Positions 1 through 60,280 of a DNA stretch of 60,280 nt are shown piece by piece. Origin of the DNA: Candidatus Omnitrophota bacterium (GTDB lineage: Bacteria; Omnitrophota; Gorgyraeia; Zapsychrales; Zapsychraceae); contig JANQMA010000023.1 in assembly GCA_028280285.1 (NCBI GenBank), positions 1 to 60,280 of the forward strand, read 5' to 3'. Below the pieces are notes generated by a model. It made no database searches. It saw only the letters and a list, made by a program, of their open reading frames with translations, and had not been told where the DNA came from. The position numbers and the translations under genes are program-made. Positions within the stretch are counted from its first letter, which is position 1. Every line of letters begins with the position of its first letter.

Positions 1-1534
1 TATACCCTGTGTTAAAACATTTCGAACATCCCTTGGCGCGAAATAACCGGTATTTTTTCGATGGATCTAATTCAATTTTTTCGGCCATATCCTTGGGCAC
101 ATTATATTCTTCTTTACACCCGTCGCATAATTTACGCAAAAGCCTTTGGGCAACAATCGCTAAAACGGACGAGCAAATCAGAAACGGTTCAACCCCCATA
201 TTGGCCATACGCACAACCGATCCGGCCGCGGTCGTTGTATGTAAAGAACTTAAAACCAAATGGCCTGTGAGTGCGGCCTTAACCGCAATATCCATTGTCT
301 CCCCATCGCGAATTTCACCGATCAAAATAATATCCGGATCTTGTCTTAAGATTGATCTGAGGCTGGTGGCAAAGGTAAGGCCCATTGACGGCTTAACATT
401 GACTTGATTGACGCCTTTAAGCTGAAACTCAACGGGATCTTCAACCGTCACAATATTTTTGCCGGGCTCATTCACCGAGTTAAGTACAGAGTATAAAGTT
501 GTTGTCTTGCCGCTTCCGGTCGGACCACATGTCAAAATGAGTCCATGCGGTTTAACCGATGCATCCTTAAGACGCTTAAGCGATTCTGCTTGAAAACCAA
601 TATTGTCCACATTAAGCGCGGTTGCCCCCTGCTGATCTAAAACCCGGAGAACAACTTTTTCGCCATAGACCGTCGGAAGGACAGAAACACGAAAGTCAAC
701 GCCGCGGTTGCCGGAGATGATTGTTTTAAACCGTCCGTCTTGTGGCAGGCGGTGTTCAGAAATATCAAGGTTCGCAATAACTTTAATGCGCGCGACAATC
801 GGAAAATTAAGCGCCTTTGACATGCGGTCGATCTCACGGATAACCCCGTCAATGCGGTAACGTATACGCATTTGATGTTCCATCGGTTCAATAAAAACAT
901 CCGAGGCCTTGGCATGGACCGCTTGTTGAATAATCGTATCTACCAACTTGATAATCGGGGCCTCTTCGGTGAGCTCTTCAACTTGACCTTCTTCCCCGCT
1001 GATATCTTTAACAATTTCAAGATCACCGGTATCTTTAATGGACTGCATAATCTCATCAAATCGCCCTTCTGATTCGCCATCCTGCTCTCTTTCGGCTGCC
1101 CCTTCCACATAATATTTGTAAATAGCTGTATCAATATCCTCAGGACTGCCAATCACCGGGCTAATCGTTAAACCTGTGACCGATTTAATATTATCAATCA
1201 CAAAAATATTAAGCGGATCAACCATAGCAAGCGTCAGCTGATCACCCAATAAAGATATGGGCATCACCTTATACTTCTCGACAATTTCTTTGGGCACAGC
1301 AGCAACAGATTCCGGAGCAACATTTAAGTGAGAAATTTTAACAAGAGGAAGATCCAGTGCCTCACTTAATACTTGAACAAGCGTGGTCTCATCAATAAGA
1401 TTATGTTTGGTTAAAATTTTGGTAAGTTCGCCGCCGGATTTTTTTTGTTCTTTAAGGATTTCATCGAGATCGTTTTTGGCAACGAGATTGTCACGCGTGA
1501 GAATTGAGATTAAACGGTCTTTTAAAGACGCCAT
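1..1534 (-). CDS. PilB/GspE-family secretion/pilus ATPase, partial (C-terminal end beyond nt 1)
   Basis: Absent from the ORF track because no stop lies in the window. My translation from ATG 1534-1532 (TAATG overlap with the upstream ORF) gives MASLKDRLISILTRDNLVAKNDLDEILKEQ..., RIRYRIDGV, LPQDGRF, Walker A LTCGPTGSGKTTTLYS (nt ~485-535), VEDPVEF, RQDPDIILIGEIRD, GHLVLSSLHT, and LCDGC...GCSKCFNTGY at nt 2-150. The frame stays open to the window edge. Confidence 0.85.
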   Translation of the reverse strand, partial: MASLKDRLISILTRDNLVAKNDLDEILKEQKKSGGELTKILTKHNLIDETTLVQVLSEALDLPLVKISHLNVAPESVAAVPKEIVEKYKVMPISLLGDQLTLAMVDPLNIFVIDNIKSVTGLTISPVIGSPEDIDTAIYKYYVEGAAEREQDGESEGRFDEIMQSIKDTGDLEIVKDISGEEGQVEELTEEAPIIKLVDTIIQQAVHAKASDVFIEPMEHQMRIRYRIDGVIREIDRMSKALNFPIVARIKVIANLDISEHRLPQDGRFKTIISGNRGVDFRVSVLPTVYGEKVVLRVLDQQGATALNVDNIGFQAESLKRLKDASVKPHGLILTCGPTGSGKTTTLYSVLNSVNEPGKNIVTVEDPVEFQLKGVNQVNVKPSMGLTFATSLRSILRQDPDIILIGEIRDGETMDIAVKAALTGHLVLSSLHTTTAAGSVVRMANMGVEPFLICSSVLAIVAQRLLRKLCDGCKEEYNVPKDMAEKIELDPSKKYRLFRAKGCSKCFNTGY

Positions 1535-1983
1535 TATGTCGAACCGTAATATTTATCAATTGATTGTTGAATATCCGTTGTCGTGCTGACAAATGTCTGT
1601 ACAACGCATCCCGTCAGCTTTTCCACTTCTTCGGCAGCTTTAAGATTCAAAGGATTGGCCATTGTCAGCGTCAGGCTTTTACCAATCTTATCTATAGGGA
1701 TTAAACAATTTTCACGACACATCTCAGCAGGAACACTATCGAGCACCTCCTGATCAATTTCATAATTGACTAAAGGCAAATAAGGAAAACCGTACTGACA
1801 AGTTAAAGCCTGGGCAATATCTTTTTCCGTCGCAAAATTCAAACTAACCAGAACTTCCCCGAATAACCCGCCCTGTTCCTTCTGTGTTTTAATTGCCCGT
1901 TCAAGCTGCTCGTGATTGATAACGCCACGTTCAATCAAAAGTTGACCGAGCTGTTTTTTAGTCGTTTTCTTAAATTCGCGCAT
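1534..1983 (-). CDS. Stand-alone MshEN / GspE_N-domain protein with no ATPase domain; candidate c-di-GMP receptor
   Basis: 149 aa. Two tandem motifs of the MshEN type (xLGxxLLxxGxIxxxxLxxxLxxQ): QLGQLLIERGVINHEQLERAIKTQ and LFGEVLVSLNFATEKDIAQALTCQ. Its stop overlaps the start of the PilB/GspE-like gene. Confidence 0.6.
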   Translation of the reverse strand: MREFKKTTKKQLGQLLIERGVINHEQLERAIKTQKEQGGLFGEVLVSLNFATEKDIAQALTCQYGFPYLPLVNYEIDQEVLDSVPAEMCRENCLIPIDKIGKSLTLTMANPLNLKAAEEVEKLTGCVVQTFVSTTTDIQQSIDKYYGST

Positions 1984-2055
1984 TGTTTAACTCACAGTCT
2001 TCTGGCGACAATTGTACTATACATAAAATTCAACAACAAGCTAATTTGTAGAATT

Positions 2056-2158
2056 AAGGAGTTAAGGGGACACATCACTTAATTATATTATTTTTTTCCC
2101 GCACCGAGTATGGAAAACGGTAGCTGTATAATTAAGTGATGTGTCCCCTTAACTCCTT
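2056..2158. repeat. REPIN-like inverted doublet, family AAGGGGACACAT[CT]ACTTAATT
   Basis: Perfect 32-bp inverted repeat: 2056-2087 (aaggagttaaggggacacatcacttaattata) and 2127-2158, with a 39-nt spacer. The right arm contains the last 8 codons and the stop of rodA. Confidence 0.8.
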
Positions 2159-3247
2159 CCGGCTAAGATTAAGTAGTATCCCAAGCATAATAGCAAAAAT
2201 CAAAAAAGAGGATCTGCCGTAACTAACCAGCGGCAACGTTAGCCCGACAATGGGGAAAAGCCCGATCACCATCCCCACATTAATAATAACCTGCAGAGAA
2301 AAAATAACAACTATTCCAATGATTAATAATATACCGAAGCGGTCTTTCACTCTTTTTACAAGCGACAAGGCAGTCGAAATAAGCAAGAAGTACATCACTA
2401 AAAGTAAGATCGAACCCATAAGCCCCCACTCTTCTCCTATAACAGAAAAAATAAAATCTGTGTGACGCTCCGGAAGAAAATTAAGTTGATTCTGTGTTCC
2501 TGACAGCCATCCTTTCCCAAAAACTTGGCCCGACCCGACGGCAATCTTTGATTGGATAATCGTGTAGCCGGCACCAAGCGGATCTATGTTAGGGTTTAAG
2601 AAAACCAGAAGCCTGTCTTTTTGATAGGATTTGAGAAAATGCCATGCAAACGGAAGAACGCCCACACAGATACCAGCAAACCAAAAAAGAACTTTGTGGC
2701 TTAATCCTCCCGCATAAGCCATAAATATGAATATGCCCAGCATAAGCAAAGAAGTCCCTAAATCCGGTTGTTTAAAAATAAGAAACATCGAGACAGCTGT
2801 CATACTAAGTGGAAAAAGAAAGTCACGAATCAAACCTGTAATCTTATTATGGATATTGAATGATAATACAGGCCGGCGGTTCGCATAATAACGGCTTAAG
2901 AAAACGATTAAAGCCAATTTTGTTAACTCGGAAGGCTGAAAGTTAACACCACCCAACTGAATCCAACGGCGGGCTCCCAACGCATCGCGGCCCATGATCA
3001 AAACCAATATTAAGAGGATTATATTCAACGCATATAAAATATACCCCAAATCATAGAAGCGTCTAAAATCAACTCTCTCAAAAATAAACATAACGGCAAA
3101 ACCGAGTACGACGATGAACAGTTGATCATAAAAAACCGTTTGCGGCACACGCACATTTTGGTAAGATGCACTGTAAAGCGCCACTAGACCTAAGGCGACA
3201 ATGATAAATGTGAAGAGCCAAATTTTAAAAGCGATATTCTTGTGCAT
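2132..3247 (-). CDS. rodA: SEDS-family peptidoglycan polymerase RodA
   Basis: 371-aa polytopic membrane protein with FtsW/RodA/SpoVE-type segments (QPSELTKLALIVFLSRYY, GLTLPLVSYGRSS). Last gene of the mreBCD-mrdA-rodA block. Confidence 0.85.
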   Translation of the reverse strand: MHKNIAFKIWLFTFIIVALGLVALYSASYQNVRVPQTVFYDQLFIVVLGFAVMFIFERVDFRRFYDLGYILYALNIILLILVLIMGRDALGARRWIQLGGVNFQPSELTKLALIVFLSRYYANRRPVLSFNIHNKITGLIRDFLFPLSMTAVSMFLIFKQPDLGTSLLMLGIFIFMAYAGGLSHKVLFWFAGICVGVLPFAWHFLKSYQKDRLLVFLNPNIDPLGAGYTIIQSKIAVGSGQVFGKGWLSGTQNQLNFLPERHTDFIFSVIGEEWGLMGSILLLVMYFLLISTALSLVKRVKDRFGILLIIGIVVIFSLQVIINVGMVIGLFPIVGLTLPLVSYGRSSFLIFAIMLGILLNLSRKELRGHIT

Positions 3248-3251
3248 TATC

Positions 3252-3315
3252 TAGTTGTTTGTTGTTTGTTGTTTGTTGTTGGCCTAACAACCAACAACCA
3301 GCAACCAACAACTAC
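3252..3315. repeat. Imperfect hairpin with heptamer-repeat arms, (GTTGTTT)x4 / (CAACCAA)x3
   Basis: tagttgtttgttgtttgttgtttgttgttgg-cctaa-caaccaacaaccagcaaccaacaactac fills the mrdA-rodA spacer. No U-tract follows on the transcribed strand. Confidence 0.7.
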
Positions 3316-5031
3316 TTATAACATTTTCTTATCCCTCAATTCCATAAACATCTGCCGGGCAATTAAAGTAGCATTATGACTTGAACCGCCATGTTCGAGA
3401 AAAACACAAAAGGCGAAATTTGCATTCTCCCCCTTCAAATACCCGACAAACCATGCATGGTGATCTTTGTTCGGTGCGCTTTGTGCCGTTCCGGTTTTGC
3501 CCGCGATATAAAGACCCGGCAAATCCAAAAAGTGTGCGGTGCCTGCATAATCATCAACCGCAGCCCTTAATCCTTTTTTAACAGAATCAAAGACACCATC
3601 CTTGATTCTTAATTGTTTACCCTTGTAATTCTTTTTAATATCTTCCCCCGCAACGGATTTAAGCAAATGAGGTTGAACCGTTTGCCCATCGTTGACAACC
3701 GTTGCCATCATATTCACTAACTGTAAAGGTGTTGTTAAAACATCACCTTGTCCAATAGAAAAATTAAGCGTGTGCCCCTTATACCATCTCTTCCTGTATT
3801 TAAGCATGCGTGCGCGCGGTGAAGGAACATGTCCTTCTTTTTCATGCGGCAAATCAATGTGCGTTTTTGCCCCCAATCCAAACTGACGGGCATACGTGTT
3901 GATCATATCCGGACCCAACATAAGACCGAGTTTGTAATAATAGACATTACACGAATGCGCCAGTGACTTGGTTAAATTATATTGACCCGGTGGTGCGGTG
4001 CAGCCAAAGCGAATGCCACCCAGATCATAAAAGCCTTTTGATTCAATCAGACTTTCTGCGGTGATTTTTTTCGCATCCAGCCCGGCGATGGCCATCGGTA
4101 CCTTAAAGACAGAACCTGGTGGATAGGCCGCACTAACCGCACGGTTAAGCATAGGCGCACGTTTGTTTTGAAATAATGCCGTTAACTGCCTACTCTTTGT
4201 TTTATCAAGAAAAATATTGGGATCATAGCCGGGTGTGCTTGCCATCACAAGCACTTCACCAGAGTCGGCATTCATCATCACAATCGATCCGCGCTTTTCC
4301 CCCAAAAGTTCTTCGGCAATTTTTTGAATATGTGTATCAATAGTCAGCTGTATGTCCTGCCCCTGCGACGGCTCCTTAATGCTCAGTATGCGCACCTGCT
4401 GACCACGACTGTTGACTTCAACCTGCTGACCCCCTTGCTCGCCTTTAAGATAAGAATCATAATATTCCTCAACACCGGAGTAACCTATGTTACTTTGCTG
4501 CGAATAACCGTATTCTTGATAGCGTTCGTACTTGGCCCGATTAATTTTGCCGACATAGCCTAAAATATGCGTTGCTAAGTTTTTTTGCGGATAATATCGT
4601 TTAAAATTTGTATGAACGGCAATACTTGGATACAAAAACCTATTCTCTTCGATGACTATAGCTTTGGCCTTATCAATATCTTCAACCAAAATAACCGGAG
4701 CAAATGGCGTAAATTTTTTATTGCGATAAGTCTGCTTAAGTTTGTTCGCATCGGTTTGAAAGACATCACTCAAAAAATGAAACAGTCTATCTTTATCCGC
4801 AATGTCTTGCGGTGTGACCATCACATCATAAGAAATACGATTCTCGGCAAGAACCACGCCATTACGATCTGTGATTTTACCACGGTAACCCTCGAGCGGA
4901 ACAATACGAATCCGGTTATTGGCACTGAGTTTATGATAATATGGCCCGCGGATCATCTGCATATAGGCGAGACCTAATATCAAGGTAATAAAACCGATGA
5001 TTATAAGTGTATATATAGTCTTGATACGCAT
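3316..5031 (-). CDS. mrdA: Penicillin-binding protein 2 (elongasome transpeptidase)
   Basis: 571 aa. N-terminal TM helix. Transpeptidase motifs SxxK (PPGSVFKV), SxN (HSCNVYY) and KTG (AGKTGTAQ). Sits between mreD and rodA. Confidence 0.9.
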   Translation of the reverse strand: MRIKTIYTLIIIGFITLILGLAYMQMIRGPYYHKLSANNRIRIVPLEGYRGKITDRNGVVLAENRISYDVMVTPQDIADKDRLFHFLSDVFQTDANKLKQTYRNKKFTPFAPVILVEDIDKAKAIVIEENRFLYPSIAVHTNFKRYYPQKNLATHILGYVGKINRAKYERYQEYGYSQQSNIGYSGVEEYYDSYLKGEQGGQQVEVNSRGQQVRILSIKEPSQGQDIQLTIDTHIQKIAEELLGEKRGSIVMMNADSGEVLVMASTPGYDPNIFLDKTKSRQLTALFQNKRAPMLNRAVSAAYPPGSVFKVPMAIAGLDAKKITAESLIESKGFYDLGGIRFGCTAPPGQYNLTKSLAHSCNVYYYKLGLMLGPDMINTYARQFGLGAKTHIDLPHEKEGHVPSPRARMLKYRKRWYKGHTLNFSIGQGDVLTTPLQLVNMMATVVNDGQTVQPHLLKSVAGEDIKKNYKGKQLRIKDGVFDSVKKGLRAAVDDYAGTAHFLDLPGLYIAGKTGTAQSAPNKDHHAWFVGYLKGENANFAFCVFLEHGGSSHNATLIARQMFMELRDKKML

Positions 5032-5492
5032 GATTTTAAAAATTCAATCGTCATATTCGCGACGACCAAAGTCGAAACAACTTCCGGAATAAAAATGTGC
5101 ACAAACAGATGCTTGAAACTGGTTGTAAAAAATATCATATGGAGAAAATATTGAACGATAACGTTGATGCAGATAACACAAAAAATAATCAAAAGTCTCT
5201 TCCACATGTTGCCACGCGGATGGATAAAGCGCAACAACACTGTCACGGCGTAGGCGCAGAGAATATAACTTAAAAAACTAATACCAAACATTGATGTGCT
5301 GAAACTGTCTTGCAGCATACCGCAAAAGATCGCCGCAAAGATACTGTAACGGATCCCAAAAGCGAAGTTGGCGAAAATAACAAGTAAGAGCAAAAAATTC
5401 GGCTTAAACCACTCACCGATTGTGTTGAATAAAATAAATTCGGTAAGGTAAAAGATGAATGAGAAAAGGATGATGAAGATAGTCTTAAACAT
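5001..5492 (-). CDS. mreD: Rod shape-determining protein MreD
   Basis: 163-aa very hydrophobic multi-helix protein lying between mreC and mrdA. The call rests on synteny and composition. Confidence 0.65.
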   Translation of the reverse strand: MFKTIFIILFSFIFYLTEFILFNTIGEWFKPNFLLLLVIFANFAFGIRYSIFAAIFCGMLQDSFSTSMFGISFLSYILCAYAVTVLLRFIHPRGNMWKRLLIIFCVICINVIVQYFLHMIFFTTSFKHLFVHIFIPEVVSTLVVANMTIEFLKSCVSRLYIHL

Positions 5493-5507
5493 AATCTTTC
5501 AATAAAT

Positions 5508-5648
5508 TAGTGATAGAGTGATATTCATAAATGGATTGATAACTGGTGATAAAGTGATAATTAGAAATTGTAGGGAACGCTCCCTTTACTAATCAATACC
5601 TCTTTTACCTCTCATACCACTCCTATCACTCTATCACTTTATCACTCT
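5508..5648. repeat. Nested imperfect palindrome with AGTGATA-type repeat arms and a central GC hairpin
   Basis: agtgatagagtgata (5509-5523) is the exact reverse complement of tatcactctatcact (5624-5638). A second register pairs ggtgataaagtgata with tatcactttatcac. Central stem agggaacgctccct at 5572-5585. The element overlaps the mreC stop codon. Confidence 0.7.
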
Positions 5649-6427
5649 TTCAAAATCACCAAAACCTCTTCCAACTGTGACAACGCGACAGCCGGTTCAA
5701 CAATGGCTTCAATCGTAAGTGTCCTTGGATTATGCACCACCTCAACAATGATACCCACCATTAAACTCTCCGGAAAAGAAGAACTCAACTTCGATGTAAT
5801 CACTTGATCACCGCCACGGATACGCGCATCTTGATCGATATAACTCATCCGGCAATTGCCATCGAGCGTTCCTGAGATCAAGCCACTTTCTCGTGTGCGT
5901 TTAACGAGCGCCGCCAAGCTAAATTGCGGATCGGTGATCAAAATAACTTTGGCAGTTGTCGGGCTTACCTCTGAGACTTTGCCGACGACCCCAAGCGCAT
6001 TAACAACAGGCTGCCCCACTTTAACCCCTTCGTTTGCGCCTTTATCAATAATCATCGAATTATTCCAGTAAGACGGTTCACGTCCGACAACATTGGCCGC
6101 CACCGATGAATAAACCAAACTGCGTTTGAGCTTAAGCAATTCATCCAGGCGCGTGTTTTCTTTAGTCAGTTCATCAATACCGATCAACCGCGCCTTTAAA
6201 TAACCGACTTCTTTGCGCAAGGATTTGTATGCCTCAAACGTACGATGATAATAAAGAATTTTTTTGACTTCACGGATAGGAAAAGAAATGATTTTAACCG
6301 GAACAGAAACGACTTTGATAAAACCGAATTTAACGGCGGTGAAAAACCTGGACTGACTGACAAACAAAAGGAAAGGAATAATAAGAAGAAGCGCGTAGAT
6401 TATATTTTTTTGATTGTCTCGTAGCAC
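5642..6427 (-). CDS. mreC: Rod shape-determining protein MreC
   Basis: 261 aa. N-terminal TM helix, coiled coil (LKARLIGIDELTKENTRLDELLKLK), C-terminal beta domains (GANEGVKVGQPVV, LGVVGKVSEV). Directly downstream of mreB. Confidence 0.85.
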   Translation of the reverse strand: MLRDNQKNIIYALLLIIPFLLFVSQSRFFTAVKFGFIKVVSVPVKIISFPIREVKKILYYHRTFEAYKSLRKEVGYLKARLIGIDELTKENTRLDELLKLKRSLVYSSVAANVVGREPSYWNNSMIIDKGANEGVKVGQPVVNALGVVGKVSEVSPTTAKVILITDPQFSLAALVKRTRESGLISGTLDGNCRMSYIDQDARIRGGDQVITSKLSSSFPESLMVGIIVEVVHNPRTLTIEAIVEPAVALSQLEEVLVILKE

Positions 6428-6430
6428 GCA

Positions 6431-7504
6431 TTAAAAATCTAATTTGGTTGGCACCACAATCCGACGACGAAGCCGCGCCGGCATATTAAGCATTTGGCCT
6501 GTTCCAAGAACAACCGCGGTCAGCGGATCATCGGCGATATGCACCGGAAGACCGGTTTCCTCGGCGATGCGTTTATCAAGACCGCGCAAAAGCGAACCCC
6601 CGCCGGCCATAACGATCCCGCGGTCAATCAAATCGGCGGACAACTCGGGCGGCGTTTGTTCAAGCGTTGATTTTGACGCGTCAACAATCGCCTGCACCGG
6701 ATCATGCAAGGCCTCGCGGATTTCAACCGATGTGATCGTAATCGTTTTCGGAAGCCCTGAGATAAGATCGCGTCCGCGCACATCCATGCTTAACTCTTCT
6801 TCTAAAGGATAGGCCGAACCGATACGGATTTTAATTTCTTCGGCGGTTCTATCACCGATCATTAAGTTGTATGTTTTGCGTAAATATTCAATAATCGCCG
6901 CATCCATTTCATCTCCCGCGATGCGAATGGACTTTGCATACACAAGCCCGCCTAAAGAAATCACCGCAAATTCCGTTGTACCGCCCCCGACATCCACAAT
7001 CATATTTCCTGCCGGCTCTTCGACCGCCAGGCCGACACCAACAGCGGCTGCCTTCGGCTCTTCAATCAGCTCCACATGACGCGCCCCGGCCCGTTCCGCC
7101 GAATCGCGCACCGCGCGTTTCTCAACCGCTGTAATACCGGATGGAATCGCGATCACCATCGCCGGACTTAATAATGTTTTACGCTTGTGAACCTTACGGA
7201 TAAAATACTTAAGCATGGCCTCGGTAATTTCAAAATCAGAAATAACCCCGTCTTTCATCGGGCGGATCGCCACAATATTACCCGGCGTGCGGCCGAGCAT
7301 CTTCTTGGCCTCTTCCCCAACGGCAACGACACGGTTTGAGTCTTTCTCAATCGAGACAACCGACGGCTCGCAGAGAACCACCCCTTCGCCCTTAACAAAC
7401 ACAAGGGTTGTGGCCGTCCCTAAATCGATTCCTATGTCATTGGAAAATAAACCTAAAATATAATTGAAGGCAGTGCGGACGAACTTAAGAATTTTTTGTA
7501 ACAT
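6431..7504 (-). CDS. mreB: Actin-like rod-shape protein MreB
   Basis: 357 aa. [53 protein letters not shown]. Confidence 0.95.
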
Positions 7505-7625
7505 AAGCGGTCTCTATTGGTTAGAAGATCTCCGGGAAATGATTTCACCAGAGCTGTATTTATATGGTAATAAATAATTTGCATAATAATATATTAAATG
7601 GGTGGGGGTGTCAAATGGTTTGTTT

Positions 7626-8027
7626 CTACTGACATACCTTCAAGGAAGACATAGCCTTTTTGATGCCATCAAAGTCTTTGTCATTATGAAGCAACTGCAA
7701 ATCATGTTCAATAGCCACTTGAGCGATAAGACAATCAACGGAATTGCGAATTGTAATACCTTTTTTACGGCATTGAATATAAATCTTAGCAGCTTGAGCA
7801 TAAGAATCTTTCTGATCCAAAGGAACAAAAAAGATCAGTGTATCGAGATACTTCTTTAAAAGGTTATAATCTTTAGGATTTGCCGCTCCCTGCAACAACT
7901 CCTGATAGATATGGCTTGTAATACCAAAGGGTATTTTCGATGCAATGATGTCATTTAATTGATCGGTTGCTGCATTATCAGCGCCTTTAAAAAAGTCAAT
8001 TAAAACAGATGTATCTACCAAAATCAT
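7626..8027 (-). CDS. vapC: PIN-domain toxin VapC
   Basis: 133 aa. Starts MILVDTSVLIDFF, with the conserved N-terminal Asp. Lies 3 nt downstream of the small antitoxin gene. Confidence 0.8.
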   Translation of the reverse strand: MILVDTSVLIDFFKGADNAATDQLNDIIASKIPFGITSHIYQELLQGAANPKDYNLLKKYLDTLIFFVPLDQKDSYAQAAKIYIQCRKKGITIRNSVDCLIAQVAIEHDLQLLHNDKDFDGIKKAMSSLKVCQ

Positions 8028-8030
8028 ATA

Positions 8031-8228
8031 CTATCCTTTTCTTAGAGCTTTATAATTGTAGTCTTTACGAAAAGTGATTTTCCCTTTTAGTTCGCGCAGA
8101 TCCAACCGACTATGGTTTTGAACATACTCTTTTAATGCAGTTGTGATTAAATCTTTTTTAGTCCGCAACTTGGATAATTTCAGAGCCTTCTTAACCAAGG
8201 CTTCATCTAAAACAATATTTGTGCGCAT
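8031..8228 (-). CDS. vapB: VapB-family antitoxin
   Basis: MRTNIVLDEALVKKALKLSKLRTKKDLITTALKEY... AGGAGG lies 9 nt upstream of ATG 8228. The ORF track's longer start at 8252 has no RBS. Confidence 0.7.
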   Translation of the reverse strand: MRTNIVLDEALVKKALKLSKLRTKKDLITTALKEYVQNHSRLDLRELKGKITFRKDYNYKALRKG

Positions 8229-8300
8229 AGAAATACACCTCCTTATACACATAGAATAGCATATATATTAAATATAGCAAACCAATAAAAAATTTTTGTA

Positions 8301-8459
8301 TTATTCAGGCTCGCGAGCGAAGGACAAATCGCCAATTGCGGCCTTGGCGGCCTCATACGGCTCGGGATCATCCGGCAGATCATCGGCCAGACCGAGAAAT
8401 AATGGAAGGTTGGTCATTGGTTGGACATTGATGATCACCGGCACAAACCCATGCTCCAT
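8301..8459 (-). pseudogene. Orphan copy of the giant-ORF C-terminal tail (52 codons, below the ORF-track cutoff)
   Basis: My translation: MEHGFVPVIINVQPMTNLPLFLGLADDLPDDPEPYEAAKAAIGDLSFAREPE*. It aligns to the 3' end of the 2,089-aa gene (nt ~9292-9430; GLVPVIINVQPMTNLPLFLGLADELPDDPEPYEAAKAEIGDLS) at roughly 85% nucleotide identity by eye. It has no upstream body. Confidence 0.75.
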
Positions 8460-8484
8460 AATTATTTGATTCAATCGTCTGAAG

Positions 8485-8745
8485 CTAACGATAAATAAGG
8501 GAATATTTCTCTAAGTTATTTAGAGAATCAAGATCCAAATCTATATCTAAATCCGGCCAGAAAAGATGAAAGCCATGATGAAGTTCGACATCCTGAATTT
8601 GAGCAAGTGTGGCATCTTTAAACCACGGAAAGTCTTTATCAGGTAAAAAATACTCCTTGGCCTTAACCATAACCCAAATCCCAAATGAGGAAATGTTTAA
8701 AACATCAACTTTGGAAATGTTTTTTCCACGATTTTTTGGCTTCAT
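8485..8745 (-). CDS. DUF2442-family small protein
   Basis: 86 aa. Pattern ...FPWFKDATLAQIQDVELHHGFHLFWPDLDIDLDLD... matches DUF2442 as I remember it. TAATG overlap with hicA. Confidence 0.6.
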   Translation of the reverse strand: MKPKNRGKNISKVDVLNISSFGIWVMVKAKEYFLPDKDFPWFKDATLAQIQDVELHHGFHLFWPDLDIDLDLDSLNNLEKYSLIYR

Positions 8746-8972
8746 TACAATAAACCTTTAAAGTCTTCAACCGAAATTTGTGCTTGTTTGAGTATATGCG
8801 AAAGGGTTGAACGTTTGATAGGACGATGCGCAGGCACTGTCAGTTTAAGCTTTTTTGACGGTGTTTCTTTCTGAAGACGAATGTGGCTGCCTTTTTGACG
8901 GACAACAACCCAACCATTGCGGCGCAAAGCTTTAATGACTTGTTCATAATTGGCGCTAGGAACCTTTGTCAT
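8745..8972 (-). CDS. hicA: HicA-family mRNA interferase toxin
   Basis: 75 aa. VIKALRRNGWVVVRQKGSHIRLQK...TVPAHRPIKRSTLSHILKQA. Confidence 0.8.
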   Translation of the reverse strand: MTKVPSANYEQVIKALRRNGWVVVRQKGSHIRLQKETPSKKLKLTVPAHRPIKRSTLSHILKQAQISVEDFKGLL

Positions 8973-9172
8973 ATTGACAACTCTACAGATTCCGCATTAG
9001 GAGTAAAACTGTTATCGTCCTCAACCGGCTCTAAATAAAGTTCAATCGCCTCTTTGATATTAGCTATCGCTTCATCCTTACTATTTCCTTCACTAAGACA
9101 ACCAGGAAGGGCCGGAACGATTGCCGTAAATCCACCTTCTTCACTTGGTTCTAAAATAATTTGTAATGTCAT
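8969..9172 (-). CDS. hicB: HicB-family antitoxin
   Basis: 67 aa. EEGGFTAIVPALPGCLSEGNSKDEAIANIKEAIELYLE. GGAGG 8 nt upstream. 4-nt overlap with hicA. Confidence 0.8.
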   Translation of the reverse strand: MTLQIILEPSEEGGFTAIVPALPGCLSEGNSKDEAIANIKEAIELYLEPVEDDNSFTPNAESVELSI

Positions 9173-9250
9173 TTATTGTCCTCCAGAAATATTATCTACT
9201 CAGTTGAAAGTATAGCATATTTCAGCATACCAACACAAACCCAAAAAACT

Positions 9251-12200
9251 CTAACACCTTCCCCCTAAAACCTTTAACATTTCTTGCCGCAGGTGGGACA
9301 AATCGCCAATCTCTGCTTTGGCCGCCTCATATGGCTCGGGATCATCCGGCAGTTCATCAGCAAGACCTAAAAATAGTGGAAGATTGGTCATCGGCTGGAC
9401 ATTAATGATCACCGGCACAAGCCCGTCAATGCTTAAGCGCAGCTGCTCAATCTGTTCTTGCGGAATATCAAACTTAAGGCAATCATCGAACGCGTCTTCC
9501 GAACAATCCGAGCCCTGCATGCCTTTGGTCTTCAACTCCCAGTTGGCGGGGTTAAGATCAATCCCACCTTTCTTAGCGTCTAGCGTAGAGCGGTTAGCGT
9601 TTAGATCACTATTCGCTATACGCTGTACGCTGCCTTCCGCCATCGCCGCCGGGTCGGGTTTAGCTTCGCTATCAAGGGCTGCAAAATCATCTTCTAAATC
9701 TGTCTTTATTTTTTGTAGATGATAAATCAATACATCCACAAAAATATTCCCTACCTTTTCTCGACTAATAACTTCCGATAATCTTCCTTTCACCGTATTC
9801 AAATATACATCAATCTCTTCTGCCTGATTGTACGTTGGGATATTTTGTTGTATCTCATATTTACTAAATGACAAAACATCCCTCACCACTTCAACATATG
9901 TATCACTTATATCTTCATGCTGTGCTATAAGCTCAGCCATACGTTCTGTTTGTTTTTGAGAAGTTAATACGAATAGATCGCTCATTAATTTTCCACGAAC
10001 AGACAGCCCCTTTTCAGTATTACTCCAAATTTCTTTAACCAAATCAAGGGTTTGAGACTTTAAATCAATAATATATAAATTAAGCGCCATCTGAGCTGTT
10101 TCTTTATCATAAAGCAATTCATCAGGATCTTCGAAATTATTAAACGCAGTTTCTTTACGAATAAAAAATTCAAAATTCATTGTATCTGTAAATTTCATTG
10201 TAATACCAAAAATCGTAAAAAGCGCATCAACATCAGGGTTATCCAAAAGATAATCAAGGATAATAGGATATAAAAATTCCAATTGATCAACCCCATTGGA
10301 ATCCTCCGTTAAATGATCACTCACAATACTCTCAATATCAGAAAGGACCTGTATTAAAAACCCCTTCATTGTAGATTTACTATATGCCTTGCTTAGTTGA
10401 TCATAGCTTGCAACTTTTTCTTCATATAACTTGCGTAAACCTTGGTGCAATCCTTTGATTGTCTTACCTGTCTTATATTTATATTCTGTGTGACTAAATG
10501 ATGCCGCATCGCCCTTGCCTCCCATCGCCGCCGGGTCGGTTGGTTCTTGATTGAGAGCAGCCGTATCGCTATCAGTGTCCTCAAACGCATCTCCCATTTC
10601 CTGCACTTCATCAATCAACCTACGGGTATCCTTTTCATACTTTTGCTGGCGTTTAATTCCTTCTATTTTTCCCTGATCAAATGGTTTTCGCACCTCATCT
10701 CTTATATCCTCAGGCAGCGCAACTAAAATATGTGCACCCACAGTTGCAAGCGCTGACAATAGTTCATCTTGTTTTTTCACACCGGGCTGGTTCACTTGCT
10801 CCTTGATTCCTTCTATTATCTGACTCAGCAACAATGGAGTATCCTCCAACCGCTGAAGAGCCGACGTCACAATAGCTCTTTGCCTTCCTTCTGAGCCTCT
10901 ATTTTTAAAAATGGAAGTAAAAAGCTCAAATGATTCTTGTTGGTCAACAACCTCATCGCCATGCACAATACTATCCAAAATACGTGTAAGAATCACAAGC
11001 TCTAGATATTTTTTATTTTTCTCAGTATCAGCATAGAGCATTTGAAGATTATCCGAAAACTCAACCACATCATATTCACTCATCGCCGCGGCATCAGCCT
11101 TATCGCCAAGCGTTTCAGCATCCGAATCATTCGACGGGTCTAAAACAGGCGTATCTGTCATTTTATGAAACGGTTTATGGACACGTAACATAAATTTTCT
11201 AAACAAATCAGATAAGGATTTCTCTAAGTCATATAACTCACTCTCATTGGCTGGTGATGCCACCATGCCCATTTCGACCAAACCCGTTATAACCTCGTCT
11301 AGAACTTTATCCGGTAATTGTGTTTCAAGGAATACACCAAGAAACTGTGCTCCTAAATCATTCTTTCCATAACCAGCATCAAGTTGCTCAGCAATGCCCT
11401 TAATGCCTTTAATCATCTTAATACCCCTAGCGTCCTTAATATCCCCAAAATAATCTCTATTAATAATATTACGTTTAAGAAATTGAGGAGAATAATCAGA
11501 GATATTAACATATCTTACTCCCTTGGATGCGTGTACAGTATCATACGGCATATGATACAACACACTTAACTTCCACATTTCTATCAAGTAGTCTCCCAAA
11601 ACATCAAATTTTTCTTTCATAATTTGTTTCAAGTAGTCTCCTAAAACCTTAAAATCTTCTTCTGTAGGAAGTTGCATTAGCTCTAACATTTTAGTAATGT
11701 TCTCTGAAGGAATCATGTGACCATTTGCCCCTCTTACAAATTCATATTTTTTTTTCTCATTCCATGGGTGTCCTGGAAATTCGCCCTTGAGCAATTTTTT
11801 CTTTTTCGCCTGAGCATCCACACCCAAAGCCAAAGCTCCTGCTGCCGATACGGCCGTTTTCACAAACTTCCTGCGATTCATCGCCGCCGGGTCGGTTGGT
11901 TCTTGCAGCGCTGCTGGTTCAGAAACGGCAGCATTTTCTCCATCAGCATAATTAGTTTGCCAATACTGCATAACCGTCTCAATGAACGGCATTAATCGTG
12001 GCTTAACGTTTTCAAATTTTGGCACATCCCCAAACAACTCGATTAATAAATCATTTGCCTCTTGCCTTATATCGTTATCATCCAAAGATTCAATAAAATC
12101 CATACGATGTTTATAGGCTGCAGGTGATGAAATAAACATCAATTTTTTCTCTTCGGGTGACAAATTTTTAATACGCCTATTAGCCGCCTCAGACCCTATT

Positions 12201-15200
12201 CGATTGCTCAACCATGCTCTTACAGCCTCCCGCGCCCCTTCCATGCTATAGCCCAAACGGCGGATCAAAAGTTCTTCCCGAATAATCCGCGCCGCTATGA
12301 CATACTCTGGCGGCCATTGAAAATCGACCAACTTTTCGGCTAACATTACTTCCGGAAAAGCACGATTAACGGCAATCTCGTGAATTAATGATTTAGGGTA
12401 TTGTGAAGCAGCAATTTCTCCTAAAGCGCCTGCCAGTTCCGCATGAGCTGTGAATCTAAACTCAGGGGCCTCTATATCAGTTGTCGCATTATATTGCTTA
12501 ATTAACCTTTCGACCGATCGTTTATAGTCGCCTCGTCGAATACGCTCTGTTGTATAAACATGTGTAGTTTCATGATAAGCTATCTCCAGTAAATAATTTT
12601 TAATAATTCGCTTATCAGAAATATTTTTAAAATCATTTTCAAATACCCGGTATACATGTTGTGCTATTTCTGCACCGATAGGATCTTTTTTAAGATCAGA
12701 TACAACAGGAGAATTATTTAATTTTCGTTTAAGATTTTCCAGTTTTTTACGAAGATAATAAAAATTAACAAACACATTGTGTCCAACCTGTCTACCTATG
12801 CCGGTAAAAATAGGATTAGGTGTATCCACCATATGAAATAGTGTCGGTTTATCCAACATAATTTCTTGTTTCACTTTGCTCTGTATATTATTTTCATAAT
12901 AGAGAGCAAGAAGATCAACGTAAACGCCATTCAAATCAAGCTTGGCTTTACGTACGAATTTTCCATCCCGACCAATGAGTGCCTGATTGTCATCCAAAAG
13001 TTTTTGTTCTAATTGTCCGATCTGATCTGGTGTTAATCCTTTGGTGATCGGTAATGCGGCCTGTGCATTCATTTTTTCTAAAAATTCATGAATAATGCTT
13101 TGTGCGGTATCCCCAGGCTGAACGATAACATGATAATAAAAACTCCATTGATCACGCACAAACCGAAATTTTGCCCCCTGCAGAAATGGAGAAACTGGCC
13201 CCAACACCATAAGCGCCCCAACTGTCCTGATAAACCTTCGTCTATTCATATCCATCGCCGCCGGGTCGGTTGGGGCGTCTTGTAGCGCTCCATCATCTTC
13301 ATTTAATACATTCGCCGTATCAGCTTTAGATAAACTTGCAAACTCAACATTGTCATAGTTCAGTTTGTTGTATATCAAATCGAAATTCACCTCACCACCC
13401 CTTATGGCACGTCGCAACAAAGATAAACTACCATCTTCTCTGGACACTTTCATAGATGCAACAGAAATTATATTCGTTAAATGCACAAGATCTTTATCAT
13501 TTGTGATTATAAATTGCGAAGAAACATCAACCATCCTTTCAACAAGTAATCGATTTCCAATAATCTTCTCTGCGTCTTTTTCTGTCGACCATTGCGATAC
13601 TGCTGAGAAAAACCTTCCCAATTCATATGGTTCTTGTTTTGACATAGCAATGTAACTACGCAAACCATGATAAAAAGACTCGTAGTCAGAAGAGATAGCC
13701 AATGAAAGATCCTCTTCAGGAAGAAGGGCATATAGACCATAAATGTCCTCATTAAAATATTGTAGTTTTTCTTCAGGCATTCCATCTCGATTGGAAGAGT
13801 TTTCAATCGAACTGATAAGTGAAAAATATCCTTTATTATGATTTACAACAGCTCTTCTTTCTTTATCACTTCCATCATGCAATCGATGAAAGTCAGATAT
13901 ATATCCAAATTGCTCCTGTATGGCCTGCGCATAACGATTAAAGCGCTCTACATCTCCATTTAGCTCACGCATTGTGTCAAGAAGATCACTAAATTGATTA
14001 GAAATCATATTCTCATCAAAAATTATACTTTCCGTATAAGGATCCCACTGATCGAATCCTGCTCGCCGATACTCTTCCTTTAACATTTCTGTAAATATTT
14101 TATTAGAATTTTGCATTGACCAATGACTTGGTAAACCATTTTCTATAATTGAAGTAATAATATTTGACTTGAGATCAAGCATAGCGCTCATCATAGGTTT
14201 AACTTCTGTTTCATCTAAAAACAGATTGTCTTCAAAAGGTTCTTTTTCGTTTGGATCACTATCATCTCCTTGTTCTTCTTCAGATATTTCTTTTTCAATA
14301 ATTGTTCGTATTTGATCGCTCTCGACCTCATCAGATGACTTGAATAAAATGACAGACATAACAAAAGCTGCTCCTGCGGCTGCAAATAGACCTATGTTTT
14401 TGAGCGTTGATAATGACGCATTATCTTTGTTTTCTGTGCGTAGTGCATTATCCATCACCGCTTGATCAAAACCAAATCCCCCAGAAAAATACTTGCGTGG
14501 GATGATTTGTTGCGCAACCGGATCGTATTCTTCTTTGATGTAGTCATAGACCCCGACTTTGAATGATTCGACATATTGATCGTAGATTTTTTGTGCCGCG
14601 CCTTCTTCACCGTGCGTGACGCCTTTGGTCTTGTTCTGATCCACGTACACTTGTGTAAGAACAGAGTTCTTGAGCTTACGTTTGTACCAGCTGGCAAGGA
14701 TGAGCGAGTTGTAGATCTGACGCAGCGGAGCAAAATGAGTTCCTTGATTCACCTCTTCTTCAAGCACCGGGAGGATAATGTCACGGATAATCTCAGCGTT
14801 TGGCGTATAGCGTTTAGCGTTTAGGGAGTTATCAGCTGATGGCTGAGAACTACTATCCGCTATCCGCTGTTCGCTACTCGCTAGAGCCAGGTAATCTTCT
14901 TCCAGCATAACTTTCAATCTACTCTCCACCACATACGCCACGCCATCACCTTCATAGACAGTCGCCTCTTCCGGGACGATCCACACCTTATTGAAAGTGT
15001 TGACCGGTATATTATCCAAGCCCGATTTTTGCTTAATCCGCTCCCAAAATTTTTGTCCCACACCTCCATCTTCCGGATACATCAGTGATGAGGTGAGCTG
15101 CTTGAGTAAATAGTCCTGGGCCAGCAATTCACGGCCCATCTCCGTCATCCCAAATTGCTCCGGAATAATTCGGTCCTCTTCATACGGGGATAAGTTCACC

Positions 15201-15520
15201 CATAGATCAGATTCGGGGACAGTCAGTGAGGCAAGGAAGTATTTGATCAGCTTGGTAGACTCTTCCTGAAGGACCTCACCTTCCATCCCCGAATCTCCGG
15301 GATCTATAATAAAATCGAATTGAAAGGGGTTTTCCGGGTTTATCTTTAAACCCTTAACTGTCACTGGGGCATAGGGTTGTGTCAAATTAAGCATATTGCC
15401 GATCGGGAGCAACACTATCGGCTGGGCAAAAGCAGAAACGGGCATCTGGATAGATGTCCATAGAAAGGCCACTATAGTAAAAATAGATATAGTTTTATTA
15501 AAAGGGGTATTTCGTCTCAT
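9251..15520 (-). CDS. Giant modular envelope protein (2,089 aa), paralog of the 3,539-aa ORF; function unknown
   Basis: Uninterrupted 6.3-kb ORF in AT-rich DNA. Sec-type signal MRRNTPFNKTISIFTIVAFLWTSIQMPVSAFA. N-terminal domain (aa ~40-355) is shared with the other giant ORF (NPFQFDFIID, DLWVNLSPYE.DRIIP, FAPLRQIY.SLILA.WYK, IIPRKYFSGGF). Six D-x-A-[AV]-M junctions end at M356, M756, M1214, M1480, M1666 and M1960. Two internal Tat-like signals. HETTH at aa 983-987. C-terminal GGIDLN...GLVPVIINVQPMTNLPLFLGLA tail. Confidence 0.9.
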   Translation of the reverse strand: MRRNTPFNKTISIFTIVAFLWTSIQMPVSAFAQPIVLLPIGNMLNLTQPYAPVTVKGLKINPENPFQFDFIIDPGDSGMEGEVLQEESTKLIKYFLASLTVPESDLWVNLSPYEEDRIIPEQFGMTEMGRELLAQDYLLKQLTSSLMYPEDGGVGQKFWERIKQKSGLDNIPVNTFNKVWIVPEEATVYEGDGVAYVVESRLKVMLEEDYLALASSEQRIADSSSQPSADNSLNAKRYTPNAEIIRDIILPVLEEEVNQGTHFAPLRQIYNSLILASWYKRKLKNSVLTQVYVDQNKTKGVTHGEEGAAQKIYDQYVESFKVGVYDYIKEEYDPVAQQIIPRKYFSGGFGFDQAVMDNALRTENKDNASLSTLKNIGLFAAAGAAFVMSVILFKSSDEVESDQIRTIIEKEISEEEQGDDSDPNEKEPFEDNLFLDETEVKPMMSAMLDLKSNIITSIIENGLPSHWSMQNSNKIFTEMLKEEYRRAGFDQWDPYTESIIFDENMISNQFSDLLDTMRELNGDVERFNRYAQAIQEQFGYISDFHRLHDGSDKERRAVVNHNKGYFSLISSIENSSNRDGMPEEKLQYFNEDIYGLYALLPEEDLSLAISSDYESFYHGLRSYIAMSKQEPYELGRFFSAVSQWSTEKDAEKIIGNRLLVERMVDVSSQFIITNDKDLVHLTNIISVASMKVSREDGSLSLLRRAIRGGEVNFDLIYNKLNYDNVEFASLSKADTANVLNEDDGALQDAPTDPAAMDMNRRRFIRTVGALMVLGPVSPFLQGAKFRFVRDQWSFYYHVIVQPGDTAQSIIHEFLEKMNAQAALPITKGLTPDQIGQLEQKLLDDNQALIGRDGKFVRKAKLDLNGVYVDLLALYYENNIQSKVKQEIMLDKPTLFHMVDTPNPIFTGIGRQVGHNVFVNFYYLRKKLENLKRKLNNSPVVSDLKKDPIGAEIAQHVYRVFENDFKNISDKRIIKNYLLEIAYHETTHVYTTERIRRGDYKRSVERLIKQYNATTDIEAPEFRFTAHAELAGALGEIAASQYPKSLIHEIAVNRAFPEVMLAEKLVDFQWPPEYVIAARIIREELLIRRLGYSMEGAREAVRAWLSNRIGSEAANRRIKNLSPEEKKLMFISSPAAYKHRMDFIESLDDNDIRQEANDLLIELFGDVPKFENVKPRLMPFIETVMQYWQTNYADGENAAVSEPAALQEPTDPAAMNRRKFVKTAVSAAGALALGVDAQAKKKKLLKGEFPGHPWNEKKKYEFVRGANGHMIPSENITKMLELMQLPTEEDFKVLGDYLKQIMKEKFDVLGDYLIEMWKLSVLYHMPYDTVHASKGVRYVNISDYSPQFLKRNIINRDYFGDIKDARGIKMIKGIKGIAEQLDAGYGKNDLGAQFLGVFLETQLPDKVLDEVITGLVEMGMVASPANESELYDLEKSLSDLFRKFMLRVHKPFHKMTDTPVLDPSNDSDAETLGDKADAAAMSEYDVVEFSDNLQMLYADTEKNKKYLELVILTRILDSIVHGDEVVDQQESFELFTSIFKNRGSEGRQRAIVTSALQRLEDTPLLLSQIIEGIKEQVNQPGVKKQDELLSALATVGAHILVALPEDIRDEVRKPFDQGKIEGIKRQQKYEKDTRRLIDEVQEMGDAFEDTDSDTAALNQEPTDPAAMGGKGDAASFSHTEYKYKTGKTIKGLHQGLRKLYEEKVASYDQLSKAYSKSTMKGFLIQVLSDIESIVSDHLTEDSNGVDQLEFLYPIILDYLLDNPDVDALFTIFGITMKFTDTMNFEFFIRKETAFNNFEDPDELLYDKETAQMALNLYIIDLKSQTLDLVKEIWSNTEKGLSVRGKLMSDLFVLTSQKQTERMAELIAQHEDISDTYVEVVRDVLSFSKYEIQQNIPTYNQAEEIDVYLNTVKGRLSEVISREKVGNIFVDVLIYHLQKIKTDLEDDFAALDSEAKPDPAAMAEGSVQRIANSDLNANRSTLDAKKGGIDLNPANWELKTKGMQGSDCSEDAFDDCLKFDIPQEQIEQLRLSIDGLVPVIINVQPMTNLPLFLGLADELPDDPEPYEAAKAEIGDLSHLRQEMLKVLGGRC
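9576..9630. repeat. In-frame palindromic heptamer element, (GCGNNTA)x4 ... (TNNNCGC)x3
   Basis: gcgtcta gcgtaga gcggtta gcgttta g atcac tattcgc tatacgc tgtacgc. Encodes ~SVQRIANSDLNANRSTLDA, a segment missing from the equivalent place in the other giant ORF. Confidence 0.7.
9641..9660. repeat. GC-rich junction repeat, degenerate copy
   Basis: catcgccgccgggtcgggtt (KPDPAAM, M1960). A further variant, catcgccgcggcatcagcc, lies at 11081-11099 (DAAAM, M1480). Confidence 0.8.
10523..10549. repeat. GC-rich junction repeat, same core
   Basis: catcgccgccgggtcggttggttcttg. Precedes MGGKGD (M1666). Confidence 0.9.
11879..11908. repeat. GC-rich junction repeat, same core
   Basis: catcgccgccgggtcggttggttcttgcag. 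The first 27 nt are identical to the copy at 10523. Precedes MNRRKF (M1214). Confidence 0.9.
13253..13285. repeat. GC-rich junction repeat, core CATCGCCGCCGGGTCGGTTGG (encodes PTDPAAM on the minus strand)
   Basis: catcgccgccgggtcggttggggcgtcttgtag. Precedes MDMNRRRF (M756). Confidence 0.9.
14803..14881. repeat. In-frame palindromic heptamer element, (GCGTWTA)x3 ... (TNNNCGC)x4
   Basis: gcgtata gcgttta gcgttta ... tcagctga ... tatccgc tatccgc tgttcgc tactcgc. Encodes SSEQRIADSSS...SLNAKR inside the shared N-terminal domain. Confidence 0.7.
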
Positions 15521-15644
15521 GCATCACAATAAAAGTTGTTGGTTGTTAGATCAATTGAGTCTACCGAAGAAAGTATGCCATATATATTATTTATATAAAG
15601 ATAGGAAGGGAAAAATCAGGAAAGCGTTTTCGCAAATTTTACAT

Positions 15645-15974
15645 TTATTCACTCAGACGAAATGGCTTGATTTTTTTGACTTCACGGCTTGGATTATTGA
15701 GCGCATGCCACACATCATAATTTAATTGGCCTTGCGTCCACAAATCAATACTTGTTTCGAAACATTTGGATAGGCGATGCGCTATTTCTAGAGAAATTGG
15801 CTTTTTTTGATGAACAATATCACTTAAGTGTTTACGAGAAATCTTTAACCGATCGGCCATGTCTTTTTGAGTAATCTCAAAAGGGGCCATAAACTCTTCC
15901 AATAATATTTCCCCGGGATGCACCGGTGGACGATTAGTTGGCAAAGAGTAGTTAATTTTGTTTTTCATTATCAT
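15645..15974 (-). CDS. higA: HigA-family antitoxin (XRE helix-turn-helix)
   Basis: 109 aa. PPVHPGEILLEEFMAPFEITQKDMADRLKISRKHLSDIVHQKKPIS. GAGGAG 7 nt upstream of the ATG. Confidence 0.85.
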   Translation of the reverse strand: MIMKNKINYSLPTNRPPVHPGEILLEEFMAPFEITQKDMADRLKISRKHLSDIVHQKKPISLEIAHRLSKCFETSIDLWTQGQLNYDVWHALNNPSREVKKIKPFRLSE

Positions 15975-15985
15975 GTTAGTTCTCC

Positions 15986-16279
15986 TCAGTGATAATCGAT
16001 AATTTCTACATTTTTAGGCCCATCAGGTGACCACGCAAAACATATACGATATTGCTCATTAATGCGAATACTATACTGTCCTTTACGATCACCCTTTAAT
16101 TTCTCCAAATGATTGTTTGGAGGAATTTTTAAATCATTTAAACTCAACGCATTTTCTAAAAAATAAAACTTCCGATACACCAACTTCCATAAATGTGTTG
16201 GTAATCGTTTAAGTGCCTTTTTGCTGCGAATACCGTTGTAAATATCTTCTGTTGTCGAATCACGAAATGATTGAATCAT
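15986..16279 (-). CDS. higB: HigB/RelE-family toxin (plasmid maintenance system killer type)
   Basis: 97 aa. MIQSFRDSTTEDIYNG..., LKGDRKGQYSIRINEQYRICFAWSPDGPKNVEIIDYH. Toxin-first gene order is typical of higBA. Confidence 0.85.
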   Translation of the reverse strand: MIQSFRDSTTEDIYNGIRSKKALKRLPTHLWKLVYRKFYFLENALSLNDLKIPPNNHLEKLKGDRKGQYSIRINEQYRICFAWSPDGPKNVEIIDYH

Positions 16280-16284
16280 GACTT

Positions 16285-16314
16285 AAATGTAACCTAAAAG
16301 GTTACATTTGTCAA
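16285..16314 (-). promoter_or_regulatory. Putative higBA promoter with overlapping palindromic operator
   Basis: Minus strand reads TTGACA-17 nt-TACATT-taagtc-ATG. The perfect 10-bp inverted repeat AAATGTAACC/GGTTACATTT (16285-16309) covers the spacer and the -10 box. Confidence 0.5.
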
Positions 16315-16351
16315 ATATTTCTTTTTTCGCCAAATGGAAATAAAAAATCGA

Positions 16352-17635
16352 TTAACCGCGTACTTTTGCACCTAATCTCTTAAAATCTTTCGGAAAGCCG
16401 GGGTAGGATTTGGCGCAGCACTGCATGTTTTTGATGCGGACCCCGATTTTAAGGCCCAGGACGCTGAAGGCCATGGCCAGGCGGTGGTCGTTGTGAGGAT
16501 CGAGAAGCACATTGGATTTGTAGGTTTCTTGCGGATGAATAATGAGCGCATCACGGCGCTCGGTGATTTTGGCACCGACCTTAAGGAGTTCTTTACGTAA
16601 ATCGCCAATACGGTCCGACTCCTTGGCCCGCGCATGGGCAATGTCCACCAGTTCAGTTTTGCCACGAGCAAAAAGAGCGAGCACCGCCATAATCGGCACA
16701 AGGTCCGGACAGTCTTTGAGCGAAAACCGTCCGCCCTTAAGACGAAACGGCCCTTTAAGCTTAATCGCCTTGGATGTCTTTGTAAATTTAACCCCCATCT
16801 TTTTAATCAACGGAATAATGTGTCCATCGGCCTGCACAAACTCATCGCGAAACGCGCCTTTGAGTGTAACGTTAGAATCAGTTAATGCTGCTGCCGCCAA
16901 ATGAAATGCCGCCAGACCATAGTCAGACGGAACAGCGAAATTGCACAGCCCTTTAAACTTTTGTCCACCGCGTACCACATAATCACGTGCGCCTTTTTTG
17001 CGGACAGTGACACCCGCCTCTTTTAACACTTGTGTTGTCATAGTGATATAATCGCTCGACACAGTTGTGCTTCCCGTTAAATGGACATGCGTATTTTCAT
17101 CAAGTACCGGTGCCGCGATGAGAAGGGCCGAAATGAATTGAGAACTAAGCGAACCGTCGATATTAATTTTACCCGCTCGCAACTTACCGCCGGAAATTTT
17201 AATCGGCACACTTTCTTGACGCCCCTTGCCGCGAATCTTAACACCCATGGCACGCATGGCTTTTGTTAAAAATTGATTCGGACGGCCGACCAGGGTGCCG
17301 GAACCTTTGATTATCGAGTTGTCGGAATAAAGCGCACACAAAGGAAGGACAAAGCGCAGCGTCGTGCCGGACTCCTTGACGTGGATATTTTTTAAATTAA
17401 CTTTCCTTGCAAAGGCAGCGATCTTCCAGGCATCACCGACGGCCTTTGTGATTTTTGATCCGAACAACTTGGCCACATCACGGGCAACAAGCGCATCATC
17501 ACAATCCGAAGGATTTATAATTTTTGATTTTCCGCCGCAAGCCGCAATCATCCAAGCACGAATCGAATACGATTTCGACGCAGGAAGCTGGATTGAACCT
17601 TTAAGTTTTTGGGTTGGTTTAACTTGGAATAACAT
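16352..17635 (-). CDS. aroA: 3-phosphoshikimate 1-carboxyvinyltransferase (EPSP synthase)
   Basis: 427 aa. LPASKSYSIRAWMIAA, ESGTTLRF, GTLVGRPN, DHRLAMAFSVLGL. Confidence 0.9.
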   Translation of the reverse strand: MLFQVKPTQKLKGSIQLPASKSYSIRAWMIAACGGKSKIINPSDCDDALVARDVAKLFGSKITKAVGDAWKIAAFARKVNLKNIHVKESGTTLRFVLPLCALYSDNSIIKGSGTLVGRPNQFLTKAMRAMGVKIRGKGRQESVPIKISGGKLRAGKINIDGSLSSQFISALLIAAPVLDENTHVHLTGSTTVSSDYITMTTQVLKEAGVTVRKKGARDYVVRGGQKFKGLCNFAVPSDYGLAAFHLAAAALTDSNVTLKGAFRDEFVQADGHIIPLIKKMGVKFTKTSKAIKLKGPFRLKGGRFSLKDCPDLVPIMAVLALFARGKTELVDIAHARAKESDRIGDLRKELLKVGAKITERRDALIIHPQETYKSNVLLDPHNDHRLAMAFSVLGLKIGVRIKNMQCCAKSYPGFPKDFKRLGAKVRG

Positions 17636-18504
17636 TACCTTGCAACTACTTTATCATTTTTACGTGCGGTTTTGCTTGAGAGAGGCGGAATTAAATCGGC
17701 AGCAGACATTTCGAGTTGAACGCGCGTCACCTGAACATCGCCGAGATATTCTTGACCGCGGTAAATGGATAACACTTTGCCTACACTAACACCATCTTTT
17801 TTGCCTAGATTAACAATTACAAACTCCGTATCATAATCGACGCTTAAAATTCTTCCGTCCGGTATCTTGTCGGGAACAACATACGCTTCATCTTCTTTTT
17901 TTTCATCGTCAAAGCTAACATCAACCTCGGTTGATTTGACGGTTTTCTCATTATTATCTTTTTTCTTTTTCTTTTTTGCTTTGGAAAGCTTTTGAAAGTC
18001 CATCTCAATGGCTTCATATTTTTTCTTCAGCTCGGTGTTTTCTGTCTTTAATGCCTCATTTTCTGTATTAATTTTGGTAAGTTGACTTTGCAATTCATTA
18101 ACTGTTTTTTTCGTTGCATCCAGCTCGACCATCATTTTTCCCTTAAGCTCATCGCGTAAAGACTTTTCTTTCTCGAATTTTTCTTTAAGGGCATTGTTTT
18201 CATTTTTAAGCTCTTCGCGTAAACCCTCAGCCAGCTCAATTTCATCCAGGAGACTATTGATCCTTTCATCGGCCTCTTTATTCTTCTCCTCCATCAAAAA
18301 GGCAGTCTTTTTTGCCTCCTCAAGCTCACTGTCCAAACGCGCTTCACTGGCCTTACTTTCCCCAAGCATGGCCTCGGTTGCCTTGCGTCTTTCATGCTCT
18401 TTCTGGAAAAAGAAGATGGATATGGCCGTAAGCGAGATAAGCAACACCGCAATAATCACGGCAAAAACGACAATGACTTTTCCTGATCGGTTATTTTTGG
18501 GCAT
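17635..18504 (-). CDS. Membrane-anchored coiled-coil protein, function unknown
   Basis: 289 aa. TM helix VIVVFAVIIAVLLISLTAISIFFF, ~150 aa of E/K-rich heptad sequence, a poly-K tract, and a small C-terminal beta domain (FVIVNLGKKDGVSVGKVLSIYRG). Confidence 0.6.
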   Translation of the reverse strand: MPKNNRSGKVIVVFAVIIAVLLISLTAISIFFFQKEHERRKATEAMLGESKASEARLDSELEEAKKTAFLMEEKNKEADERINSLLDEIELAEGLREELKNENNALKEKFEKEKSLRDELKGKMMVELDATKKTVNELQSQLTKINTENEALKTENTELKKKYEAIEMDFQKLSKAKKKKKKDNNEKTVKSTEVDVSFDDEKKEDEAYVVPDKIPDGRILSVDYDTEFVIVNLGKKDGVSVGKVLSIYRGQEYLGDVQVTRVQLEMSAADLIPPLSSKTARKNDKVVAR

Positions 18505-18559
18505 AATCCACCATTTATTTATACTATGGTATCATAATATCAGTATTAATAATATAATG

Positions 18560-18815
18560 TAATTAAAAATGAAAAAATTAAAAATAAGAAAGAAAATTAA
18601 AAAATAAAATAAACTTAAAGATTAAAATTGTACTTAGTAGTTAGTAATTCGTAATTGGTTTATTTAAAATCATTTAAGATACATTGGTAACTCGATTTTA
18701 CGCACCGTACAACCCATTAATTACTAAATACCAATTACCAAATACGATTTTTTAATTCTTATTTTCTCTCAATTCTCAATTTTCTTTCTTATCTTTTACT
18801 TTTTAATTTTAAATT
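18560..18815. repeat. ~250-bp AT-rich imperfect palindrome (MITE-like) filling an intergenic gap
   Basis: The left arm contains ataagaaagaaaatt and cgtaattggt. The reverse complement of the right arm contains the identical ataagaaagaaaatt and ggtaattggt in mirrored order. Centre near 18690. Confidence 0.5.
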
Positions 18816-18840
18816 AATTAAGTAATGTGTCCCCTTAATT
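18816..18840. repeat. Single REP of the AAGGGGACACATTACTTAATT family
   Basis: aattaagtaatgtgtccccttaatt is 25/25 identical to 40896-40920. It supplies the last codons and the stop of rluD. Confidence 0.8.
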
Positions 18841-19726
18841 CCTCTGGAACTTTAGAGCAAAACTCAATCCACGCCTTTGTCCGGGGATGGGTAAACCCAA
18901 TCATATGCGCATGCAGCGCCAGGCGCGGAAAAGAACCTTTACGGCCATACTTCTCATCACCCAAAATCGGATGCTTGATATAGGCCATATGCACCCGCAG
19001 CTGATGCGTCCGGCCGGTCTTTGGAAAAAGCGCAACCAGACTTGCGCTACTGCTTCTTTTTAAAACCTTGTATTTCGTGTAGGCCTCTTTCGCGTGTTCA
19101 TCGTAGCTGACGGCGCGCTTATCATGCTGGCGCGCATGCCGGCCAAGCGGGACATCAATGATCCCCTCATCCCGGTCGATTTCCCCTTGCACAAGCGCGA
19201 CATATTGTTTTTGGACTTCATGCCTCTGAAACTGTTTGGCAAGTTTGGTATGCGTGATATTGTCCTTCGCCACAATAATTAAGCCGGACGTTTCTTTATC
19301 CAACCGGTGTACAATGCCTGGCCTGACATCAGAATTCACATCAGAAAGTTGATTCGAATAATTTAAAAGAGCATTAACGAGTGTCCCCGAATGCGCGCCC
19401 TTAGCCGGATGAACGGTCATACCGATCGGTTTATTAATCACTAGGAGTGCATCATCTTCATAAAAAATATCAAGGTCTATATTTTCCGGGGCCACATATT
19501 TAGGCGACAAAAAACCTTTAGGCACCTCAACATAAACATCATCGCCAACAGCTACTTTGTGTTTGGCTTTTACAATCTCTTCGTTGACCTTCACATGCCC
19601 GTCATCGATGAGCTTTTTAATCATGGTCCGTGAAGGAAATTCCGTTAAAATTTCCGTCAGAAAAACGTCGAGACGTTTATTATTATTATCTGCCGTGACT
19701 TTGTAATAATTATTGGTTGATTCCAT
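18818..19726 (-). CDS. rluD: RluA-family 23S rRNA pseudouridine synthase (RluD-like)
   Basis: 302 aa. S4-like N-terminus (KRLDVFL). Catalytic motif GIVHRLDKETSGLIIVAK. ileS-lspA-rluD synteny. Confidence 0.85.
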   Translation of the reverse strand: MESTNNYYKVTADNNNKRLDVFLTEILTEFPSRTMIKKLIDDGHVKVNEEIVKAKHKVAVGDDVYVEVPKGFLSPKYVAPENIDLDIFYEDDALLVINKPIGMTVHPAKGAHSGTLVNALLNYSNQLSDVNSDVRPGIVHRLDKETSGLIIVAKDNITHTKLAKQFQRHEVQKQYVALVQGEIDRDEGIIDVPLGRHARQHDKRAVSYDEHAKEAYTKYKVLKRSSSASLVALFPKTGRTHQLRVHMAYIKHPILGDEKYGRKGSFPRLALHAHMIGFTHPRTKAWIEFCSKVPEELRGHIT

Positions 19727-20220
19727 TATGATTTTGATTCATTTCGGGTGAGAAAGAAGCACTTAATCGCAATGATCACCGCACCGATGGTAATCGCGCT
19801 ATCGGCAATATTAAACACCGGCCAAATACGGAAATCGATAAAATCAATCACATAGCCGAGCGTAATGCGGTCGTACAAATTACCGAATGCCCCGCCGAGG
19901 ATAAGCGCAAAGGCAATGATATACGAACGGCTTAAGATTTCATCACTTTGTCGATAATAGTAAATGTTAAAAATAAGAAGAATGATGGCAATGATCGGCA
20001 CAATGATAAAGACAATACCTTGATCTTTAAAAAGACCGAAGGCAATCCCTGTATTGTGAACGAGTGTCATATGCAGAACATTACGTATGACAGGAAGCGA
20101 TTCACCTAGATCAAAAAAGTCGTTGAAGAATGTTTTGGTGATACGATCAAGAAAGATAACGGAGAATGTAACAAGAAACGTAAGGCAGATATCAAAACGT
20201 GACTGGATAAAATTCTTCAT
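19726..20220 (-). CDS. lspA: Lipoprotein signal peptidase (SPase II)
   Basis: 164 aa, four hydrophobic helices. NTGIAFG and FNIADSAI motifs. Downstream of ileS. Confidence 0.9.
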   Translation of the reverse strand: MKNFIQSRFDICLTFLVTFSVIFLDRITKTFFNDFFDLGESLPVIRNVLHMTLVHNTGIAFGLFKDQGIVFIIVPIIAIILLIFNIYYYRQSDEILSRSYIIAFALILGGAFGNLYDRITLGYVIDFIDFRIWPVFNIADSAITIGAVIIAIKCFFLTRNESKS

Positions 20221-20229
20221 AAAACAAGA

Positions 20230-20622
20230 TTAAAGCTCTCCTTTTTCCTCGAGCTCTTCTTGATGCGCAAGACAATACTCGGCATAAGGAATGGCTTTAA
20301 GACGCGCCTCTTTAATCGCCTTGCCTGTCCCCAAACAAAATCCGTATGTGCCGTTTTCGATCCGCTTAAGCGCATCATCGATGCGTTGCAATGTCTCACG
20401 GTCATGCGAGGCAAGGCCCATAGCAAACTCTTTGTCATAAAGATCTGTGGCAACATCCGCCATATGTTGAACATGCCCGGAGACATCCGACGATTCATTC
20501 ATCGTCGAACCGGCATTGTTGGACATATTTTTAATATCATGAACTAAATCTGATTTAAGGGCTAAAAGAAGTGTTTTGAATTTCTCTAACTTCTTTTTAT
20601 CCATTTTCTTCTTTTGTGGCAT
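20230..20622 (-). CDS. DksA/TraR-family regulator, variant with two Cys
   Basis: 130 aa. Coiled-coil N-terminus, then RIENGTYGFCLGTGKAIKEARLKAIPYAEYCLAHQ. CxxT...CxxH occupies the position of the usual CxxC...CxxC. Confidence 0.7.
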   Translation of the reverse strand: MPQKKKMDKKKLEKFKTLLLALKSDLVHDIKNMSNNAGSTMNESSDVSGHVQHMADVATDLYDKEFAMGLASHDRETLQRIDDALKRIENGTYGFCLGTGKAIKEARLKAIPYAEYCLAHQEELEEKGEL

Positions 20623-23416
20623 TGAGTAACTCCTTTACGATTTTGGCACATCTTAAAGACAGATCAGGAAACTCCGGATCGGCGCCGACATCCGTCGTGT
20701 ATTTCCACGAACGCGCGCATTTATCTCCCTCTGCCTTAACAACGTTGAGCTTAATATCTTTAAAGTCCTGGCCTAATCCATCGGAAAGGCTTTCGACTTT
20801 GACAACTTCACTTTGCGATACAATGAACATATCCGCCAGCTCTTCTTTAAATCCATCCAAATAGCTTTTCAGGTCATCCGAAGATGTTTCAAAAACAACT
20901 TTGGCATCCAAAGAACTACCGATCACTCCTTCGCCACGCTTATCTTCCAAGGCCTTTAGAACATGCGGTCTCAGCTTAAAGAGAGTTTCAAATTGAGCCT
21001 CAATGGCCGGATTGAACCAATCTTCAGGCACATCAAGCATACTCAATAAATGAACGCTGTCAACCAATTTCATATCTTCGGTTTTAGGCATCATTTCAAA
21101 GATTTCTTCGGTTGTAAAAACGATAAACGGGGCCAGGAGCCTGACTAAATAATTACAAATATGAAAAAGAACCGTTTGCGCGCTCTTACGTTCATGGGCG
21201 GATGCAGCCGGAATGTAGAGACGGTCTTTGAGAATGTCCAAGTAGTCATTGGACAAATCTTCATTACAGAAAGTATATATGAGCTTATATACTTTCGCAA
21301 AGGCATATTCATTAAAATTTTGCGATGATCCTTGCGCGACATGGGCCAGCTTGTCCAAGGCCCACTTGTCCAAATCTTCGAGTTTTTCGTACGGCACCAG
21401 TTCTGTGTCCGGATCAAAATCATGGATATTGCCCAGGATATAGCGGAAGGTATTGCGGATCTTACGGTACCCGTCGACCGCGCGGTCCAGCACCTCTTTG
21501 GAGACACGAATGTCTTCATTGTATGAACTGGAGGCCACCCAAAGCCTTAGAATATCGGCTCCGCTATTTTTGATGACATCAAGCGGGGAGATCACATTGC
21601 CAAGTGATTTGGACATCTTGCGCCCTTGTCCGTCCACCACAAAACCGTGGGTCAAAACCTCTTCAAACGGGGCCATATCCTCCATGGCAACAGCCGGGAT
21701 GAGTGATGACTGAAACCATCCGCGGTGCTGATCGGAGCCTTCCAAATACATTTGCGCCGGAAGTGCTCTTCCCATCTTTGATTTCACAACTGCCTGATGC
21801 GAAACCCCTGAATCAAACCAGACATCCAAAATATCAAGTGTCTTTTCAAACTCCGTTGCGCCTGACTCGGGACATGTAAAACCATCCGGCAAAAAGTCTT
21901 GTGCATCGCGCACAAACCACGCATCACTGCCTTCTTCTTTGACAATCTCCGCAAACTTAGCGATCACCTCCGGATAAAGACGCGCGATGCCGTCCTCCTT
22001 AGCTTTAAGCGCCGGGATCGGCACGCCCCAATAACGCTGGCGTGACAAACACCAATCCGGTCGTCCGGCCACCATGCCTAAAATACGTTCTTCACCGGAC
22101 TCCGGAACAAACTTAACTTTATTCTTAATCATATCGGCTAATTTTGCGCGTAGATTATTGTGATCGACTTGCAAAAACCATTGATGTGTTGCGCGGAAAA
22201 TAATCGGCTCCTTACATCGCCAGCAATGCGGATAGGAATGTTGAAATTTATTTTTATGAAGTAGCGCGCCTTGCTCATGCAATTTGGTCAGAATCGGCCC
22301 AAGCGCTTTGGAGACATGCTCCCCTTTAAACGGACCTTCGGTGTAAACGCCGTTATCACCGACGGGCATAAGCGTTGGCAAGCCGTACTTCTTGCCTGTC
22401 ATAAAGTCATCGGCCCCGTGGCCGGGCGCTGTATGGACAAGCCCTGTCCCATCTTCTTTCGTCACATAGTCGGCGACCACAACCGAACATTCATCGAGCA
22501 TACCAAACGGCTGTTTGTATTTTAATTTTGTTAAATCCTCACCGGAAACATTATCACCGACACGCACGGCATTAAGATCGCCGGTTAATTCCGTGATCTT
22601 TGACGCCAGTGATTTTTCTACAATAATCACTTCACTGCCGATATTAAGAAACATGTATTCAAACTGCGCATTAACACTGACCGCAACATTGGCCACAAGC
22701 GTCCACGGTGTTGTCGTCCAGATTAAGAGCGATACTTTTTTATCTGTTTTAATCAACGCTTCCGCGTTGGTTACCTCAAATTTGACATAAACGGATGTCG
22801 ACGTGTGATCCTCATATTCGACTTCAGCCTCAGCCAATGCTGTTTCGCAATCACAACACCAATTAACCGGTTTAAGTCCGCGCTTGACATATTGATCCTG
22901 TGTTAAACGTTCAAGGGATTTTAAAATCCAGTATTCGTAATCTTTATCAAGCGTCAGGTAAGGATCATCCCAGTCGCCGAAGACACCGAGGCGTTTGAAT
23001 TGTTCTTTTTGGATATCGACGTATTTAAGCGCATAATCGTGCGCGTCTCGTCGGAACTTAACACAATCGACATCGTCTTTTTTCTTCTTGAGTTCCTTGA
23101 GCAGTTGATGTTCGATGGGAAGGCCGTGGCAGTCCCAGCCAGGCACATAAGGGCTGTCCAGTCCCATCATGGTCTTTGATTTAACAATAAAGTCTTTGAG
23201 GATTTTGTTTAGTGCATGGCCGATATGAATGTTGCCATTGGCGTACGGCGGGCCGTCATGCAAGATGAAAGGCTTTTTGCCTTTTGTCTGTGCCTTGATT
23301 TTGCCGTACAAATCCATTTCTTCCCACTTGGTGATATACTTCGGCTCTTTTTGAGCGAGCCCTGCGCGCATAGAGAAATCGGTCTTGGGGAGATTTAGTG
23401 TCTTTTGGTAGTCCAT
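20597..23416 (-). CDS. ileS: Isoleucine--tRNA ligase
   Basis: HIGH (PPYANGNIHIGHALN) and KMSKS (GRKMSKSLGN) motifs. MDYQKTLNLPKTDF is the usual IleS N-terminus. The track's start at 23449 adds MTNDQRPTTSK, which is read from a hairpin arm. Confidence 0.95.
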   Translation of the reverse strand: MDYQKTLNLPKTDFSMRAGLAQKEPKYITKWEEMDLYGKIKAQTKGKKPFILHDGPPYANGNIHIGHALNKILKDFIVKSKTMMGLDSPYVPGWDCHGLPIEHQLLKELKKKKDDVDCVKFRRDAHDYALKYVDIQKEQFKRLGVFGDWDDPYLTLDKDYEYWILKSLERLTQDQYVKRGLKPVNWCCDCETALAEAEVEYEDHTSTSVYVKFEVTNAEALIKTDKKVSLLIWTTTPWTLVANVAVSVNAQFEYMFLNIGSEVIIVEKSLASKITELTGDLNAVRVGDNVSGEDLTKLKYKQPFGMLDECSVVVADYVTKEDGTGLVHTAPGHGADDFMTGKKYGLPTLMPVGDNGVYTEGPFKGEHVSKALGPILTKLHEQGALLHKNKFQHSYPHCWRCKEPIIFRATHQWFLQVDHNNLRAKLADMIKNKVKFVPESGEERILGMVAGRPDWCLSRQRYWGVPIPALKAKEDGIARLYPEVIAKFAEIVKEEGSDAWFVRDAQDFLPDGFTCPESGATEFEKTLDILDVWFDSGVSHQAVVKSKMGRALPAQMYLEGSDQHRGWFQSSLIPAVAMEDMAPFEEVLTHGFVVDGQGRKMSKSLGNVISPLDVIKNSGADILRLWVASSSYNEDIRVSKEVLDRAVDGYRKIRNTFRYILGNIHDFDPDTELVPYEKLEDLDKWALDKLAHVAQGSSQNFNEYAFAKVYKLIYTFCNEDLSNDYLDILKDRLYIPAASAHERKSAQTVLFHICNYLVRLLAPFIVFTTEEIFEMMPKTEDMKLVDSVHLLSMLDVPEDWFNPAIEAQFETLFKLRPHVLKALEDKRGEGVIGSSLDAKVVFETSSDDLKSYLDGFKEELADMFIVSQSEVVKVESLSDGLGQDFKDIKLNVVKAEGDKCARSWKYTTDVGADPEFPDLSLRCAKIVKELLNATKEENG

Positions 23417-23421
23417 CTTGC

Positions 23422-23508
23422 TAGTCGTTGGTCTTTGGTCATTGGTCATTGGTAAAAATTATATTAGTGGTTATCCCACTAATGACCAACGACTAATGAC
23501 TAACGACC
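23422..23508. repeat. Imperfect hairpin with TGGTCAT-type repeat arms and an inner stem
   Basis: tagtcgttggtctttggtcattggtcattggt ... ttagtgg-ttatc-ccactaa ... atgaccaacgactaatgactaacgacc. Lies between the mtnP stop and the ileS start. Confidence 0.7.
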
Positions 23509-23509
23509 A

Positions 23510-24373
23510 TTACGAAATATATTTACCAATTATTGGCTCAAGTTCTTTCTTTTTCGATTCAGGAATTATACTAGGATCTGTAATAATTGCAAACTTTAGT
23601 GCGTCGGCTGCGCTAAAGCTCGGCAGGGCGCCGATTTTAGGAATAGCAATACGCAGAATGTCTTTGGCTTTGTTCACATTTTTGTGCAAATAATCAATAA
23701 TCATCTCAACCGTTACGCTGTCGTGATCCGGATGCCAGCAGTCATAATCCGTTACGGCAGATAGAGTTGCGTAAGATATCTCGGCCTCGCGGGCAAGCTT
23801 GGCCTCAGTGACATTGGTCATACCGATAATGTCCATCCCCCAACTGCGGTACAGATTAGACTCGGCCTTGGTGGAAAATTGCGGGCCTTCCATCACAATA
23901 TAGGTCCCGCCTGCGTGAACTGATGCTTCGGCCTCTTTGGCGCTTTCAAGTAAGATGGAAGACAGCTCCGGGGACACCGGATCGGCAAACGCGACATGGG
24001 CCACAATGCCACCGGTAAAAAACGATGTCTCGCGGTCCTTTAAAGTGCGATCAACAAATTGATCCGGCACAACAAAATCCATCGGTTTAATTTCTTCCTT
24101 AAGCGAACCGCAAGCCGACACAGAAATGATGGCCTCAACACCGAGACGTTTTAATTCATAAATGTTGGCGCGGTAATTAATCTCACTAGGGGAAATACGG
24201 TGGCCTTTACCATGACGCGAAAGAAACACGACCTCAACACCGCTGAGTGTCCCTTTAACAAAATGATCGGATGGCCTTCCAAACGGTGTATCAAAAATAT
24301 CCAATACTTCGACATTTTCCAATCCTTCGAGCTCATATAAACCGCTACCACCTATTATGCCAATCTTTGCCAT
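23510..24373 (-). CDS. mtnP: S-methyl-5'-thioadenosine phosphorylase
   Basis: 287 aa. MAKIGIIGGSGLY, FLSRHGKGHRISPSEINYRANI, GMTNVTEAKLAREAE. Confidence 0.85.
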   Translation of the reverse strand: MAKIGIIGGSGLYELEGLENVEVLDIFDTPFGRPSDHFVKGTLSGVEVVFLSRHGKGHRISPSEINYRANIYELKRLGVEAIISVSACGSLKEEIKPMDFVVPDQFVDRTLKDRETSFFTGGIVAHVAFADPVSPELSSILLESAKEAEASVHAGGTYIVMEGPQFSTKAESNLYRSWGMDIIGMTNVTEAKLAREAEISYATLSAVTDYDCWHPDHDSVTVEMIIDYLHKNVNKAKDILRIAIPKIGALPSFSAADALKFAIITDPSIIPESKKKELEPIIGKYIS

Positions 24374-24394
24374 GTTCCGTGCTCCTTAATTTAT

Positions 24395-24458
24395 GTGATC
24401 TGTGCTCTGTGTTCTGTGGTCATTTATGAGTGATCACAGACCACGGGCCACAGACCAC
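24395..24458. repeat. 64-nt palindromic element (GTGCTCT/GTGTTCT/GTGGTC arms), copy 1
   Basis: gtgatctgtgctctgtgttctgtggtc-atttatga-gtgatcacagaccacgggccacagaccac. Abuts the proC stop codon. Confidence 0.85.
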
Positions 24459-25247
24459 TTACTTTGCTAATTGTTTTGACCTTTTCTTCGCCGCTACAAG
24501 TGCCGCTTTAAACATTTTGTCGAAGCCTTTGCGTTTAAATTCCGCAAGCGCGGCCGCCGTCGTGCCACCTTTCGATGTCACACGCGCACGTAAATCACCC
24601 GCGTCATCACCGGTCCGTTCAAGAAGTTGCATGCTCCCTGAAAGTGTTTGCATAACAAGTTTACGCGCATCCGCCTTTTTAAGTCCTAGAGATTGAGCAG
24701 CCTTAATAAACATTTCAACAAAAAGAAAAACATAGGCCGGCCCACTGCCCGAAACGGCTGTTAGAGCGTCGATCATCTTTTCCTCAACAATGACCGTTTC
24801 TCCGACGAACTTAAGAAGATTTTCAGCTTGTTTGAGATTTGGTGACGTTACATTTTGTCCAGCACAAAGTCCTGTAATGCCTTGGGCTATCTGTGCCGGC
24901 AGATTGGGCATAGTGCGCACAACTTTTATGCCGATTCCAAGTTTCTTCTCTATATACTTCGTTGTAATGCCGGCCGCAATAGATAAAACCAAATGTTTTT
25001 TTGTAATATGCGGTTTGATCGCCGTAAGCACCGCTTCAAAACTTTGCGGTTTAACGGCAAGTAAAATAATATTGGAATTTTTGATAACCGTTGCCAAATC
25101 ATCGACGCTAACTTTGTACTTTGACGCAATAGTACGCGCACGTCTTTTATCGGTCTCGCAGACACGCACCTTGTAGGTTTTGCGAATACTTGCGATAATC
25201 GCCGCGCCCATGTTCCCTGCTCCTATTATTCCGACTGTAGTTTTCAT
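24459..25247 (-). CDS. proC: Pyrroline-5-carboxylate reductase
   Basis: 262 aa. IGAGNMGAAI, VRTMPNLPAQI, SGSGPAYVF, VTSKGGTTAAAL. Confidence 0.9.
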   Translation of the reverse strand: MKTTVGIIGAGNMGAAIIASIRKTYKVRVCETDKRRARTIASKYKVSVDDLATVIKNSNIILLAVKPQSFEAVLTAIKPHITKKHLVLSIAAGITTKYIEKKLGIGIKVVRTMPNLPAQIAQGITGLCAGQNVTSPNLKQAENLLKFVGETVIVEEKMIDALTAVSGSGPAYVFLFVEMFIKAAQSLGLKKADARKLVMQTLSGSMQLLERTGDDAGDLRARVTSKGGTTAAALAEFKRKGFDKMFKAALVAAKKRSKQLAK

Positions 25248-25263
25248 AGGAAATCCTTTTTGT

Positions 25264-25328
25264 GTGATCTGTGCTCTGTGTTCTGTGGTCGGTTATGAGT
25301 GATCACAGACCACGGACCACAGACCACT
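25264..25328. repeat. Palindromic element, copy 2, near-identical to 24395-24458
   Basis: gtgatctgtgctctgtgttctgtggtc-ggttatga-gtgatcacagaccacggaccacagaccac. It differs from copy 1 at about 3-4 positions and overlaps the yggS stop by 2 nt. Confidence 0.85.
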
Positions 25329-26013
25329 ATTTAAAAATTGCCGATCCTATCCTCACCATATTCGCTCCTTCTTCCAGTGCAATCGCATAATCACCACTCA
25401 TCCCCATCGACAAATACTGCATTTCAATATTCGCTGATCCCCGGTAACGTTCTTTTGATTCATCAAAAATTTTTTTAAGTCCGCGAAAAGAGGCACGTAT
25501 GATATTCTCATCCTCGACAAACGGCGCCATGGTCATAAGCCCAAGCACATTCACATGGTCGAGTGAACGGATATGATCCAAAAGCACAAAAGCCGTCTCT
25601 TTATCAACGCCGTATTTTTGCTCTTCCGCCGCCACATTAATTTGAACAAGGATCTGAACAACTTTACCTGTTTTAACACCCTGTTTTTGGATTTCATCAA
25701 CCAGCTTAATCGAATCAACCGACTGGATAATATCAAATAACTCAACGGCGTGCTTAACCTTATTGGTTTGAAGATGGCCGATTAAATGCCTGGTGACTTG
25801 ATCAAGATTTTTAATTAAAGGAAACTTCTCCCGTGCCGCCTGAACACGATTTTCGCCAACATGACATAAGCCGCCTGCGATCGCTTCTTCGATGTCGCTT
25901 GCTTCTGAATATTTTGTCACACCGACAAGTGTGATCTCTTCTTCTGCGCGGCCGATTTTCTGGCAAACATCCTGAATTTGTTTATGAACATTACCTAAAT
26001 TATCCGCAATCAT
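25327..26013 (-). CDS. yggS: YggS-family pyridoxal-phosphate homeostasis protein
   Basis: LVGVTKY (PLP Lys), HLIGHLQTNKVK, LSMGMSGDY, GANMVRIGSAIF. ATG at 26013 is preferred over the track's TTG at 26031. Confidence 0.85.
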   Translation of the reverse strand: MIADNLGNVHKQIQDVCQKIGRAEEEITLVGVTKYSEASDIEEAIAGGLCHVGENRVQAAREKFPLIKNLDQVTRHLIGHLQTNKVKHAVELFDIIQSVDSIKLVDEIQKQGVKTGKVVQILVQINVAAEEQKYGVDKETAFVLLDHIRSLDHVNVLGLMTMAPFVEDENIIRASFRGLKKIFDESKERYRGSANIEMQYLSMGMSGDYAIALEEGANMVRIGSAIFK

Positions 26014-26088
26014 CGCCCTAAAGTAACACAATTCCGATTAGCGGTCAAACTGGATTAACATATAAGGTAATTCTTAGTCCTTTTTGTT

Positions 26089-26715
26089 TTAAACACACCC
26101 TCCCGGCACAAGTCCTTTCGGCGGATTGACACTGTTGATCTGGATTAATTGTCGTATCTTTTGATAATCTCCGATCACCGTCATTGTTCCGGGATCAATA
26201 CGGAAATAAAACATTTGTTTGCTTGATAGCCCCAGCAATACTTTTAAAAACATGCGAATGCATCCACCGTGAGTCACAATAACGATGCGTTTGTTATTAT
26301 ATTTTCGTCGGCAATGCCGGATAAAACTTTCGATACGTCTTTGCAAAGAAATGATTGTCTCCCCGCCCTTGGGTGTAACCAGCTGCCCTTTATACCATTT
26401 GGCATAAGCCGGATCCTTTTTGGCCATTAGCTCATCGGCTGTCAAACCTTCCCATACGCCAAAACTTAATTCGTCTAGCCGTTTATCTTCTGTAACTTTT
26501 ATCCGTAAAGGCTTCGCTAGAAGGTTCGCCGAATCCTTAGAACGGTTTAATGTCGAAGAAAATATTTGATGCGGCCGGTAAGCAGAAACTGCCTTAACAA
26601 AACGTTTGATTTGGTTTTTGCCGGTTTGTGTCAACGGTGAGTCAGCTGACCCTTGAAACCGTTTTTGTTTATTCCACTGCGTTTGACCATGACGGATTAG
26701 AACAAAATGTATCAT
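26089..26715 (-). CDS. Histidine phosphatase family protein (GpmB/CobC-like)
   Basis: 208 aa. LIRHGQTQWN catalytic RHG motif and IVTHGG. Confidence 0.8.
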   Translation of the reverse strand: MIHFVLIRHGQTQWNKQKRFQGSADSPLTQTGKNQIKRFVKAVSAYRPHQIFSSTLNRSKDSANLLAKPLRIKVTEDKRLDELSFGVWEGLTADELMAKKDPAYAKWYKGQLVTPKGGETIISLQRRIESFIRHCRRKYNNKRIVIVTHGGCIRMFLKVLLGLSSKQMFYFRIDPGTMTVIGDYQKIRQLIQINSVNPPKGLVPGGCV

Positions 26716-26768
26716 ATTTGCTCCCTTAGGACATTCATATAGTTCACATCTATATAAAGATAAGCCAA

Positions 26769-28568
26769 CTATATTTTTTCATTAAAATGTTCTAGATTAG
26801 CTTGAATAGTTTTAAGAAGCCGCGCTTTGGTTGAGCTGCCCTTTAACTCGTTTTCGGTGATTTCTTTCCATACTTCCGGAATAAGGACTTGCGATTCAAC
26901 GTAACGGTCGAAGGCCTCCTGAAACTGTGTACGGTCAAAGGTGTCTTTACGTTCAAGGCATTCATTAATGATCCACGTGAGTCCGTCTCCTGTCGTACGA
27001 TATTCATGATTAATCACGGTCGCACGATTGGCTACGTTCTCCATTGTCACCCAGCGTTTGCGGCTAAGCGCATAGACCAAATCTTGATACAACTGCTGGA
27101 AGCGAAAAGCCTTTTCCTCCCGTGTTTGTGTTAGTTTTAAATCATGTTTATTGGCATAGGACGCCGCCATGATTTCGCAAAACATCACGGCCGGCATAAT
27201 CGGCCACTCGCCTTCGTCTTTGTGTTCCATAAGAAAGCCGGGAAGCTCTCTTAATATGTGACGAATGAGAAAAATCGGCGGATGGTCAATGCCATCGGGC
27301 ACCTCATGCTCCCCTTCGACAATCTTAACATCTTCAAAATAATTAAGCACAGACTGAAATTCTTCTACCTTTTGTTTATGGTGAGTAAGCAGTTCATCGA
27401 TTTGTTTATGATCAAAACCGATTTTAAAAAGCATACGCCGCTGACGGTCGATCGCAAAGACTTCATCAAAAACACGCAGACTTAAATCATCGGCAAAATC
27501 TTTAATATTCTTTTTTTCTTTAGTAATGACAAAATCGATAAGCTGAGCGAAGGTTTGAATTAAATAACGGGCTTCATTGCGTTGCTCACTAAGTGATGTC
27601 GAATAACGGTCGACATCTTCATAACGATATTTATTGTGTTTAGCCGCAAAACGCCTGATCGATCCATAATCAAGCATCGCACCACTCGCAAGCATATTAT
27701 CCCCATCCCACGCAAGCCAATTAAAAATATACTCTTCCTCCATCAGCGCTGCAAGACGCGCGTATTGCCGGGTTAAATAACCGAGGGCCATCGCATAACG
27801 TTTATTCCCTTTTTTAGGAAGTTCCCAGTGGCCATTACACTCCTGGCGGTCTAAAAAATAATCAAAAGATCTTTTAAGTTCATCATATTGTCCGGACTTT
27901 AAATAACGAAAAAGATGTGCGGGGCGCAGAAGATTTGGGGCTGTACGCACACCGATCGCGGTATTATCTTTAAAGTCAATGACAACCAGCGTTCTTTCTG
28001 TTGGGAAGTCATGACGATAAAAAATTTCCGACATCACCGCACCGGCCATCATCTCATCCAAATCGGCCAGTCCCGATGCGTAACCATAGCTATCATCGCC
28101 TGTCTTGATGGCACCTTCGACTTCCTGCGCGCCGGGGCTGAGACGCGTTGCCCCTGTCCCACGCGATGAGACATCGAATATTTTTTTACCCATTCGCACA
28201 ACGCCGTTCCATATCGCCCGCCCGTCGCCTGAAGTAGAACCCATCTTACATTCATGCTGCAACTGCAAATAACGCGTGGCCATGTACAAACGATCTTCAT
28301 AGCCATCCTTAGGAAATTCGTCGCGGTGGGCCCAATCATGCTCATTAAGGATTTGAATAGAAAAAGTTTTCAGAAGAACCTCTTCAAGCTTATCATTCAT
28401 TTTCCAAGGATGATTCTTGCGGATCAAGCCCAATTCGATCGCGAGCGCAAAATTAAAGTAAAGCACACGCCCGCCTTTGCGGTAATGAACAGGATAGTCA
28501 ACATAGCCTTCCGGGGAGACATCACGCCAGGGATGCGTGCCGTCAATTTTGGCAAACTTTTCATACAT
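26769..28568 (-). CDS. SelO/YdiU-like protein adenylyltransferase (divergent, long form)
   Basis: 599 aa. GSTSGDGRAIWNG, DVSSRGTGATRLSPG, AGAVMSEIFYRHDFPTERTLVVIDF, GVRTAPNLLRPAHLF and WDGDNMLASGAMLDYGSIRRF run colinear with the E. coli YdiU motifs LGDGR, LKGAGLTPYSR, SEAM..LGIPTTRAL, MRFGHFE and NTDNMSILGLTIDYGPFGF. Confidence 0.6.
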   Translation of the reverse strand: MYEKFAKIDGTHPWRDVSPEGYVDYPVHYRKGGRVLYFNFALAIELGLIRKNHPWKMNDKLEEVLLKTFSIQILNEHDWAHRDEFPKDGYEDRLYMATRYLQLQHECKMGSTSGDGRAIWNGVVRMGKKIFDVSSRGTGATRLSPGAQEVEGAIKTGDDSYGYASGLADLDEMMAGAVMSEIFYRHDFPTERTLVVIDFKDNTAIGVRTAPNLLRPAHLFRYLKSGQYDELKRSFDYFLDRQECNGHWELPKKGNKRYAMALGYLTRQYARLAALMEEEYIFNWLAWDGDNMLASGAMLDYGSIRRFAAKHNKYRYEDVDRYSTSLSEQRNEARYLIQTFAQLIDFVITKEKKNIKDFADDLSLRVFDEVFAIDRQRRMLFKIGFDHKQIDELLTHHKQKVEEFQSVLNYFEDVKIVEGEHEVPDGIDHPPIFLIRHILRELPGFLMEHKDEGEWPIMPAVMFCEIMAASYANKHDLKLTQTREEKAFRFQQLYQDLVYALSRKRWVTMENVANRATVINHEYRTTGDGLTWIINECLERKDTFDRTQFQEAFDRYVESQVLIPEVWKEITENELKGSSTKARLLKTIQANLEHFNEKI

Positions 28569-28704
28569 ATATTAATATTATATGGAGGAATTTGGAGGAG
28601 TCACTGGAAAATCAGGATTTTTAAATGAGCGTACAACTTATGGAACAAAGTGACGTAAGTTGTTACAGCGAATTTACCTGCGAAGCGTAAGCGGAGCAGG
28701 TTCC

Positions 28705-30045
28705 TTAGAATTGCACCTCTTCCCAACCCGCAAGTGTATCGACAGGAATAACGCGGTTGGCTTTATTCGCCACACCAATCAACCGGCCATTAAGATCAAC
28801 TAAATAATCGCCTTGCACAATCCGCTCCCCATGCACGCCGGTTCCGCGAATACCTTTCACATCATATTTAATACGAAAATCCTTATCCTTTTTGAGATAG
28901 TCTCTTTTCACAATAAAGTAATCTCCCGCAATATGACGCGCTTTATCAGAAAGATTCACATTGCCATTATTGCGCAGGGCCAAAAGTGTCGGCATAAGTT
29001 GTCCAATCGGGGTATTGACCGGATAAGGCACGGACGTTTGATCCTTATAGTCAGCCAAAGCAATAGCCACTAAATCATAATCCCTATGCATTAACACACG
29101 ATTAATAACCTTACCTTGATGAGACATCTCAATTTTTTCAGGAGCTTTATCGGATCGTCCATAAAACCCAACTTGCCGGGAAGGAAAAATAAGGTAAATT
29201 TGGCCGTCAATCTTAACAGGCAGCAGAAATAATTCACGTTTATAAATAAGCCGATCATTACCAGCTTTGCGCGAATAAGTAACCTTGACCGTTTGCATCT
29301 GTGGATGCACATTATTGGTGTATGCCACATCGGCATCCTGGGTCATATCCTTAATGGCTGTAGCAAGCCGCTCGGCGTTTTGCTCGGCCTTAATACGACT
29401 CGCTTTGGCCTCTTGCATGGCGGAAATCGCTTTTGTTTTCTCCACCTCGGCTTTATAACTTTTCGCCAGCGCCTGGGCTGCTTTGTCCTCAGCCGTCTTT
29501 TTGGCGGCCAGCGCCTGCTCTTTTAACTCAACGGCTAATTTTTGAACAGTCTTTGCCTCCTCAGCCGCCATCGTCGCCAACTCAGTCTGTTGTTTCATCT
29601 GGTCAATCAGCTTGCGATTCTCTTCGACCGCTTCTTTTTGCATTTCAAGTTCGTTCTGATAAGACTTTTCAATTTTTTCACGCTCGGCCTGTTGTGCTGC
29701 TATTTCACTATTCAGTTGATCAAGCGTTTGTTCACGCTCTTTGAGCATCTTTTCTGTTTGTTCCAAATTTCTGGTAATAGCATCGCGTTCTGTTTTATTG
29801 GATTGCAGCGTCTTCTCTACCTCTTTACGTCGCTTCGCTTCCGCTTCTTTTTCTAAACGTGCTTGCACTAATTTTTTCTCAAGCGCTTCTTCAGACTTTC
29901 TTTTATCTTCTTTAAGCACCTCATGCATTTCTTTTAAGTGGAAAAAATCATCCATCGTGAGGACACTTTGCGTTCCAACATTCGTGATGGATGTCAGATA
30001 AAGGATAAGGAATATGTCGCACATGCCGATTAAAAACATTCTCAT
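28705..30045 (-). CDS. TM-Asp (TolR/ExbD/MotB-like anchor) + long coiled coil + C-terminal globular domain
   Basis: 446 aa. N-terminal helix MRMFLIGMCDIFLILYLTSI carries an embedded Asp10 (compare ExbD/TolR ...DVMLVLLIIF). ~200 aa of E/K/A/Q-rich helix resembling TolA domain II. C-terminal ~200 aa has DegP-like strings (DLVAIAL; GDYLVDLNGRLIGVAN), and I see no GxSGG serine motif. AAGGAG RBS. 14 nt downstream of the MotA/ExbB-like gene. Confidence 0.4.
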   Translation of the reverse strand: MRMFLIGMCDIFLILYLTSITNVGTQSVLTMDDFFHLKEMHEVLKEDKRKSEEALEKKLVQARLEKEAEAKRRKEVEKTLQSNKTERDAITRNLEQTEKMLKEREQTLDQLNSEIAAQQAEREKIEKSYQNELEMQKEAVEENRKLIDQMKQQTELATMAAEEAKTVQKLAVELKEQALAAKKTAEDKAAQALAKSYKAEVEKTKAISAMQEAKASRIKAEQNAERLATAIKDMTQDADVAYTNNVHPQMQTVKVTYSRKAGNDRLIYKRELFLLPVKIDGQIYLIFPSRQVGFYGRSDKAPEKIEMSHQGKVINRVLMHRDYDLVAIALADYKDQTSVPYPVNTPIGQLMPTLLALRNNGNVNLSDKARHIAGDYFIVKRDYLKKDKDFRIKYDVKGIRGTGVHGERIVQGDYLVDLNGRLIGVANKANRVIPVDTLAGWEEVQF

Positions 30046-30059
30046 TGCCCAATACTCCT

Positions 30060-30611
30060 TTACGTTAAATCGTTTTTAAGTGGTAAAGACACGAGAATTG
30101 TAAATCGGCCGAATAAGTACAGCAGAATGCCAGAAATTGTTGTCAAATAGGCCAGTGGCGCAGAAAGCGTACCGGCCAAAAAATGCGTCATACACACACC
30201 CAGTAATGATCCCAAAAGCCCCAAGTACAGTGGCGTCTCCGTAAGAAACTCAATCTGGCGCAAATCGCGCAGTGTAAACTCACTTTTATGACGTGTTTTA
30301 TACGCCGCCATCAGAAGTGGCGTAATCTGAAGAATAATAAAAGCCAGAATCATAATCACCAACCACCTCGGCGCCTCGGGTCTGGTTTCCTGCCCAGGTA
30401 ACGGAGCCCCGGTCTCAAGATGCGCTATTTTTTGGTCAAATGTTATTTGCGGCTGCGGCGTCTGAGGATCTGGATTATATTGGCTAATAAAAACCGCTGA
30501 TCCAACAATCGCAAACATAATCAGTGCATAAATCATTTTAAAGATGGAAGAAGAATATTCGTTTTTAACAGTTGCCGCTTTTTTGCTATGAGATGAATTT
30601 TTCTTGTCCAT
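30060..30611 (-). CDS. MotA/TolQ/ExbB-family-like membrane protein (divergent, short)
   Basis: 183 aa from ATG 30611 (GAGGAGG RBS). Four hydrophobic helices. C-terminal TPLYLGLLGSLLGVCMTHF...SAPLAYLTTISGILLYLFG resembles the P.LGLLGTV.GM...AL.TT..GL signature. The track's start at 30680 reads through a hairpin. Confidence 0.4.
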   Translation of the reverse strand: MDKKNSSHSKKAATVKNEYSSSIFKMIYALIMFAIVGSAVFISQYNPDPQTPQPQITFDQKIAHLETGAPLPGQETRPEAPRWLVIMILAFIILQITPLLMAAYKTRHKSEFTLRDLRQIEFLTETPLYLGLLGSLLGVCMTHFLAGTLSAPLAYLTTISGILLYLFGRFTILVSLPLKNDLT

Positions 30612-30622
30612 TTTAAGCCTCC

Positions 30623-30680
30623 TCAACTGCGTCAGTTGAATAAACCTATGCCTATTCAACTGACGCAGTTGAATAGGCAT
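30623..30680 (-). promoter_or_regulatory. Mutually exclusive stem-loops between addB-like and the MotA-like gene (terminator and/or translational control)
   Basis: Minus-strand RNA: AUGCCUAUUCAACUG-CGU-CAGUUGAAUAGGCAU, a perfect 15-bp stem. Then UCAACUG-ACG-CAGUUGA abuts the GGAGG RBS. The two 20-nt halves (30623-30642 and 30653-30672) are also perfect reverse complements of each other. Confidence 0.45.
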
Positions 30681-30725
30681 TTCGCTATTGTAAAGGCTTA
30701 AGCTTCTTTTGGCAAGTGCCCCGCT

Positions 30726-33524
30726 TTAAACCGGATCATCGATAAACGGAATATCAAGATCCGTGATTTCTGCCATAATGAAATCCAAGGCGCCTAAATA
30801 GGGCTGCAATACCGATCCGGCATCAGTTGTTGGACTCTTTAAAAACTTCGTCATTTTAAGTGTACGCAAATTATATAGAGCCGCGTTAATAGGCTCAGCA
30901 GGGTATTGATTGCTCAAGGTATACAAATACAACGGCAGCTGGAAAGACTTAATATGGTCACGAATAGCCTCGCGGGATAATTCTAAATTGGCAACACGCT
31001 CAGCACTTTGCGGCGCAATATCACTCGAACCGGTTTTATAATCAATAATCATAATCGTCCCATCCTCCATTCGATCGATACGATCAACAATATAACCGAA
31101 TCGGTAGGTACCGTTTTGTAGCTTAATCTGATCTTCAAACCATTTCTCAACAAACAGCACCGCCTTAACGCGCCTATCTTCACTCTCACGTTCATGTTCA
31201 AGGAAAAATTTAAATCGTTCCTGCAAAACACTTTTAAGGAGGAATGCATCGCTTTTCATCGATTTAGCAAAGGTTTGTTCAAACCGGTATTCGAAATATT
31301 GAAAAAAGCCTTGGATAAACTGATCGTCAATCACAGGTTTGCTATTTAAGAAATGTTTGAACTGCTCTTCTAACACCGCATGCGCAAATGTCCCTACCTG
31401 GGCGGCATCCGGCTCATCCAAAAGATCTTCTTTTTCTCTTAGTCCCAAAACATAGTTAGTATAAAAATCCATGGGATTGCGCAGATACGTATTAATACTA
31501 GATGGAGAATAACGATGATTCTTAAGAAACTCAACTACCTGCCTGGTTTTTTTCACCTCTTTGCGCCCAGCACCTATATTAACTTGGAAAACAGCCTCCT
31601 GCGGCTTAAGAATATCTGTTTTATTATGCTTCTTTTCTTCTGCCCAGATAAGCTCCTCGATAAAACGGCTGCGCTCTTTATCTTTACTCTCTTGATAAAT
31701 AAGATGCACATTCTTAGCCGATGAAATAAGCCGCATAAACTGATAACGCTGGATTTCTTCTTCGAGCTCCATCCGGTCGAGCCCAAGGCTTATCATCACC
31801 TCACGCGGAATAAGCGGCTCATAAAGATTTAAATGCGGTAAAACGCCTTCATTGACATCAAGCACAATCACATGATCAAAATTAAGCGAACGCGTTTCAA
31901 AAAGCCCCAAGAGCTGCAGCCCTTTAAGCGGTGAGCCCGAAAATGCGACGATCTCGCTATCCATCTTCGATTCAAAAATACGAAACATCTCCTCCTTGTC
32001 AAATGCCTCACCACCAAATGATGCTCCGTTTAGTTCATCGAGCATATATGCAATTTTATCAGCAATATTCAGATTAAGCGGATAATGATACATCGCACTT
32101 TTGTCAATAATCAAATCAAGCACTGATTGAAGTTGATTAACAAAAGAAGCAAAATTATTGACTTTTTCCCAAGCCTTCAAAAAATGCTCATGAATATTTT
32201 TTAGAACATCTCTTATCTCATTTTCCGATGCTTTTATATTTAACCGCTTGAGCATTGTCTTTGTTAAATCAAAGACTTCCGCGCAATTCTCAACATCCTC
32301 AAGTCGAATAAAAAGTGAACCGGAAATACCCGACGGCTCCATGCCGGTTAAAATCTCCTCGATCTTGTGAACAAGAATACGTGTCAACTGTGGATCACCG
32401 GTTAAATTAAGATTTTTGACAAATGGATGCCGCAAGACCTTTAAATAATCTTTGGCATAATACCGACCATTGTCAAAAGACAGCTGCGCACGAAATACCA
32501 TTTGAATAAGCGCATAAAGACTACTGCGTTTTAAAGGATAACCCATTGAAATATTAAAGTCCTTGGCAATTGATGCAACTTCGGATAAAAGCGGAACAAT
32601 ATGATCGGGGTTGGGTAAAACAATCACTGTTTTTTCATGCTCTTTAATCGTACCAAGGACTCCTCTGACCAAACCGATCTGCGAATGCGCGTCAAACCCT
32701 TTGTAGAGCTTAAGATCAAAGGTAGTCGGCTTTGGTTCATCTCCCTCGGAGATATCAATTTGAAAGCGTTTAGCGGTTCTTGCCAAAACCGGCCAGCGAC
32801 GGGCATCACCTTGAAAAACAAATGTTGCCATCTCACGATCAAACAAATTCTTAACCACGGCCTCTTCCGAACGATTAAAGTAAAAAAAGTTGGCAAAAAT
32901 GATATGCTCGATACCAATCATATCAAAATCATTAATCATGCGTGCTGCCGTAAAGTACTTAAACCCACGCGAATACATTTTAGTTTCTCTCATATGCGCA
33001 TGATACTTTGTGCGAATGGTAATAATATGGCGCAGCAAACCATTGATCTCATCCGGTACACCATAACCGATCGCCGCATTTTCTTTAAGCGCTGCAAGCC
33101 TGTTATTATCCACATCCTCCAAATCAAGCTGGTCAATAAAACGCAAGATTTCCTGTGCCCAAGGCAAAAAGGCCGCAAAGTTTGCGCGTCCCTTAAGTAT
33201 GTCTGGACAGTACGTTCTGGCCAAATCATAAATCACATACGCCTGATCCAAATCATTAGCTTTGGTGAATGATTGTGATTGACGAATCGTATAGGCAATA
33301 AAATCATCGATGGTGAAAATACGTGGCGCGATAAAACCTTGACCGATGCACTTGGCAAGTGCTCGTCGTAAAAAAAGCGCCGGTCGTTTACCACCAAAAA
33401 CAATGGCAAGTTTACTCATATCACGGTCTTCCGTCACATAATTAGCGGCTAAGTAATCAGCGAAATGATCAATAAATCCTTCGGTGAAGGGAAAAGTGAT
33501 AACGTTTTTGCCTAGTGTTTTCAT
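30726..33524 (-). CDS. addB: AddB/RexB-like PD-(D/E)XK nuclease subunit (no Walker A seen)
   Basis: 932 aa. C-terminal nuclease motif GYIVDRIDRMEDGTIMIIDYKTGS. Directly downstream of the AddA-like gene. Confidence 0.65.
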   Translation of the reverse strand: MKTLGKNVITFPFTEGFIDHFADYLAANYVTEDRDMSKLAIVFGGKRPALFLRRALAKCIGQGFIAPRIFTIDDFIAYTIRQSQSFTKANDLDQAYVIYDLARTYCPDILKGRANFAAFLPWAQEILRFIDQLDLEDVDNNRLAALKENAAIGYGVPDEINGLLRHIITIRTKYHAHMRETKMYSRGFKYFTAARMINDFDMIGIEHIIFANFFYFNRSEEAVVKNLFDREMATFVFQGDARRWPVLARTAKRFQIDISEGDEPKPTTFDLKLYKGFDAHSQIGLVRGVLGTIKEHEKTVIVLPNPDHIVPLLSEVASIAKDFNISMGYPLKRSSLYALIQMVFRAQLSFDNGRYYAKDYLKVLRHPFVKNLNLTGDPQLTRILVHKIEEILTGMEPSGISGSLFIRLEDVENCAEVFDLTKTMLKRLNIKASENEIRDVLKNIHEHFLKAWEKVNNFASFVNQLQSVLDLIIDKSAMYHYPLNLNIADKIAYMLDELNGASFGGEAFDKEEMFRIFESKMDSEIVAFSGSPLKGLQLLGLFETRSLNFDHVIVLDVNEGVLPHLNLYEPLIPREVMISLGLDRMELEEEIQRYQFMRLISSAKNVHLIYQESKDKERSRFIEELIWAEEKKHNKTDILKPQEAVFQVNIGAGRKEVKKTRQVVEFLKNHRYSPSSINTYLRNPMDFYTNYVLGLREKEDLLDEPDAAQVGTFAHAVLEEQFKHFLNSKPVIDDQFIQGFFQYFEYRFEQTFAKSMKSDAFLLKSVLQERFKFFLEHERESEDRRVKAVLFVEKWFEDQIKLQNGTYRFGYIVDRIDRMEDGTIMIIDYKTGSSDIAPQSAERVANLELSREAIRDHIKSFQLPLYLYTLSNQYPAEPINAALYNLRTLKMTKFLKSPTTDAGSVLQPYLGALDFIMAEITDLDIPFIDDPV

Positions 33525-33548
33525 AATATGAATAAAAATAATGATGCT

Positions 33549-33614
33549 GTACGGGTCGCTCGCGAGCGACCCTAATTTTTCGACATATTAGGGCGGCTCA
33601 CGAGCCGCCCCTAC
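33549..33614. repeat. REPIN doublet of GTAG-type REPs (GTAGGGGC-hairpin-GCCCTAAT)
   Basis: gtacGGGTCGCTCGCGAGCGACCCtaat (33549-33576) and, inverted, attaGGGCGGCTCACGAGCCGCCCctac (33587-33614). The TAG stop of the addA-like gene (33611-33613) lies inside the GTAG. Confidence 0.75.
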
Positions 33615-36600
33615 GTCACCTCTATTACCTTTTTATTTTTCGTCAACAAAACATACCCTTTCACATTCTTTCCAGAATAAATCCCCCGGCATATACCCAT
33701 ATATTCTTTAACCTGATCTCGATATTCATCCTTCATCTCATCGGTGTATTTATAATCAATAACCCAAAGTTCGTTTTCAAAAATCATGAGCCGGTCAATC
33801 CGCTTTGTGTGTCCTTCTTCCGTAATCAGTTCTATTTCATTATAGACTTCAGCATCGGGCACATTAAAAAACCGAGCAAACGCCGCGTCGCTTAGAATCG
33901 CAACCGTATGATTCTTTAACTTACTCATCTCATGTGAGTCGATTACCATATCGATATTTTGCCGATCAAGTTCAATAATCTGCTCAGCCTTAACAGTCGT
34001 ATTTTCAAATAAAGCCAAAAAGCGGTGAATGATCTCCCCTTGCCGACGGACCGTGCGGTTTCTTACCTGATCAATACTAACAAACTCCTCATTCAAATAT
34101 TTAATCCAATCATAATACTCAGCCTTTTCTAAGGGCTCGGGCGAAATCTGCGCTTTTATCTGTTTACTTGTTTGCCTGGCTCCATTTGTGTACAGCTCCT
34201 CAGGGATCAGAAGTTTTGCTATATTATTCGACTGACCAACTTTTTTTGGAATAAAACCGTAAAGCTCACTGCCAGCGCGTGTCAGCGCCACATAGACATT
34301 ATTGATTTCCGAAACGAGGGCTGTGCGATACTCATCCGCATAAATTTGATAAAGCGTATCAGAATAAAGATAATATTTGGCTTTAAGTCTTAGAAGGTTT
34401 CTTTTCCCATTAATCAAAAGCGAGACAAACGACTGCTTATTATCATGTGCGCCATGTCCGATCTGAACATCCATCCCTAAAAAAGGAATAATCACTACCG
34501 GAAACTCAAGCCCCTTGGATTTGTGAATCGTAAGCACATTCACCGCCTCGGTCTTGGTGCTGTGCACATAAAGCTCTTCTCCGGTTAAATTATCAAAGTA
34601 GGTAAGAAAAGCGCTTAAATCACTCACCTCCTCTTCCTGTTTTTTAATAAGTTCAAGCAAATGCATTAAAAACCCCTGATCATCGGGAAAATATGTTAAA
34701 CAGTCAAACTTTGTATAAAAGCTGACGACAAGTTCATACAAAGGATAGAGCCCCACACTTCTAAAAAATTCACTTAAAAAGTCATCCCATAACTTGGGAT
34801 GATCCTTGCGAAATGCCGTATAGAGATAAAAATCATTTTCTTCGACAATGTTTGATCGTTTAGAAAAGATATACTTATGCCAATCGCCTGTCTTGGTACC
34901 GGTAGCACGCGCAAAGACATCACTTAAAATAAATTCGGCAAAAGCAATATTATTGATGGGCGAATCAATAAATCTTAAAAAACTTATAATGGAAAGAACT
35001 GTTTGATTTTCCTGGATATTGGATGTGCGTTCCGACTGGACCGGGATTCCCTCGACCATCAGCCAATTGGTGACTTGTTCAATATGCGCATTGCTACGTG
35101 CTAAAACAGCGATATCGGATAGGGCAAAGCGCCCTTTAAGATCATCCATCAGTGTCATAAACTGATCGTGAATATATTCATCGCGTTCTTCTTTATTTCC
35201 AATATCGACATACTCTAGATGAACATAACCACCATCACGGTCTTTTTGATGTGTTTGCTTGGATGTGGCAAAAAGATTGGTCACAACATCAACTTGCTCA
35301 TCATCAAAATAAACAGTGGTGTGTTTGTTGGATTTTTTAGCTTCATCGATGGCGCGCTTACGCTGAATAAATCCACGCAAATTTTCTTCAGAAAAAATGT
35401 GATTATTAAAATTGACAATCGCCTTTTGGCTACGCCAATTATTGGCAAGTGTCTCCGGACAGACATTAAAATCATTAAACTTATCCTTAATTTCATCAAA
35501 TAGATTCACATCCCCGCCACGAAAGCCGTAAATCGCTTGCTTGCGATCACCCACATAAAATAGTGTACCTCCGGTCGAAAGGGCTTCGCGGACCATCTCC
35601 TCGACATTATGCCATTGCAGGCGTGATGTATCCTGAAACTCATCCAAGAGATAATGATGAAAACGTGTGGCCAGACGATAATATAATTCTTCAACGGTCA
35701 CACGCTCTTCATCGAAAAGACGCGTAGCCTTTTTGTTAAGCTCGGAAAGAAAAAGGATGTCATCTTTGGCCGTAAGCGTCTCAACCCCCTCTTTAACCTC
35801 ATCATAAACAAAGATATAGGGATTAAACAGACTTGCTGCCTCCAATTCACACAGCGTACGCACTTCTTTGACAATTTTATCCCAAAGTTTATCGATATCA
35901 CGATCGACCTGAACACCCTTATTAACTGGAAGCGCATCGTTTTTGAAATAGGTGGATAATCCGTCGATATCAAAACTATTTGTGTATTTATTAAGAAAAG
36001 CGTCTGTACTTTTCAAAAATGTTTTATTTACCCCTTCAGGCATTTTTTCTTTGAGCGTTTTGATATCATATAAAATAGATTTTTTAAGTTTAATGATATC
36101 CTCACTCAAAATCGGACTCGCATTAAATACCTGGCCATAAGTGTTGTCTTCATTAAATAGGGTAAAAATAATATCAAGCATATCTTTCTTGGGAAACCAG
36201 CCGGTGCGGTTTTCAATAAAAAGATAGTTATTAAGAAAAGTTTGGAATTTGCCGCGAATGTCTTTATCCGTATGGGCCCGGTCGATTAACTGATCAAGGC
36301 TGTGCTCAAGGTACTCGGCTGCATTGGTTTTAATTTTAAAGTTGGCGGTAAGACCGATCTTAAAGGCGCAACCTGAGAGAATCGCGTTAATGAATTTATC
36401 AATCGTCTGAATCTGAAAATAGTTGTAGTTGTGAATCACCTCATCCATGAGGTAATATGCCTTGGCCTGTGCTTCTTTGACACTTACACCAATGGGCCTC
36501 AGGATCTCTTCCTCCTCCACCGAATCCATTGTGCCGAGGGCTATTTTCTTAAGGAATTGCAAAATCCGCGCCTTCATCTCATAGGCGGCTTTATTAGTGA

Positions 36601-36769
36601 AGGTCAACGCCAGGATTTGGCGGATCGCCGACTGTTCCTCAGCCAATTTAGGATTAAGAATGAGTTGAATGTAACGTTTGGCGAGTGCATACGTCTTGCC
36701 GGAACCGGCGGACGCCTCAACCACACGCACTTCGGGGAACTTAAAAATGGATGCTTTTGTGATGGTCAT
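33611..36769 (-). CDS. addA: AddA/RecB-like UvrD-family helicase-nuclease
   Basis: 1,052 aa. Walker A VEASAGSGKTYAL, LLDEFQDTS, VGDRKQAIYGFRGG. C-terminal PD-(D/E)XK motif RIDRLMIFENELWVIDYKYT. Confidence 0.8.
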   Translation of the reverse strand: MTITKASIFKFPEVRVVEASAGSGKTYALAKRYIQLILNPKLAEEQSAIRQILALTFTNKAAYEMKARILQFLKKIALGTMDSVEEEEILRPIGVSVKEAQAKAYYLMDEVIHNYNYFQIQTIDKFINAILSGCAFKIGLTANFKIKTNAAEYLEHSLDQLIDRAHTDKDIRGKFQTFLNNYLFIENRTGWFPKKDMLDIIFTLFNEDNTYGQVFNASPILSEDIIKLKKSILYDIKTLKEKMPEGVNKTFLKSTDAFLNKYTNSFDIDGLSTYFKNDALPVNKGVQVDRDIDKLWDKIVKEVRTLCELEAASLFNPYIFVYDEVKEGVETLTAKDDILFLSELNKKATRLFDEERVTVEELYYRLATRFHHYLLDEFQDTSRLQWHNVEEMVREALSTGGTLFYVGDRKQAIYGFRGGDVNLFDEIKDKFNDFNVCPETLANNWRSQKAIVNFNNHIFSEENLRGFIQRKRAIDEAKKSNKHTTVYFDDEQVDVVTNLFATSKQTHQKDRDGGYVHLEYVDIGNKEERDEYIHDQFMTLMDDLKGRFALSDIAVLARSNAHIEQVTNWLMVEGIPVQSERTSNIQENQTVLSIISFLRFIDSPINNIAFAEFILSDVFARATGTKTGDWHKYIFSKRSNIVEENDFYLYTAFRKDHPKLWDDFLSEFFRSVGLYPLYELVVSFYTKFDCLTYFPDDQGFLMHLLELIKKQEEEVSDLSAFLTYFDNLTGEELYVHSTKTEAVNVLTIHKSKGLEFPVVIIPFLGMDVQIGHGAHDNKQSFVSLLINGKRNLLRLKAKYYLYSDTLYQIYADEYRTALVSEINNVYVALTRAGSELYGFIPKKVGQSNNIAKLLIPEELYTNGARQTSKQIKAQISPEPLEKAEYYDWIKYLNEEFVSIDQVRNRTVRRQGEIIHRFLALFENTTVKAEQIIELDRQNIDMVIDSHEMSKLKNHTVAILSDAAFARFFNVPDAEVYNEIELITEEGHTKRIDRLMIFENELWVIDYKYTDEMKDEYRDQVKEYMGICRGIYSGKNVKGYVLLTKNKKVIEVT

Positions 36770-36829
36770 GTAGGGGGTATTATATCGTCAATCCAGCGAC
36801 GATTCAATACATTCAATTAAGATACAACC

Positions 36830-38104
36830 TTACGTCGGTGGAAAGGGATCATTGGGATTGACTTCTCGCCACTCAATGATATTGGCGATAAACGGAACAA
36901 ACGGAATCTTCCGGTTGGAAATAAGTTCGGTGTTATAAGTATACAGTCGATCATCAAATGTATCCATATCAACGGCTGTTGCGCCTTTGCCACGCACGGC
37001 AATAGCCCCGGTAAATTCCAATGTCCCTAAACTTCCTACCGGACCTTCGGCTATAAACAGCCCTTCGCTTTCTCCGTCACCATCAGCCATCACAAAGGCA
37101 TTAATCGCAAGATCCCCATCGGCCGACGCCGCAACACCTTCAGGAATAATAACATCTTGCTTGGCAAACAACCCAATCTGCGGCACATCCTCTACACTAC
37201 TATCGGGAATTACAGCCCCATCAATAATGACATTGCCGTCTGCAACAATTAATAGAGACACATTATACTCACCGGAAACGGTGACATCTCCGTTAACATA
37301 AATAATTTGCGGTTCAAAACCGCCTTCAACCGGATCGGTGATTAAGCCATCTAAATCGGCTAAATCAATCGTTAAATTTCCGTCATGCACAAAACTCTCT
37401 TCGGTATCAACCAGTGACTGGGCGATTGTCTCATAACGCACTAAATCAACACCGGCAAAGGTGATCGATGGTGTTTCTTGGGGAGCCTCTCCGTTAATGA
37501 CAACCGCAGGATTTGTTTCTCCAGTGATACTATTGATGTAAAAAATATCTCCGTTAATTATAATAGTCTGCTCCTCATCGGGTAAAGAGGCATTGACATC
37601 AAAGATAATATCTTTGGCTAAAATATCTTCATCGACGGTCGCTCCGCTTGCAATACGTAGCTCACCCAGTGTTGAGACCATAAAACGCCCTGGGTTTTCA
37701 ATCAACACCCGCGCAAGGATTGCACGCGGCACATCCCCTAAAGAGTCGAGTCCAAGCGATCTGACCCAAACAGTGGCAAATCCAAATAAATCATCAGCAG
37801 CCGCTACCTCAACCGCATAGCTGCCGATCGCATCATCCGGCTCTTCTTGGCTTGCTATAGTGTCAGTAAAAGGAGTCTCTTCGCCGACTTGCCATGATCC
37901 ATCGCTGCGCAGCTCAAATACAGCTCTTTCAATACCCGACTCAGCCGCATGAAAAGACTCATGCGTTGCGCGGCGCAAATTCGCCATGTCCAATTGCGCA
38001 CCTGAACGCATAAAAGCAACGCCTAAAAAAATCGTGAGGAATAAAGCAATAAACAGGCTCGCAAGAAGAACAAACCCAGACTTATTATTTTTTAAGATTC
38101 GCAT
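36830..38104 (-). CDS. PilX-N-type minor pilin-like protein with beta-helix-like C-terminal region
   Basis: 424 aa. MRILKNNKSGFVLLASLFIALFLTIFLGVAFM (PilX_N-like hydrophobic N-terminus). Repetitive V/I-x-G-D strands (IIINGDIFYINS, IIYVNGDVTVSGEYNVSLLIVADGNVIIDG). Confidence 0.55.
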   Translation of the reverse strand: MRILKNNKSGFVLLASLFIALFLTIFLGVAFMRSGAQLDMANLRRATHESFHAAESGIERAVFELRSDGSWQVGEETPFTDTIASQEEPDDAIGSYAVEVAAADDLFGFATVWVRSLGLDSLGDVPRAILARVLIENPGRFMVSTLGELRIASGATVDEDILAKDIIFDVNASLPDEEQTIIINGDIFYINSITGETNPAVVINGEAPQETPSITFAGVDLVRYETIAQSLVDTEESFVHDGNLTIDLADLDGLITDPVEGGFEPQIIYVNGDVTVSGEYNVSLLIVADGNVIIDGAVIPDSSVEDVPQIGLFAKQDVIIPEGVAASADGDLAINAFVMADGDGESEGLFIAEGPVGSLGTLEFTGAIAVRGKGATAVDMDTFDDRLYTYNTELISNRKIPFVPFIANIIEWREVNPNDPFPPT

Positions 38105-38106
38105 TA

Positions 38107-38586
38107 TTAGTTTCTCGGATATATTTCGGTTGAGGTAACAAAATTCACCCGCCGGGCAAAAACCGTATCGGCCAAGGCCAAATCAATCAATAAAGCTTCT
38201 CCATCTTTCATAAATTCAGTATTTTCATAATCAATATTTTCAGACAACATTTTAATCAAACCATCCTCACGCTCAACTTCAAAACGCCCATTATTGGTCA
38301 TACGGTAAATACCAATCACCGATCCGTCGACCGCAATCATGGTCGCCGTTTGTTCATCATCACTCTTAGCCGAAACATCGATCTGTGCCGCCTGACGCCC
38401 GTTGTCAGTCATTGATTCAACAATCCGATTCGCATCAGACCACATATCAGCGCGCGCTATCCGGTCTGTGTAATACGACCAGTTTTGAATAAAGACCGCA
38501 TGCACAAACAAAGATGCTACACCGATGACCGCAACAACCGTTATGATCTCTGTTAATGTTAACCCTTTTTTATTTTCAAATCGCAT
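38107..38586 (-). CDS. Prepilin-type N-terminal cleavage/methylation domain pseudopilin
   Basis: 159 aa. MRFENKKG/LTLTEIITVVAVIGVASLF class III signal. Confidence 0.7.
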   Translation of the reverse strand: MRFENKKGLTLTEIITVVAVIGVASLFVHAVFIQNWSYYTDRIARADMWSDANRIVESMTDNGRQAAQIDVSAKSDDEQTATMIAVDGSVIGIYRMTNNGRFEVEREDGLIKMLSENIDYENTEFMKDGEALLIDLALADTVFARRVNFVTSTEIYPRN

Positions 38587-40715
38587 TACATCCCGCCGCT
38601 TTGTCTTTGCATATTAATATTTACTGTTATTGTTTCACCCGCATTAAGTGCTTCTGTGGTCACAGATACAGGAATATACACATCATTTGTATCTTCCACA
38701 CTGACTGTATGCCTTAATACGCCATGATTAAAATAAGGATCAGTCTGGGGCAATAACGGTGGCGGCCATGTTTCAAGGACACTATCAAACGTCACCTCCC
38801 CGCTACCCTCTGTTATTTGATTAGAAGCAAAACCTGTATAAAGTCTAAGCGTAACACGGATATCCGGAATAGTTAAACCGGTATCCTCATCAAATACACG
38901 CACACGCACCTGGCCAAAACCCTCCGGCCATAATCTGGCATCATATTGTTGTAGTGTATCTTTAATAATTACAGCCTCCGGCACGCCGAGAGCCGAATAC
39001 CAATTATTGCCCGTCGATATTAAATTGTAATACCCATTCAAACTGATTTGGGCCGTCGTCGCCGCTGAAACGCGCAACCTAAACCCTTCATCCGGGCACA
39101 CATATTCATAAAAACCGGCCCCGTTTGTCGATGCATTTGTTGAACGAATGCGTACCGCAGCTCCAGAAAGCGTTCCACCTGACTGCGCATCAAAAACCAC
39201 GCCCTCAACATCCCCGCAACTGTGGTCACTCACATCACCGATCGTGAAATCGCCACCATCGACCACATTGTTGAGAAACAATGGACCGATTGTTTTAGTG
39301 CTGCTATTTCGATTTTGTGTGCTCGGTGTATTACAACATCCAATAAATGACACGCGTGCCGATGCCCATACTTGCAAATAGTTTTGACTAGGGTTGCTAT
39401 TGGCAAACATTTCCTGCACGGCCGGGACAATAAATGTAAATCGTCCGTCGGTCCCCGTTGTTGCGGTTTGACGTGACCCATTGCTTCGCCAGTCGGCCTG
39501 ATCCGATCGTGGCCACCGTGCATAAACAGTCGCACCCACAATCGGCGCACCATCACTATCAATCACCCGTCCTGTGACTGTGGCTCGCGGAACGTCCTGA
39601 ACTTCAATGTCGACTTCTGTTGTCTCACCTGCTCTTACTTCAATGCGGTCCGTTGCGGCACTACCGTTACGTCCATTACAGACGAGTGTCCCATCAGCCT
39701 GCGTTTCGGCTGATGACCACCCTTCCTTGTCATAAACAAAACTGCACGATGGAAATCCGGCCAAACCTGCTTTAAAGGCATCGGTTGAATTCAGTGTATA
39801 GGTTTTAACCTCATCAGGATCATCAAAGGCAATGGTGAATGTCCCTGTTCTTTGATTTGTTTTGCTGTCCACCTGACTCCCGTTTTGAAAAAGCCGGACA
39901 TCCGCCCCACCGTCAAAATGACTGACCGTTGCATTGCCATTCGTTTGATCAACCACACGCCAGTTAATCTGTCCATCATCCGGATTAGCCTCCATACAAA
40001 TATTCACTTCCTCCTCTTCATTCGACTCAATTGTAACTGTAACCGGGTCAGTCGTTACATAATTGACATGTGTTGCCGTCAGCTCCCATAGGCCAGCCGA
40101 CATGGCAAAGGTGTTGCCGCTGCTAAAATCATAATTATAACCGTCTGCATCAAAAGACGCAGCAGAAGAAACTGAATGGGTTTCCGTCCCACCATCCAAG
40201 ACAGCGGAAATAACAGCGCCACCGATAATATCCCCGCCACTGCACTCCGTCACCACCCCGACAATATTACCCGGTAAGGCATCCGGCGGACGCGCCATCA
40301 AAAGCACCGAATTTAATTGACGGTTTACCCCTAATTCATTCCAGGAAACAGTAATCTCTATTTGCTTAAGTTCGGCGCTGCCTTGATTGACCACATTCAG
40401 TGTGCGTGTATGATTAGGAAAATCCTCTTCAATAATTGCCAAACCGCAGGTGTCACCTTCATCCGGAGGAAAAGCACAATTGTTTAAACTGTCAAAAGAT
40501 GTCTGTGCCAGGCGGCGCACCTCTTCCTGGCTTTTTTGCAGGAGATTAACCGCCACGCTGCGCTCACGCGACATTTGACCGGAGGCAAACAAAACATTCA
40601 CCGCCGTAATACTGCCGGCTGCAATAATGGCAATAATCACAATACCAAGCAGGACTTCGGTTAGAGTGATGCCTGATTGTGATCGTAAGATTTTGTTTTT
40701 CATAATATTATCCAC
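38586..40715 (-). CDS. Very large pseudopilin (709 aa) with repeated carboxypeptidase-regulatory-like beta-sandwich domains
   Basis: SQSG/ITLTEVLLGIVIIAIIAAGS class III signal. Repeats of the pattern GRVIDSDGAPIVGATVYARW, GVVFDAQSGGTLSGAAVRIRS, VRVFDEDTGLTIPDIRVTL. The track start is a GTG at 40715; an alternative ATG lies at 40703. Confidence 0.7.
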   Translation of the reverse strand: MDNIMKNKILRSQSGITLTEVLLGIVIIAIIAAGSITAVNVLFASGQMSRERSVAVNLLQKSQEEVRRLAQTSFDSLNNCAFPPDEGDTCGLAIIEEDFPNHTRTLNVVNQGSAELKQIEITVSWNELGVNRQLNSVLLMARPPDALPGNIVGVVTECSGGDIIGGAVISAVLDGGTETHSVSSAASFDADGYNYDFSSGNTFAMSAGLWELTATHVNYVTTDPVTVTIESNEEEEVNICMEANPDDGQINWRVVDQTNGNATVSHFDGGADVRLFQNGSQVDSKTNQRTGTFTIAFDDPDEVKTYTLNSTDAFKAGLAGFPSCSFVYDKEGWSSAETQADGTLVCNGRNGSAATDRIEVRAGETTEVDIEVQDVPRATVTGRVIDSDGAPIVGATVYARWPRSDQADWRSNGSRQTATTGTDGRFTFIVPAVQEMFANSNPSQNYLQVWASARVSFIGCCNTPSTQNRNSSTKTIGPLFLNNVVDGGDFTIGDVSDHSCGDVEGVVFDAQSGGTLSGAAVRIRSTNASTNGAGFYEYVCPDEGFRLRVSAATTAQISLNGYYNLISTGNNWYSALGVPEAVIIKDTLQQYDARLWPEGFGQVRVRVFDEDTGLTIPDIRVTLRLYTGFASNQITEGSGEVTFDSVLETWPPPLLPQTDPYFNHGVLRHTVSVEDTNDVYIPVSVTTEALNAGETITVNINMQRQSGGM

Positions 40716-40720
40716 TTAAT

Positions 40721-40797
40721 GCTGGATACTAGATCCTGGATGCTGGATGTATTTTTTTCATCTAGCATCTAGTATCAAGGATCAAGGATCAAGGATC
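40721..40797. repeat. Imperfect hairpin with CTGGAT-type arms and (AAGGATC)x3 tandem repeat
   Basis: gctggatactagatcctggatgctggatg ... catctagcatctagtatcaaggatcaaggatcaaggatcc. Confidence 0.6.
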
Positions 40798-40812
40798 CAT
40801 TATCAAGTGCAC

Positions 40813-40845
40813 AAAAAAACCCCCCGCTCTAGAGCGAGGTTTTTT
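40813..40845 (-). terminator. Intrinsic (bidirectional) terminator between pilQ and the pseudopilin genes
   Basis: Minus strand: AAAAAA-CCUCGCU-CUAG-AGCGGGG-GGUUUUUUU. 7-bp GC-rich stem, 4-nt loop, U7 tail. Confidence 0.7.
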
Positions 40846-40921
40846 AATTAAGGGGACACATTACTTAATTCTAAAAGATAATAACAAAAATGAATAATTA
40901 AGTAATGTGTCCCCTTAATTA
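40845..40921. repeat. REPIN-like inverted doublet, family AAGGGGACACATTACTTAATT
   Basis: 26-bp perfect inverted repeat, 40845-40870 and 40896-40921, with a 25-nt spacer. Lies 3 nt past the pilQ stop. Confidence 0.8.
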
Positions 40922-40923
40922 GC

Positions 40924-42507
40924 TTATTCTCCATGAATAATTGTCGGCGTAACGGTAATGATTAATTCCGTGTCAATCACTGTATGTTTTTCATAACTGA
41001 ATAAATTACCCAATAACGGCACATCACCGATCACAGGCACTTTAAAAAGATTCTCTTTATCTTCCTGATTAAGCAATCCACCGATGACAAAAGGCATCCT
41101 ATCTTTAGCCCTGACAAATGCCGTCGCCGTGCGTTTACGTGTTTGTGGAAACTCATCATTCGGTCCGCGGAAGGTAAAAATAAAACTTACCTCCGGCTCA
41201 ACCTTAAGCACCACAAAATCATCTTCAATAATAGACGGTGTAATCGTAAGACGTATACCCGGCTCCTCAAAACGCACATCTGTCGTCGCAACTCCGCCTG
41301 AGACCGTTGTTACAGTGTAGGGAATTCGGTCACCGACAAATATTTCCGCCGTCTCATCATTAAGCGTTGTAATGCTTGGGTTAGAAAGCACCTTGGCTTT
41401 ATTCTGATTTTCCAACATACGGACCACCGTATCAAACTGCAAAGCATTCCTTGATAAAGAAAATACCTTAAACGGCGCATCCGGCGAGTCTTCCGGATCA
41501 TCAAAATCAACCGAACGCCCGCTTTCCTGGTACGACAAAGTAATTGAATCGGACCAATCCACGCCTAAGTCTTTGAGCGCATCTTTATTCAGCTCAACAA
41601 TCTTGGCCTGCAGAAGAACCTGCGGCTGTGGAATATCGACACCGGCCAAAAGTCTTTCTACTTTAACAATATTTTCCGGTTGGCCAACAACCATTAAACT
41701 ATTAATCGATTCACTTGAGCTAACAGATTCAACCAAGTCTTCGACTAAGGCTTCAGCCTCTTTAACATCAAAATTTTTAAGCTTGATCACCTTTGAGATA
41801 AGACTTTCATCCCTGAGTTTGTCATTACTTGTGATAAATAAAGAGTCCTCTACCTTTTTAAAACCCAGACCATAACTATTGGCAATCAAAAGCAAGGCCT
41901 CCTTAATCGTGACGTCTTTTAAATAAAGGTCAAACTGATTGTTCCTTAAAGAAGGATCAATCACAATGTTGATGTCCCCCGTTGCCCCGATAGTTAGGAC
42001 AATATCGCCCAAAACAGTTTGATCAAAGTCTAAATCAATCTTCTTACTTCTCAACTCTTCGCTGATCAAAGAATCAATAATTTCAGAAGATGTCATCACC
42101 GGCGTACTATTTTCATCTTTTGCAGCCGGCTTTGTAGTAGGAATTTCTGAAGCCACGGCCTCTTCATAGGCCTCATCAATGGTAAGATGAGAACGGATAC
42201 CCTCGACCGTTTGCTCCCGGATACTCACCGCATGATAATCTTCAGGAACTTCAAGGAACAGGTCTTCAACTTCTTGAATGGCCTGACCGATAGCATCAAG
42301 TTCCTTGGCATATGACGCATCACTCATAATGTCAAACTCGTCACTATCCCCGATTTTTTCTTGTTGCATCTCTTCGCTCTTATTCTCATAAGTTAGCTCG
42401 TTCTCTTGCTTTGCGTCCGTGTTTTCAGCCCTGGATAATGACACATTGACACTGCATATGAAGAAACTCATAAGAATAATTGTTTGGATTATTCTTGTCG
42501 CTTTCAC
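40924..42507 (-). CDS. pilQ: Secretin (PilQ/GspD family)
   Basis: 527 aa. Signal peptide. C-terminal secretin domain (VLSNPSITTLNDETAEIFVGD..., LFKVPVIGDVPLLGNLFSYEKHTVIDTELIITVTPTII). Confidence 0.85.
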   Translation of the reverse strand: MKATRIIQTIILMSFFICSVNVSLSRAENTDAKQENELTYENKSEEMQQEKIGDSDEFDIMSDASYAKELDAIGQAIQEVEDLFLEVPEDYHAVSIREQTVEGIRSHLTIDEAYEEAVASEIPTTKPAAKDENSTPVMTSSEIIDSLISEELRSKKIDLDFDQTVLGDIVLTIGATGDINIVIDPSLRNNQFDLYLKDVTIKEALLLIANSYGLGFKKVEDSLFITSNDKLRDESLISKVIKLKNFDVKEAEALVEDLVESVSSSESINSLMVVGQPENIVKVERLLAGVDIPQPQVLLQAKIVELNKDALKDLGVDWSDSITLSYQESGRSVDFDDPEDSPDAPFKVFSLSRNALQFDTVVRMLENQNKAKVLSNPSITTLNDETAEIFVGDRIPYTVTTVSGGVATTDVRFEEPGIRLTITPSIIEDDFVVLKVEPEVSFIFTFRGPNDEFPQTRKRTATAFVRAKDRMPFVIGGLLNQEDKENLFKVPVIGDVPLLGNLFSYEKHTVIDTELIITVTPTIIHGE

Positions 42508-42509
42508 TT

Positions 42510-42965
42510 TTACATACTCCTTCTTAAGGTTACTGTTTGAACACCGTTGCTAAGGATGACCTTATCTTCACGAATCTTCTTCACCGTGTAATTTTTGATA
42601 CGATCTCCCGTTTTATAAATACCTCTTTGCGAATCGCTTTTCAAAAAAGCAGCGTATTCGTCATTGATCTTAGATAAACCAAGAAACTTAAATGTATGAA
42701 TACCCGCTGTGTTTCTGTAGGCCGGCACCTTTGGCCTGCCAAAACTTTCACTGCCGACTAAAGGCTTAAACGGATCACGCGCCGCATTAATTTGTGGGCG
42801 CTCAGGCTTAAGGATAACTTTGGCCAGGTCTATACTCTCTACTTTATCAAGTATAGCTGTTTGAGCCTCTTTGCTTTTTTTAGAGGACGCAGCCTTTTTA
42901 GACTCTGCGCATCCGCACAAAACAAGTGCCACACCCAATATGAAAATTACCGTTCTGCGTTTCAT
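42510..42965 (-). CDS. PilP-like lipoprotein
   Basis: 151 aa. Lipobox LVLCGC. C-terminal RGIYKTGDRIKNYTVKKIREDKVILS beta domain. Lies between the pilO-like gene and pilQ. Confidence 0.5.
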   Translation of the reverse strand: MKRRTVIFILGVALVLCGCAESKKAASSKKSKEAQTAILDKVESIDLAKVILKPERPQINAARDPFKPLVGSESFGRPKVPAYRNTAGIHTFKFLGLSKINDEYAAFLKSDSQRGIYKTGDRIKNYTVKKIREDKVILSNGVQTVTLRRSM

Positions 42966-43603
42966 TTGTATTCCAACTCCTCCAGCGTTTTAAAACTGTA
43001 AATCTTTAAAGTAAAATCACACTTCAGTGAAGGATATTCTCGCCCGGAAGCCATTTCAATATTGCTGATCGTAATGAGTTGTTTAAATTCATCCAAATAG
43101 TTAAAAAATTCCATAAAAGAACTAAACGTCCCCTCCACCTTAATCTTAATGGGCATTGCCGCTAAGGTGAGAATACGTTTAACATCACTTTGGCTTTTAA
43201 ACTTTTCGCGGGTTTTCCTCGCCTTTCTTTTCTTGGCAATAAAAGCCTGCGGTGTGGAAACACCCTTTGCCGTCGTCACAGCCTTAAATCTCTGTGTTTT
43301 CATATCGATAATCTTTACCTCTGTGCTGCCTGCATAGGCCGAGATCTCATCCAAAAATGAGGGGATATCCTGCTCACTGAAAAGGTATTTGTCAAATTCT
43401 TCCTTTTCGGTTTCATATTGTTCAATATATTGTTTAAACTCAGCGATATTTGCCTCAACCTTAGCCAACTGATCTTTTTTAGCCGTCCACTTTTGCTCAA
43501 CTTCCGTATAGTCCAGATGTTTATTGAAACTCTGTACGAGGAGCATAACAATAAATGCACAAACACAAAATATAACAATTTTATTAATTTTCGATCGTGT
43601 CAT
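42962..43603 (-). CDS. pilO: PilO-like inner-membrane pilus alignment protein
   Basis: 213 aa from ATG 43603 (GGAG RBS). TM helix, coiled coil, and a C-terminal ferredoxin-like segment (IKVEGTFSSFMEFFNYLDEFKQLITISNIEMA). The track's start at 43723 overlaps 140 nt of the upstream gene. Confidence 0.6.
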   Translation of the reverse strand: MTRSKINKIVIFCVCAFIVMLLVQSFNKHLDYTEVEQKWTAKKDQLAKVEANIAEFKQYIEQYETEKEEFDKYLFSEQDIPSFLDEISAYAGSTEVKIIDMKTQRFKAVTTAKGVSTPQAFIAKKRKARKTREKFKSQSDVKRILTLAAMPIKIKVEGTFSSFMEFFNYLDEFKQLITISNIEMASGREYPSLKCDFTLKIYSFKTLEELEYK

Positions 43604-45095
43604 CTTTTTTCTCCGCCTCACGCAACTTGGCAAAAATCCCAAAATTATAAAGCTTCTTATCCTCAACTTCTTTTTCGCGCAAGAAGTCAAACTTACCCTT
43701 TTGTAAAATCGTTGAATCATCAATGCGGCGAATTAACTCGGCAATCGGCTCCATGGTAAAAGCTTGCCCCTTAATACTCGCACGGCCTGATTCACTAAAT
43801 TTAAATGATGTTAAGGCAATATCCTGTGGCAATTCAGCCGAAACAATGGAAAACACCTGCGCCCAAGAAACACGATTGAGCTGTTTGACATAGGTTGCTT
43901 GTGCAAGCACCTGTTCTTTCGTCGCTTCATATTCTTTTCGCTTAGCAAGCAACATTCCTTCTTCTTTTTTACGTGCCTTGATAGTGCTCCTTAAAATTTT
44001 TGTCTCTTTTTTCAAAGAAGTGATCTTTTGGCTCAAATTGTAACTATGCGTCCCAAAAACCAATAAGGCGCTACCTGCCACGGCTAAAGCGACCACAGAT
44101 ACCTTCACTAGATATTTCTTTACCTGAAAAAGCTTAATAAAATGATCTGATGGAAAATCCAGTTTTAAACGGTTGGCCCGTGCAATAATCGGCATCAGCG
44201 CCAGAACATAAATAGGATTAACATTGTGCTCACCCTCAACCGCAATATTTGTAATCTTATTGAGAAACGGCACAATAACATCGATATCCGCAACAGCATT
44301 CCTCATGATATGGCCTAAATCAGGAATTTGTTCTTGATCCCAAATGAGCGCCATGCGGCCGACTTCTTTATTGCCTTTCTCAAGCCCGTAAGAACGTAAA
44401 ACACGTTTTAACTCCGCCACCCACGCGGCAATCACCCGCTCTTTTGCCTCTTGGGAGGCAGCAAGTACATATTGCTGTATCCCGGATGAAAGCTTGTAAA
44501 CTAACTTGTATTTGCCGTCCTCAATGATACTGAAATAGGCCTCTTTTTCATCAAGATAAAAAATCGCATCACAGCTTGTGGCATAGTTGTCGGCTGTTTG
44601 AATCAGTGGTGCAATTTCTTTCAAATTGAGAGGCGAAACCTCAACATTGCGTAACAATAACTTTAAGTCATCTATTTCTTTAAGGGACCCTTTTAAAAAT
44701 TGACGGTTCACCGCTGCGAAAACAACTTTATTTTTGCCTTTCGCGGCAGGATAACGTTTATAAATAAATTCAAATTTGCCTTTTTGAAAACTTGGCAGCC
44801 TTTCTATTTCACTGGAGACCACCTCCTGCATTTCTTTATGCGACAATGCCGGCAGAGTGACTTGATGCACAATACTGTCGCTGCGTGAAATAGTCAGATA
44901 CACGCTGTCCACATAGATCTGCTTCTCAACGATCAAGTTATTAATCGCTTGCGCAAGGTTGCCCTCGACCGACAAGTCTACCCCAACGGCAGCCTTGCCG
45001 GCCTTAAGCACACAATACTCCTTATTACGTTTTTCAGCGTAAACGTAACGCAATGCACTATCCGCAATATCTATGCTTAAAATGCCTTTCTTCAT
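43584..45095 (-). CDS. pilM: PilM-PilN fusion (actin-like ATPase domain + TM + PilN-like region)
   Basis: 503 aa. MKKGILSIDIADSALRYVYAE (PilM-type N-terminus). TM helix VVALAVAGSALLVFG near aa 335, followed by a coiled coil and a PilN-like domain. AAGGA RBS. Confidence 0.65.
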   Translation of the reverse strand: MKKGILSIDIADSALRYVYAEKRNKEYCVLKAGKAAVGVDLSVEGNLAQAINNLIVEKQIYVDSVYLTISRSDSIVHQVTLPALSHKEMQEVVSSEIERLPSFQKGKFEFIYKRYPAAKGKNKVVFAAVNRQFLKGSLKEIDDLKLLLRNVEVSPLNLKEIAPLIQTADNYATSCDAIFYLDEKEAYFSIIEDGKYKLVYKLSSGIQQYVLAASQEAKERVIAAWVAELKRVLRSYGLEKGNKEVGRMALIWDQEQIPDLGHIMRNAVADIDVIVPFLNKITNIAVEGEHNVNPIYVLALMPIIARANRLKLDFPSDHFIKLFQVKKYLVKVSVVALAVAGSALLVFGTHSYNLSQKITSLKKETKILRSTIKARKKEEGMLLAKRKEYEATKEQVLAQATYVKQLNRVSWAQVFSIVSAELPQDIALTSFKFSESGRASIKGQAFTMEPIAELIRRIDDSTILQKGKFDFLREKEVEDKKLYNFGIFAKLREAEKKDDTIEN

Positions 45096-45121
45096 AATCA
45101 GTTCCTTAAATACCTCTAGTA

Positions 45122-45493
45122 TTATTCTTCGTCTTCCTCAAGGTCCTCAGGAAAATCGCCTGTCGCTGTTGCCACTTTTCCGTCGGCGGTGTCCGGATCA
45201 TCCGTAATAGAGTACACAGCACCAAACGGCGCATCGTCATTCGGATTTTCATCTAAATAATCACCTGCGATTAATTCAGCTTCAATATCATCGCAAAGAT
45301 CCCAATCTCTTTCCTGCGTGTAGCACAACATAATCGCCTCATCAATCGTATCAAGATTCGAAAGATGTTTGGCAACGTTTGCACGCTCAATCGCTTTAAC
45401 GGCATTTGGCAGAATTAACGCAATCAAGATACCTGCAATAACCAAAACGATCAAAACTTCTGTTAATGTAAATCCTTTGTTTTGTGTCTTCAT
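45122..45493 (-). CDS. Type IV (pseudo)pilin, probable major subunit, with an acidic C-terminal tail
   Basis: MKTQNKG/FTLTEVLIVLVIAGILIALILPN class III signal with Glu+5. Tail DDPDTADGKVATATGDFPEDLEEDEE. ATG at 45493 (GGGAGA upstream) is preferred over 45508. Confidence 0.8.
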   Translation of the reverse strand: MKTQNKGFTLTEVLIVLVIAGILIALILPNAVKAIERANVAKHLSNLDTIDEAIMLCYTQERDWDLCDDIEAELIAGDYLDENPNDDAPFGAVYSITDDPDTADGKVATATGDFPEDLEEDEE

Positions 45494-45589
45494 TTTTTCT
45501 TCTCCCATGTTTCTTTTATTTAACTTTTGTTTTTATTTTAATCAATTGAGCTGATACATCCTTCGTCAGCCTTCCCCATCTATATAAAC

Positions 45590-45605
45590 AGCAAATACTG
45601 TGCCA
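45590..45605 (-). promoter_or_regulatory. Sigma-54-type promoter upstream of the pilin gene
   Basis: Minus strand reads aTGGCACagtatTTGCTg, matching TGGCAC-N5-TTGCW with correct GG/GC spacing. It lies 7 nt past the pilC stop and ~85 nt upstream of the pilin ATG. Confidence 0.6.
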
Positions 45606-45611
45606 TGTTCC

Positions 45612-46811
45612 CTATGTTAATCCCTGCCAAATGGAAAATACCGGTAAATAGATCGCCAAAAGTGTGATTACGATGATGATGCCTACAAAAACAATCAAAG
45701 CCGGCTCAATAATCGTAAAAAATTTATTCTGCCTGTATTCGACCTCTTCATCAAAATGATGTCCCAGCGTTTCTAACACATCGACAGTCCGCCCGCTGGC
45801 CTCGGCGATTCCAACCATTTCAATCAGCATTACCGGAAAAGTGGCTGCCTCTTTAAAGGCTTCGTATAAAGAAACCCCCTGCTCTACCTTTTCCTGCACA
45901 TCATTAATCCCGTCACGGATGTATTGATTACCCGCGGTCGTTTTTGAAACCTCAAAACTTTCAACCAAAGGTACGCCCGCCCCTATCATAATCGACAAAG
46001 AATTAATGAAGCGCCCTAAAAACATGGACTGCAAAATGTATCCCCAAAACGGAATTTTCAGCTTTAATTTATCAATGTAATACGAAAATTTTTCTTTTTG
46101 CCGCATAAATTTGTACATACCAAAAAAGATTATGCCAATAATAAGAACACTAAGAATAAATGCCCACGAGCGCATAGCCTCTGATATCCCAATAACAATC
46201 CTTGTTAAAGCCGGAAGCTCAACGTTCAATTTAAACAAGACTTTTTGAAAAGTAGGCACAACAAAGGCAAACATACAGATAATCACCAAAATCGCAAATG
46301 AAACCACGATACTGGGATAAAGGGTGACTTTTTTCGTACGCATAATATTTTGCCGGCGCTGCTCCAAATACTGCGTCAGCCTTTTAAGGACAGCAACCAA
46401 TCCCCCTGCCTTTTCCGCGACAGAAATAAGCGCAAGATACAAAGGTGGAAAGATATTAGGGAACTCCCCCAAGGCCTCTGAAATCTTTTTCCCCTTCTCC
46501 AAGTTAAGACGCACATAACTAATCACAAGTTGCATCGTCTTATCTTCTGTTTGCCGCCACAAAATATTCATGGCTAACAAAATCGGAATCCCTGATTCAA
46601 TTAAGGTCGAAAGTCGACGCGTAAACATAAGAAGAATATCAAGTTTTACTTTTTTGGCGTAAATGTGTTTCTTATCATAAGGCTTAGCGCCGATAAAATA
46701 AAAGCTTGAACCGCGCAAATGCTCTTTAACCTCACTCACACTCCGCGCCTCGATAAACCCGAATAACGGCCTACCTGAATCGTCTTTTAATTTATAAATA
46801 TAACTTTTCAT
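45612..46811 (-). CDS. pilC: Type IV pilus platform protein PilC/GspF
   Basis: 399 aa. Duplicated T2SSF domains, three TM segments, typical ...GIPILLAMNIL... and ...GAGVPLVESFEV... segments. Confidence 0.85.
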   Translation of the reverse strand: MKSYIYKLKDDSGRPLFGFIEARSVSEVKEHLRGSSFYFIGAKPYDKKHIYAKKVKLDILLMFTRRLSTLIESGIPILLAMNILWRQTEDKTMQLVISYVRLNLEKGKKISEALGEFPNIFPPLYLALISVAEKAGGLVAVLKRLTQYLEQRRQNIMRTKKVTLYPSIVVSFAILVIICMFAFVVPTFQKVLFKLNVELPALTRIVIGISEAMRSWAFILSVLIIGIIFFGMYKFMRQKEKFSYYIDKLKLKIPFWGYILQSMFLGRFINSLSIMIGAGVPLVESFEVSKTTAGNQYIRDGINDVQEKVEQGVSLYEAFKEAATFPVMLIEMVGIAEASGRTVDVLETLGHHFDEEVEYRQNKFFTIIEPALIVFVGIIIVITLLAIYLPVFSIWQGLT

Positions 46812-46817
46812 ATTCGT

Positions 46818-48467
46818 CTACTCTATTGTAGTTATCCGCATCACTTCTTCGAGCGTCGTTTGTTGCTGCATCACTTTCATAAGTCCAGATTGTCTTAATG
46901 TCGTCATACCTTTTTTTTGGGCATGGGCGGCCAAATCACTTTCGTCGGCCGATTTAACAATCATGTCTTTCATTGCTTTATCAATACATAAAATCTCAAA
47001 GATGCCTGTACGCCCGACATAACCTGTATTAAAACATTTATCACACCCAACAGCTTCAGCTAATTTTGTGCCATTTTTAAATGGGACGTACCCTTTAATC
47101 AAATCGATCGTTTCTTGATCCGGTGTATACTCCCGACGGCAATCCGGACAAAGCGCACGTACCAAACGTTGCGCCACAACACCGATCACAGAAGAACCGA
47201 TGAGAAACGGCTCAATACCCATTTCGAGTAAGCGTGTCACCGCGCCGGCCGCCGTATTGGTATGCACCGTGGATAAAACCAAATGCCCGGTTAATGCCGC
47301 ACGGATCGCGGCATCCGCTGTCTCCACATCGCGGATTTCACCGAGCATAATAATATCCGGATCATGACGCAGGATATTGCGCATGGCACTGGCAAACGTA
47401 TAACCGATGTAACTATTAACCGGTGTTTGATTAATTCCTTCCAGTTCATATTCAACCGGATCTTCAACCGAAATAATATTTTTCGCAACATCATTGAGTT
47501 GTGTCATCAGCGAATAAAGCGTTGTGCTTTTGCCGGCACCCGTCGGACCGGAAACAAGAATCAGACCGTGCGGGCGGCCCATAAGCTCAGTCATCATGTT
47601 TACTTCCGCTGCATCCATACCGAGTGATTCAAATGAACGGCTTGCAAATTTTTTGCTGAGAATACGTAAAACCAGATTCTCACCGTAGATATTACATAAT
47701 GTCGAGATACGCAGGTCATATTCAACACCGGCATGAGTGAACGTCGTGCGTCCATCCTGCGGACGACGGGTTTCGGCCACATCCATACCCGCAATAATTT
47801 TAATACGCGCAATGACATTGCGCTGAAGCTCCCGCGCTACAGGCGACTTTTCATACAAAACACCATCAATGCGGAAACGCACACGCATCTTATCTTTATG
47901 CGGCTCAAAATGAATGTCTGACGCTCTTTCGTGAATCGCGGCATGAATAATCGAATCAACTAAACTGACAATAGTGCTAGAAGAAGCTTGTTGGCTGTCT
48001 TCTTCCTTTTTCTCTGCATCAAGTGTAAGAAATGAATGCGCATGCTCTTGCAAATGTTCTTGAATTTCTGTGAGGCTCGCCATCACCGGTTCAATCAGGT
48101 AGCCGCTTTTGTATTGAATTTCTTGCAGAGCATTTAAATCAAGGGGATTATTAGTCGCGAGTGTAATGGTATTGCCGTTAACGGCAATCGGTAAGACCTG
48201 ATGGGTTTGGGTCAACTCATAGGAAATAAGTTTAAATGCTTCTTTATCAATCGTCTCATCTGTTAAACTGACATAAGGCAGTTGAAACATCTTAGCCAAA
48301 TTCTCGGCCAATTGCTTTTCTGTTACCCACCCTTTATCGACAACCAGCTCGCCGATACGCCGGGGATCAACTTTCTGCACCTCCAGCACCTCAAACAGCT
48401 GGTCCTGTTCAAGAAGTCCTTCACGGCAAAGGACCTGCCCTAGTTTTAATGATTGCTCTTCTCCCAT
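46818..48467 (-). CDS. pilB: Type IV pilus assembly ATPase PilB/GspE
   Basis: MshEN-like N-terminus (KLGQVLCREGLLEQDQLFEVLEVQ). Walker A SGPTGAGKSTTLYS, DPDIIMLGEIRD, GHLVLSTVHT, CPDC...CDKCFNTGYVGR. ATG at 48467 (MGEEQSLKLG) is preferred over the track's start at 48536. Confidence 0.9.
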   Translation of the reverse strand: MGEEQSLKLGQVLCREGLLEQDQLFEVLEVQKVDPRRIGELVVDKGWVTEKQLAENLAKMFQLPYVSLTDETIDKEAFKLISYELTQTHQVLPIAVNGNTITLATNNPLDLNALQEIQYKSGYLIEPVMASLTEIQEHLQEHAHSFLTLDAEKKEEDSQQASSSTIVSLVDSIIHAAIHERASDIHFEPHKDKMRVRFRIDGVLYEKSPVARELQRNVIARIKIIAGMDVAETRRPQDGRTTFTHAGVEYDLRISTLCNIYGENLVLRILSKKFASRSFESLGMDAAEVNMMTELMGRPHGLILVSGPTGAGKSTTLYSLMTQLNDVAKNIISVEDPVEYELEGINQTPVNSYIGYTFASAMRNILRHDPDIIMLGEIRDVETADAAIRAALTGHLVLSTVHTNTAAGAVTRLLEMGIEPFLIGSSVIGVVAQRLVRALCPDCRREYTPDQETIDLIKGYVPFKNGTKLAEAVGCDKCFNTGYVGRTGIFEILCIDKAMKDMIVKSADESDLAAHAQKKGMTTLRQSGLMKVMQQQTTLEEVMRITTIE

Positions 48468-48768
48468 ATCGTTCTGATTGTAAAATATTTGCCCCCCAAA
48501 ATATAAGCATGAGTCAAAATACTTAACACGTACCAAACAAATAAATTACACTTCTTTTACTATTTTGACTGTTCCCTATGAAACGCCGTGGCTACGTTTC
48601 TTAAAGCTAGAGAAAATCGGATTGTATAAAAATGTTTAAACAACTATCGACTATCAATTATGGACTATAATAGGGAAATAATCAATAGGACAAACCCGGA
48701 CAAGCACGAGTGCCATTTTTCGGCAAATTACCATCATTAGCAGGTATTATTACCGTAACCATAACCGA

Positions 48769-51700
48769 TTAAATCATAGCCGGCTCAATGGCGGATAATT
48801 CGTACTCCTCTTCTTCCTGGCGGGGTGCAAGGCCAAGGAGCGGAAGCACGCTTGGCAGAGGAACAAAATTAATAATGACAGGGGTAAAGCCGCGCACATT
48901 GCCGAAATCCTCAAGTGCCGCCGGGTCAAAGTCGATCGTCACACCAGAGCCCTGACGCTCTACCTCAATATCATTCATATCAATCCCACCAACATCCGTC
49001 ATCACAGCATCATCTTTACCATCTTTCTTAACTTTTATTTGATAATAGTCGGGCTGCGTGTCTCCGCCTTTATTATAAGGCCCATTAACAACTTCAACCC
49101 CTTCAGGATAATGATCTGACTCAATTTCTATAATTTCATATTCTTCATCATCCAAACTTGCCAAATCAATCCCAGCTAAGTCAACCATTGTCTCACCTGT
49201 ATCAACAGACGTATCCAACACCCCGGCGTCAAGCGAAGTACGATATTGATTTAAAAGAGCCCCTGCGTGAATCACTTCTTCCATATACACATTCGGAGTA
49301 TGAAAACTCGGATATTCATGCATTCTATATCCAAGAGAAAAACTCTCCCCGTTTCGTGCTAAAACAATCGCATATGGCAATAGAGAAAAAATATACTCTT
49401 CAATTTTTTCTTCATTTAACCTGTCGTAATCTTTTGTATTCAGACTAGCATTAATTTTTTCCAGTTTTTCTTTTAAAATATCATGCTGTTGCTTCGCCAA
49501 CCGCGCAAGAGCTTGATCTTCCTTTTCCGGTGATTTAGTTCTAATAACTTCTAAATAAGCTTCTTTTCTTTTTTGTTTCCACGTCGTAATTGCCAACCTA
49601 TCGCGTATCATCATTTTTTGCCAACTATTTTGAAACGAATCTTTACTATGTTTATTTCGATAATTTAAATAATCCTGTAATAAATAAACTCCAAAAGTCG
49701 ATACAAATAGAATCCCTACAAAAGTCGTCAGTAAAACTGTCTGAAACGTGTCATCCGACATACCCAACACCGCGGCATCGGTATTATTTAACACATAAAG
49801 TATTTCGCGCGCCTTTACACGAAGATCTAAATAATCAACAACAGTATCACTCGATCCTCTATCTTTAAAATTAACACGTCCTGCTGTAATATCGTCAACA
49901 GCTGAAATTTTTTCTAAAACAATATTTAATCTTCGTGCTTGATCGGCATCTAAGGCATAGCGATATTTATGAACAACCAAAAGTTCCTCTAAAAATCGAT
50001 CCCGCTCCTGAACTAATTGTTGTTTAGTTTCACCAAACATAGCATAAAACATATTGTCCCCAACATATTCTATTTGCTCTTGCGAAAAATACAGCGGTAA
50101 CACATCTAAATCTAAAAACTCCTCTACTGCCCGATCAATATCTTTTCTCGAAACATTTCGATTTTTTTCATTCCATTGCTCTTTCAAATTCAAAACATGA
50201 AGTCGAGCCGATAACTTTCTTGCAAATTTTCTTACCTCATCATATAAAATGATTTCTCGCTTATTGCCATCTTCTTTCCAAGCTTGAGAAGAAACTTCTT
50301 CAAAAATATCTTGAACAATATTAACCTCACTTAATTTTTCGATTAATCTTTCTCGCTGGTCATATCTAAATTCACCTAAATAGTCGTTTAACAATTTTAA
50401 CTTATCTAACACCTTTGCCTTTTCTTCCAATAATGATTTTTGCATATCCAAAACATAAATCTGCTCAGCTTCGCTTTCGGCATAAAATGCTTTGTATCTA
50501 TTTCTTTCTTGAAATAAATCACCTTTCACAAAACGATTAACAAAAGAAGATATTTCAGCCCTATTATCACCACGCCCGTCTTCCAATTGATAAAAATGAT
50601 CAAAATCCGGCATTTTTTCTAAAAAGCTATCTGTTGTTCTTTTGGTATCAGAAGTTGAGACACTCTGAGGCGTAAAAACAGTGTCGTAACGATCCATTGT
50701 TTCAAATGTGGCTAGCTCCAAATCACGTTGTAGATTAATATCAAACCCAATATTTAATCCATTCATGTGTTTATTAACAATACCCTTATAGGGCGCATAC
50801 TCTTGTTCAGTCATTGGGTTAGCAATATACGCAAATGTAATATGCCCGACAAATGGAAATTGTGCATGAATATCAGTCCTTTTAGATATCACTGTACGAA
50901 TAACATCAATACCTTTAACAGTTTCTCTATTTTGAGGCTCCACCAAGGCAAGCAATAAAAATGGCGCAAAAGAGCCTAATTCTGTTATTTGAAAATTAAG
51001 ATTGTCAAATGCCTTTGTATCATGTAATTGCTCAAAAGCCGTCTTTACCTTTTGGACAACAATCTTCTCAACATCCTGCTGCGGCTTTCCTTGATATTCA
51101 ATATTCCTTTCTTTAATACGCGCAAGATCATCTGGATTAACCAAATCCTTAAACGTCATATGAAAAGAATCTTCATCCACAAATGCAAGCTTATCCCTTA
51201 GTCCCGCCTCGTTAATATCTTGTTCAATAGCACGTTTGACATCAACAAGCTGACTTTGTGTCCTATCATCAAAGCGAACAATCACTGTATTTCCACGAAA
51301 TTCTTTAAACTCCAAGCTATCTGGATCAAGCTTCGCCCTTGCCGGAATCACATCCTGTTCAGTAAGCTCAATTCGTTCATTCCGTAAATTTGAAAATTCA
51401 TTAAATGCTGCTTTTCTACCGGCACCAATTAATACTTTAGCTGCCTGCTCTAAATCATTAGTGTCGCTTGCAAAAATACGTATGCGATAACCAAATGTAT
51501 TTCCAACCTGAGTAGGGTCTTCTTGTAATTCTATTCCTTTTGAGTCAAGTAATGCCACTACTTGATCTAACTTAATTTCAGGAATTGTCACTTCGATTTG
51601 AGTATTATTAATAATAGCGCTCTGTCCATAAATTCGTTGCACTTCCTCCCGCAATTCATCCAACACCGCCGCGTCGTCTGCGGGCCCCTTTGCAGCTTCC

Positions 51701-54700
51701 TTTAACACCGCATTATCACCATCATCTTTTTTTGTAAAATACCCTAATAATATACCAAAGCTTCCTACAACAACCATTGCTACACCTAATACAGTAAAAA
51801 AATCCGCAGACGACATTGTGGCAAAATCATCAACATCAGCTTTCTGTCCCAACACCGCTGAGTCAACTCTAAACACTCTATCAGTCACATCCTTATTATC
51901 TCCTTGTGTTCTTTTATCCACAATATCAATCGCTAACTTCACATAACCACTTCGTTCAGTAGTCTCATAAAGATTAGCTGATTCGCTTATAAGAGAACGT
52001 ATGTGCTTCAATTCAATATCTGCATTTTCGCCTAATTCCATATAGCGTTTGATTTGGTCTAATACCGGTGGGTGCACATATACTGAAACACCGCCTCTAT
52101 TCCACATTTCATCAACTATCTTTTCATCTGCTTTCTTAAGAATTTGTTTTTTATAAATCTCATATTGAACTGTTAAATTTAGATCTTTTAAAGGCTCATA
52201 AGTCCTTAAAAGATACCCTGCACGCGCCCATTCATCAATAGAAACATTTGGAGTATTAAAACCAGGGTAATCATACATTGTATATTTTAGAGAAAATTTT
52301 TCACTGTTTTGAGCCAACAAAATAGCACTAGGTAACAATGAAAAAATATTTTCTGTTATTTGTTCATCTGACATTTTGTCATAATAACGCGTATCTAATG
52401 TCTCATTTATTCTTTCTAATTCACCCTTTAAAAAGTCAAACTGCTCTTTAACAAGCTTGGCTTTAATCTGATGCCTTCTATCTTTTGATTTACTATTGAC
52501 TATATTGTAATAAGCATTTTCACGCTTCTCTTGCCAATCCAATATTCCAGTAGAATTAAATAGCGCCAACCAATCTTCTTCAAAACCTTTAATAACTTTA
52601 TTTTCACGAAACTTTAAATATCCCCCTAAAAGTGGCGCGCCTAAAGCAAGTCCAAGTGTAATCACTAGAAAGGCTACCGTCTTAATTGTCTCAGCTGTAT
52701 CAACAGACATACCCAACACTGCATCATCTTTTTTAATAACTTCAACTCTAACTGAAGTAGTAAAATCTTCTTTTTTAGGTTCTTCAGGAAGGCTAGCAGG
52801 GGGACCACTCGCATCTATCTCCCCTATTTCGTACCACGCCATCGCTTCTGCATACCCTGTCTCATCAAAAATAGCTTCATGATATATCACATCAAACTTT
52901 TCATGAGCACGGTAAATTTCGTCGCCAATAATATCTATTACTTTTTGAATATTATTATTAGTAACAGCATCATATGCGTGTGGCTTTAGTTTATCCTGGA
53001 TAGCTTGTCTTGCCTCTCTGGATGTTATACGATCCCATTTTAATAAATCACCTAACTCAAACTTCTTTATCGCCTCAGATAATAATTCATACTGCGGCGT
53101 CTGTTCCGCATACCATCCGTCAGGTCGCACGCCTCGTGTTCCCCCCATATTGGAACCGGTCATTGTAGAAGAGAAATATTCATACTCCTTCGCGACACGA
53201 TTCATAACAGTATTTTTCAAATACTCTAATCCACGATAATCCCCCGATAAATACATTTCTCCCACAAAATCAACCGCATCTTTAATTGCTGTATGAGGCA
53301 ATGAATCCTCATTATACCTTTCCATCTCACCGGTGAGCTCATCGGCGGTGAACATCTTGTCTTCAGCAGTTAACTCCTGTAGCTCATCCCACAAATCGTT
53401 TAAATACTGCTCATCGCCAGTTTTCTTAGCATTCATTGCCTTTTCTGTTAAAAAATCCGCTGCTTTTATTTCATCCTGCATAAATCCAAACTGCTCTAAC
53501 GCTCTCTTGGCTTCAGAAGAAACATACTTATCCGCATGGGCAAGATTATTTTTTAATGTTCTAACGGCGCGCCAATAGCCAAGCTCTCCTAATGTGCTCA
53601 TCGGCTGCCAAGGATAAGGATGGTGACCATTTTTTGCCGCAGCCATGTTGGCAATCACGAGATCTTCTGCAGTAAATTCCGAAGGATATGAAAGAAATAA
53701 TTTAGCGACCTGCTCATGAATCTTTTTGTTAGAATAACCGAGAAAAGGTAGTACATACTTATTATAACTCCCATCATAATCTTGACGTGCTATTTCCCAT
53801 CCTATTTTACGAATAGCATCTAATATTTCTTGTTCAGAATGTTCATTTGGATTTTCTAAAATTTTAATTGCTGTTTTCAAGAACACAACAATCGTCGCGG
53901 CATCAGTTTCTTGCAATGTCGCACGATCTTTTTTAAGAATGTATGGTTCATTATCTCCTGTTGGAACATTCTTAGACGGATCATTTAAACCGGAAAAAAT
54001 AATATAATAAGGTTCTTCGTCCCTGTCGTGAATATTTAACGGTCGCTTTTGTCTAATAGCCGACGTAGCATTGGCACTGCTGCGTTTTCTTTCGATTTTT
54101 AATGCTATTTGACTAGGTCTGTTAGCCAGGTTTTTTAACAATTCCGGCAGTTTTACAATAAGACCCTTTGTTTCACCGGAACGCAAAGTTGTTTTGGGTT
54201 TATTGGTATCTTTGCCTTCTTCTATAAAGCCAACCTCAGCTTTTAAGCCCACATCGGTATCATCCCATTGAAGATAGGCGTCAACATTTGTAATCGACAT
54301 TTTTTCCGTGCCATTATTTTCCAAAAAAACATATAAATTATTGTCATACCATTCAACCGAGGCGCCTGGAATAGAAGTACGTATGCCTAGAACGATAAAA
54401 TCGGCCGTGGTTTTAGTGACATTAACTTCTTTAACACCGTCCCACTGCGTTGGCATCTTAACTTTATCCGGAACAAAATTGCGAATAGAGTCGACGTTAA
54501 ACGATGTTTGTGCGCCTGCCGTACATACCCCGGCCAAACACACCGTCATCAAACTTACAGTAAGCATTGGCAATACCTTAGATTTAAACAGCATCGCCTT
54601 ATCACCTTCGATGACTTTTTTGACAAAGACTCCGATTAATGGGTTTTCTTGGCTTATACGGGAGAAAAGCTCCTTTTGTGTTAGTTTCACCGCATTAAGC

Positions 54701-57700
54701 AATCCGCCCATTTCTTCAGAAAGCTCATTCTTTTCATCAGACGTAAGTTCCTTATGAAGCGCGATCGCATCCTTCCAATTTTGTGCCGATAATATCTTAA
54801 GGTCACCTTCTACCGTCCAGTCTCCACTCGCATAGTTAGCTATCAGACGAAACGTTTCCCCCACAATGTCATAAAGCGTGGTTTCTTCTCTTTGGTAGTC
54901 AACCGTATAGCTGACAGGTTTGATTTGCCCTTCTTCAAGAAGGCCTTCACTTATATATTTTGCAATGACACTATTAAACTGACCCTTAGTTCTTAATTGC
55001 TGCAGTGGTGTGTGCATATATAAAATTGTCTGTTCTTGCCCATAAGTAAAAAGGCCTCCATCCTTCATCAAATCGATTGACTTGGTAAAATTTTGCACAG
55101 TATACAAAGCATCCGGTTCGATCAAAACAATGTCATCGTTTTTAAGATCTTTTGCAATATTCGCAAATTGTGAGCCTTCTTCCTCAGCCATTTTTATCAT
55201 AAGTATGCGTATTAAATCCGCTTCTGACACCGTCTCATCGGTTACTTCGGCCATTTTGCGTAAATCAGCCGTTGCTCTTCCTTTTTTACCGGAAATGAGA
55301 ATTTTGTTTCCAATTCCTTGTTGATAAAGATGCATAATTTTTGTTAGGGCGTTTATATCGCTGTTGCCCGGTATCATTAAAATGTCGACACCTGCAGTTG
55401 CCAGCTCTCGTTCGTTTACATCATTATGCACAAGCTTACGAATCAGAGAATCTTCCTTTGTGGCCACATCCAATACGTGGAGAATATGGTCGCCCTTCTG
55501 TTGACGGGAATCCCGACTCTCATCGTTGACCAAATCCGTATACAACGACTCAACCAAATCTGGATTTTTCATACTTCCCAAAACAATCTCCGCCATCGCT
55601 TTTCTGTTGTTTAAAGATTCATTATTAACTAGTGCCTTCATTTGAACTGTAGCCACTATATAATCTTTGCCTTTCCCAAGGGTGCCTTCATCCGTTTCTT
55701 GTGCCGCTTTATTAAGAGGTTTATCAGGATCGATCGTGGGCTCTACAATTTCCGGTGGGATATTAGTGAATAAAAATGTCCTTACTTCATTCGTTTTACG
55801 ATGTTTGTAAACGGCATAGAGCGGATCATCATTGGGTATTTTTTCCCAATTAAAAAACTGAAAAGCTTCTTCAATAAATGCCGCTTCCTGTTGCGCAAAA
55901 AAGTTGGCATATTCGGTATTAATTATATTTTCATATGCCTCTAATCGGTCCGCTAAAGAATTGTCAGCTTGTGCCAAAATATTACGATTGCGTTCAAACT
56001 GATGCAATTCTTCGACATCCATTGGTTTTTCACGAACCACACCAATATGAAAATAATTTCGAATTTTTTTTCTTTCAGGACGAGGCAATTGCCGCACCTG
56101 CTCATAACGCTCCTCAATCGATTGACCGGTAATTCTCTGTTCCGCCAGATCAAGTAACGCGACACTACTGTACTCATCATAAGCCTGCTTTAACTCCCCC
56201 CTTGCAATAAATCTACTCACAATTATTTTCGGACGTGAAACACTAACAAAATCTACCAGCTCGGGTTCACTAAGCATCTCTTCTTTAACACTCTTTATAT
56301 TCCAGTGTACATAAGGATCTGCTGCGGACGCATATTCAACAATTTCAGTAAGCAAAACCCCCTGAAGGACCAATCTTACTTTTTCATCATACACACGCTC
56401 GTTTAAAATATTCTCTGGAACCTGATTTTTATTATAGGAGACAACTTCCGATGTTAACCTGTTTTTATACGTTATAACATTCTTATCTTGAGAAATCTTT
56501 TTCCATAATTCTTGTAAGTTGGAACGATCATAAAAATACGCAAACCTTTTAATCATTGTTTGCAAGCGCTCTGCTACGATCCAATTTTCTTCACCTCTAC
56601 CACCTTTTTTAAAATAGTCATATACATACTTCACCTTGGCATAAAACTCGGGATCACGTTTTGCTAAATTCCGCTCCAAATATTTGAAAAGAAACCCGGG
56701 CACTTGATGTCCGCCTAAAATGTCAGGGTCTCCATATTTATACAATTCTTGAAATATTTTTGTATCGATTTTCTTTTTATCAACATTCTTATCGATCATT
56801 TTTGTGATCGTCTCTTCTTCCAATACAAAAATAGCATTATGGTTTAAGAAAGCCTTGCCGCCATACCAGAATAAGATGAGTCCTTCTGGTATAAGCAAAA
56901 TAGGTGCATAAAAAATGGAGGCGACTACGGCTGCCACGGCCCCCACACCTATTAGAGCTTTGGTGACCCATGACAATTTCTTAGGAAAAAATATTTGATC
57001 CATCTCAGCGGATACTTCTTGAATAGAGTATTTATGCGCATTTTTTATACTCCTTTCCGCCTCTATCAACGTCATCGCCGCGTCGTCTTTACCGTTTTCC
57101 TCATTTCCTTTCGACGACACATTGCCATAATATTTCTCCTCCAAAAGATTAACTTCATCTAGAGTAGCTGGTTTTTTTAATTTATCAGGATAAATCAAAT
57201 AATCATATAGTTTGCCTAAGTCAGAATTGACCTCTTGTGTTAATTCATATAATGCATTGCTATATTCTATATTCCCTTTTTTAAATCCTTCTTGGAACTC
57301 ACGCTTAAGTCTCATTTCTTCCTGTCCAACAAAAGTAATTAGCTCATTTATGCGTGAACGCGTACTCTCATAGCGCAAAGAATTAATGACACTCTCAATA
57401 AATATTAAAAAGATGTTTATCAAAAAGGCTGAATCGGCATCAACATCTTCCGCCATCGCCGCGGCGTCTGTATTCTGTGAACCACCTTCCTTAAGAACAG
57501 CATCATCTTTATTATCTTTCTTAACTTTTATTTGATAATAGTCGGGCTGCATGTCTCCGCCTTTATTATAAGGACCATTAACAACATCAGCCCATTCAGG
57601 ATAATGATCTGACTCAATTTCCATAATTTCATATTCTTCATCATCCAAGTTTGCCAAATCAATCCCGGATAAGCCAACAATTGTCTCACCTGTATCAACA

Positions 57701-59388
57701 GACATACCTAACACCGCGTCGTCTTTTTTGTCATTCCTTGACATTTCATCAAGCTCTTCTTCTGATATAAACGGATCGTCTTGTATTTCTCCCACCCCTT
57801 CTTTACCCAGCTGCTGTAAAACTTTATCATTTATCCATTTGTGTCGCCTTTTCAGCAATCTCAGTTTTTGAATAGCTTTTTGTTTTTGCTCACCACTCAA
57901 ATTTGGAATAGTCTCCTCCAAATTCTCCATTTCTTGTTCTATAGATTCTAACCTATCCACATTTTTGCTAACGGCCATAGCCAGCCTAACCCCTACATAA
58001 ATTATAAAAACCGCTATGACTATGCCAATCTCCGGTGGAAAAGAGTCTTGTTGAGCAAAATAGTTATTATCAAAAAGGTTCATCAAGATCATATATTTTC
58101 TAACTAACGCCGCCGCGTCGTCTGCAAACCCCTCCACATCTTCCTTATCTTCCTTGCCAATCAACATAGCAAAGTCATCCTGCCACCCTAATTGCTTTAA
58201 TTCTTTTGCTTCTTTTTTAGCCAACGCATCCATTGCCGCACTATCTTGATCCGCGATAACGCGTGCAGTAGCTTGATACCGATCACCTACCCCTGCAAAG
58301 GCTGCCATATCCGCATTGTCTGTTGGGGCAATGATGATGGCCGTATCATGAAAACCACCGGAGAAATATTTGCGTGGAATGATGGTTTGGCTTATTGCGT
58401 CGTAGTCTTCTTTAATAAAAGAAAACACGCCCTTCTCATAGGCCTGCATGTAGCGGTTGTAGATTTCGTTGGTTATTTTTTCATCGCCGGTTTCGATCCC
58501 ATCGACTTTGTTTTGATCAGCATAGACTTTGGATAAAAGACTGTTTTTGATATTTTGTTTGTACCATTTGGCGAGGATCAGGGAATGATAGATCTGGCGC
58601 AGTGGTGCGAAATTCTTACCTTGATTTATTTCACGTTCGATTTCGGGAAGGATGAGCTCGCGGATGACTGCAGCGTGTAGCGGTAAGCGTTTAGCGTTTA
58701 GATTACTACTTTCTTTATTCTGATCACTGCTATCCGCTATACGCTCTTCGCTATACGCTAAATAATCTTCTTCCAACATAACTTTCATCCTGGAGTTCAC
58801 TACATACACTGTCCTGTCATACTCATACACACTCGCACTTTCCGGTAAGATCCATACTTTATTAAATAAATCGGTCGGAACTTCATTGATACCGTACTTT
58901 TCGCGGGCCAACCTTTGCACGCGCTTCCAAAACTTCTTACCCAGTTCATCTTCCGGATACATCATGCTGGCGGTTAGTTGTTTTAATATATAATCCTGCG
59001 CAAGCAAGTCACGTCCAAGCGCCGTCTTACCTAATTCATCGGGAATAATGCGATCCTTTTCATACGGAGACAAGTTCACCCACAAATCATCTTGCGGAAC
59101 TGTCATGGCGGCCAAAAAGTACTTTACAAGCTTTTCGGTCTCTTTCTTAACCTCATCAGCATCAAGGGCAGAATTGCCACTATCAATAATAAAATCAAAT
59201 TGGAAAGGATTATCGGGGTGGATAGTCATCCCCTTCAAAAGCACCGGCACATAGGCAGGGCTTTGCAGAACCATAGCCCCCGGAACCGGCAGATTAAGCG
59301 CATTGATTGATTGCGCGTAACTTGGTGGAATTATAGAAGTAGTTGTAAAACAGATAATAATGATACAAGAAATGATTCGGTTAATCAT
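48769..59388 (-). CDS. Giant modular envelope protein (3,539 aa), paralog of the 2,089-aa ORF; function unknown
   Basis: Uninterrupted 10.6-kb ORF. Sec-type signal MINRIISCIIIICFTTTSIIPPSYA. N-terminal domain and C-terminal tail (GGIDMN...GFTPVIINFVPLPSVLPLLGLA) are shared with the other giant ORF. 13 D-x-A-[AV]-[ML] junctions plus one GDKAML variant. At least 7 internal hydrophobic helices. Internal Sec-like signal at aa 1599-1628. 2H-phosphoesterase-like HxTx pair (H2743, H2849). DUF218-like segment (aa ~1327-1467). Confidence 0.9.
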   Translation of the reverse strand: MINRIISCIIIICFTTTSIIPPSYAQSINALNLPVPGAMVLQSPAYVPVLLKGMTIHPDNPFQFDFIIDSGNSALDADEVKKETEKLVKYFLAAMTVPQDDLWVNLSPYEKDRIIPDELGKTALGRDLLAQDYILKQLTASMMYPEDELGKKFWKRVQRLAREKYGINEVPTDLFNKVWILPESASVYEYDRTVYVVNSRMKVMLEEDYLAYSEERIADSSDQNKESSNLNAKRLPLHAAVIRELILPEIEREINQGKNFAPLRQIYHSLILAKWYKQNIKNSLLSKVYADQNKVDGIETGDEKITNEIYNRYMQAYEKGVFSFIKEDYDAISQTIIPRKYFSGGFHDTAIIIAPTDNADMAAFAGVGDRYQATARVIADQDSAAMDALAKKEAKELKQLGWQDDFAMLIGKEDKEDVEGFADDAAALVRKYMILMNLFDNNYFAQQDSFPPEIGIVIAVFIIYVGVRLAMAVSKNVDRLESIEQEMENLEETIPNLSGEQKQKAIQKLRLLKRRHKWINDKVLQQLGKEGVGEIQDDPFISEEELDEMSRNDKKDDAVLGMSVDTGETIVGLSGIDLANLDDEEYEIMEIESDHYPEWADVVNGPYNKGGDMQPDYYQIKVKKDNKDDAVLKEGGSQNTDAAAMAEDVDADSAFLINIFLIFIESVINSLRYESTRSRINELITFVGQEEMRLKREFQEGFKKGNIEYSNALYELTQEVNSDLGKLYDYLIYPDKLKKPATLDEVNLLEEKYYGNVSSKGNEENGKDDAAMTLIEAERSIKNAHKYSIQEVSAEMDQIFFPKKLSWVTKALIGVGAVAAVVASIFYAPILLIPEGLILFWYGGKAFLNHNAIFVLEEETITKMIDKNVDKKKIDTKIFQELYKYGDPDILGGHQVPGFLFKYLERNLAKRDPEFYAKVKYVYDYFKKGGRGEENWIVAERLQTMIKRFAYFYDRSNLQELWKKISQDKNVITYKNRLTSEVVSYNKNQVPENILNERVYDEKVRLVLQGVLLTEIVEYASAADPYVHWNIKSVKEEMLSEPELVDFVSVSRPKIIVSRFIARGELKQAYDEYSSVALLDLAEQRITGQSIEERYEQVRQLPRPERKKIRNYFHIGVVREKPMDVEELHQFERNRNILAQADNSLADRLEAYENIINTEYANFFAQQEAAFIEEAFQFFNWEKIPNDDPLYAVYKHRKTNEVRTFLFTNIPPEIVEPTIDPDKPLNKAAQETDEGTLGKGKDYIVATVQMKALVNNESLNNRKAMAEIVLGSMKNPDLVESLYTDLVNDESRDSRQQKGDHILHVLDVATKEDSLIRKLVHNDVNERELATAGVDILMIPGNSDINALTKIMHLYQQGIGNKILISGKKGRATADLRKMAEVTDETVSEADLIRILMIKMAEEEGSQFANIAKDLKNDDIVLIEPDALYTVQNFTKSIDLMKDGGLFTYGQEQTILYMHTPLQQLRTKGQFNSVIAKYISEGLLEEGQIKPVSYTVDYQREETTLYDIVGETFRLIANYASGDWTVEGDLKILSAQNWKDAIALHKELTSDEKNELSEEMGGLLNAVKLTQKELFSRISQENPLIGVFVKKVIEGDKAMLFKSKVLPMLTVSLMTVCLAGVCTAGAQTSFNVDSIRNFVPDKVKMPTQWDGVKEVNVTKTTADFIVLGIRTSIPGASVEWYDNNLYVFLENNGTEKMSITNVDAYLQWDDTDVGLKAEVGFIEEGKDTNKPKTTLRSGETKGLIVKLPELLKNLANRPSQIALKIERKRSSANATSAIRQKRPLNIHDRDEEPYYIIFSGLNDPSKNVPTGDNEPYILKKDRATLQETDAATIVVFLKTAIKILENPNEHSEQEILDAIRKIGWEIARQDYDGSYNKYVLPFLGYSNKKIHEQVAKLFLSYPSEFTAEDLVIANMAAAKNGHHPYPWQPMSTLGELGYWRAVRTLKNNLAHADKYVSSEAKRALEQFGFMQDEIKAADFLTEKAMNAKKTGDEQYLNDLWDELQELTAEDKMFTADELTGEMERYNEDSLPHTAIKDAVDFVGEMYLSGDYRGLEYLKNTVMNRVAKEYEYFSSTMTGSNMGGTRGVRPDGWYAEQTPQYELLSEAIKKFELGDLLKWDRITSREARQAIQDKLKPHAYDAVTNNNIQKVIDIIGDEIYRAHEKFDVIYHEAIFDETGYAEAMAWYEIGEIDASGPPASLPEEPKKEDFTTSVRVEVIKKDDAVLGMSVDTAETIKTVAFLVITLGLALGAPLLGGYLKFRENKVIKGFEEDWLALFNSTGILDWQEKRENAYYNIVNSKSKDRRHQIKAKLVKEQFDFLKGELERINETLDTRYYDKMSDEQITENIFSLLPSAILLAQNSEKFSLKYTMYDYPGFNTPNVSIDEWARAGYLLRTYEPLKDLNLTVQYEIYKKQILKKADEKIVDEMWNRGGVSVYVHPPVLDQIKRYMELGENADIELKHIRSLISESANLYETTERSGYVKLAIDIVDKRTQGDNKDVTDRVFRVDSAVLGQKADVDDFATMSSADFFTVLGVAMVVVGSFGILLGYFTKKDDGDNAVLKEAAKGPADDAAVLDELREEVQRIYGQSAIINNTQIEVTIPEIKLDQVVALLDSKGIELQEDPTQVGNTFGYRIRIFASDTNDLEQAAKVLIGAGRKAAFNEFSNLRNERIELTEQDVIPARAKLDPDSLEFKEFRGNTVIVRFDDRTQSQLVDVKRAIEQDINEAGLRDKLAFVDEDSFHMTFKDLVNPDDLARIKERNIEYQGKPQQDVEKIVVQKVKTAFEQLHDTKAFDNLNFQITELGSFAPFLLLALVEPQNRETVKGIDVIRTVISKRTDIHAQFPFVGHITFAYIANPMTEQEYAPYKGIVNKHMNGLNIGFDINLQRDLELATFETMDRYDTVFTPQSVSTSDTKRTTDSFLEKMPDFDHFYQLEDGRGDNRAEISSFVNRFVKGDLFQERNRYKAFYAESEAEQIYVLDMQKSLLEEKAKVLDKLKLLNDYLGEFRYDQRERLIEKLSEVNIVQDIFEEVSSQAWKEDGNKREIILYDEVRKFARKLSARLHVLNLKEQWNEKNRNVSRKDIDRAVEEFLDLDVLPLYFSQEQIEYVGDNMFYAMFGETKQQLVQERDRFLEELLVVHKYRYALDADQARRLNIVLEKISAVDDITAGRVNFKDRGSSDTVVDYLDLRVKAREILYVLNNTDAAVLGMSDDTFQTVLLTTFVGILFVSTFGVYLLQDYLNYRNKHSKDSFQNSWQKMMIRDRLAITTWKQKRKEAYLEVIRTKSPEKEDQALARLAKQQHDILKEKLEKINASLNTKDYDRLNEEKIEEYIFSLLPYAIVLARNGESFSLGYRMHEYPSFHTPNVYMEEVIHAGALLNQYRTSLDAGVLDTSVDTGETMVDLAGIDLASLDDEEYEIIEIESDHYPEGVEVVNGPYNKGGDTQPDYYQIKVKKDGKDDAVMTDVGGIDMNDIEVERQGSGVTIDFDPAALEDFGNVRGFTPVIINFVPLPSVLPLLGLAPRQEEEEYELSAIEPAMI
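49000..49218. repeat. Intragenic direct repeat R2 (~216 nt), copy near the 3' end of the giant gene
   Basis: Encodes VLDTSVDTGETMVDLAGIDLASLDDEEYEIIEIESDHYPEGVEVVNGPYNKGGDTQPDYYQIKVKKDGKDDAVM. About 90% nucleotide identity by eye to 57493-57711. Confidence 0.9.
57493..57711. repeat. Intragenic direct repeat R1 (~216 nt), copy near the 5' end of the giant gene
   Basis: Encodes VLGMSVDTGETIVGLSGIDLANLDDEEYEIMEIESDHYPEWADVVNGPYNKGGDMQPDYYQIKVKKDNKDDAVL. Confidence 0.9.
58673..58758. repeat. In-frame palindromic heptamer element, (GCGNNTA)x4 ... (TNNNCGC)x4
   Basis: gcgtgta gcggtaa gcgttta gcgttta ... tatccgc tatacgc tcttcgc tatacgc. Encodes YSEERIADSSDQ...SSNLNAKR. Confidence 0.7.
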
Positions 59389-59439
59389 AAATCCCCCGGT
59401 TTCGGTTATCGGTGTCGATATTAAATATAAATCTATTTA

Positions 59440-59955
59440 TTATTCCCATATGGGATTTGTTCGAATATACCATCGAACATATTGTAATTCCTGTTTATTT
59501 CTAATAACACGATCATGATAGGAACGTTGCCATAATTTAAAATTTGATTCATCATATTTACCCGTAGGGGCCGACCAACGCGTCGGCCCTAAATTCATCG
59601 GACGATTCGCCTTAATAAATTCATTGGTGGTCATGGTTTTAAACCATTGAATTATTTTTGGTATTGATATTTTCGGGCGGACACATTGGTCCGCCCCTAC
59701 ATTATATTTTATTTTAATAATTCCATGTAAATGATCCGGCATAATTATATATTCATCCAATTCACACAATGAAAATTTACAGGATAATGACCGCCACCAA
59801 AAATCGACCATTTGACCACATAAATCAAGACACATCGTTTCTTCACAAATATCACCAAATAATTTCTGCCTTTTAAACGAACATATTGTCACAAAATAAT
59901 ACCCTGTATTCGTATAATCAAATTCTTTCCATCGTAATTTTTTCCTAACAAACAT
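59440..59955 (-). CDS. IS200/RAYT-like Y1 (HUH) transposase
   Basis: YYFVTICSFKRQKLFG, HUH motif MPDHLHGIIKI, catalytic Tyr region LWQRSYHDRVIRNKQEL. AGGGGA RBS before ATG 59955. The track's longer N-terminus (MRLTVSMHVTVSM) is a translated tandem repeat. Confidence 0.8.
   Translation of the reverse strand: MFVRKKLRWKEFDYTNTGYYFVTICSFKRQKLFGDICEETMCLDLCGQMVDFWWRSLSCKFSLCELDEYIIMPDHLHGIIKIKYNVGADQCVRPKISIPKIIQWFKTMTTNEFIKANRPMNLGPTRWSAPTGKYDESNFKLWQRSYHDRVIRNKQELQYVRWYIRTNPIWE
59564..59592. repeat. GTAG-type REP embedded in frame in the RAYT CDS
   Basis: GTAGGGGCCGACcaacgcGTCGGCCCTAA. Encodes ...LGPTRWSAPT... Confidence 0.7.
59673..59700. repeat. GTAG-type REP, inverted copy, embedded in frame in the RAYT CDS
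   Basis: ttcGGGCGGACacattgGTCCGCCCCTAC, whose reverse complement is GTAGGGGCGGAC...GTCCGCCC. Encodes ...VGADQCVRP... Confidence 0.7.
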
Positions 59956-59968
59956 ATGTTCCCCTAAC

Positions 59969-60052
59969 ATCGACACCGTAACGTGCATCGATACCGTTAG
60001 ACGCATCCGATACGGGTATCGAAACCGTTAAACGTCACCGTAAAATGGGGGG
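59969..60052. repeat. Degenerate ~18-nt tandem repeat (ATCGAYACCGTWARACGYC, 3-4 units) upstream of the RAYT gene
   Basis: atcgacaccgtaacgtgc / atcgataccgttagacgc / atccgatacgggt / atcgaaaccgttaaacgtc / accgtaaaatgggggg. Confidence 0.7.
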
Positions 60053-60280
60053 TTTAGGACTCCTCAAGACGCCGTGGCTACGCCCATGAATCGGAAGAGA
60101 TTGCCCTTATATTAAGAGTATAAGTATGTAATATAAATATAGATATATCAATAGGACTTAGTAGGACAAAGGCAGACACTGTGAAATGGACCCCATTATT
60201 GGACAATTAGCAGATTTAGATAGGACACTAGTACAGCTGAAATAAAGTGCTAGTATAGACCAATAGGGAGATATCATGAA

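Follow-up and report, generated by a model that had tools for sequence, protein, structure and literature searches.

The window analysed here is a stretch of 60,280 nt from a Candidatus Omnitrophota bacterium, and all genes in the region described below lie on its minus strand. One family of direct repeats was reported there by a repeat finder, namely two gap-free copies of 129 nt that are 87% identical and located 974 nt apart: R1 (9296-9424, minus strand), which forms the second half of the C-terminal tail module (G-LVPVIINVQPMTNLPLFLGLADELPDDPEPYEAAKAEIGDLS) of a large gene encoding 2,089 aa (9251-15520, minus strand, from the ORF list), and R2 (8322-8450, minus strand), an orphan copy of the same half of the tail. 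Both blastn (86.8% over 129 nt, E = 2e-40) and tblastn (47 residues, 87%, E = 2e-23) recovered the similarity, and exactly three genes recognized by Pfam, hicB, hicA and a DUF2442 gene, are found between the two copies. The duplication that an earlier note on this DNA had proposed thus stands up to formal alignment, in its size as well as in the content of the interval. The borders of the repeat are sharp, with identity at background level directly past both ends. Past the residues GDLS, the distal ends of the two copies are only ~33% identical and are non-homologous, the resident distal end (HLRQEMLKVLGGRC plus stop, 9251-9295, minus strand) being unrelated to that of the orphan. On the opposite side, a spacer of 34 nt (8451-8484, minus strand) that is dissimilar to the large gene separates R2 from the stop codon of the DUF2442 gene, and the orphan is not preceded by a gene body. 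AGCAT..GGG is the sole microhomology at the 5' border of the orphan and is too short to interpret, and no microhomology or crossover signature could be demonstrated at the repeat borders.

The genes between the repeats comprise hicB (8969-9172, minus strand; HicB-like, PF15919, Pfam E = 4e-12), hicA (8745-8972, minus strand; PF07927, Pfam E = 1e-18), and the DUF2442 gene (8485-8745, minus strand; PF10387, Pfam E = 6e-13), whose start codon overlaps the hicA stop codon. With HicA and HicB domains encoded in a compact operon and genes overlapping by 4 nt, hicBA is a recognizable hicAB type II TA module. Unlike typical TA modules, it encodes a short HicB (67 aa) that aligns only to the N-terminal half of the Pfam model, and relatives of hicBA share the same layout of 67 plus 75 aa. 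The hicBA unit, consisting of a promoter region of ~50 nt, hicB and hicA (8744-9222, minus strand), is 80.6% identical in nucleotides to locus L104, which has the unit without a tail and without DUF2442; its bounds (9222-8744) were set against a locus with a 93%-identical HicA, and they fall short of the repeat borders by 74 nt and 294 nt. Relatives of HicA with 75-85% identity are spread over many phyla and a variety of contexts.

The cassette is part of a larger accessory region. Two further TA modules are present nearby: a vapBC module (7626-8252, minus strand; vapB 8031-8252, Pfam VapB 1e-15; vapC 7626-8027, Pfam PIN 2e-15 and NCBIfam VapC 2e-43) and, upstream of the large gene, a higBA-type module (15645-16279, minus strand; HigB-like protein 15986-16279 and HTH_3 protein 15645-15974, both by Pfam). 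Together with the large gene, hicBA, DUF2442 and the orphan, they fill the interval of ~8.7 kb (7615-16351, minus strand) between aroA (16352-17635) and the mreB promoter and gene (6431-7504). This interval is empty in five loci, which represent four related lineages, and aroA directly adjoins mreB in them; a sixth locus (L113) contains different cargo at the same position. Since aroA lies next to mreB in the nearest relatives, the whole 8.7-kb stretch is an accessory islet, so that the insertion extends well beyond the cassette discussed in the earlier note, which was silent on the islet, and includes the large gene itself. The ORFs of the islet, all of them accounted for, include no recombinase; searches for a transposase, an integrase or inverted repeats at its flanks were also negative, and Rfam and tRNA scans of the window returned no matches. 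The best MreB match has 95% protein identity but only ~77% DNA identity, and no close relative of the window was found.

A Sec-type signal peptide, a conserved N-terminal domain and the C-terminal tail can be distinguished in the large protein, along with five unique modules of low GC content. At E <= 0.01 neither Pfam nor NCBIfam assigns the protein to a family, and the exact protein is not on record in databases. Its N-terminal domain is 53% identical to that of a second large gene in the window. The tail is an instance of a C-terminal module, as yet unnamed, that recurs throughout Omnitrophota (GGIDLNP ... GFxPVIINVxP ... LLGL-acidic), a phylum-wide breadth on which the earlier note did not comment: it matches 5,059 protein clusters (representative clusters), is restricted to this one phylum, and occurs many times per genome. 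In a scan of species-representative genomes, which yielded 79 loci, 103 tails were located 0-79 residues from the ORF stop, and complete tail-bearing ORFs range from 472 to > 3,400 aa, whereas any below 472 aa run off the fetched DNA. The core of the tail is the best-conserved DNA of the family, reaching 92% over 40 nt against a homologue whose N-terminal domain is only 54% identical at the protein level. No match to the tail was found in Pfam or NCBIfam, and PDB sequence searches with the N-terminal domain and the tail profile gave none either. AlphaFold2 modelling of the tail (43-sequence alignment) produced no confident fold (pLDDT 64, pTM 0.19). Term and motif-string searches revealed no mention of the module in West-Roberts et al. 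2023, in a 2026 Omnitrophota preprint, or in the other papers searched. Its position, an N-terminal signal peptide in the same proteins and the absence of a confidently predicted fold make the tail look like a putative sorting or secretion signal. Like known sorting signals (PEP-CTERM, LPXTG, the T9SS C-terminal domain and T1SS), it is located at the extreme C-terminus of proteins with an N-terminal signal peptide; unlike them, it lacks a transmembrane helix followed by a basic cluster. Genes for type II secretion or type IV pili (46818-48536 and 45612-46811) adjoin one large gene.

The orphan ORF extends over 57 aa from a TTG codon (8301-8474, minus strand, from the ORF list) and ends with FAREPE and a stop codon. 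Alternative starts are an ATG at 8459 (8301-8459, 52 aa), which was chosen in the earlier note, and a GTG at 8444 (8301-8444, 47 aa), which was chosen by the gene caller on a Logan contig. While the tail of the large gene matches positions 2-85 of the tail profile, the orphan matches positions 33-83 only, and the GGIDLNP first half of the module is absent from it. The tail core G-[FL]-x-P-[VI]-I-I-N ... P ... L-G, made up of invariant alignment columns, is present (GFVPVIINVQPMTNLPLFLGL), although at 57 aa even the longest possible ORF does not place it at the C-terminus of a large protein. After the repeat, the orphan adds only six unique codons, FAREPE, which resemble the usual ending of the family (AREPEE[IV]SLLN) better than the resident distal end does. 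Pfam and NCBIfam contain no match to the orphan, and the exact 52-aa product from the ATG start is not on record as a called gene.

Among the differences between R1 and R2, 13 are synonymous and 4 non-synonymous (dS 0.60, dN 0.042, dN/dS 0.07, binomial p = 1e-5), and because they are mostly synonymous, each copy evolved within a functional gene before both came together. Nearly all of the divergence accrued while both copies were under protein-level selection, and by a rough estimate neutral drift of the orphan would account for at most ~15% of it. As for the source of the orphan, a word-indexed protein search for relatives of the tail and the large gene returned 3 matches, all at <= 51% identity; the scan of species-representative genomes gave <= 49% over the full tail in its 79 loci, with core-only short matches up to 61%; and a scan of JGI metagenomes gave 23 loci, the best at 82% over 22 residues or 72% over 29. 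The closest match to the tail of the large gene outside the window in a full-tail search (118-residue query) is therefore at 51%, and the metagenome values are also the best ones for the short core alone. Since no nearer tail is found outside the window, the orphan derives from the large gene's own lineage.

The repeat, its borders, the selection pattern, the family context and the islet are matters of direct evidence, and they are best explained by a displacement of the older 3' end through recombination, one of the two histories suggested in the earlier note: the differences are mostly synonymous, and the orphan keeps the FAREPE ending. The family in question consists of large secreted Omnitrophota proteins with a common N-terminal domain and a C-terminal tail module. 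DNA from a related gene, carrying a diverged tail core, another distal end and downstream hicBA plus DUF2442, would have arrived and undergone recombination with the resident gene within its conserved tail core (GFVPVIINV...), either by a single crossover with a circular intermediate or by one homologous crossover plus one illegitimate join. The large gene would thereby have gained its present 3' end, and the old core with its FAREPE end would have been pushed 974 nt downstream without a body. Such an event would be set inside the TA-rich 8.7-kb islet between aroA and mreB, where the TA genes would be passengers; their addiction effect may disfavour loss of the interval via recombination between both repeats. 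Judging from the sequence comparisons, we would give such an exchange in the conserved core, by which a new 3' end and the cassette came in and the old end was displaced as in Rhs, about an even chance of being correct. With no close relative among the matches, the arrangement preceding the event is unobserved, and we infer both the direction and the mechanism of recombination. The orphan is then most likely the stranded, non-functional 3' end of an earlier family member (allele or paralogue), that is, a dead relic of recombination between related genes, and neither a working gene nor a new kind of element; its inactivity is likewise deduced.

Observations in other members of the family are in line with such exchanges. 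In adjacent paralogues elsewhere, the DNA identity between tails is 75-89%, and unrelated middles adjoin patches that agree at 99.9%; these mosaics show frequent recombination within the family. Two further orphan tails were found on metagenome contigs (L085 and L097), both starting 0-9 codons upstream of the core and lacking the GGIDLNP half. L097 contains two tails 20 nt apart, and L085 shows a tail, a ParE-type TA pair and a partial tail. However, the L085 contig is a palindromic inverted duplication with arms 91-95% identical, rich in frameshifts and with almost no long ORFs, which makes it weak support, and we downgraded it as a clean second example. The 79 species-representative loci contained no orphan tail, implying that displacement is a rare process.

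Several other explanations were weighed against displacement. Among them, a deletion in a neighbouring gene is the main rival, if clearly the less probable course: the islet would once have contained two tandem genes of the family with hicBA and DUF2442 between them, and the second would have lost everything from 34 nt past DUF2442 to its tail core, leaving its last ~47 codons. Two to four tail-bearing genes often stand in tandem (L005, L020, L023, L055) and the tails of neighbours can be very alike (89% in nucleotides over 213 nt in L055, 86% in L023, 80% in L072), so that a deleted neighbour could leave the same relic, and the low dN/dS would be accounted for by a single event. However, a deletion ending at random within a ~2,000-codon gene would seldom hit the tail core, whereas all three orphans (that of the window, L085 and L097) start within the same few codons before it and none keeps the GGIDLNP half ~40 codons upstream. 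Moreover, tandem neighbours sit close together, TA families are missing from the listed top Pfam families after tails, and the body of the second gene leaves no trace. It is far less probable that the orphan is a functional mini-gene, translated as a free half-tail of 47-57 residues that might interact with tail-recognising machinery. Its ORF is intact, with no indel over 129 nt, and the 47-aa gene predicted by the gene caller is preceded by GGAG 9 nt upstream of the GTG; with such a possible GGAG-N9-GTG start, the orphan could still be translated. The low dN/dS would also fit selection still at work, and 34 nt, devoid of terminator-like sites in a pattern scan, separate the orphan from the hicBA-DUF2442 operon upstream of it. 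Nevertheless, the lack of orphans near 103 tails in the 79 loci of other genomes argues against a conserved gene type, the GGIDLNP half, any Pfam or NCBIfam match and any record of the 52-aa product as a called gene are missing as noted above, and the other orphans (L085, L097) are degraded or altered at conserved residues. By a rough estimate, there is a ~40% chance of no indel even under neutrality.

The second history put forward in the earlier note, insertion of the TA cassette with the tail as its target, would mean that a mobile cassette entered through transposition or site-specific integration and duplicated the target; it is very improbable and is already contradicted by the divergence pattern. 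A TA cassette flanked by direct repeats, the second tail-TA-tail arrangement in L085, and another family gene directly followed by hicBA (L091) speak for it. But target duplications are short and identical at birth, whereas a repeat of 129 nt with dS 0.6 and dN/dS 0.07, whose copies diverged while belonging to two working genes, does not qualify as a target-site duplication; to our knowledge, TA modules do not make 129-nt diverged repeats of a neighbouring gene. The cassette has no transposase, integrase or terminal inverted repeat, and the conserved hicBA unit stops inside both repeat borders. The match to L091 is unspecific, given that HicA of unrelated phyla in varied contexts is closer (75-85%) than that of L091 (71%), and the linkage of tail and hicBA in L091 was therefore rejected as common descent. 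In its N-terminal domain, L091 (54% identical to the large gene) is no closer kin than the window's own paralogue (53%). The first genes downstream of 109 other tails are housekeeping genes, with no TA family among the 25 most frequent Pfam families listed (all with at least two members), and hence no TA enrichment after tails was seen in these 109 downstream genes; the tail as a target of TA cassettes is unsupported as a general rule. An assembly artefact, in which the second copy would be a mis-joined read or a collapsed strain variant, is unlikely and the least credible of these explanations. A Logan contig of run SRR20820735 (7,309 nt) ends at 9437, at a distance of 13 nt from the repeat border, a hint that the assembly graph branches there. 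Against this, that contig is 100% identical to window positions 2129-9437, so that two assemblies agree over the same 7.3 kb with both copies in one piece. Unique sequence surrounds each copy, and the longest exact run common to both in the alignment (20 nt) is too short to confuse an assembler with k = 31.

Comparison with known systems helps to place the locus. For Rhs genes, homologous recombination with circular intermediates has been proposed to displace C-terminal tips (Jackson et al. 2009, PMC2935791), and orphan CdiA-CT and Rhs-CT modules offer a further comparison (Poole et al. 2011, PMC3150448). As in rhs and CdiA, we find a large gene for a secreted or surface protein with constant and variable parts; a short constant stretch is repeated downstream without a body and with imported DNA between the copies, and the proposed cause is homologous recombination in a conserved stretch, possibly via a circular intermediate. 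Unlike in those systems, the repeat here corresponds to the extreme end of the protein and resembles a sorting signal instead of bordering a toxin domain, the displaced tip is only six codons long, and the cargo is an ordinary type II TA operon. The analogy to polymorphic toxins drawn in the earlier note therefore holds for the mechanism but not for the gene products. The orphan is homologous to a conserved region of the full-length gene (129 nt at 87%), as expected for polymorphic-toxin orphans, but has no toxin domain of its own and no cognate immunity gene (what follows is an ordinary vapB-vapC pair), and the large gene has no delivery domains (Rhs/YD, FHA, PAAR, pre-toxin) or VENN features. 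The cassette resembles TA islets in general (hicAB, vapBC, higBA), which are compact overlapping operons at variable intergenic sites with close relatives in many phyla. The large genes also recall the giant genes of Omnitrophota (West-Roberts et al. 2023, bioRxiv 10.1101/2023.11.21.568195), which come from the same phylum and encode very long secreted proteins with large unannotated parts, although those of the window are smaller (2,089 and 3,539 aa).

Taken alone, the orphan is a small relic of a gene, and its worth lies in what it points to. An undescribed C-terminal module marks thousands of large Omnitrophota proteins, and the genes that carry it appear to recombine at their conserved ends, which would help explain the shuffling of their hypervariable middles. 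We tentatively suggest, as one of the less probable proposals made here, that the tail core may act as a portable recombination handle in this family of secreted proteins (shared N-terminal domain, hypervariable middle, shared tail), with new 3' ends and TA cargo being swapped in and old ends being shed as orphans. If true, an uncultivated phylum would have an Rhs-like displacement system whose object is an apparent sorting signal and not a toxin tip. The aroA-mreB interval is a concrete variable site where such genes and TA modules accumulate, and if orphans cluster at the tail core in many genomes, they would provide a testable model for surface-protein diversification in a possibly predatory or host-dependent phylum.

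We also compared the end of the orphan with a 20-nt palindrome at 33553-33572, since the earlier note had likened it to the stem of a GTAG-type REP there. This resemblance does not hold beyond a 12-nt match, gctcgcgagcga at 8309-8320. For the palindrome at 33553-33572, no further copy exists at up to 3 mismatches, and no RNA structure signal was detected (z = -1.2), both repeat regions folding no better than shuffled sequence. REP elements are imperfect palindromes of ~20-40 nt that are extragenic and present in many copies, and the orphan is not of this kind: its own palindrome, GCTCGCGAGC (10 nt, 8309-8318), lies inside the orphan frame, where it encodes the Ala-Arg-Glu of the distal motif of the tail.

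In transcription order, the minus strand carries aroA (16352-17635), a higB-like gene (15986-16279), an HTH gene (15645-15974), the 2,089-aa ORF (the large gene, 9251-15520), hicB (8969-9172), hicA (8745-8972), a DUF2442 gene (8485-8745), a short ORF (the orphan, 8301-8474), vapB (8031-8252), vapC (7626-8027) and mreB (6431-7504), followed by mreC, mreD, a PBP2 gene and rodA. The earlier note had described the orphan as a second copy of the large gene's tail, separated from the first by hicB, hicA and the DUF2442 gene, and both the duplication and the gene content of the interval proved to be real and accurately described. A repeat finder returned one strong repeat family, consisting of 9296-9424 in the large gene's tail (R1) and 8322-8450 in the orphan (R2), which are 87% identical over 129 nt without gaps; the match is confirmed by formal alignment (blastn, E = 2e-40) and at the protein level (87% over 47 residues, E = 2e-23). 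The similarity ends abruptly at both borders.

The 43 codons shared by R1 and R2 contain 17 differences, 13 synonymous and 4 non-synonymous (dS 0.60, dN 0.042, dN/dS 0.07), a synonymous excess with p = 1e-5 under neutrality, so each copy diverged within a protein under selection. Long neutral drift of the orphan is disfavoured because more amino-acid changes would then be expected, and as a rough bound its neutral phase should account for less than ~15% of the divergence. This pattern also rules out a fresh local duplication, including a target-site duplication. A search with the full tail (118-residue query) found nothing outside the window more than 51% identical to that of the large gene, and the best outside matches to the short core were 82% over 22 residues and 72% over 29. 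Considering that no close outside match was found, the orphan derives from the large gene's own lineage, either as an allele that came from another, related strain or species or as a paralogue of recent origin. Beyond ...GDLS the distal ends are unrelated (HLRQEMLKVLGGRC in the large gene and FAREPE in the orphan), and FAREPE looks like a shortened form of the usual AREPEE... ending of the family.

The tail is not unique to the large gene, and a related end is present on a second large ORF (48769-59388, 3,539 aa). A profile built from six tails, searched against 1.84 billion representative proteins, gave 5,059 matches with E <= 1e-3, including 1,525 with E <= 1e-10; among the best 150 of the 5,059, 90% are no more than 32 residues away from the C-terminus. 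Scanning species-representative genomes yielded 79 loci, whose record titles are Omnitrophota or generic ('uncultured Planctomycetales', 'uncultured bacterium', 'Candidatus Elulimicrobium sp.'). These loci contain 103 tails, each 0-79 residues before the ORF stop, and frequently tandem arrays of tail-bearing genes; no orphan tail is present among the 103, complete tail-bearing ORFs having at least 472 aa and shorter ones extending past the fetched DNA. The consensus is VGGIDLNPxLLDLQIKRDGNGVPLP...IxGFxPVIINVxPxxNLPLLLGL; an acidic stretch comes next and then, in many cases, ...AREPEE[IV]SLLN. The orphan covers only the second half of the module (profile positions 33-83). Neither Pfam, NCBIfam nor PDB contains a match to the module, a motif search of the literature covered returned unrelated papers only, and term searches of the papers covered on Omnitrophota giant genes met no mention of it. 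Its AlphaFold2 model shows no confident fold (pLDDT 64). The large proteins begin with a Sec-type signal peptide, as read from sequence, and share an N-terminal domain of ~360 residues (53% identical between the two large genes of the window; 98 tblastn matches in the fetched loci), while their middles are unique. Thus, the tail may be a linear C-terminal sorting or secretion signal. The second family member, which has the same N-terminal domain and tail, is followed by type II secretion/type IV pilus genes (GspE-like, GspF-like and PilN-like, 43584-48536), in agreement with the published association of giant genes in Omnitrophota with loci of this type.

Neighboring paralogues in other genomes are mosaics. 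Two adjacent family genes of one locus (L055, 1-6646) have 936 nt in common at 99.9% identity and tails that are 89% identical but differ in the remainder, a pattern indicative of gene conversion or segmental exchange among neighbors in the recent past; the adjacent paralogues of L072 match in their tails only (80%), and tail identities of 75% and 86% were found in L066 and L023, respectively. The tail core is the best-conserved DNA, being 92% identical over 40 nt between the large gene and its relative in L091, whereas their N-terminal domains are only 54% identical in protein. Further orphans were detected in two metagenome contigs: in L097, a distance of 20 nt separates two diverged tails, and in L085 (Ga0137405_1403644) a tail is followed by a ParE-type TA pair and by a partial second tail ~94% identical to the first. 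In all three cases, including that of the window, the 5' end of the orphan lies 0-9 codons before GFVPVIIN and the GGIDLNP half is absent. L085 is an inverted duplication (segments 413-590, 1151-1301, 4547-4696 and 5265-5447) with arms 91-95% identical, and a tail, a ParE-type TA pair and a partial tail are present on each arm; it is rich in frameshifts and long ORFs are nearly absent, so that the contig represents either sequence with many errors or a locus in decay, and is weak evidence. The orphan itself is of low novelty; what deserves following is the tail module, which has no name, and the signs that recombination is directed at gene ends.

The surroundings of the repeat are variable. 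Judged by MreB, the nearest relatives show 92-95% protein identity but only ~77% DNA identity. Five of these loci (L109, L110, L111, L112 and L116), representing four lineages with L109 and L110 having identical MreB proteins, show the order ileS-dksA-lspA-rluD-orf-aroA-mreB-mreC..., with 86-337 nt between aroA and mreB (the 337-nt spacer is that of L116, 9664-10000), and a sixth, L113, carries an oxidoreductase gene and two small ORFs there (1593-3257). None of the six contains a tail. Since aroA adjoins mreB or other cargo in these relatives, the 8.7 kb from higB to vapC, including the large gene, is lineage-specific cargo in a variable site. This islet comprises three recognized TA modules, the DUF2442 gene, one large gene and the orphan, and the mreB promoter is kept directly after vapC. 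On gene order, the site upstream of mreB seems prone to cargo gain.

The closest HicA (93% identical, in locus L104) defines a conserved hicBA unit (promoter, hicB and hicA; 9222-8744 in the window) which in L104 has no tail upstream and no DUF2442 gene downstream, and several phyla have HicA relatives of 75-85% identity, located in unrelated contexts (for example, a CRISPR-Cas locus, or beside tyrS and secE). The interval between R1 and R2 is therefore composite: 74 nt of resident distal end and spacer, the promiscuous hicBA unit, the DUF2442 gene and a 34-nt spacer, and the cassette borders do not coincide with those of the repeat. HicB has 67 aa, covering positions 3-62 of a 123-position HicB-like model, a gene length also found in L104-L107. 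The earlier idea that a TA cassette inserted with the tail as its target is not borne out as a general rule, because the first genes downstream of 109 tails are housekeeping genes and no TA family is among the 25 most frequent listed Pfam families (each with at least two members). A family gene in L091 is directly followed by hicBA (71% identical), a neighborhood compatible with chance given the varied contexts of HicA relatives.

The best reading is that the orphan is a relic 3' end produced by recombination among large secreted Omnitrophota proteins, inside a TA-rich islet. The order at the locus is body, R1, new distal end, cargo, R2 and old distal end. A circular DNA carrying a diverged core and cargo could generate exactly this arrangement by a single crossover with the resident tail core, as could one homologous crossover combined with one illegitimate join. 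With about even confidence we favor such displacement of the old 3' end by recombination in the tail core, because the 5' border of the orphan lies at the most recombination-prone stretch in all three cases and distal ends behave like exchangeable tips. Displacement had also been proposed in the earlier note by analogy with polymorphic toxin loci; the locus is alike in mechanism to rhs C-terminal displacement, for which the circular-DNA crossover model was proposed (PMC2935791), but the orphan lacks three of the four defining features of polymorphic-toxin orphans tested. Through the addiction effect general to TA modules, hicBA between the repeats would penalize any R1-R2 recombination that removes the interval.

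The main rival, deletion of most of a neighboring paralogue, is less likely: it would explain the selection pattern of R1 and R2 equally well, and neighbors with similar tails exist, but it leaves the core position of the break-point unexplained. The orphan ORF is intact and is accepted by a gene caller with a GGAG-N9-GTG start, as a translated mini-gene would be, an explanation we consider improbable. A transposition-type insertion appears more improbable still; recombinase genes, tRNAs and flanking inverted repeats are all absent from the islet. An assembly artefact, raised in the earlier note, is hardly credible: a Logan contig (run SRR20820735) matches 2129-9437 at 100% identity and holds both copies, whose longest common exact run is at most 20 nt, so misassembly driven by the repeat is very unlikely. 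This contig (L001) stops at 9437, 13 nt upstream of the repeat border, and its other end lies at a 30-nt inverted repeat, an expected stop for a k = 31 assembly graph; there may be a graph branch, possibly a strain variant, near 9437 at the junction of gene body and tail core.

A suggested resemblance of the orphan's end to a REP element did not hold up. GCTCGCGAGCGA at 8309-8320 does agree over 12 nt with a perfect palindrome of 20 nt (33553-33572), but the 10-nt palindrome of the orphan falls, in the reading frame, on the Ala-Arg-Glu codons of the distal motif, its region has no RNA structure signal, and the 20-mer has no other copy within three mismatches. The palindrome pattern, with one mismatch allowed, occurs four times versus one expected (3 of 100 shuffles reach four), and we regard the match as coincidental. 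The region 33553-33606, between two minus-strand genes, consists of the palindrome GGGTCGCTCGCGAGCGACCC, single-copy within the window, and a second GC-rich hairpin.

The large ORF (9251-15520) is built of unique low-GC (30-36%) modules between GC-richer junctions near 9641, 10523, 11081, 11879 and 13253, which encode ..PTDPAAM or, in one case, DAAAM; two junctions (10523-10549 and 11879-11905) have the same 27-nt sequence, and twin-arginine-type signal sequences (MDMNRRRFIRT.. and MNRRKFVKTAVSAAGALALGVDAQA) follow two of the junction Met residues. The 'D.AM' motif also precedes the tail throughout the family, and the ORF has the look of an in-frame fusion of once separate genes at this motif. 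Several proteins of 80-104 aa (for example, P0002, P0020, P0042, P0063 and P0094) have their start Met a few residues before GG-I-[DN]-[LF]-N, and could represent either complete tails that stand alone after a cut at the 'D.AM' junction or gene calls that are broken.

Follow-up and report, generated by a model that had tools for sequence, protein, structure and literature searches.

The GC-rich blocks repeated within W1, a gene encoding 2,089 aa on the reverse strand of the 60,280-nucleotide Omnitrophota stretch analysed here (hereafter the window), encode a module-junction peptide of a framework-plus-cargo protein. The peptide is likely read by a protease, and the DNA identity of the blocks is regarded as a local by-product. 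We assign this reading a probability of approximately 0.5.

Repeated blocks and module organization of W1

W1 (9251..15520, − strand) comprises an N-domain, five unrelated cargo modules (aa 357-755, 756-1213, 1214-1479, 1480-1665, and 1666-1959), and a C-domain. The preliminary description reported an exactly repeated 21-mer, and our search located CATCGCCGCCGGGTCGGTTGG at 10523-10543, 11879-11899, and 13253-13273, where shuffled sequences led us to expect 0.00 occurrences. The 27 identical nucleotides attributed to the copies at 10523 and 11879 were verified, as were the two degenerate copies; that at 9641-9661 has three mismatches, and that at 11081 shares only GCCGCGGCGATG. The codons of the block, taken from the coding (−) strand, are CCA ACC GAC CCG GCG GCG ATG (PTDPAAM), in frame in the open reading frame 9251-15520. 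All five copies are direct repeats, in frame, and encode (P)(T)D-P/A-A-A-M. The blocks are indeed GC-rich islands, being the GC-richest 21-mers of a gene with a GC content of 0.40 and a GC3 of 0.36. The modules that they flank are as dissimilar as had been claimed, with BLASTP finding no mutual similarity except in the final ~15-25 residues, and the cargo part of W1 contains no exact repeats of ≥14 nt other than the blocks.

All features of the gene lie on the − strand. A signal-peptide-like segment at the N-terminus (15425-15520) precedes the family N-domain (aa 58-348; 14477..15349), which was delimited by homology (alignment A1) and ends with PRKYFSGG. Immediately after this domain lies the first junction-type site, DQAVM (14453..14467), which had been overlooked in the preliminary description and is followed downstream by a hydrophobic helix at 14342-14395. 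Junction A, with the tail GALQDAPTDPAAM (13253..13291), contains the exact 21-nt block (13253-13273) and leads into module m2 (11882..13255), which opens with MDMNRRRFIRTVGALMVLGPV (13172-13249) and carries the motif HETTH at 12560-12574. Junction B, with the tail AALQEPTDPAAM (11879..11914), contains the exact 27-nt block at 11879-11905, and its Met opens a twin-arginine-signal-like stretch, MNRRKFVKTAVSAAGALALGVDAQA (11807-11881); the twin-arginine profile TIGR01409 matched W1 weakly (13.2 bits versus a cut-off of 16.7). The degenerate junction E, with the tail ETLGDKADAAAM (11081..11116), has only GCC GCG GCG ATG in common with the other copies. Junction C, with the tail AALNQEPTDPAAM (10523..10561), contains the other exact 27-nt block (10523-10549). 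Junction D, with the tail AALDSEAKPDPAAM (9641..9682), is the final junction before the C-domain and matches the other copies exactly over 17-18 nt (CCGACCCGGCGGCGATG[G]). The family C-domain, GGIDLNP...DGLVPVIINVQPMTNLPLFLGL (9362..9568), was identified by homology to sampled family members.

The identity of the blocks exceeds what the peptide requires, as the preliminary description had argued. Given the codon usage of the gene, the probability that three copies are identical at all six degenerate codons is about 1.6e-6, and that four copies are identical at DPAA is about 3.8e-6, both of the order of 1e-6. Synonymous identity this far above chance requires a nucleotide-level cause. The identity ends abruptly on both sides; the upstream A-A-L is conserved, with codons differing from copy to copy. 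None of the inverted-repeat pairs lies wholly inside a block; only one of them, I19, touches a block, and it pairs that block with a flank 36 nt away.

Downstream of W1, HicAB- and VapBC-like pairs were observed together with an orphan C-domain fragment (8322..8450, − strand; 87% nucleotide identity to 9296-9424) that lacks a junction block. The HicAB-like genes sit between this fragment and W1.

W1 as a member of a large Omnitrophota family

W1 is one of a very large set of related and previously undescribed Omnitrophota proteins, a family with a conserved N-domain, variable cargo, and a conserved C-domain. A search with W1 returned more than 3,193 N-domain homologues, aligned over only ~17% of the query, and the matches listed (more than 100) had 46-63% identity over the first ~17% of W1. 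The N-domain alignment (A1) contains many invariant columns. The GTDB genomes yielded 578 family loci, mostly labelled Omnitrophota, several of which extend past 3,700 aa. The best related loci were mostly from MAGs with that label, and, as the window has no rRNA marker, its placement in Omnitrophota by this analysis follows from sequence similarity. BLASTP with the C-domain (W1 aa 1963-2089) matched the C-termini of 152 of the approximately 196 sampled members, and the signature of this domain, GGI(D/N)(L/M)N...PVIIN...LP..LG, is present in W1. Within the window, a 3,539-aa paralogue, W2 (48769..59388, − strand), has N- and C-domains as in W1 and 13 junction-type sites of the form D-x-A-[AV]-[ML], for example DAAAM at 57454-57468, DDAAM at 57073-57087, and DDAVM at 49000-49014, the last adjoining the C-domain.

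The N-domain has no Pfam or NCBIfam match, and its AlphaFold model was poor, with no fold match. Over its 2,089 aa, W1 gave 0 Pfam domains (E≤0.1) and 0 NCBIfam matches, and its cargo had 0 homologues at E≤1e-3 among 5.8 billion proteins. Neither a protease nor a recombinase recurs among the conserved neighbor genes of the family.

Module m2 is of a type that recurs between junctions in the family members P0025 and P0040. In the alignment of these modules (A2), H228, E229, H232, T235, and E273 are invariant, and HExxH is enriched 8.9-fold in the family. The invariant H, E, and H together with the downstream E would make the HExxH module at most a candidate for a cognate protease encoded in cis. 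The module, modelled by AlphaFold at pLDDT 73.6, had no match to the PDB, Pfam, or known folds; the last 20 residues, which form the junction tail, scored below 50 and are modelled as disordered. In homologous modules, a lysine-rich anchor helix stands opposite the 'Tat-like' start of m2 in the alignment, so this start may anchor the chain internally in the membrane instead of acting as a signal at a free N-terminus.

Cargo exchange and nucleotide identity at junctions

Cargo is unrelated between relatives that have 72-86% identity in their N-domains and C-domains, and 566 of the 579 pairs with N-domains ≥72% identical have nothing in common between the N- and C-domains. The close pair L073/P0054 has four homology breakpoints, each of them ≤11 residues from a junction. 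These data indicate that module exchange at junctions is real: in the relatives, cargo modules have been acquired, dropped, or substituted, and the breakpoints coincide with junctions. The part of the preliminary description that treated the blocks as module junctions at which cargo is swapped thus held at the level of the family, and the part that tied the swapping to the DNA identity was not supported, exact identity of junction DNA not being a family property. Its analogy to the VENN/PT-type junctions of toxins was not borne out, as no VENN or PT domain, toxin, immunity gene, or recombinase was found.

These observations bear on whether the nucleotide block itself is selected as a short homology serving as a recombination substrate for in-frame swapping or deletion of cassettes. 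The synonymous identity within W1 and its sharp edges, the direct and in-frame arrangement of the copies, the swapping of cargo at junctions in the family, and the orphan C-domain fragment downstream of W1 would all fit such a role, and the raised GC3 of the motif could stem from biased gene conversion at a hotspot. However, L073 and P0054 differ in their modules at junctions lacking nucleotide identity, where serine is written with both TCN and AGY codons. Codon concordance between junctions is strong in P0025 (86 versus 49.7 expected) and in L058 but absent in L059. The junctions of W1 and W2 have no significant DNA in common, the best match being a 16-mer that was reached by 6 of 30 shuffles, and the 21-mer is absent from the related sequences in the metagenome collection searched. 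Moreover, a recombinase, a toxin, an immunity gene, and an orphan cassette bearing the block are all absent, and a length of 21-27 nt does not exceed the minimum that RecA-dependent exchange usually needs. Selection of the block as a recombination substrate is therefore unlikely.

Selection at the codon level alone, in which G/C-ending codons would be required for accuracy or for a pause at domain boundaries, was weighed against the same sequences. GC3 is elevated at precisely the five motif codons over 64 independent sites (z up to 3.7), a position-specific excess seen in independent lineages; GCG ATG CTG recurs in distant genes; and the housekeeping genes of the window use GCG and CCG most for Ala and Pro. 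A bias toward G/C-ending codons in the motif across such distant lineages could reflect a nucleotide- or codon-level role. Nevertheless, codon selection leaves the threefold-identical upstream CCA ACC unexplained, the family being unbiased there (P about 0.006, calculated by hand), and it does not account for GAC, since the housekeeping genes favor GAT (75%). GC3 is also elevated in the N- and C-domains, suggesting that the cause of the motif bias may be regional, and the variable columns of the N-domain show nearly the same excess as the conserved ones, which likewise points to a regional effect. In the orthologues L023 and L027, the junction codons diverge synonymously like the rest and are not clearly better conserved (85% versus 79%, n=39). 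We regard codon selection alone as improbable.

The junction motif as a peptide signal

The junction peptide is family-wide, with the core D-x-A-M, of which P-T-D-P-A-A-M is the W1 version. D.AM occurs 450 times in the family versus 33 expected (13.6-fold), at a median spacing of 254 aa. The pattern GAYNNNGCNATG was found 159 times in frame 0 versus 12.5 expected, compared with 3 times in the other frames and 9 times on the antisense strand; this enrichment in frame 0 only indicates that the junction is primarily a peptide signal. Junctions separate Pfam enzyme domains, such as UGPase from PGM in P0026, and one stands ahead of GAPDH in P0116. The motif coincides exactly with module borders, and it is also found immediately after the N-domain and immediately before the C-domain.

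Within a genome, dispersed paralogues all have one flavor of junction, and the flavor changes from genome to genome, other genomes using SSP[VLI] or ASSA[IV]. Such uniformity among the dispersed paralogues of one genome argues for a factor that reads the junctions in trans, a protease being the most plausible one. D.AM was absent from 69 of 193 sampled proteins, which suggests that these use other flavors or none. Behind 11.9% of junctions there is a hydrophobic helix resembling a signal or an anchor; the figure is 0.7% upstream of junctions and 2.4% at random positions.

A passive flexible linker that has no reader and owes its likeness to common descent and drift would agree with the predicted disorder of the tail and with the poor conservation of the residues flanking the core. 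It is difficult to reconcile with the near invariance of D, A, and M, the strong enrichment of a three-residue core, the single flavor per genome, and the strict polarity of the downstream hydrophobic helices, and we give it little credence. Internal translation starts, by which the junction ATG would allow modules to be made separately as well from one mRNA, would explain why Met is almost invariant in the main flavor and why signal-like sequence follows it in W1, W2, and P0117; the GC-rich context preceding the junction ATG contains no Shine-Dalgarno-like sequence, and the flavors SSP[VLI] and ASSA[IV] of other genomes have no start codon, making this explanation quite improbable. An RNA-level element in the mRNA (a structure or a binding site for an sRNA or protein), which the preliminary description had offered as an alternative and which the nucleotide identity of the block would suit, is highly improbable, because mRNA folds differ between copies (z-scores −0.9, −1.2, +1.9, +1.7, and +0.3), the window holds 0 antisense copies of the block, the pattern is frame-locked and not conserved as DNA in relatives, and the Rfam 15 covariance-model search at the gathering score gave 0 matches in the whole window, rRNA included.

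Proposed processing of framework-plus-cargo proteins

According to the protease-read junction reading, the framework would consist of a signal peptide and the conserved N-domain at the front and the conserved C-domain at the end, with unrelated cargo between them. Every module would close with a disordered tail finishing in the short motif. A trans-acting factor would read this motif; it is most likely a protease that splits the chain into modules, so that the product would be a bacterial polyprotein and a Met or hydrophobic residue would head each following module. The identity of 21-27 nt in W1 would not be functional in itself. It may derive partly from a family-wide liking for codons ending in G or C at the five positions of the motif and partly from homogenization from copy to copy within W1, by short-tract gene conversion or by recombination from junction to junction as modules were joined. 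Gene conversion in W1 is inferred from the pattern of identity. More tentatively, Omnitrophota may possess dozens of polyproteins per genome, each built from an N-domain directed to the membrane or to export, a string of cargo enzymes, and a C-domain. Each genome would have its own protease that co-evolves with the motif and cuts D-x-A-M between Ala and Met, at joints that would also serve for shuffling cargo between paralogues.

Relationship to known systems

MARTX toxins combine a conserved N- and C-terminal framework with recombining, unrelated central modules and short inter-module processing sites. The family described here resembles them in its constant ends, a middle that varies from relative to relative, and a short inter-module motif. 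In contrast to MARTX toxins, it lacks both RTX repeats and a cysteine protease domain (Pfam), its cargo consists of housekeeping-type enzymes or orphan sequence, many copies occur per genome, and processing is putative. Viral polyproteins carry protease-specific cleavage motifs, such as the picornavirus 3C sites cleaved between Q and G. Modules arranged as beads on a string and a very short, lineage-variable motif of genome-uniform flavor are common to both, whereas the genes studied here are chromosomal bacterial genes with dozens of copies, whose cleavage is inferred.

In polymorphic toxins (VENN in CdiA, PT/Rhs), a short peptide borders the recombining variable part (Zhang et al., 2012; PMC3482391). 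The framework family differs in having several junctions per protein and a conserved rather than variable C-terminus, in having neither a toxin/immunity pair nor an orphan cassette array, and in exchange that occurs without conserved junction DNA in relatives. W1 was rejected as a polymorphic toxin (CDI/Rhs/Maf), since its C-terminus is a conserved family domain and it has no VENN, PT, or Rhs core, and as an integron attC- or shufflon-type cassette, since there is no nearby recombinase and no inverted-repeat core in the site.

Very long multi-enzyme and Archaeovorin-type proteins have been described in Omnitrophota, where they pose an acknowledged puzzle; the latter exceed 30 kaa and contain glycosyl transferase, methyltransferase, glycosyl hydrolase, peptidase, and NUDIX domains. 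According to West-Roberts et al. (2023; bioRxiv 10.1101/2023.11.21.568195), it is not known where such proteins are cut, and this stands in the way of predicting their structures and parsing their functions. These giants resemble the framework family in phylum, in chains of mixed enzyme domains (PGM, methyltransferase, HATPase, and GNAT, among others), in their signal peptides or membrane helices, and in suspected cleavage after translation, whereas W1 differs from the Archaeovorin type in its length of 2,089 aa and its lack of a Pfam domain. The text of Nielsen and Lui (2026; bioRxiv 10.64898/2026.06.07.730766) does not mention cleavage, a motif, a linker, or a junction. Both the N-/C-domain framework and the junction or cleavage motif are absent from these two studies.

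The five-codon motif displays a position-specific synonymous bias that so far has no explanation, and the family offers a clean natural system for the shuffling of cargo domains on a conserved framework. The junction motif supplies a concrete, testable rule for segmenting the long multi-enzyme proteins of Omnitrophota and predicts that proteomic data will contain peptide termini between the Ala and Met of D-x-A-M. If the polyprotein reading is correct, the motif would be the missing 'cleavage grammar' of the giant proteins of Omnitrophota, and processing of this kind would represent a widespread bacterial polyprotein strategy.

A repeated block within W1

The 21-mer CATCGCCGCCGGGTCGGTTGG was found in exact copies at 10523, 11879, and 13253 and with three mismatches at 9641, whereas dinucleotide-preserving shuffles gave an expectation of 0.00 21-mer matches. 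The copies at 10523 and 11879 have 27 nt in common, and the copy at 11081 retains GCCGCGGCGATG alone. Every copy lies within a single minus-strand ORF of 2,089 aa (9251-15520; W1), in which a conserved N-domain and C-domain enclose five cargo modules. In coding orientation, the block is CCA ACC GAC CCG GCG GCG ATG (P-T-D-P-A-A-M), the W1 form of a short peptide motif at module borders, termed the junction. The blocks were the GC-richest 21-mers in the cargo part of W1 (GC of W1, 0.40; GC at third codon positions [GC3], 0.36), which contained no other exact repeats of at least 14 nt. Nucleotide identity dropped sharply at either block edge, and the upstream A-A-L was kept as a peptide with codons differing from copy to copy. 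BLASTP similarity among the modules between blocks was confined to their last 15-25 residues. Identity of three copies at six degenerate codons had a probability of about 1.6e-6 under the codon usage of W1 itself and, by hand calculation, about 5e-6 under that of the housekeeping genes of the window. The 21-mer scan, shuffles, and BLASTP comparison bore out the preliminary description, which had reported the exact copies with their 27-nt pair, the two degenerate copies, their richness in GC, and flanking modules without mutual similarity; the synonymous identity it had pointed out was likewise upheld by the codon-usage calculation. An assembly chimera at the repeats was disfavored by their length of only 21-27 nt, by the frame kept through all junctions, and by the same architecture in hundreds of independent assemblies.

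The third module of W1 (m3) contains a 40-nt tandem pair (11577-11616 and 11622-11661; 83% identity) encoding a duplicated (D/E)FKVLGDYL. Downstream of W1, a minus-strand ORF (8301-8474) carries an orphan C-domain fragment (…GFVPVIINVQPMTNLPLFLGLADDLPDDPEPYEAAKAAIGDLS; 8322-8450), which is 87% identical at the nucleotide level to the 3' end of W1 (9296-9424) and is the trace of an old rearrangement or a lost paralogue. Toxin-antitoxin pairs directly downstream of W1 comprise a PIN/VapBC-like pair (7626-8252) and a HicA/HicB-like pair (8745-9172), the latter lying with an 86-aa ORF between the orphan fragment and the W1 stop codon.

A family with a conserved framework

The window is part of a bacterial chromosome; its genes include rodA, a PBP2-type gene, mreC, mreB, aroA, an rluD-type pseudouridine synthase, lspA, a class I aminoacyl-tRNA synthetase that is probably ileS, genes for type IV pili, and a helicase-nuclease pair. 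A search with the whole W1 protein returned >3,193 homologues, each covering 15-22% of the query at 41-63% identity and matching the N-terminal ~350 residues only; for the W1 cargo (aa 359-1962), no database homologue was found at E<=1e-3. Behind their N-domain, the homologues carried Pfam domains of phosphoglucomutase (PGM), UDP-glucose pyrophosphorylase (UGPase), PGI, PGK, and GAPDH, in addition to methyltransferases, HATPase, PP2C, M48 peptidase, and others. The C-terminal ~100 residues (GGIDLNP...PVIIN...LP.FLGL) were conserved too, in 152 of the roughly 196 members sampled. Because both ends are conserved and the Pfam content between them is diverse, the family is, on this evidence, a conserved framework with variable cargo. 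Neither the N- nor the C-domain matched Pfam or NCBIfam, and Foldseek found no fold relative of the N-domain AlphaFold model (pLDDT 57).

Scanning one genome per GTDB species confirmed 578 family loci, several per genome, labeled mostly as Omnitrophota MAGs and in some cases as Planctomycetales or plain 'bacterium'. The 3,539-aa W2 (48769-59388, minus strand) is a further member within the window; the ORF just upstream of it (59440-60006, minus strand) showed a weak IS200-like Y1 transposase match (E 1.2e-4, below the Pfam cut-off). Comparison within W2 (aa ~549-632 versus ~3393-3463; aa 2221 versus 3204) showed internally duplicated modules with their junctions (KKDDAVLGMSVDTGETIVGLSGIDLA…YYQIKVKKD.KDDAV[LM]), as well as the pair of paralogous modules described below. 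Across 77 loci, no conserved neighboring protease or recombinase was found, the only recurrent neighbors being a second family gene, within 5 kb at 11/77 loci, and a response-regulator gene, which recurred beside 8 family loci. The family overlaps the Omnitrophota 'multi-enzyme' long proteins (West-Roberts et al. 2023; Nielsen & Lui 2026). In the searchable literature on these long proteins, we found no description of the framework or of the junction motif.

Module exchange at junctions

Among 579 ordered pairs with N-domains at least 72% identical, 566 shared nothing more until the C-domain. The end of the N-terminal homology lay at a median distance of 11 residues from a junction, compared with 62 for random placement; this association is partly due to architecture, since most members have their first junction behind the N-domain. 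An earlier breakpoint test using a crude motif and merged HSPs gave 0.16 versus 0.13 for random positions upstream and 0.48 versus 0.16 downstream, and specific pairs were used in its place. The members L073 and P0054 are 86% identical in their N-domains, 83.5% in one common module, and 73% in their C-domains; P0054 has an extra 358-aa module and, downstream, modules that are wholly different. The homology between the two breaks at four points, each no more than 11 residues from an ASS[AG][IV] junction at both the protein and DNA levels. These alignments show that family members do exchange modules at junctions. The proposal that the blocks serve as sites of recombination thus stood with respect to the position of module breakpoints in relatives, but not in its reliance on nucleotide identity, which this pair lacks at its junctions, where serine is encoded by both TCN and AGY codons.

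The closest functional analogues are MARTX toxins and viral polyproteins, which also combine a conserved framework with heterogeneous modules and short sites between them, and the polymorphic-toxin junction is the closest analogue for the exchange aspect; W1 belongs to none of these groups.

Selection on the junction peptide

In 193 non-redundant family proteins, D.AM was the most enriched three-residue pattern in all sequence after the N-domain, that is, the cargo and C-terminal part (450 observed versus 33 expected, 13.6-fold). It recurred at a median spacing of 254 aa; the next residue was usually L/V/T/A/I and the one after that small, and the flanks were barely conserved. The junctions of W1 and W2 take the forms D-P-A-A-M and D-x-A-[AV]-[ML], respectively. 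The motif occurred directly behind the N-domain and directly ahead of the C-domain, and also bordered recognizable enzyme domains: in P0026, ahead of UGPase, between it and PGM, and behind PGM; on both sides of UGPase in P0060; and 12 residues ahead of the GAPDH N-terminal domain in P0116. The corresponding DNA pattern GAYNNNGCNATG occurred 159 times in the reading frame versus 12.5 expected, with 3 occurrences in other frames and 9 antisense. Because this enrichment is restricted to the reading frame, selection at the junction acts on the peptide.

Nucleotide identity of the junctions

Junction codons were strongly concordant within P0025 (86 versus 49.7 expected) and L058 (54 versus 35.6), weakly in P0040 (54 versus 42.8), and not in L059 (22 versus 27.4). 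In the collinear orthologues L023 and L027 (87% aa identity), conserved residues had identical codons at 85% of junction positions versus 79% elsewhere (n=39), so that these junctions appear to be under no clear extra synonymous constraint. The mixed codons of L073 and P0054, the gene-to-gene variation in concordance, and the lack of constraint in L023/L027 argue against a requirement for a particular nucleotide sequence. The W1 21-mer was absent from related sequences in the metagenome collection searched; an exact scan of metagenome contigs gave 9 matches, all unrelated and mostly in high-GC sequences. DNA homology between W1 and W2 junctions was rejected, the best exact word common to the two cargo regions being a 16-mer at a junction, a length that 6/30 codon shuffles reached.

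In 64 junction sites taken from independent GTDB loci, precisely the five motif codons, and not the flanks, had elevated GC3 (z 1.7, 3.5, 3.7, 0.8, and 3.0). W1 and W2 showed the same pattern (e.g., 9641-9655 and 57454-57468), and GCG ATG CTG recurred among distant genes. Selection for accuracy or pausing, or biased gene conversion, are possible causes of this excess of G/C-ending codons. GC3 was 0.48-0.55 in the N- and C-domains of W1 and W2 and 0.39-0.53 in housekeeping genes, compared with 0.31 in the cargo (W1, 9569-14452; W2, 48991-58350), and the framework-cargo contrast was likewise seen in 57 family genes; within the N-domain, variable columns were enriched almost like conserved columns. 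The 'GC island' is therefore partly Ala/Pro/Asp codon composition and partly GC3-rich framework against AT3-rich cargo. The cargo stands apart in composition and may be sequence that evolves fast or is of foreign origin. Codon bias alone cannot account for three identical CCA ACC copies, or for GAC, which is used in the block although housekeeping genes prefer GAT. We infer that homogenization among the W1 junctions, superimposed on the general codon bias, is the most economical account of their exact identity. It may have come about by short-tract gene conversion that did not extend beyond the ~40 nt of similarity, or by junction-to-junction recombination during module assembly.

Proposed processing or recognition at the junction

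A hydrophobic signal- or anchor-like helix followed 11.9% of junctions within 40 residues; the corresponding frequencies were 0.7% on the upstream side and 2.4% for random positions. In W1, a junction Met begins MNRRKFVKTAVSAAGALALGVDAQA, with a weak TAT_signal match below the cut-off; in W2, DKAML is followed by a signal-peptide-like stretch. Two paralogous modules of W2 have a membrane helix at their start, immediately behind DDAVL/DAAVL. Since the matching segment in modules homologous to the W1 module m2 (11882-13255) is a lysine-rich anchor helix, such stretches may be internal membrane anchors and not free N-terminal signals.

HExxH was enriched 8.9-fold in the family. The module m2, which contains HETTH, represents a recurrent ~400-aa type that is junction-bounded in P0025 and P0040 and has invariant H, E, and H and a downstream E, features that make it a candidate protease. 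No PDB sequence or profile match and no Pfam match was found, and in a Foldseek comparison of its AlphaFold model (pLDDT 73.6), no PDB entry scored below E=0.5. The last 20 residues of this model, the junction tail, had pLDDT values of 30-36, which suggests an exposed linker. In L090 (P0025) and L091 (P0040), two or three tandem copies of an m2-type HELxHSxTTP module were observed, each bounded by PDxAMLA junctions and starting with a basic-plus-hydrophobic helix.

Some genomes use other junction flavors, including SSP[VLI], [AS]SS[AGS][IVL], and D.AV[LM]. Flavor was uniform among the dispersed paralogues of one genome and differed between genomes. A passive linker joining modules is disfavored as an explanation, as it is not expected to give a uniform, genome-specific flavor. 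The alternatives headed ALTERNATIVES (an RNA element, internal initiation, site-specific recombination, and polymorphic-toxin membership) fared less well. Site-specific recombination was opposed by the lack of a nearby or recurrent recombinase and of an inverted repeat confined to the block. Internal initiation led by a Shine-Dalgarno (SD) sequence found no SD-like sequence 5' of the junction ATG and is also countered by junction flavors without start codons. The RNA-level function that had been offered as an alternative was abandoned: five local folds of the mRNA around the blocks shared no structure (z-scores -1.2 to +1.9, not significant), and Rfam gave no match. Polymorphic-toxin membership failed on each defining feature tested.

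The cleavage points of Omnitrophota long proteins have been stated to be unknown (West-Roberts et al. 2023, bioRxiv 10.1101/2023.11.21.568195). We read the junction as a processing or recognition site; cleavage would be the likeliest action there, and to cleavage by itself we assign a probability of roughly 0.4. The distribution of flavors is what one would expect if a single trans-acting factor in each genome recognized the site.

Follow-up and report, generated by a model that had tools for sequence, protein, structure and literature searches.

Two long ORFs, A and B, lie on the minus strand of the window (the whole 60,280 nt stretch of Candidatus Omnitrophota contig JANQMA010000023.1 that was analysed), and each opens with a Sec-type signal with an AxA|Q end. 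ORF A (2089 aa; 9251–15520, minus strand, as are all features given below) consists of a Sec signal and N-domain, five cassettes bounded by short junction peptides, and a C-domain. Its N-terminal signal (aa 1–31, ...VSAFA|QP; 15428–15520) precedes the conserved N-domain (aa 32–351, with RKYFSGG at its end; 14468–15427), immediately C-terminal to which stands the junction DQAVM (aa 352–356; 14453–14467), with a hydrophobic helix (aa 376–393, IGLFAAAGAAFVMSVILF; 14342–14395) 19 aa past it. The junction DPAAM (aa 752–756; 13253–13267), which lies within an exact 17–27 nt DNA repeat, leads into a Tat-type signal-like segment (M756–L780, MDMNRRRFIRTVGALMVLGPVSPFL; 13181–13255) and the body of cassette 2 (aa 781–1209; 11894–13180), whose HExxH motif reads YHETTH. 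A further DPAAM (aa 1210–1214; 11879–11893) is followed by a second Tat-type signal-like segment (M1214–A1238, MNRRKFVKTAVSAAGALALGVDAQA; 11807–11881) and then by KKKK. DAAAM (aa 1476–1480; 11081–11095) and DPAAM (aa 1662–1666; 10523–10537) come next, and a last DPAAM (aa 1956–1960; 9641–9655) stands ahead of the conserved C-domain (aa 1985–2089, GGIDLNP...VPVIINVQPMTNLPLFLGLA...; 9251–9568, stop codon included). Downstream of ORF A there is an orphan copy of its 3' end.

ORF B (3539 aa; 48769–59388) has the same N-domain and C-domain and about 16 junction motifs. The junction DKAML (aa 1596–1600; 54589–54603), with M1599 inside it, opens a Sec-type signal-like segment (M1599–T1628, MLFKSKVLPMLTVSLMTVCLAGVCTAGAQT; 54505–54594). 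Membrane helices are placed just past junctions: DDAVL (aa 2221) with helix 2237–2258 (52615–52728), DSAVL (aa 2509) with helix 2530–2552 (51733–51864) and DAAVL (aa 3204) with helix 3217–3237 (49678–49779), all three with an N-out/C-in charge bias; 8 of the 10 hydrophobic peaks of the protein lie no more than 45 aa past a junction (permutation p < 0.0002). Internal repeats also begin at junctions, with residues 2221–2402 resembling 3204–3387 (the cassette that starts at DDAVL is repeated at aa 3204) and 556–636 resembling 3387–3467. A pilus/secretin operon is found downstream of ORF B.

Both proteins belong to a large Omnitrophota family (1312 N-domain homologues, almost all from this phylum) of bacterial, chromosomal genes present in many copies per genome, laid out as a Sec signal with an N-domain of ~340 aa, variable cassettes and a C-domain; the AQ site of the N-terminal signal is nearly invariant. 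The junction peptide, D-x-A-[M/V/A]-[L/M/V/I], is family-wide and not confined to the window: in 76 relatives D.A[AVM][MLIV] occurs 126 times, against ~25 in shuffles. Position 4 in other genomes is M (71%), V (22%) or A (7%), and DxAVL is the form used throughout in some of them. Junctions follow the N-domain and precede the C-domain as well as separating cassettes, at a median spacing of ~255 aa, and they coincide with cassette boundaries: the whole of ORF A cassette 2 from one junction to the next, with its signal, aligns with units of relatives (one in P0121, two in tandem in P0122), and in another relative (L003) malate synthase, isocitrate lyase and a class I aldolase each lie between junction motifs. 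The AlphaFold2 model of the N-domain gave no fold match in the PDB, neither this model nor that of cassette 2 matched a known protease fold, and no conserved neighbour gene was found across 79 family loci.

The first-pass annotation had reported internal export signals directly past junction motifs at three Met residues, and this holds in both sequence and position and goes beyond what chance would give. ORF A reads ...PTDPAA-M756-DMNRRRFIRTVGALMVLGPVSPF (M756 at 13255–13253) and ...PTDPAA-M1214-NRRKFVKTAVSAAGALALGVDAQA-KKKK (11881–11807), with ACCGACCCGGCGGCG as the DNA upstream of both Met codons, and ORF B reads ...GDKA-M1599-LFKSKVLPMLTVSLMTVCLAGVCTAGAQT (54594–54505). The segments do resemble real export signals, lying exactly at cassette starts past a recurring junction. 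That at M756 has RRRFIR and a mildly hydrophobic 15-aa core without an AxA site, and that at M1214 has RRKFVK, a 13-aa core and an AQA site; with 13–15 uncharged residues and a mean Kyte–Doolittle hydrophobicity of ~1.7, these cores are too short and weak for ordinary membrane helices and are typical of Tat signals. With the curated Tat HMM TIGR01409, M1214 scores 13.2 bits, under the 16.7 cut-off; M756 had no reported match to this HMM, and a Pfam search of the segments returned no Tat-signal match. The hydrophobic core at M1599 has 18–22 residues, a considerable length for a Sec signal that is cleaved, and would be compatible with a signal anchor.

Relatives carry comparable segments. Six internal RR-type signal-like segments were counted, against 1.3 in shuffles, and all six, together with those of P0026 and P0121, read RRxF[L/I/V]; canonical RRxFL signals stand at equivalent places in L008 (RRQFLSK), L046 (RRRFLG), P0087 (RRAFLKK), P0026 (RREFLK) and P0121 (RRNFL), and AxA-type sites close many of the relatives' cassette-start signals. 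A hydrophobic segment begins within 20 aa past 13 of 139 junctions (3.2 for random positions), that is, past only ~10% of them, and the junction is therefore not specifically a signal-exposing site. Neither tatA nor tatC was found in the DNA examined, a tiny sample. From these sequence patterns, we read the Tat-type and Sec-type segments inside the ORFs as N-terminal export signals, or signal anchors, that belong to the cassettes themselves. The proposed description ‘Met-initiated’ is misleading: the Met is a conserved junction residue and not demonstrably an old start codon, V or A stands in its place elsewhere, and at M1599 it lies inside DKAML while the homologous signal in P0121 has no Met.

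We suggest, with a probability of roughly 45%, that the protein is a polyprotein cut at its junctions, after which the signal-bearing units are exported independently; judged from sequence, the whole family to which ORFs A and B belong may behave in this way. Separation of the chain would take place in the cytoplasm, at or beside the junction, with DxA|M as one example, and signal-bearing units would then be exported or inserted on their own, by the Sec route for signals of the M1599 type and by the Tat route for those of the RRxF type, provided that the cell has a Tat system, while units without a signal would remain in the cytoplasm. We infer the cleavage and its precise bond, a protease and the use of Tat. 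Against this reading we count that neither a protease fold nor a conserved neighbour gene was found, that the Tat HMM score is under its cut-off, and that a cytoplasmic cut would need to be co-ordinated with Sec export of the N-domain. Of the three options originally offered for the internal signals, the one in which the units are separated at the junction and then exported independently best fits the topology evidence.

It is also possible, though we hold it to be less likely, that the chain stays uncleaved and that the internal segments are topogenic, acting as start- or stop-transfer anchors that thread it back and forth through the inner membrane via Sec/YidC, with the RR-type segments handed to Tat as in dual Sec–Tat membrane proteins; AxA sites might be trimmed by signal peptidase I, much as flavivirus polyproteins are processed at their internal signals. 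DeepTMHMM surveys read long Omnitrophota proteins in this sense, as a signal peptide followed by many scattered membrane helices (10.64898/2026.06.07.730766), and the ORF B helices are strongly hydrophobic and 21–24 residues long. Moreover, ORF A up to cassette 2 (Sec signal, helix 376–393, cytoplasmic loop, low-hydrophobicity RR segment, basic residues) has the layout of dual Sec–Tat-targeted proteins such as the actinobacterial Rieske protein Sco2149 (PMC3471235, PMC5449189), in which a twin-arginine segment comes after Sec-inserted segments and is handed over when it is of low hydrophobicity and followed by basic residues (PMC5449189), as at M756 and M1214. In those proteins, however, the Tat-dependent helix is the last and the exported, cofactor-bearing domain is C-terminal, whereas ORF A continues with a second Tat-like signal and ~870 more residues, and the helices that precede the segment in relatives are of the wrong parity. 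In ORF A one N-in signal (766–780) is succeeded by another (1222–1234) with no helix between them, and in ORF B the helices at 2237, 2530 and 3217 all favour N-out/C-in. Threading would place the homologous HExxH cassette outside in ORF A and inside in P0121, and would put the two of P0122 on opposite sides. It would also require the first hydrophobic segment past the exported N-domain to be N-out; by a simple K/R count that leaves 28 of 48 cases ambiguous, this segment is N-in in 14 family members and N-out in 6. Some relatives have cytoplasmic enzymes after the exported N-domain with no helix between. Simple single-chain threading is a poor fit, and the earlier suggestion that old signals now serve as TM anchors conflicts with orientation and parity.

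We consider it improbable that the signals are functionless relics of secreted-protein genes captured in frame, with the junction DNA as a recombination handle for shuffling, even though the DNA has features that such a handle might leave. The ORF A junction DNA is an exact 17–27 nt repeat in four copies (27 nt of the junction at 11879–11893 are identical to the copy at 10523–10549); the 12-mer CCGGCGGCGATG has four copies in the window where 0.13 would be expected, each of them at an ORF A junction; and GCG encodes the position-3 Ala of the motif in 18 of the window's 24 junctions (p = 3e-6) and in 54 of 115 from other genomes (p = 1e-5). The junction-bounded duplications in ORF B and the orphan ORF A 3' end point the same way. 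Against this, the four homologous HExxH units, at only 21–29% identity, all retain a signal-like segment, which has thus been kept over long divergence, and strict RRxF[L/I/V] reappears in cassettes that are unrelated and come from different genomes. Nor did a search reveal free-standing donor genes: the two ORF A cassettes with Tat-type signals had only two remote homologues among 1.84 billion representative proteins, both embedded in this same Omnitrophota family, and the ORF B cassette at M1599 had none in that set, so that the proposed fusion of once-separate genes for secreted proteins cannot be shown. If the junction DNA does serve in recombination, this is compatible with functional signals and no substitute for them.

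Production of separate polypeptides during translation, whether by internal initiation at junction ATGs, with nested products as the outcome, or by 2A-like skipping of a peptide bond at the junction, would account for independent export without a protease, but we regard it as very unlikely. ATG is usual at motif position 4 or 5, and the position-4 Val of ORF B is GTG in 8 of 9 junctions; this bias is absent from other genomes (6/25), ATG, GTG and TTG are missing from both positions in 26 of 139 junctions, and two relatives (L012 and L070) use mostly GTC/GTT plus CTN. Shine–Dalgarno-like sequences are not enriched at junctions: they precede 7% of the ATGs there, compared with 9.7% of the remaining internal ATGs and 24% of the starts of ORFs, and together with the junctions lacking a start codon this disfavours internal starts. 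The first-pass annotation had drawn the same conclusion from a missing Shine–Dalgarno sequence, which taken alone is weak evidence, because such sequences are little used in this genome and most ordinary genes in the window also lack a clear one. We know of no bacterial 2A-like mechanism, and the junction motif is unlike 2A. Least probable of all is that the whole protein is an exported effector cut at its junctions inside a host or prey cell, where the signals would use host Sec or Tat: an episymbiotic or predatory life has been described for Omnitrophota (10.1101/2023.11.21.568195; 10.64898/2026.06.07.730766), the protein starts with a Sec signal and a pilus/secretin operon lies downstream of ORF B, but the idea is pure inference, ordinary central-metabolism enzymes serve as cassettes in relatives, and the 79 loci revealed no conserved link with a secretion system.

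Long multi-enzyme or membrane-associated Omnitrophota proteins have been described by West-Roberts et al. 2023 (10.1101/2023.11.21.568195) and Nielsen & Lui 2026 (10.64898/2026.06.07.730766), and cleavage to smaller products has been proposed for them. ORFs A and B share with these the phylum, an N-terminal signal peptide followed by unrelated enzyme-like modules in one ORF, and scattered hydrophobic helices at roughly one per module. Text searches of both papers (10.1101/2023.11.21.568195, 10.64898/2026.06.07.730766) found no mention of the junction motif, the N- and C-domain caps or internal signal peptides; one of the two itself states that information on cleavage points is lacking, and in the other signal-peptide calls were deliberately dropped on all sequence chunks after the first. 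At 2–3.5 kaa, ORFs A and B fall below the 10 kaa cut-off of both studies.

Among viral polyproteins, those of the Flaviviridae contain internal signal sequences, and birnavirus VP4 is a Ser/Lys-dyad protease that cuts after Ala. The Omnitrophota proteins are similar in having protein-sized units in one ORF, some of which begin with signal sequences, and a conserved boundary motif that is short and has Ala at what would be P1; they differ in being bacterial and chromosomal, with many copies in each genome, in that cleavage is here a proposal, and in having no recognized protease domain. Finally, polymorphic toxins have a conserved demarcation motif (VENN in CdiA, DPxGL in Rhs) and orphan cassettes. 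Unlike these, the proteins described here have many boundaries rather than one, a conserved rather than variable C-terminus, no recognized toxin/immunity pairs and ordinary enzymes among their cassettes; like them, they combine a conserved peptide and DNA motif that bounds exchangeable modules with, downstream of ORF A, a displaced 3' fragment.

We show that the two giant modular ORFs of the window, ORF A (9251–15520, minus strand, 2089 aa) and ORF B (48769–59388, minus strand, 3539 aa), belong to an Omnitrophota family, defined in this analysis and with an architecture that is new as far as we have searched, in which a conserved N-domain is followed by protein-sized cassettes, each opened by a short junction peptide D-x-A-[M/V/A]-[L/M/V/I], and by a conserved C-domain. 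The internal signal-like segments at M756 and M1214 of ORF A and M1599 of ORF B are one local case of this family-wide architecture. At the N-terminus of each ORF, a Sec-type signal leads into an N-domain of about 340 residues that ends in RKYFSGG (14441–15520 in ORF A and 58309–59388 in ORF B, minus strand) and is 53% identical between the two across 365 aa, its invariant residues including WVNLSPYE, DYxLKQ and RKYFSGG. Database homologues of ORF A residues 1–360 number 1312; the best 120 are 47–58% identical to its N-domain and the 79 retained GTDB loci 49–58%; labels of giant-ORF homologues are almost all Candidatus Omnitrophota or Omnitrophica, and scanning one genome per GTDB species gave at least 587 N-domain copies, several per genome. 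The AF2 model of the N-domain (mean pLDDT 75) has no PDB match by Foldseek (E ≤ 0.001), and Pfam and NCBIfam hold no model for it; its fold seems to be an uncharacterised one, carried in many copies per Omnitrophota genome. The C-domain, GGID(L/F)NP ... PVIINxxP..LP.LLGL, occupies residues 1985–2089 of ORF A and 3467–3539 of ORF B and closes most complete relatives. It contains a junction-like DPA(A/M)L, as DFDPAALEDF in ORF B (aa 3488–3492, nt 48913–48927) and as LDPAMLDLQ or MDPAMLAQL in two relatives (L001, P0091), which points to a possible relationship between the junction and a part of the C-domain.

Past residue 250 the junction motif matches 8 times in ORF A and 16 times in ORF B (8 and 14 sites with the narrower D.A[AV][ML]). 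Neighbouring junctions are a median of 255 aa apart. Across the 76 family ORFs extracted (129 to more than 3700 aa) it occurs 126 times, against about 25 in shuffles, an enrichment of about fivefold. Its fourth position is M in 82, V in 25 and A in 8 of the 115 junctions from other genomes, and some genomes use DxAVL throughout (the source genome has DxAAM or DxAVL); the junction Met therefore belongs to the motif. The first-pass annotation had offered, as one explanation, that the modules are Met-initiated former genes of secreted proteins, which is only partly right: signal-like segments do stand at cassette starts, and the Met, a motif residue, is not demonstrably an old start. Nor did free-standing homologues of the modules come to light: when ORF A aa 740–1480 was compared with 1.84 billion representatives by a full HMMER scan, the only two matches, both remote, were embedded in family members, and word-index searches with cassette 2 of ORF A (aa 756–1213) and with ORF B aa 1590–2220 gave no matches.

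The three segments lie exactly where they had first been placed, and the pattern is real and not due to chance. A hydrophobic segment follows within 20 aa at 13 of 139 junctions, compared with 3.2 at random positions; in ORF B, 8 of 10 hydrophobic peaks fall within 45 aa downstream of a junction (p < 0.0002); and internal RR-type signals number 6, compared with 1.3 in shuffles. Every internal RR-type signal, those of the relatives P0026 and P0121 included, has the form RRxF[L/I/V], while F stands at that position in just 1 of 10 RR-containing N-termini of ordinary neighbouring ORFs. The relatives carry RRQFLSK, RRRFLG, RRAFLKK, RREFLK and RRNFL, and many of their internal signals have AxA-type ends.

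The two ORF A segments, MDMNRRRFIRTVGALMVLGPVSPF at M756 and MNRRKFVKTAVSAAGALALGVDAQA, then KKKK, at M1214, each preceded by PTDPAA, resemble Tat signals. Their n-regions follow the consensus S/T-R-R-x-F-L-K (N-RRRFIR at M756, N-RRKFVK at M1214), and TATFIND-type rules ask for a mildly hydrophobic, uncharged h-region of some 13 residues or more after the RR, which both have: TVGALMVLGPVSPFL at M756 (15 residues, mean Kyte–Doolittle hydrophobicity 1.67) and TAVSAAGALALGV at M1214 (13 residues, mean 1.75). The c-region at M1214 is AQA followed by KKKK; at M756 a clear AxA site is absent. The curated Tat model TIGR01409 scores residues 1215–1234 at 13.2 bits, below its cut-off of 16.7, and does not report M756; Pfam TAT_signal matches neither. 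Both segments lie deep within an uninterrupted 2089-residue ORF and would be N-terminal only after cleavage at the junction. If the cell has a Tat system, the ORF A passengers may be exported by it. By tblastn with E. coli queries, no TatA or TatC was found in the window and 88 loci, which represent a small fraction of any genome; the ordinary neighbouring proteins were an uninformative set for canonical Tat signals, and nothing relevant linking Omnitrophota to twin-arginine or TatC was found in the literature searched. The ORF B segment, MLFKSKVLPMLTVSLMTVCLAGVCTAGAQT, preceded by GDKA within the junction DKAML, has a Sec layout with a basic n-region, hydrophobic core and small-x-small end (MLFKSK, VLPMLTVSLMTVCLAGVC, TAGA↓QT); its core of 18–22 aa is at the upper end for a cleaved signal and fits a signal anchor too, and the segment, starting at residue 1599, is internal to the 3539-aa ORF.

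The cassettes behave as evolutionary units. Cassette 2 of ORF A carries an HExxH motif (YHETTH), and the four homologous HExxH units (one in ORF A, one in P0121 and two in tandem in the relative P0122) can be aligned over the whole stretch between junctions, the N-terminal signal-like hydrophobic segment included. Within ORF B, residues 2221–2402 and 3204–3387 (nt 52183–52728 and 49228–49779) are 43% identical and residues 556–636 and 3387–3467 (nt ~57481–57723 and 48988–49230) 78% identical, both repeats having a junction at the start. In the relative L003 (9980–21085, plus strand), malate synthase, isocitrate lyase and class I aldolase domains are each flanked by junction motifs; central-metabolism enzymes, 2-hydroxyacid dehydrogenase among them, lie between junctions behind an exported N-domain in L003, L057 and L014, the last with GDPD and PRTase-CE domains in addition. 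The sole above-threshold Pfam match in either giant ORF is a 2H-phosphodiesterase (DUF1868) at aa 2693–2782 of ORF B (nt ~51043–51312), in the cassette that opens at junction 2571 (DDAAV); searches of both ORFs against Pfam, NCBIfam and PDB sequences gave nothing beyond this and the sub-threshold Tat model. The AF2 model of cassette 2 (pLDDT 61) had no Foldseek match in the PDB at E ≤ 0.001.

We suggest, with a probability of about 45%, that the chain is separated at the junctions and that the cassettes then act as autonomous precursors. Separation at a junction would make each cassette a precursor in its own right, would account for cytoplasmic enzymes and an exported N-domain within one ORF, and would remove all the topology conflicts that arise if the intact chain is threaded through the membrane. 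We infer cleavage, a cut bond and a protease; DxA↓M is a guess at that bond, modelled on proteases whose cut follows Ala. A plausible hypothesis is that of a bacterial polyprotein giving rise to independent Sec and Tat precursors. The wider proposal, put forward tentatively and with a chance of roughly one in three, is that hundreds of chromosomal genes encode polyproteins, each chain of which would be split at D-x-A↓M-type junctions to give independent proteins, among them exported Sec and Tat precursors as well as cytoplasmic enzymes. Viral polyproteins and the demarcation motifs of polymorphic toxins offer analogies. A conserved short motif does mark the unit boundaries; the cognate protease of a polyprotein was not found, as Pfam, NCBIfam and PDB searches of the two ORFs detected no peptidase and, around the 79 related loci, no neighbouring gene is conserved, whether protease, transporter or other. 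The HExxH cassette is a candidate protease, although it is missing from most relatives. The N-domain as a recognisable protease is unsupported, given its lack of a PDB match.

The next most probable alternative is that the intact ORF is threaded as a single chain through the membrane, which matches the published reading of such long proteins and which, as far as cassette 2, agrees with the rule for dual Sec–Tat membrane proteins (PMC5449189). Under that rule, Sec-inserted segments precede a weakly hydrophobic RR segment that carries positive charges C-terminally. In ORF A, a Sec signal and a helix at 376–393 come first, then RRR and 766–780 with K/R/R after it, and 1222–1234 followed by KKKK. 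In the proteins described there, however, the Tat-dependent helix is last and leads into a C-terminal cofactor domain, whereas in ORF A a further Tat-like signal comes after the M756 segment, with about 870 more residues behind it, and no cofactor domain was recognised in ORF A, the HExxH motif apart. Threading also runs into conflicts of a systematic kind: in ORF A, two successive N-in signals occur without an intervening helix, the charge bias of three ORF B helices is N-out/C-in, and the orthologous HExxH cassette would come to lie outside the membrane for ORF A, inside for P0121 and, for P0122, one on each side. Moreover, the first hydrophobic segment past the exported N-domain, for which threading needs N-out, is N-in in 14, N-out in 6 and ambiguous in 28 of 48 members; this comparison superseded a test of helix alternation, underpowered at 2 same, 2 alternating and 14 ambiguous members with at least two well-separated helices. 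Internal initiation at the junctions is disfavoured, and a junction start codon is out as a general mechanism, because GTG, which encodes the position-4 Val in 8 of 9 ORF B junctions, does so in just 6 of 25 elsewhere, a start codon is missing at positions 4 or 5 in 26 of 139 junctions, and a Shine–Dalgarno-like sequence precedes only 7% of junction ATGs, compared with 9.7% of other internal ATGs and 24% of ORF starts.

The nearest systems described are long multi-enzyme or membrane-associated Omnitrophota proteins. A study of giant proteins (10.1101/2023.11.21.568195) states that the cleavage points of long Omnitrophota proteins are not known and asks whether these work as one chain or in pieces; in a second paper (10.64898/2026.06.07.730766) signal-peptide calls were dropped on all chunks after the first, and a text search of both finds no mention of the junction motif, the N- and C-terminal caps or internal signal peptides. 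The junction motif and export signals supply concrete candidate processing sites for these puzzling proteins, and they speak against taking every internal hydrophobic segment for a membrane anchor. If processing occurs, the family would give a rare bacterial example of polyproteins expressed systematically; the long ORF would amount to an operon at the protein level, and the junctions would be the cleavage sites that earlier giant-protein work called missing. If the chain stays uncleaved, the family would be a severe test of positive-inside and topology rules.

The junctions are also conserved as DNA. ORF A contains an exact repeat of 17–27 nt in four copies (9641–13279), with four occurrences of CCGACCCGGCGGCGATG and 27 nt identical between two copies. 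The Ala codon at motif position 3 is GCG in 18 of 24 window junctions (p = 3e-6) and in 54 of 115 from other genomes (p = 1e-5), and the junction Asp favours GAC in both. Recent shuffling of cassettes or a weak constraint at the nucleotide level may lie behind this; possible causes are a role as recombination handle, recent spread, or an effect at the level of RNA or translation. An exact scan of metagenome contigs with 21-nt junction DNA found no relatives, and its matches resemble chance, 8 of 9 loci having 59–69% G+C.

Almost all long ORFs of the window lie on the minus strand, and ordinary neighbours include RodA, PBP2, MreC, MreB, EPSP synthase, a class I tRNA synthetase and a PilB/PilC/PilN/PilO/secretin operon. 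This type IV pilus or type II secretion-like operon (40924–48536, minus strand) lies directly downstream of ORF B and encodes a PilB/GspE ATPase (46818–48536), PilC/GspF (45612–46811), a PilN-domain protein (43584–45095), PilO (42962–43723) and a secretin (40924–42507), all on the minus strand; the link is not conserved among the 79 related loci. Just upstream of ORF B, an ORF at 59440–60006 (minus strand) weakly matches an IS200-like Y1 transposase (22.6 bits, cut-off 23). About 800 bp downstream of ORF A, at 8280–8480 (minus strand), the final ~125 nt of its C-domain recur as an orphan copy that is ~87% identical and encodes ...VPVIINVQPMTNLPLFLGLADDLPDDPEPYEAAKAAIGDLS...; HicB, HicA and DUF2442 genes lie between ORF A and this copy (8485–9172), with VapB and a PIN-domain VapC beyond (7626–8252), and the arrangement looks like a toxin–antitoxin insertion or recombination that displaced an older 3' end.

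Follow-up and report, generated by a model that had tools for sequence, protein, structure and literature searches.

Conserved caps and a probable junction peptide in a family of large modular proteins of Omnitrophota

The 60,280-nucleotide stretch of Candidatus Omnitrophota DNA analysed here (the window) carries two very large open reading frames, ORFs A and B, which resemble each other at their ends and nowhere between, and the larger of which lies directly upstream of a type IV pilus gene cluster. This arrangement raises the question of what kind of protein is built in this way and whether the neighbouring pilus machinery has any part in it. A sequence-only reading of the locus had proposed an undescribed family of modular envelope proteins, possibly working with the pilus-like machine. 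Both ORFs are present as that reading placed them, and their overall layout, together with a remnant found near ORF B, is as follows.

48769..59388, minus strand: ORF A, 3,539 aa, capped-family member with at least 10 delimiter-bounded modules
59314..59388, minus strand: ORF A Sec-type signal peptide, aa 1-25 (MINR, hydrophobic core, SYAQ/S), judged by eye and conserved in the family alignment
58351..59313, minus strand: ORF A head domain, aa 26-346, 558 bits to an HMM built without A or B
48991..58350, minus strand: ORF A variable module string, aa 347-3466
48772..48990, minus strand: ORF A tail domain, aa 3467-3539 (GGIDMN...FTPVIINFVPLPSVLPLLGL plus acidic end), from BLASTP against B and HMM
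9251..15520, minus strand: ORF B, 2,089 aa, second capped-family member
15422..15520, minus strand: ORF B Sec-type signal peptide, aa 1-33 (MRRNTPFNK, core, SAFAQ/P), judged by eye
14471..15421, minus strand: ORF B head domain, aa 34-350, 489 bits to an HMM built without A or B
9569..14470, minus strand: ORF B variable module string, aa 351-1984
9254..9568, minus strand: ORF B tail domain, aa 1985-2089 (GGIDLN...LVPVIINVQPMTNLPLFLGL plus acidic end), from BLASTP against A and HMM
8304..8459, minus strand: orphan remnant of a third tail, GFVPVIINVQPMTNLPLFLGLADDLPDDPEPYEAAKAAIGDLS..., on the far side of HicAB and DUF2442

The N-terminal likeness is unambiguous: A aa 2-368 and B aa 7-377 share 53% identity in BLASTP (E=4e-119), bearing out over ~350 aa what had been aligned by eye. 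The head HMM was built from 32 other proteins, with A and B left out, and the head of A contains the motifs WVNLSPYE, GRDLLAQDYILKQLTAS, FNKVWIxP, LKVMLEEDY and IPRKYFSGG. The ~70-aa tail is weak in pairwise comparison (A 3467-3521 with B 1985-2054, 34% identity, E=0.011); however, an HMM built from eight other proteins, again without A and B, scores 69.5 bits in A (E 1.4e-17) and 38.2 bits in B (E 8e-8) at Z=1e6. Judged by these profile scores, the tail homology is real despite the weak pairwise match. BLASTP finds no further alignment between the middle regions of A and B, as had been described. Each ORF starts with a positively charged n-region, then a hydrophobic core of 16-20 residues and an A-x-[A/S] site, and we agree, by eye, with the earlier assignment of Sec-type signal peptides; across the family, signal peptides and membrane segments were called by eye and hydropathy.

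Neither head nor tail has a significant match in Pfam, in NCBIfam or, searched with single sequences and with profiles, in the PDB. An AF2 model of the head of A (pLDDT 83.7, pTM 0.84) likewise returns nothing significant from Foldseek against the PDB or the viral predicted structures of BFVD. The top Foldseek hits, ClyA-type pore-forming toxins (NheA, SmhA and MakB), had E ~0.4 and TM ~0.1 and were dismissed. A Pfam search also agrees with the earlier observation that Rhs/YD, RTX, haemagglutinin and cadherin-type repeats are not visible in A and B.

Sequence comparison identifies A and B as paralogues in a large multigene family that is almost exclusively found in Omnitrophota. The head matches more than 1,343 database proteins, nearly all of them labelled Omnitrophota, and at least 589 genomic loci, with at least eight loci in one MAG (OFTM38) and frequent tandem arrays. 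Among 79 related loci, the tail closes 66 of the 76 complete head-bearing ORFs, and in eight of the remaining ten a tail-bearing ORF lies directly next in a different frame, as expected of a frame break. In long database relatives (1,965-5,730 aa), HMMs made without A and B detect the head in 119/119 and the tail in 114/119, so that other genomes do carry both end domains together. The plan of the family is a Sec-type signal, a ~330-aa alpha/beta head, variable modules and a ~70-aa tail (GGIDxN...PVIIN..P..LLGL), with between one and more than 15 unrelated modules in the string at a median spacing of ~280 aa. Nine shorter relatives had no Pfam matches. The tail is also found on smaller headless proteins, one of which has no obvious signal peptide.

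ORF B sits within a toxin-antitoxin island, as had been noted, with VapBC, HicAB, DUF2442 and HigBA on its flanks, and by a count on the alignment the third-tail fragment beyond HicAB and DUF2442 is roughly 85-90% identical in nucleotides to the 3' end of B. The surroundings of ORF A are those of a pilus locus.

36830..48536, minus strand: type IV pilus cluster downstream of A, with pilB, pilC, pilin, pilM/N, pilO, pilP-like, pilQ and three pilin-like genes
46818-48536, minus strand: PilB ORF, 232 nt downstream of the A stop (48769)
45122-45508, minus strand: pilin

After PilB come PilC, the pilin, PilM/N, PilO, a PilP-like lipoprotein, the PilQ secretin and three pilin-like proteins. The cluster had been called complete, and it does run from pilB to pilQ with pilins, but PilD and PilT are missing from the window. 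The family could in principle serve this type IV pilus/T2SS-like machine as a substrate, tip adhesin or structural part. ORF A and pilB do share a strand, the 232-nt gap between the end of A and pilB lacks a terminator-like site, and 13 of 14 giants adjoin T2SS/T4P loci in one published study; large Omnitrophota genes beside such loci have been described before (bioRxiv 10.1101/2023.11.21.568195; 10.64898/2026.06.07.730766). However, the same gap holds three promoter-like sites, and when the PilB/C/MN/O/Q and pilin-like proteins of the window were compared by BLASTP with all ORFs of the 79 related loci, a PilB or PilQ homologue lay within ~10 kb in only two, which is roughly chance level. ORF B and most paralogues are located away from pilus clusters, and no conserved neighbour emerges among 1,452 clustered neighbouring ORFs, the recurring clusters being promiscuous ones (histidine kinase/response regulator, ABC-F, glycosyltransferase and TPR). 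Pfam and NCBIfam searches find no pilin-type N-methylation motif in A or B, and with this and the 2/79 co-location a pilus component or pilus adhesin was rejected. A partnership is therefore very improbable and, at the level of the family, largely refuted; the enrichment beside pilus or secretion loci that the earlier reading had set as its own test is absent, and the cluster beside A looks like a neighbour, its adjacency coincidental. What stands of the original proposal is a signal-peptide-bearing family with conserved ends, swappable cargo and no database match.

The variable strings of A and B contain a recurring pentapeptide, which the sequence-only reading had overlooked. This delimiter reads D-x-A-[A/V/M]-[M/L/V] in A, B and most relatives and SSSP[V/I] in other lineages, and there are ~15 copies in A and 8 in B, the following among them.

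58231..58245, minus strand: DSAAM, A aa 382
58162..58176, minus strand: DFAML, A aa 405
58105..58119, minus strand: DAAAL, A aa 424, then hydrophobic segment 449-471
57709..57723, minus strand: DDAVL, A aa 556, start of the duplicated 81-aa module
57493..57507, minus strand: DDAVL, A aa 628, end of the duplicated 81-aa module
57454..57468, minus strand: DAAAM, A aa 641
57073..57087, minus strand: DDAAM, A aa 768
54589..54603, minus strand: DKAML, A aa 1596, signal-peptide-like segment FKSKVLPMLTVSLMTVCLAGVCTAGAQT immediately after
52714..52728, minus strand: DDAVL, A aa 2221, start of the duplicated 184-aa module
51850..51864, minus strand: DSAVL, A aa 2509
51703..51717, minus strand: DNAVL, A aa 2558
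51664..51678, minus strand: DDAAV(L), A aa 2571
49765..49779, minus strand: DAAVL, A aa 3204, start of 184-aa module copy 2
49000..49014, minus strand: DDAVM, A aa 3459, 8 aa upstream of the tail GGID
14453..14467, minus strand: DQAVM, B aa 352, then TM segment 373-393
13253..13267, minus strand: DPAAM, B aa 752, then twin-arginine-like segment DMNRRRFIRTVGALMVLG
11879..11893, minus strand: DPAAM, B aa 1210, then TAT-like signal NRRKFVKTAVSAAGALALGVDAQA (TIGR01409, sub-threshold)
11081..11095, minus strand: DAAAM, B aa 1476
10523..10567, minus strand: paired DTAAL...DPAAM, B aa 1652-1666
9641..9688, minus strand: paired DFAAL...DPAAM, B aa 1945-1960, ~25 aa upstream of the tail GGID

The motif occurs in A and B at 3.7-3.8 per 1,000 aa against 0.08 expected from composition (~45-fold), and just once in all other ORFs of at least 100 aa in all frames of the window. 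In the middles of relatives, D.AM is found at 1.5 per 1,000 aa compared with 0.094 in their neighbours (16-fold), and non-family ORFs of at least 900 aa contain no delimiters. Its position is also constrained: in independent sets, 52/98 tails have a delimiter in the 40 aa before them (background 1.6%) and 44/74 heads have one in the 80 aa that follow (background 3.5%). The motif is fuzzy, however, with ~40-47% of junctions lacking a match to the regular expression used. Pairing as in B is not a general rule, as gaps of 8-40 aa make up 12% of gaps versus 9.9% at random. In the AF2 model of a short member, P0016 (overall pTM 0.53), the linkers have pLDDT <50, and linkers carrying the delimiter are accordingly predicted to be disordered.

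A recurrent peptide in a long frame could instead reflect separate genes that lost their stops, with internal starts at the Met of D-x-A-M, or a recombination signal acting at the level of DNA. The conserved Met does stand where a signal peptide or enzyme would have its initiator, the breakpoints of module exchange fall on the motif, and GCG is used in 26/38 motif Ala codons of A and B compared with 24% elsewhere. Across genomes, however, the codons vary (GCG 41% and GCC 39%; GAT 54% and GAC 46%), the synonymous sites of the motif show only a mild GC bias, and a purine-rich ribosome-binding pattern is absent upstream, which led us to reject a nucleotide-level motif or internal ribosome-binding site and which argues that conservation acts on the amino acids. 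Moreover, the SSSP[V/I] lineages have the same architecture without a Met at the junction, and hundreds of genes keep their frames free of stops over as many as 5,730 codons, which implies selection for read-through. We consider an origin of this kind quite improbable.

The delimiter coincides with the ends of the units that make up the string, and this is clearest in the internal duplications of A, both of which begin exactly at delimiters.

57481..57723, minus strand: 81-aa module copy 1, A aa 556-636, 78% identity to aa 3387-3467 (E 2e-34)
48988..49230, minus strand: 81-aa module copy 2, A aa 3387-3467
52183..52728, minus strand: 184-aa module with TM segment, copy 1, A aa 2221-2402, 42% identity to aa 3204-3387 (E 6e-41)
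49228..49779, minus strand: 184-aa module with TM segment, copy 2, A aa 3204-3387
51043..51312, minus strand: 2H-phosphodiesterase-like cargo domain, A aa 2693-2782 (PF08975, E 2.9e-5, 24.5 bits against a cut-off of 21)

These duplications were seen only after A was split into segments and compared by BLASTP with composition correction off; full-length self-comparison of A and of B listed no off-diagonal pairs, at a setting that missed the duplications of A. Between relatives, homologous segments start or end within 10 aa of a delimiter in 27-31% of cases against 6% at random, and in one such pair (L026 2816-3223 and L070 649-1079) delimiters are present at both ends in both proteins. The modules of A and B are mostly orphans, several of which open with their own membrane or export segment: PF08975 is the sole gathering-level Pfam match in A, and B aa 752-1951 has one match among 1.84 billion representative proteins. 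Cargo in relatives is often a complete enzyme with native ends, including PGK, enolase, PGI, PGM, PPDK, TIM and hexokinase. L017, for instance, runs from a full PGK (...LPGISVL) through T-DAAML and 10 aa into a full enolase, then DFAVL, and then DPAMM ahead of the tail, and in P0264 and P0290 the PGAM, UDPGP, PGI, PGM and PGK domains are each bracketed by SSP[V/I] delimiters. Gain, duplication and exchange of modules proceed in whole units, with the cuts at the delimiter peptides. The descriptive account of a family with caps and with a delimiter at module boundaries is, in our judgement, very probably correct.

Hydropathy places seven internal hydrophobic segments in the module string of A (aa 449, 650, 805, 1603, 2232, 2522 and 3214), and all seven lie 10-40 aa downstream of a delimiter. 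A rule that every module opens with a signal or TM segment was rejected, as it holds for 7/7 in A and fails family-wide; in 113,000 aa from the middles of relatives just 13 segments are strongly hydrophobic and these are not associated with delimiters, and internal hydrophobic segments are missing altogether in ~two thirds of relatives (77/100 and 79/119).

What, then, might the delimiter do? We hypothesize, at somewhat under an even chance, that these are exported capped polyproteins whose chain is cut at the linkers. The whole string would be made as one chain and the head exported via Sec; a dedicated factor would recognise the linker peptide, the likeliest candidate being a protease that divides the chain into modules, and head and tail would serve as constant caps for carriage or sorting, giving a cellular polyprotein processed as MARTX toxins or viral polyproteins are. 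The regular placement of hydrophobic segments behind delimiters in A favours cleavage, as do the TAT-like signals that trail DPAAM at B aa 752 and 1210, since such signals normally require a free N-terminus. That two chemically different motifs fill the same positions in different lineages would also fit co-evolution with a trans-acting factor. Several points weigh against processing. There is no candidate protease, no His or Cys being invariant in the head, which matches no peptidase in fold or sequence; most relatives lack the internal hydrophobic segments; the tail also sits on headless proteins; and the delimiter is missing from many junctions. An uncleaved chain, further, puts the predicted tail inconsistently, on the cytoplasmic side in A, B and L017, whose membrane segments are odd in number, and on the exported side in most others. 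A working signal peptide would also mean that ATP-using enzymes such as PGK are exported, which is hard to square with ordinary metabolism.

If the chain instead stays whole, the family could form a beads-on-a-string coat, adhesin or enzyme scaffold at the envelope or surface, in which the pentapeptide acts as a hinge, is modified or docks onto the head (or tail) of other members, so that paralogues mesh like cohesin and dockerin. The family is multi-copy with several motifs per chain, the motif always accompanies head and tail and sits in disordered linkers, and the seven hydrophobic segments of A would suit a multi-pass anchored protein; published views of large Omnitrophota proteins also prefer an extracellular coat, adhesion or extracellular enzymes. 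On the other hand, complete oligomeric enzymes (enolase, TIM and PGI) with native termini are better suited to release, and the signal or TAT-like segments after delimiters would be misoriented in an intact chain, as at B aa 1210 behind an already exported module. Pfam finds no adhesin-type repeats, and in most lineages the motif is not rich in Ser/Thr/Pro, as a glycosylated hinge would be. We regard an intact scaffold as rather unlikely.

Known systems share parts of the polyprotein arrangement. MARTX toxins of Vibrio and relatives have conserved ends around a recombining effector array and are cut at short unstructured linkers, which makes them the closest functional analogue of the processing model. 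Unlike MARTX, A and B have no RTX/GD-rich repeats, haemolysin-type match or C80 cysteine protease (Pfam, NCBIfam), and the family carries a Sec signal instead of using type I secretion and metabolic or orphan cargo instead of cytotoxic effectors; there is no relationship in sequence or fold. The type IX secretion CTD of Bacteroidota, a ~70-80-aa C-terminal domain on diverse Sec-signal cargo, resembles the tail, and the junction just upstream of the tail is a possible removal point; however, the tail matches no CTD model in Pfam or NCBIfam, has its own motif (GGIDxN...PVIIN) and is paired with an obligatory head. Picornavirus, flavivirus and potyvirus polyproteins encode many proteins in one ORF with a short, lineage-specific recognition peptide at the junctions, much as complete proteins are parted here, whereas this family is cellular and multi-copy, with a signal peptide and terminal caps and no recognised protease module. 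Polymorphic toxins (Rhs/YD, CdiA/haemagglutinin) were rejected on the absence of Rhs/YD or FHA repeats (Pfam) and because the C-terminus is here a conserved part. Type V autotransporters, including chlamydial Pmp proteins, were also rejected: their hallmark is a C-terminal beta-barrel translocator of ~250-300 aa, with GGA[ILV]/FxxN repeats in Pmp, while the tail is just ~70 aa and Pfam finds no Autotransporter or Chlam_PMP match.

The nearest relatives in kind are the giant Omnitrophota proteins described as 'Archaeovorins' (West-Roberts et al. 2023, bioRxiv 10.1101/2023.11.21.568195) and as class 1 'multi-enzyme metabolic clusters' (Nielsen & Lui 2026, bioRxiv 10.64898/2026.06.07.730766). The phylum, the signal peptide and/or membrane segments and the N-terminal regions without annotated domains are shared, and relatives in this family, like the giants, tile unrelated domains that include glycolytic enzymes, PGM, PPDK, NUDIX, methyltransferases and HEAT repeats. 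Some giants adjoin T2SS/T4P loci, as A does, whereas B and 77 of the 79 related loci do not. A and B are also only 2-3.5 kaa in length compared with giants above 10-30 kaa, and at 3,539 and 2,089 aa they lie below the Archaeovorin length of >30,000 aa (West-Roberts et al. 2023). The SecA DEAD-like/preprotein-binding domain and the C39 or S8 peptidase of Archaeovorins are absent from A and B in Pfam searches at E up to 0.1. Against the many TM segments and tiled enzymes of Archaeovorins, A has seven hydrophobic segments and one enzyme-like Pfam match, and its relatives have many enzymes.

Long multi-enzyme Omnitrophota proteins are thus already known, and the caps and delimiter are the new part, being found neither in Pfam, NCBIfam or the PDB nor in the cited giant-protein papers. 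That work lists the domains of very long proteins, leaves their N-terminal regions unannotated and treats cutting and its sites as unknown; neither paper describes a conserved head, tail or junction motif, and one of them calls the cleavage points unknown (bioRxiv 10.1101/2023.11.21.568195; 10.64898/2026.06.07.730766). The present analysis provides a concrete grammar for at least the 0.6-6 kaa size class, with HMM-ready head and tail domains and a junction peptide that predicts module boundaries within a few residues and is seen at native enzyme termini in relatives. This grammar opens to testing the presence of metaproteome peptides ending at the motif, the build of the giants and the binding targets of both caps.

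Omnitrophota are abundant, ultra-small and probably predatory or epibiotic, and their very long proteins are an acknowledged puzzle. It is possible, if doubtful, that the junctions are true processing sites, in which case these would be Sec-targeted, head- and tail-capped polyproteins of novel cap fold, cut into complete proteins that include most of glycolysis, whose destination may be the outside of the cell, a host or prey; the giants of 10,000-150,000 aa may also follow this grammar. ATP-dependent glycolytic enzymes behind a Sec signal would have to be processed before they are exported, placed in an unusual compartment or delivered into another cell.

Two giant minus-strand ORFs of the window, A and B, resemble each other at their ends.

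48769-59388, minus strand: ORF A, 3,539 aa
9251-15520, minus strand: ORF B, 2,089 aa

BLASTP aligns aa 2-368 of A with aa 7-377 of B (53% identity, E=4e-119) and aa 3467-3521 of A with aa 1985-2054 of B (34% identity, E=0.011), and finds no alignment between these two ends. The second match is weak, but we take it to be real because a tail HMM built from eight other proteins, with A and B left out, detects the extreme C-terminus of both (69.5 bits for A, 38.2 bits for B). BLASTP and the HMM thus agree with the sequence-only reading that the two proteins are alike at their ends alone. That reading had also placed the ends in no named family, and Pfam, NCBIfam and PDB sequence searches indeed return none for either the N-terminal domain (the head) or the C-terminal domain (the tail), which together we call the caps. 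The head is modelled confidently by AF2 (pLDDT 83.7, pTM 0.84) as long helices with a 13-residue beta-hairpin; it has no significant structural match in the PDB or BFVD, and none of its His or Cys positions is invariant. For the tail, a small domain, the model is of moderate confidence. The A and B regions (window 48000-58000 and 10000-14000) have a G+C content of 0.36-0.40, compared with 0.42-0.46 in flanking housekeeping genes, and a more strongly negative GC skew (as low as -0.30), which fits fast-evolving or imported cargo.

The middles of A and B are punctuated by a short junction peptide, or delimiter, D-x-A-[A/V/M]-[M/L] (for example DDAVLG, DPAAM, DAAAM and DKAML), a feature that had gone unnoticed in the sequence-only reading. 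There are about 15 copies in A and 8 in B, a rate of 3.7-3.8 per 1,000 aa where composition predicts 0.08, and a single further copy in all other window ORFs of at least 100 aa, all frames included. The peptide follows the head in both proteins and precedes the GGID that opens the tail, by 8 aa in A and about 25 aa in B. Two internal duplications of A begin exactly at a delimiter (aa 556-636 = 3387-3467, 78% identity; aa 2221-2402 = 3204-3387, 42% identity), all seven of its internal hydrophobic segments sit 10-40 aa past one, and in B twin-arginine-like signal sequences directly follow DPAAM at aa 752 and 1210. The Ala codons of the motif over-use GCG (26 of 38), which fits recent copying of linkers inside A and B.

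A head search returns more than 1,343 proteins, the named ones nearly all from Candidatus Omnitrophota MAGs, and scanning GTDB with one genome for each species gives at least 589 genomic matches; among the matches listed, every record with a title belongs to Omnitrophota or to a MAG labelled 'uncultured Planctomycetales'. Family genes often stand in tandem arrays of two to four, and a single MAG, OFTM38, holds eight family loci. The 79 related loci that we fetched contain 100 head-bearing ORFs, 76 of them complete, and the tail closes 66 of these 76. Eight of the ten complete ORFs that have no tail have a tail-bearing ORF immediately after them in a different frame (at L001, L008, L020, L023, L057, L061, L063 and L066); these are split genes, which could reflect sequencing-error frameshifts, pseudogenes or programmed frameshifting. 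Complete two-ended members at the fetched loci span 681 to 3,112 aa, and eight further members exceed 3,600 aa and extend beyond the fetched DNA. With full-length A as query, 119 long relatives of 1,965-5,730 aa are found, each aligned to only about 10% of A; all 119 have the head and 114 the tail. The sequence-only reading would have been refuted had no other genome paired the two ends, and this is clearly not the case. At L029, L040, L046, L076 and L019 tandem family genes lie almost end to end. The pair at L029 (2723-6001 and 6005-9088) shares one frame with one stop codon between, and read-through of that single stop would join two capped chains.

The tail also occurs beyond the head-capped family, since smaller headless proteins bear it, again with the delimiter before it. 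One such tail-bearing protein, P0154 (L080, 3-911, plus strand), is called at 80 aa within an open frame of ~288 codons that lacks a head and any evident signal peptide; in each of the four listed places its gene starts ~650 nt from a contig end.

Across the relatives, D.AM occurs at 1.5 per 1,000 aa in the middles versus 0.094 in neighbouring ORFs, and the delimiter is absent from non-family ORFs of at least 900 aa. The consensus is D-x-A-M-[L/V]-[A/S/T]; other lineages have SSSP[V/I], ASSPV, or NPAML- and DSSML-like forms at equivalent positions, and among the 119 long relatives D-x-A-M is the dominant type in 77 and SSP in 25. When independent sets are examined, 52 of 98 cases show a delimiter no more than 40 aa before the tail (background 1.6%), and 44 of 74 show one no more than 80 aa past the head (background 3.5%). 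Edges of segments homologous between members fall within 10 aa of a delimiter in 27-31% of cases, against 6% at random, and in one clean exchange a ~410-aa module stands at position 2816 in one member and 649 in another, with delimiters bounding both copies. The median junction spacing of about 280 aa is the size of a module, and the linkers of one short member are disordered in an AF2 model. Motif codons vary between genomes and no ribosome-binding pattern lies upstream of the motif, so that selection acts on the peptide; that the chains are stop-less gene runs, or the motif a DNA-level cassette signal, appears very unlikely.

The cargo of B is orphan, with one relative of aa 752-1951 among 1.84 billion representative proteins, and a 2H-phosphodiesterase domain (aa 2693-2782) is the sole cargo match in A above the Pfam cut-off. 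Nine shorter relatives contain no Pfam domains. Ordinary cytoplasmic enzymes are abundant in the long relatives: those related to glycolysis (PGK, enolase, PGI, TIM, PFK, pyruvate kinase, GAPDH, aldolase, FBPase, PGAM, hexokinase, PPDK/PEP synthase), others of carbon metabolism (PGM/PMM, transketolase, transaldolase, isocitrate lyase, malate synthase, and dehydrogenases for acyl-CoA and amino acids), NDK, NUDIX, methyltransferases and radical SAM enzymes, together with HEAT and ankyrin repeats and an M48 peptidase joined by a UbiB kinase. The junction peptide is found where these enzymes natively begin or end. At L017, a full PGK (...LPGISVL) is followed by T-DAAML, 10 residues, a full enolase and DFAVL, and a last delimiter, DPAMM, precedes the tail; in the relatives P0264 and P0290, SSP[V/I] junctions enclose each of PGAM, UDPGP, PGI, PGM and PGK. 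The L017 member (4181-12637, plus strand; 2,819 aa stop-to-stop) has a Sec-type signal and head, followed by the complete PGK and the complete enolase one after the other, and contains one hydrophobic segment at ~aa 990.

Beyond the observed architecture, joint caps, delimiter specificity and placement of delimiters at module and enzyme boundaries, we tentatively propose from the sequences a polyprotein, in which a dedicated factor would cut the chain at the junction peptides while head and tail would serve as constant carrier or sorting caps. Cutting is suggested by a short peptide conserved in disordered linkers where native proteins begin or end, by two chemically unrelated, lineage-specific peptides sharing the same positions, by oligomeric enzymes embedded in the chain, and by signal-type segments, which require the N-terminus to be free. 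Against these points, no protease is known, and a working N-terminal signal would mean that most members export ATP-dependent enzymes. The chain may instead stay whole as a scaffold or coat, the motif acting as a hinge or docking peptide, a reading we consider rather unlikely.

The sequence-only reading had further suggested that the family works with the type IV pilus machine, whose genes are indeed present beside A.

Downstream of A: type IV pilus cluster, with PilB, PilC, pilin, PilM/N and PilO
Downstream of A: rest of the pilus cluster, with a PilP-like lipoprotein, PilQ and three pilin-like proteins
38586-40715, minus strand: 709-aa protein with a prepilin N-methylation motif and carboxypeptidase-regulatory-like domains

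The last is an unusually large pilin-like protein at the cluster end, and two further pilin-like ORFs (159 and 424 aa) come after it. In the 232-nt gap after A there are three promoter-like sites and nothing resembling a terminator. A PilB or PilQ homologue lies within ~10 kb at only 2 of 79 related loci, and no neighbour family is conserved at them. This does not support a pilus role; the adjacency in the window is most reasonably taken as coincidental for the family, and a pilus partner is most unlikely. An association with pilus or T2SS loci is possible for a subset, since giant Omnitrophota genes have been reported beside T2SS/T4P loci (bioRxiv 10.1101/2023.11.21.568195; 10.64898/2026.06.07.730766).

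Several other genes adjoin A and B or lie between them.

7626-9172 and 15645-16279, minus strand: four toxin-antitoxin-type modules bracketing B (VapC/VapB, DUF2442, HicA/HicB, HigB/HTH antitoxin)
8304-8459, minus strand: orphan copy of the family tail, last ~45 codons
59440-60006, minus strand: 188-aa ORF directly upstream of A
30726-36769, minus strand: UvrD-like helicase (1,052 aa) adjoining a PD-(D/E)XK nuclease protein (932 aa)

B thus lies among toxin-antitoxin genes, as had been read from the sequence; they are VapBC, HicAB, DUF2442 and HigBA. The orphan tail, ~800 nt past the B stop on the far side of HicB, HicA and DUF2442, is roughly 85-90% identical in nucleotides to the B 3' end (hand count of the alignment); it could be what is left of a deleted tandem paralogue, or a toxin-antitoxin cassette could have inserted in the tail-coding region. 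The 188-aa ORF weakly matches an IS200-like Y1 transposase (PF01797, E 1.2e-4, under the gathering score) and is possibly an element of REP-associated or IS200 type. The helicase and nuclease pair resembles AddAB in its arrangement and is unrelated to the capped family.

Long multi-enzyme Omnitrophota proteins that bear membrane segments or signals have been published (West-Roberts 2023; Seymour 2023; Nielsen & Lui 2026), with N-terminal regions that lack identifiable domains and cleavage points stated as unknown. A keyword search of two of these papers found no description of the caps or junction peptide. A and B are smaller than Archaeovorins and lack their SecA_DEAD and C39/S8 domains. A MARTX toxin or viral polyprotein is the closest analogue in working logic; Pfam and NCBIfam detect in A and B no domain that defines MARTX, Rhs/CdiA, autotransporters or T9SS cargo. 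The general phenomenon of long multi-enzyme proteins in Omnitrophota is already known; the capped modular family is real, and its anatomy is richer than the sequence-only reading had recognised.
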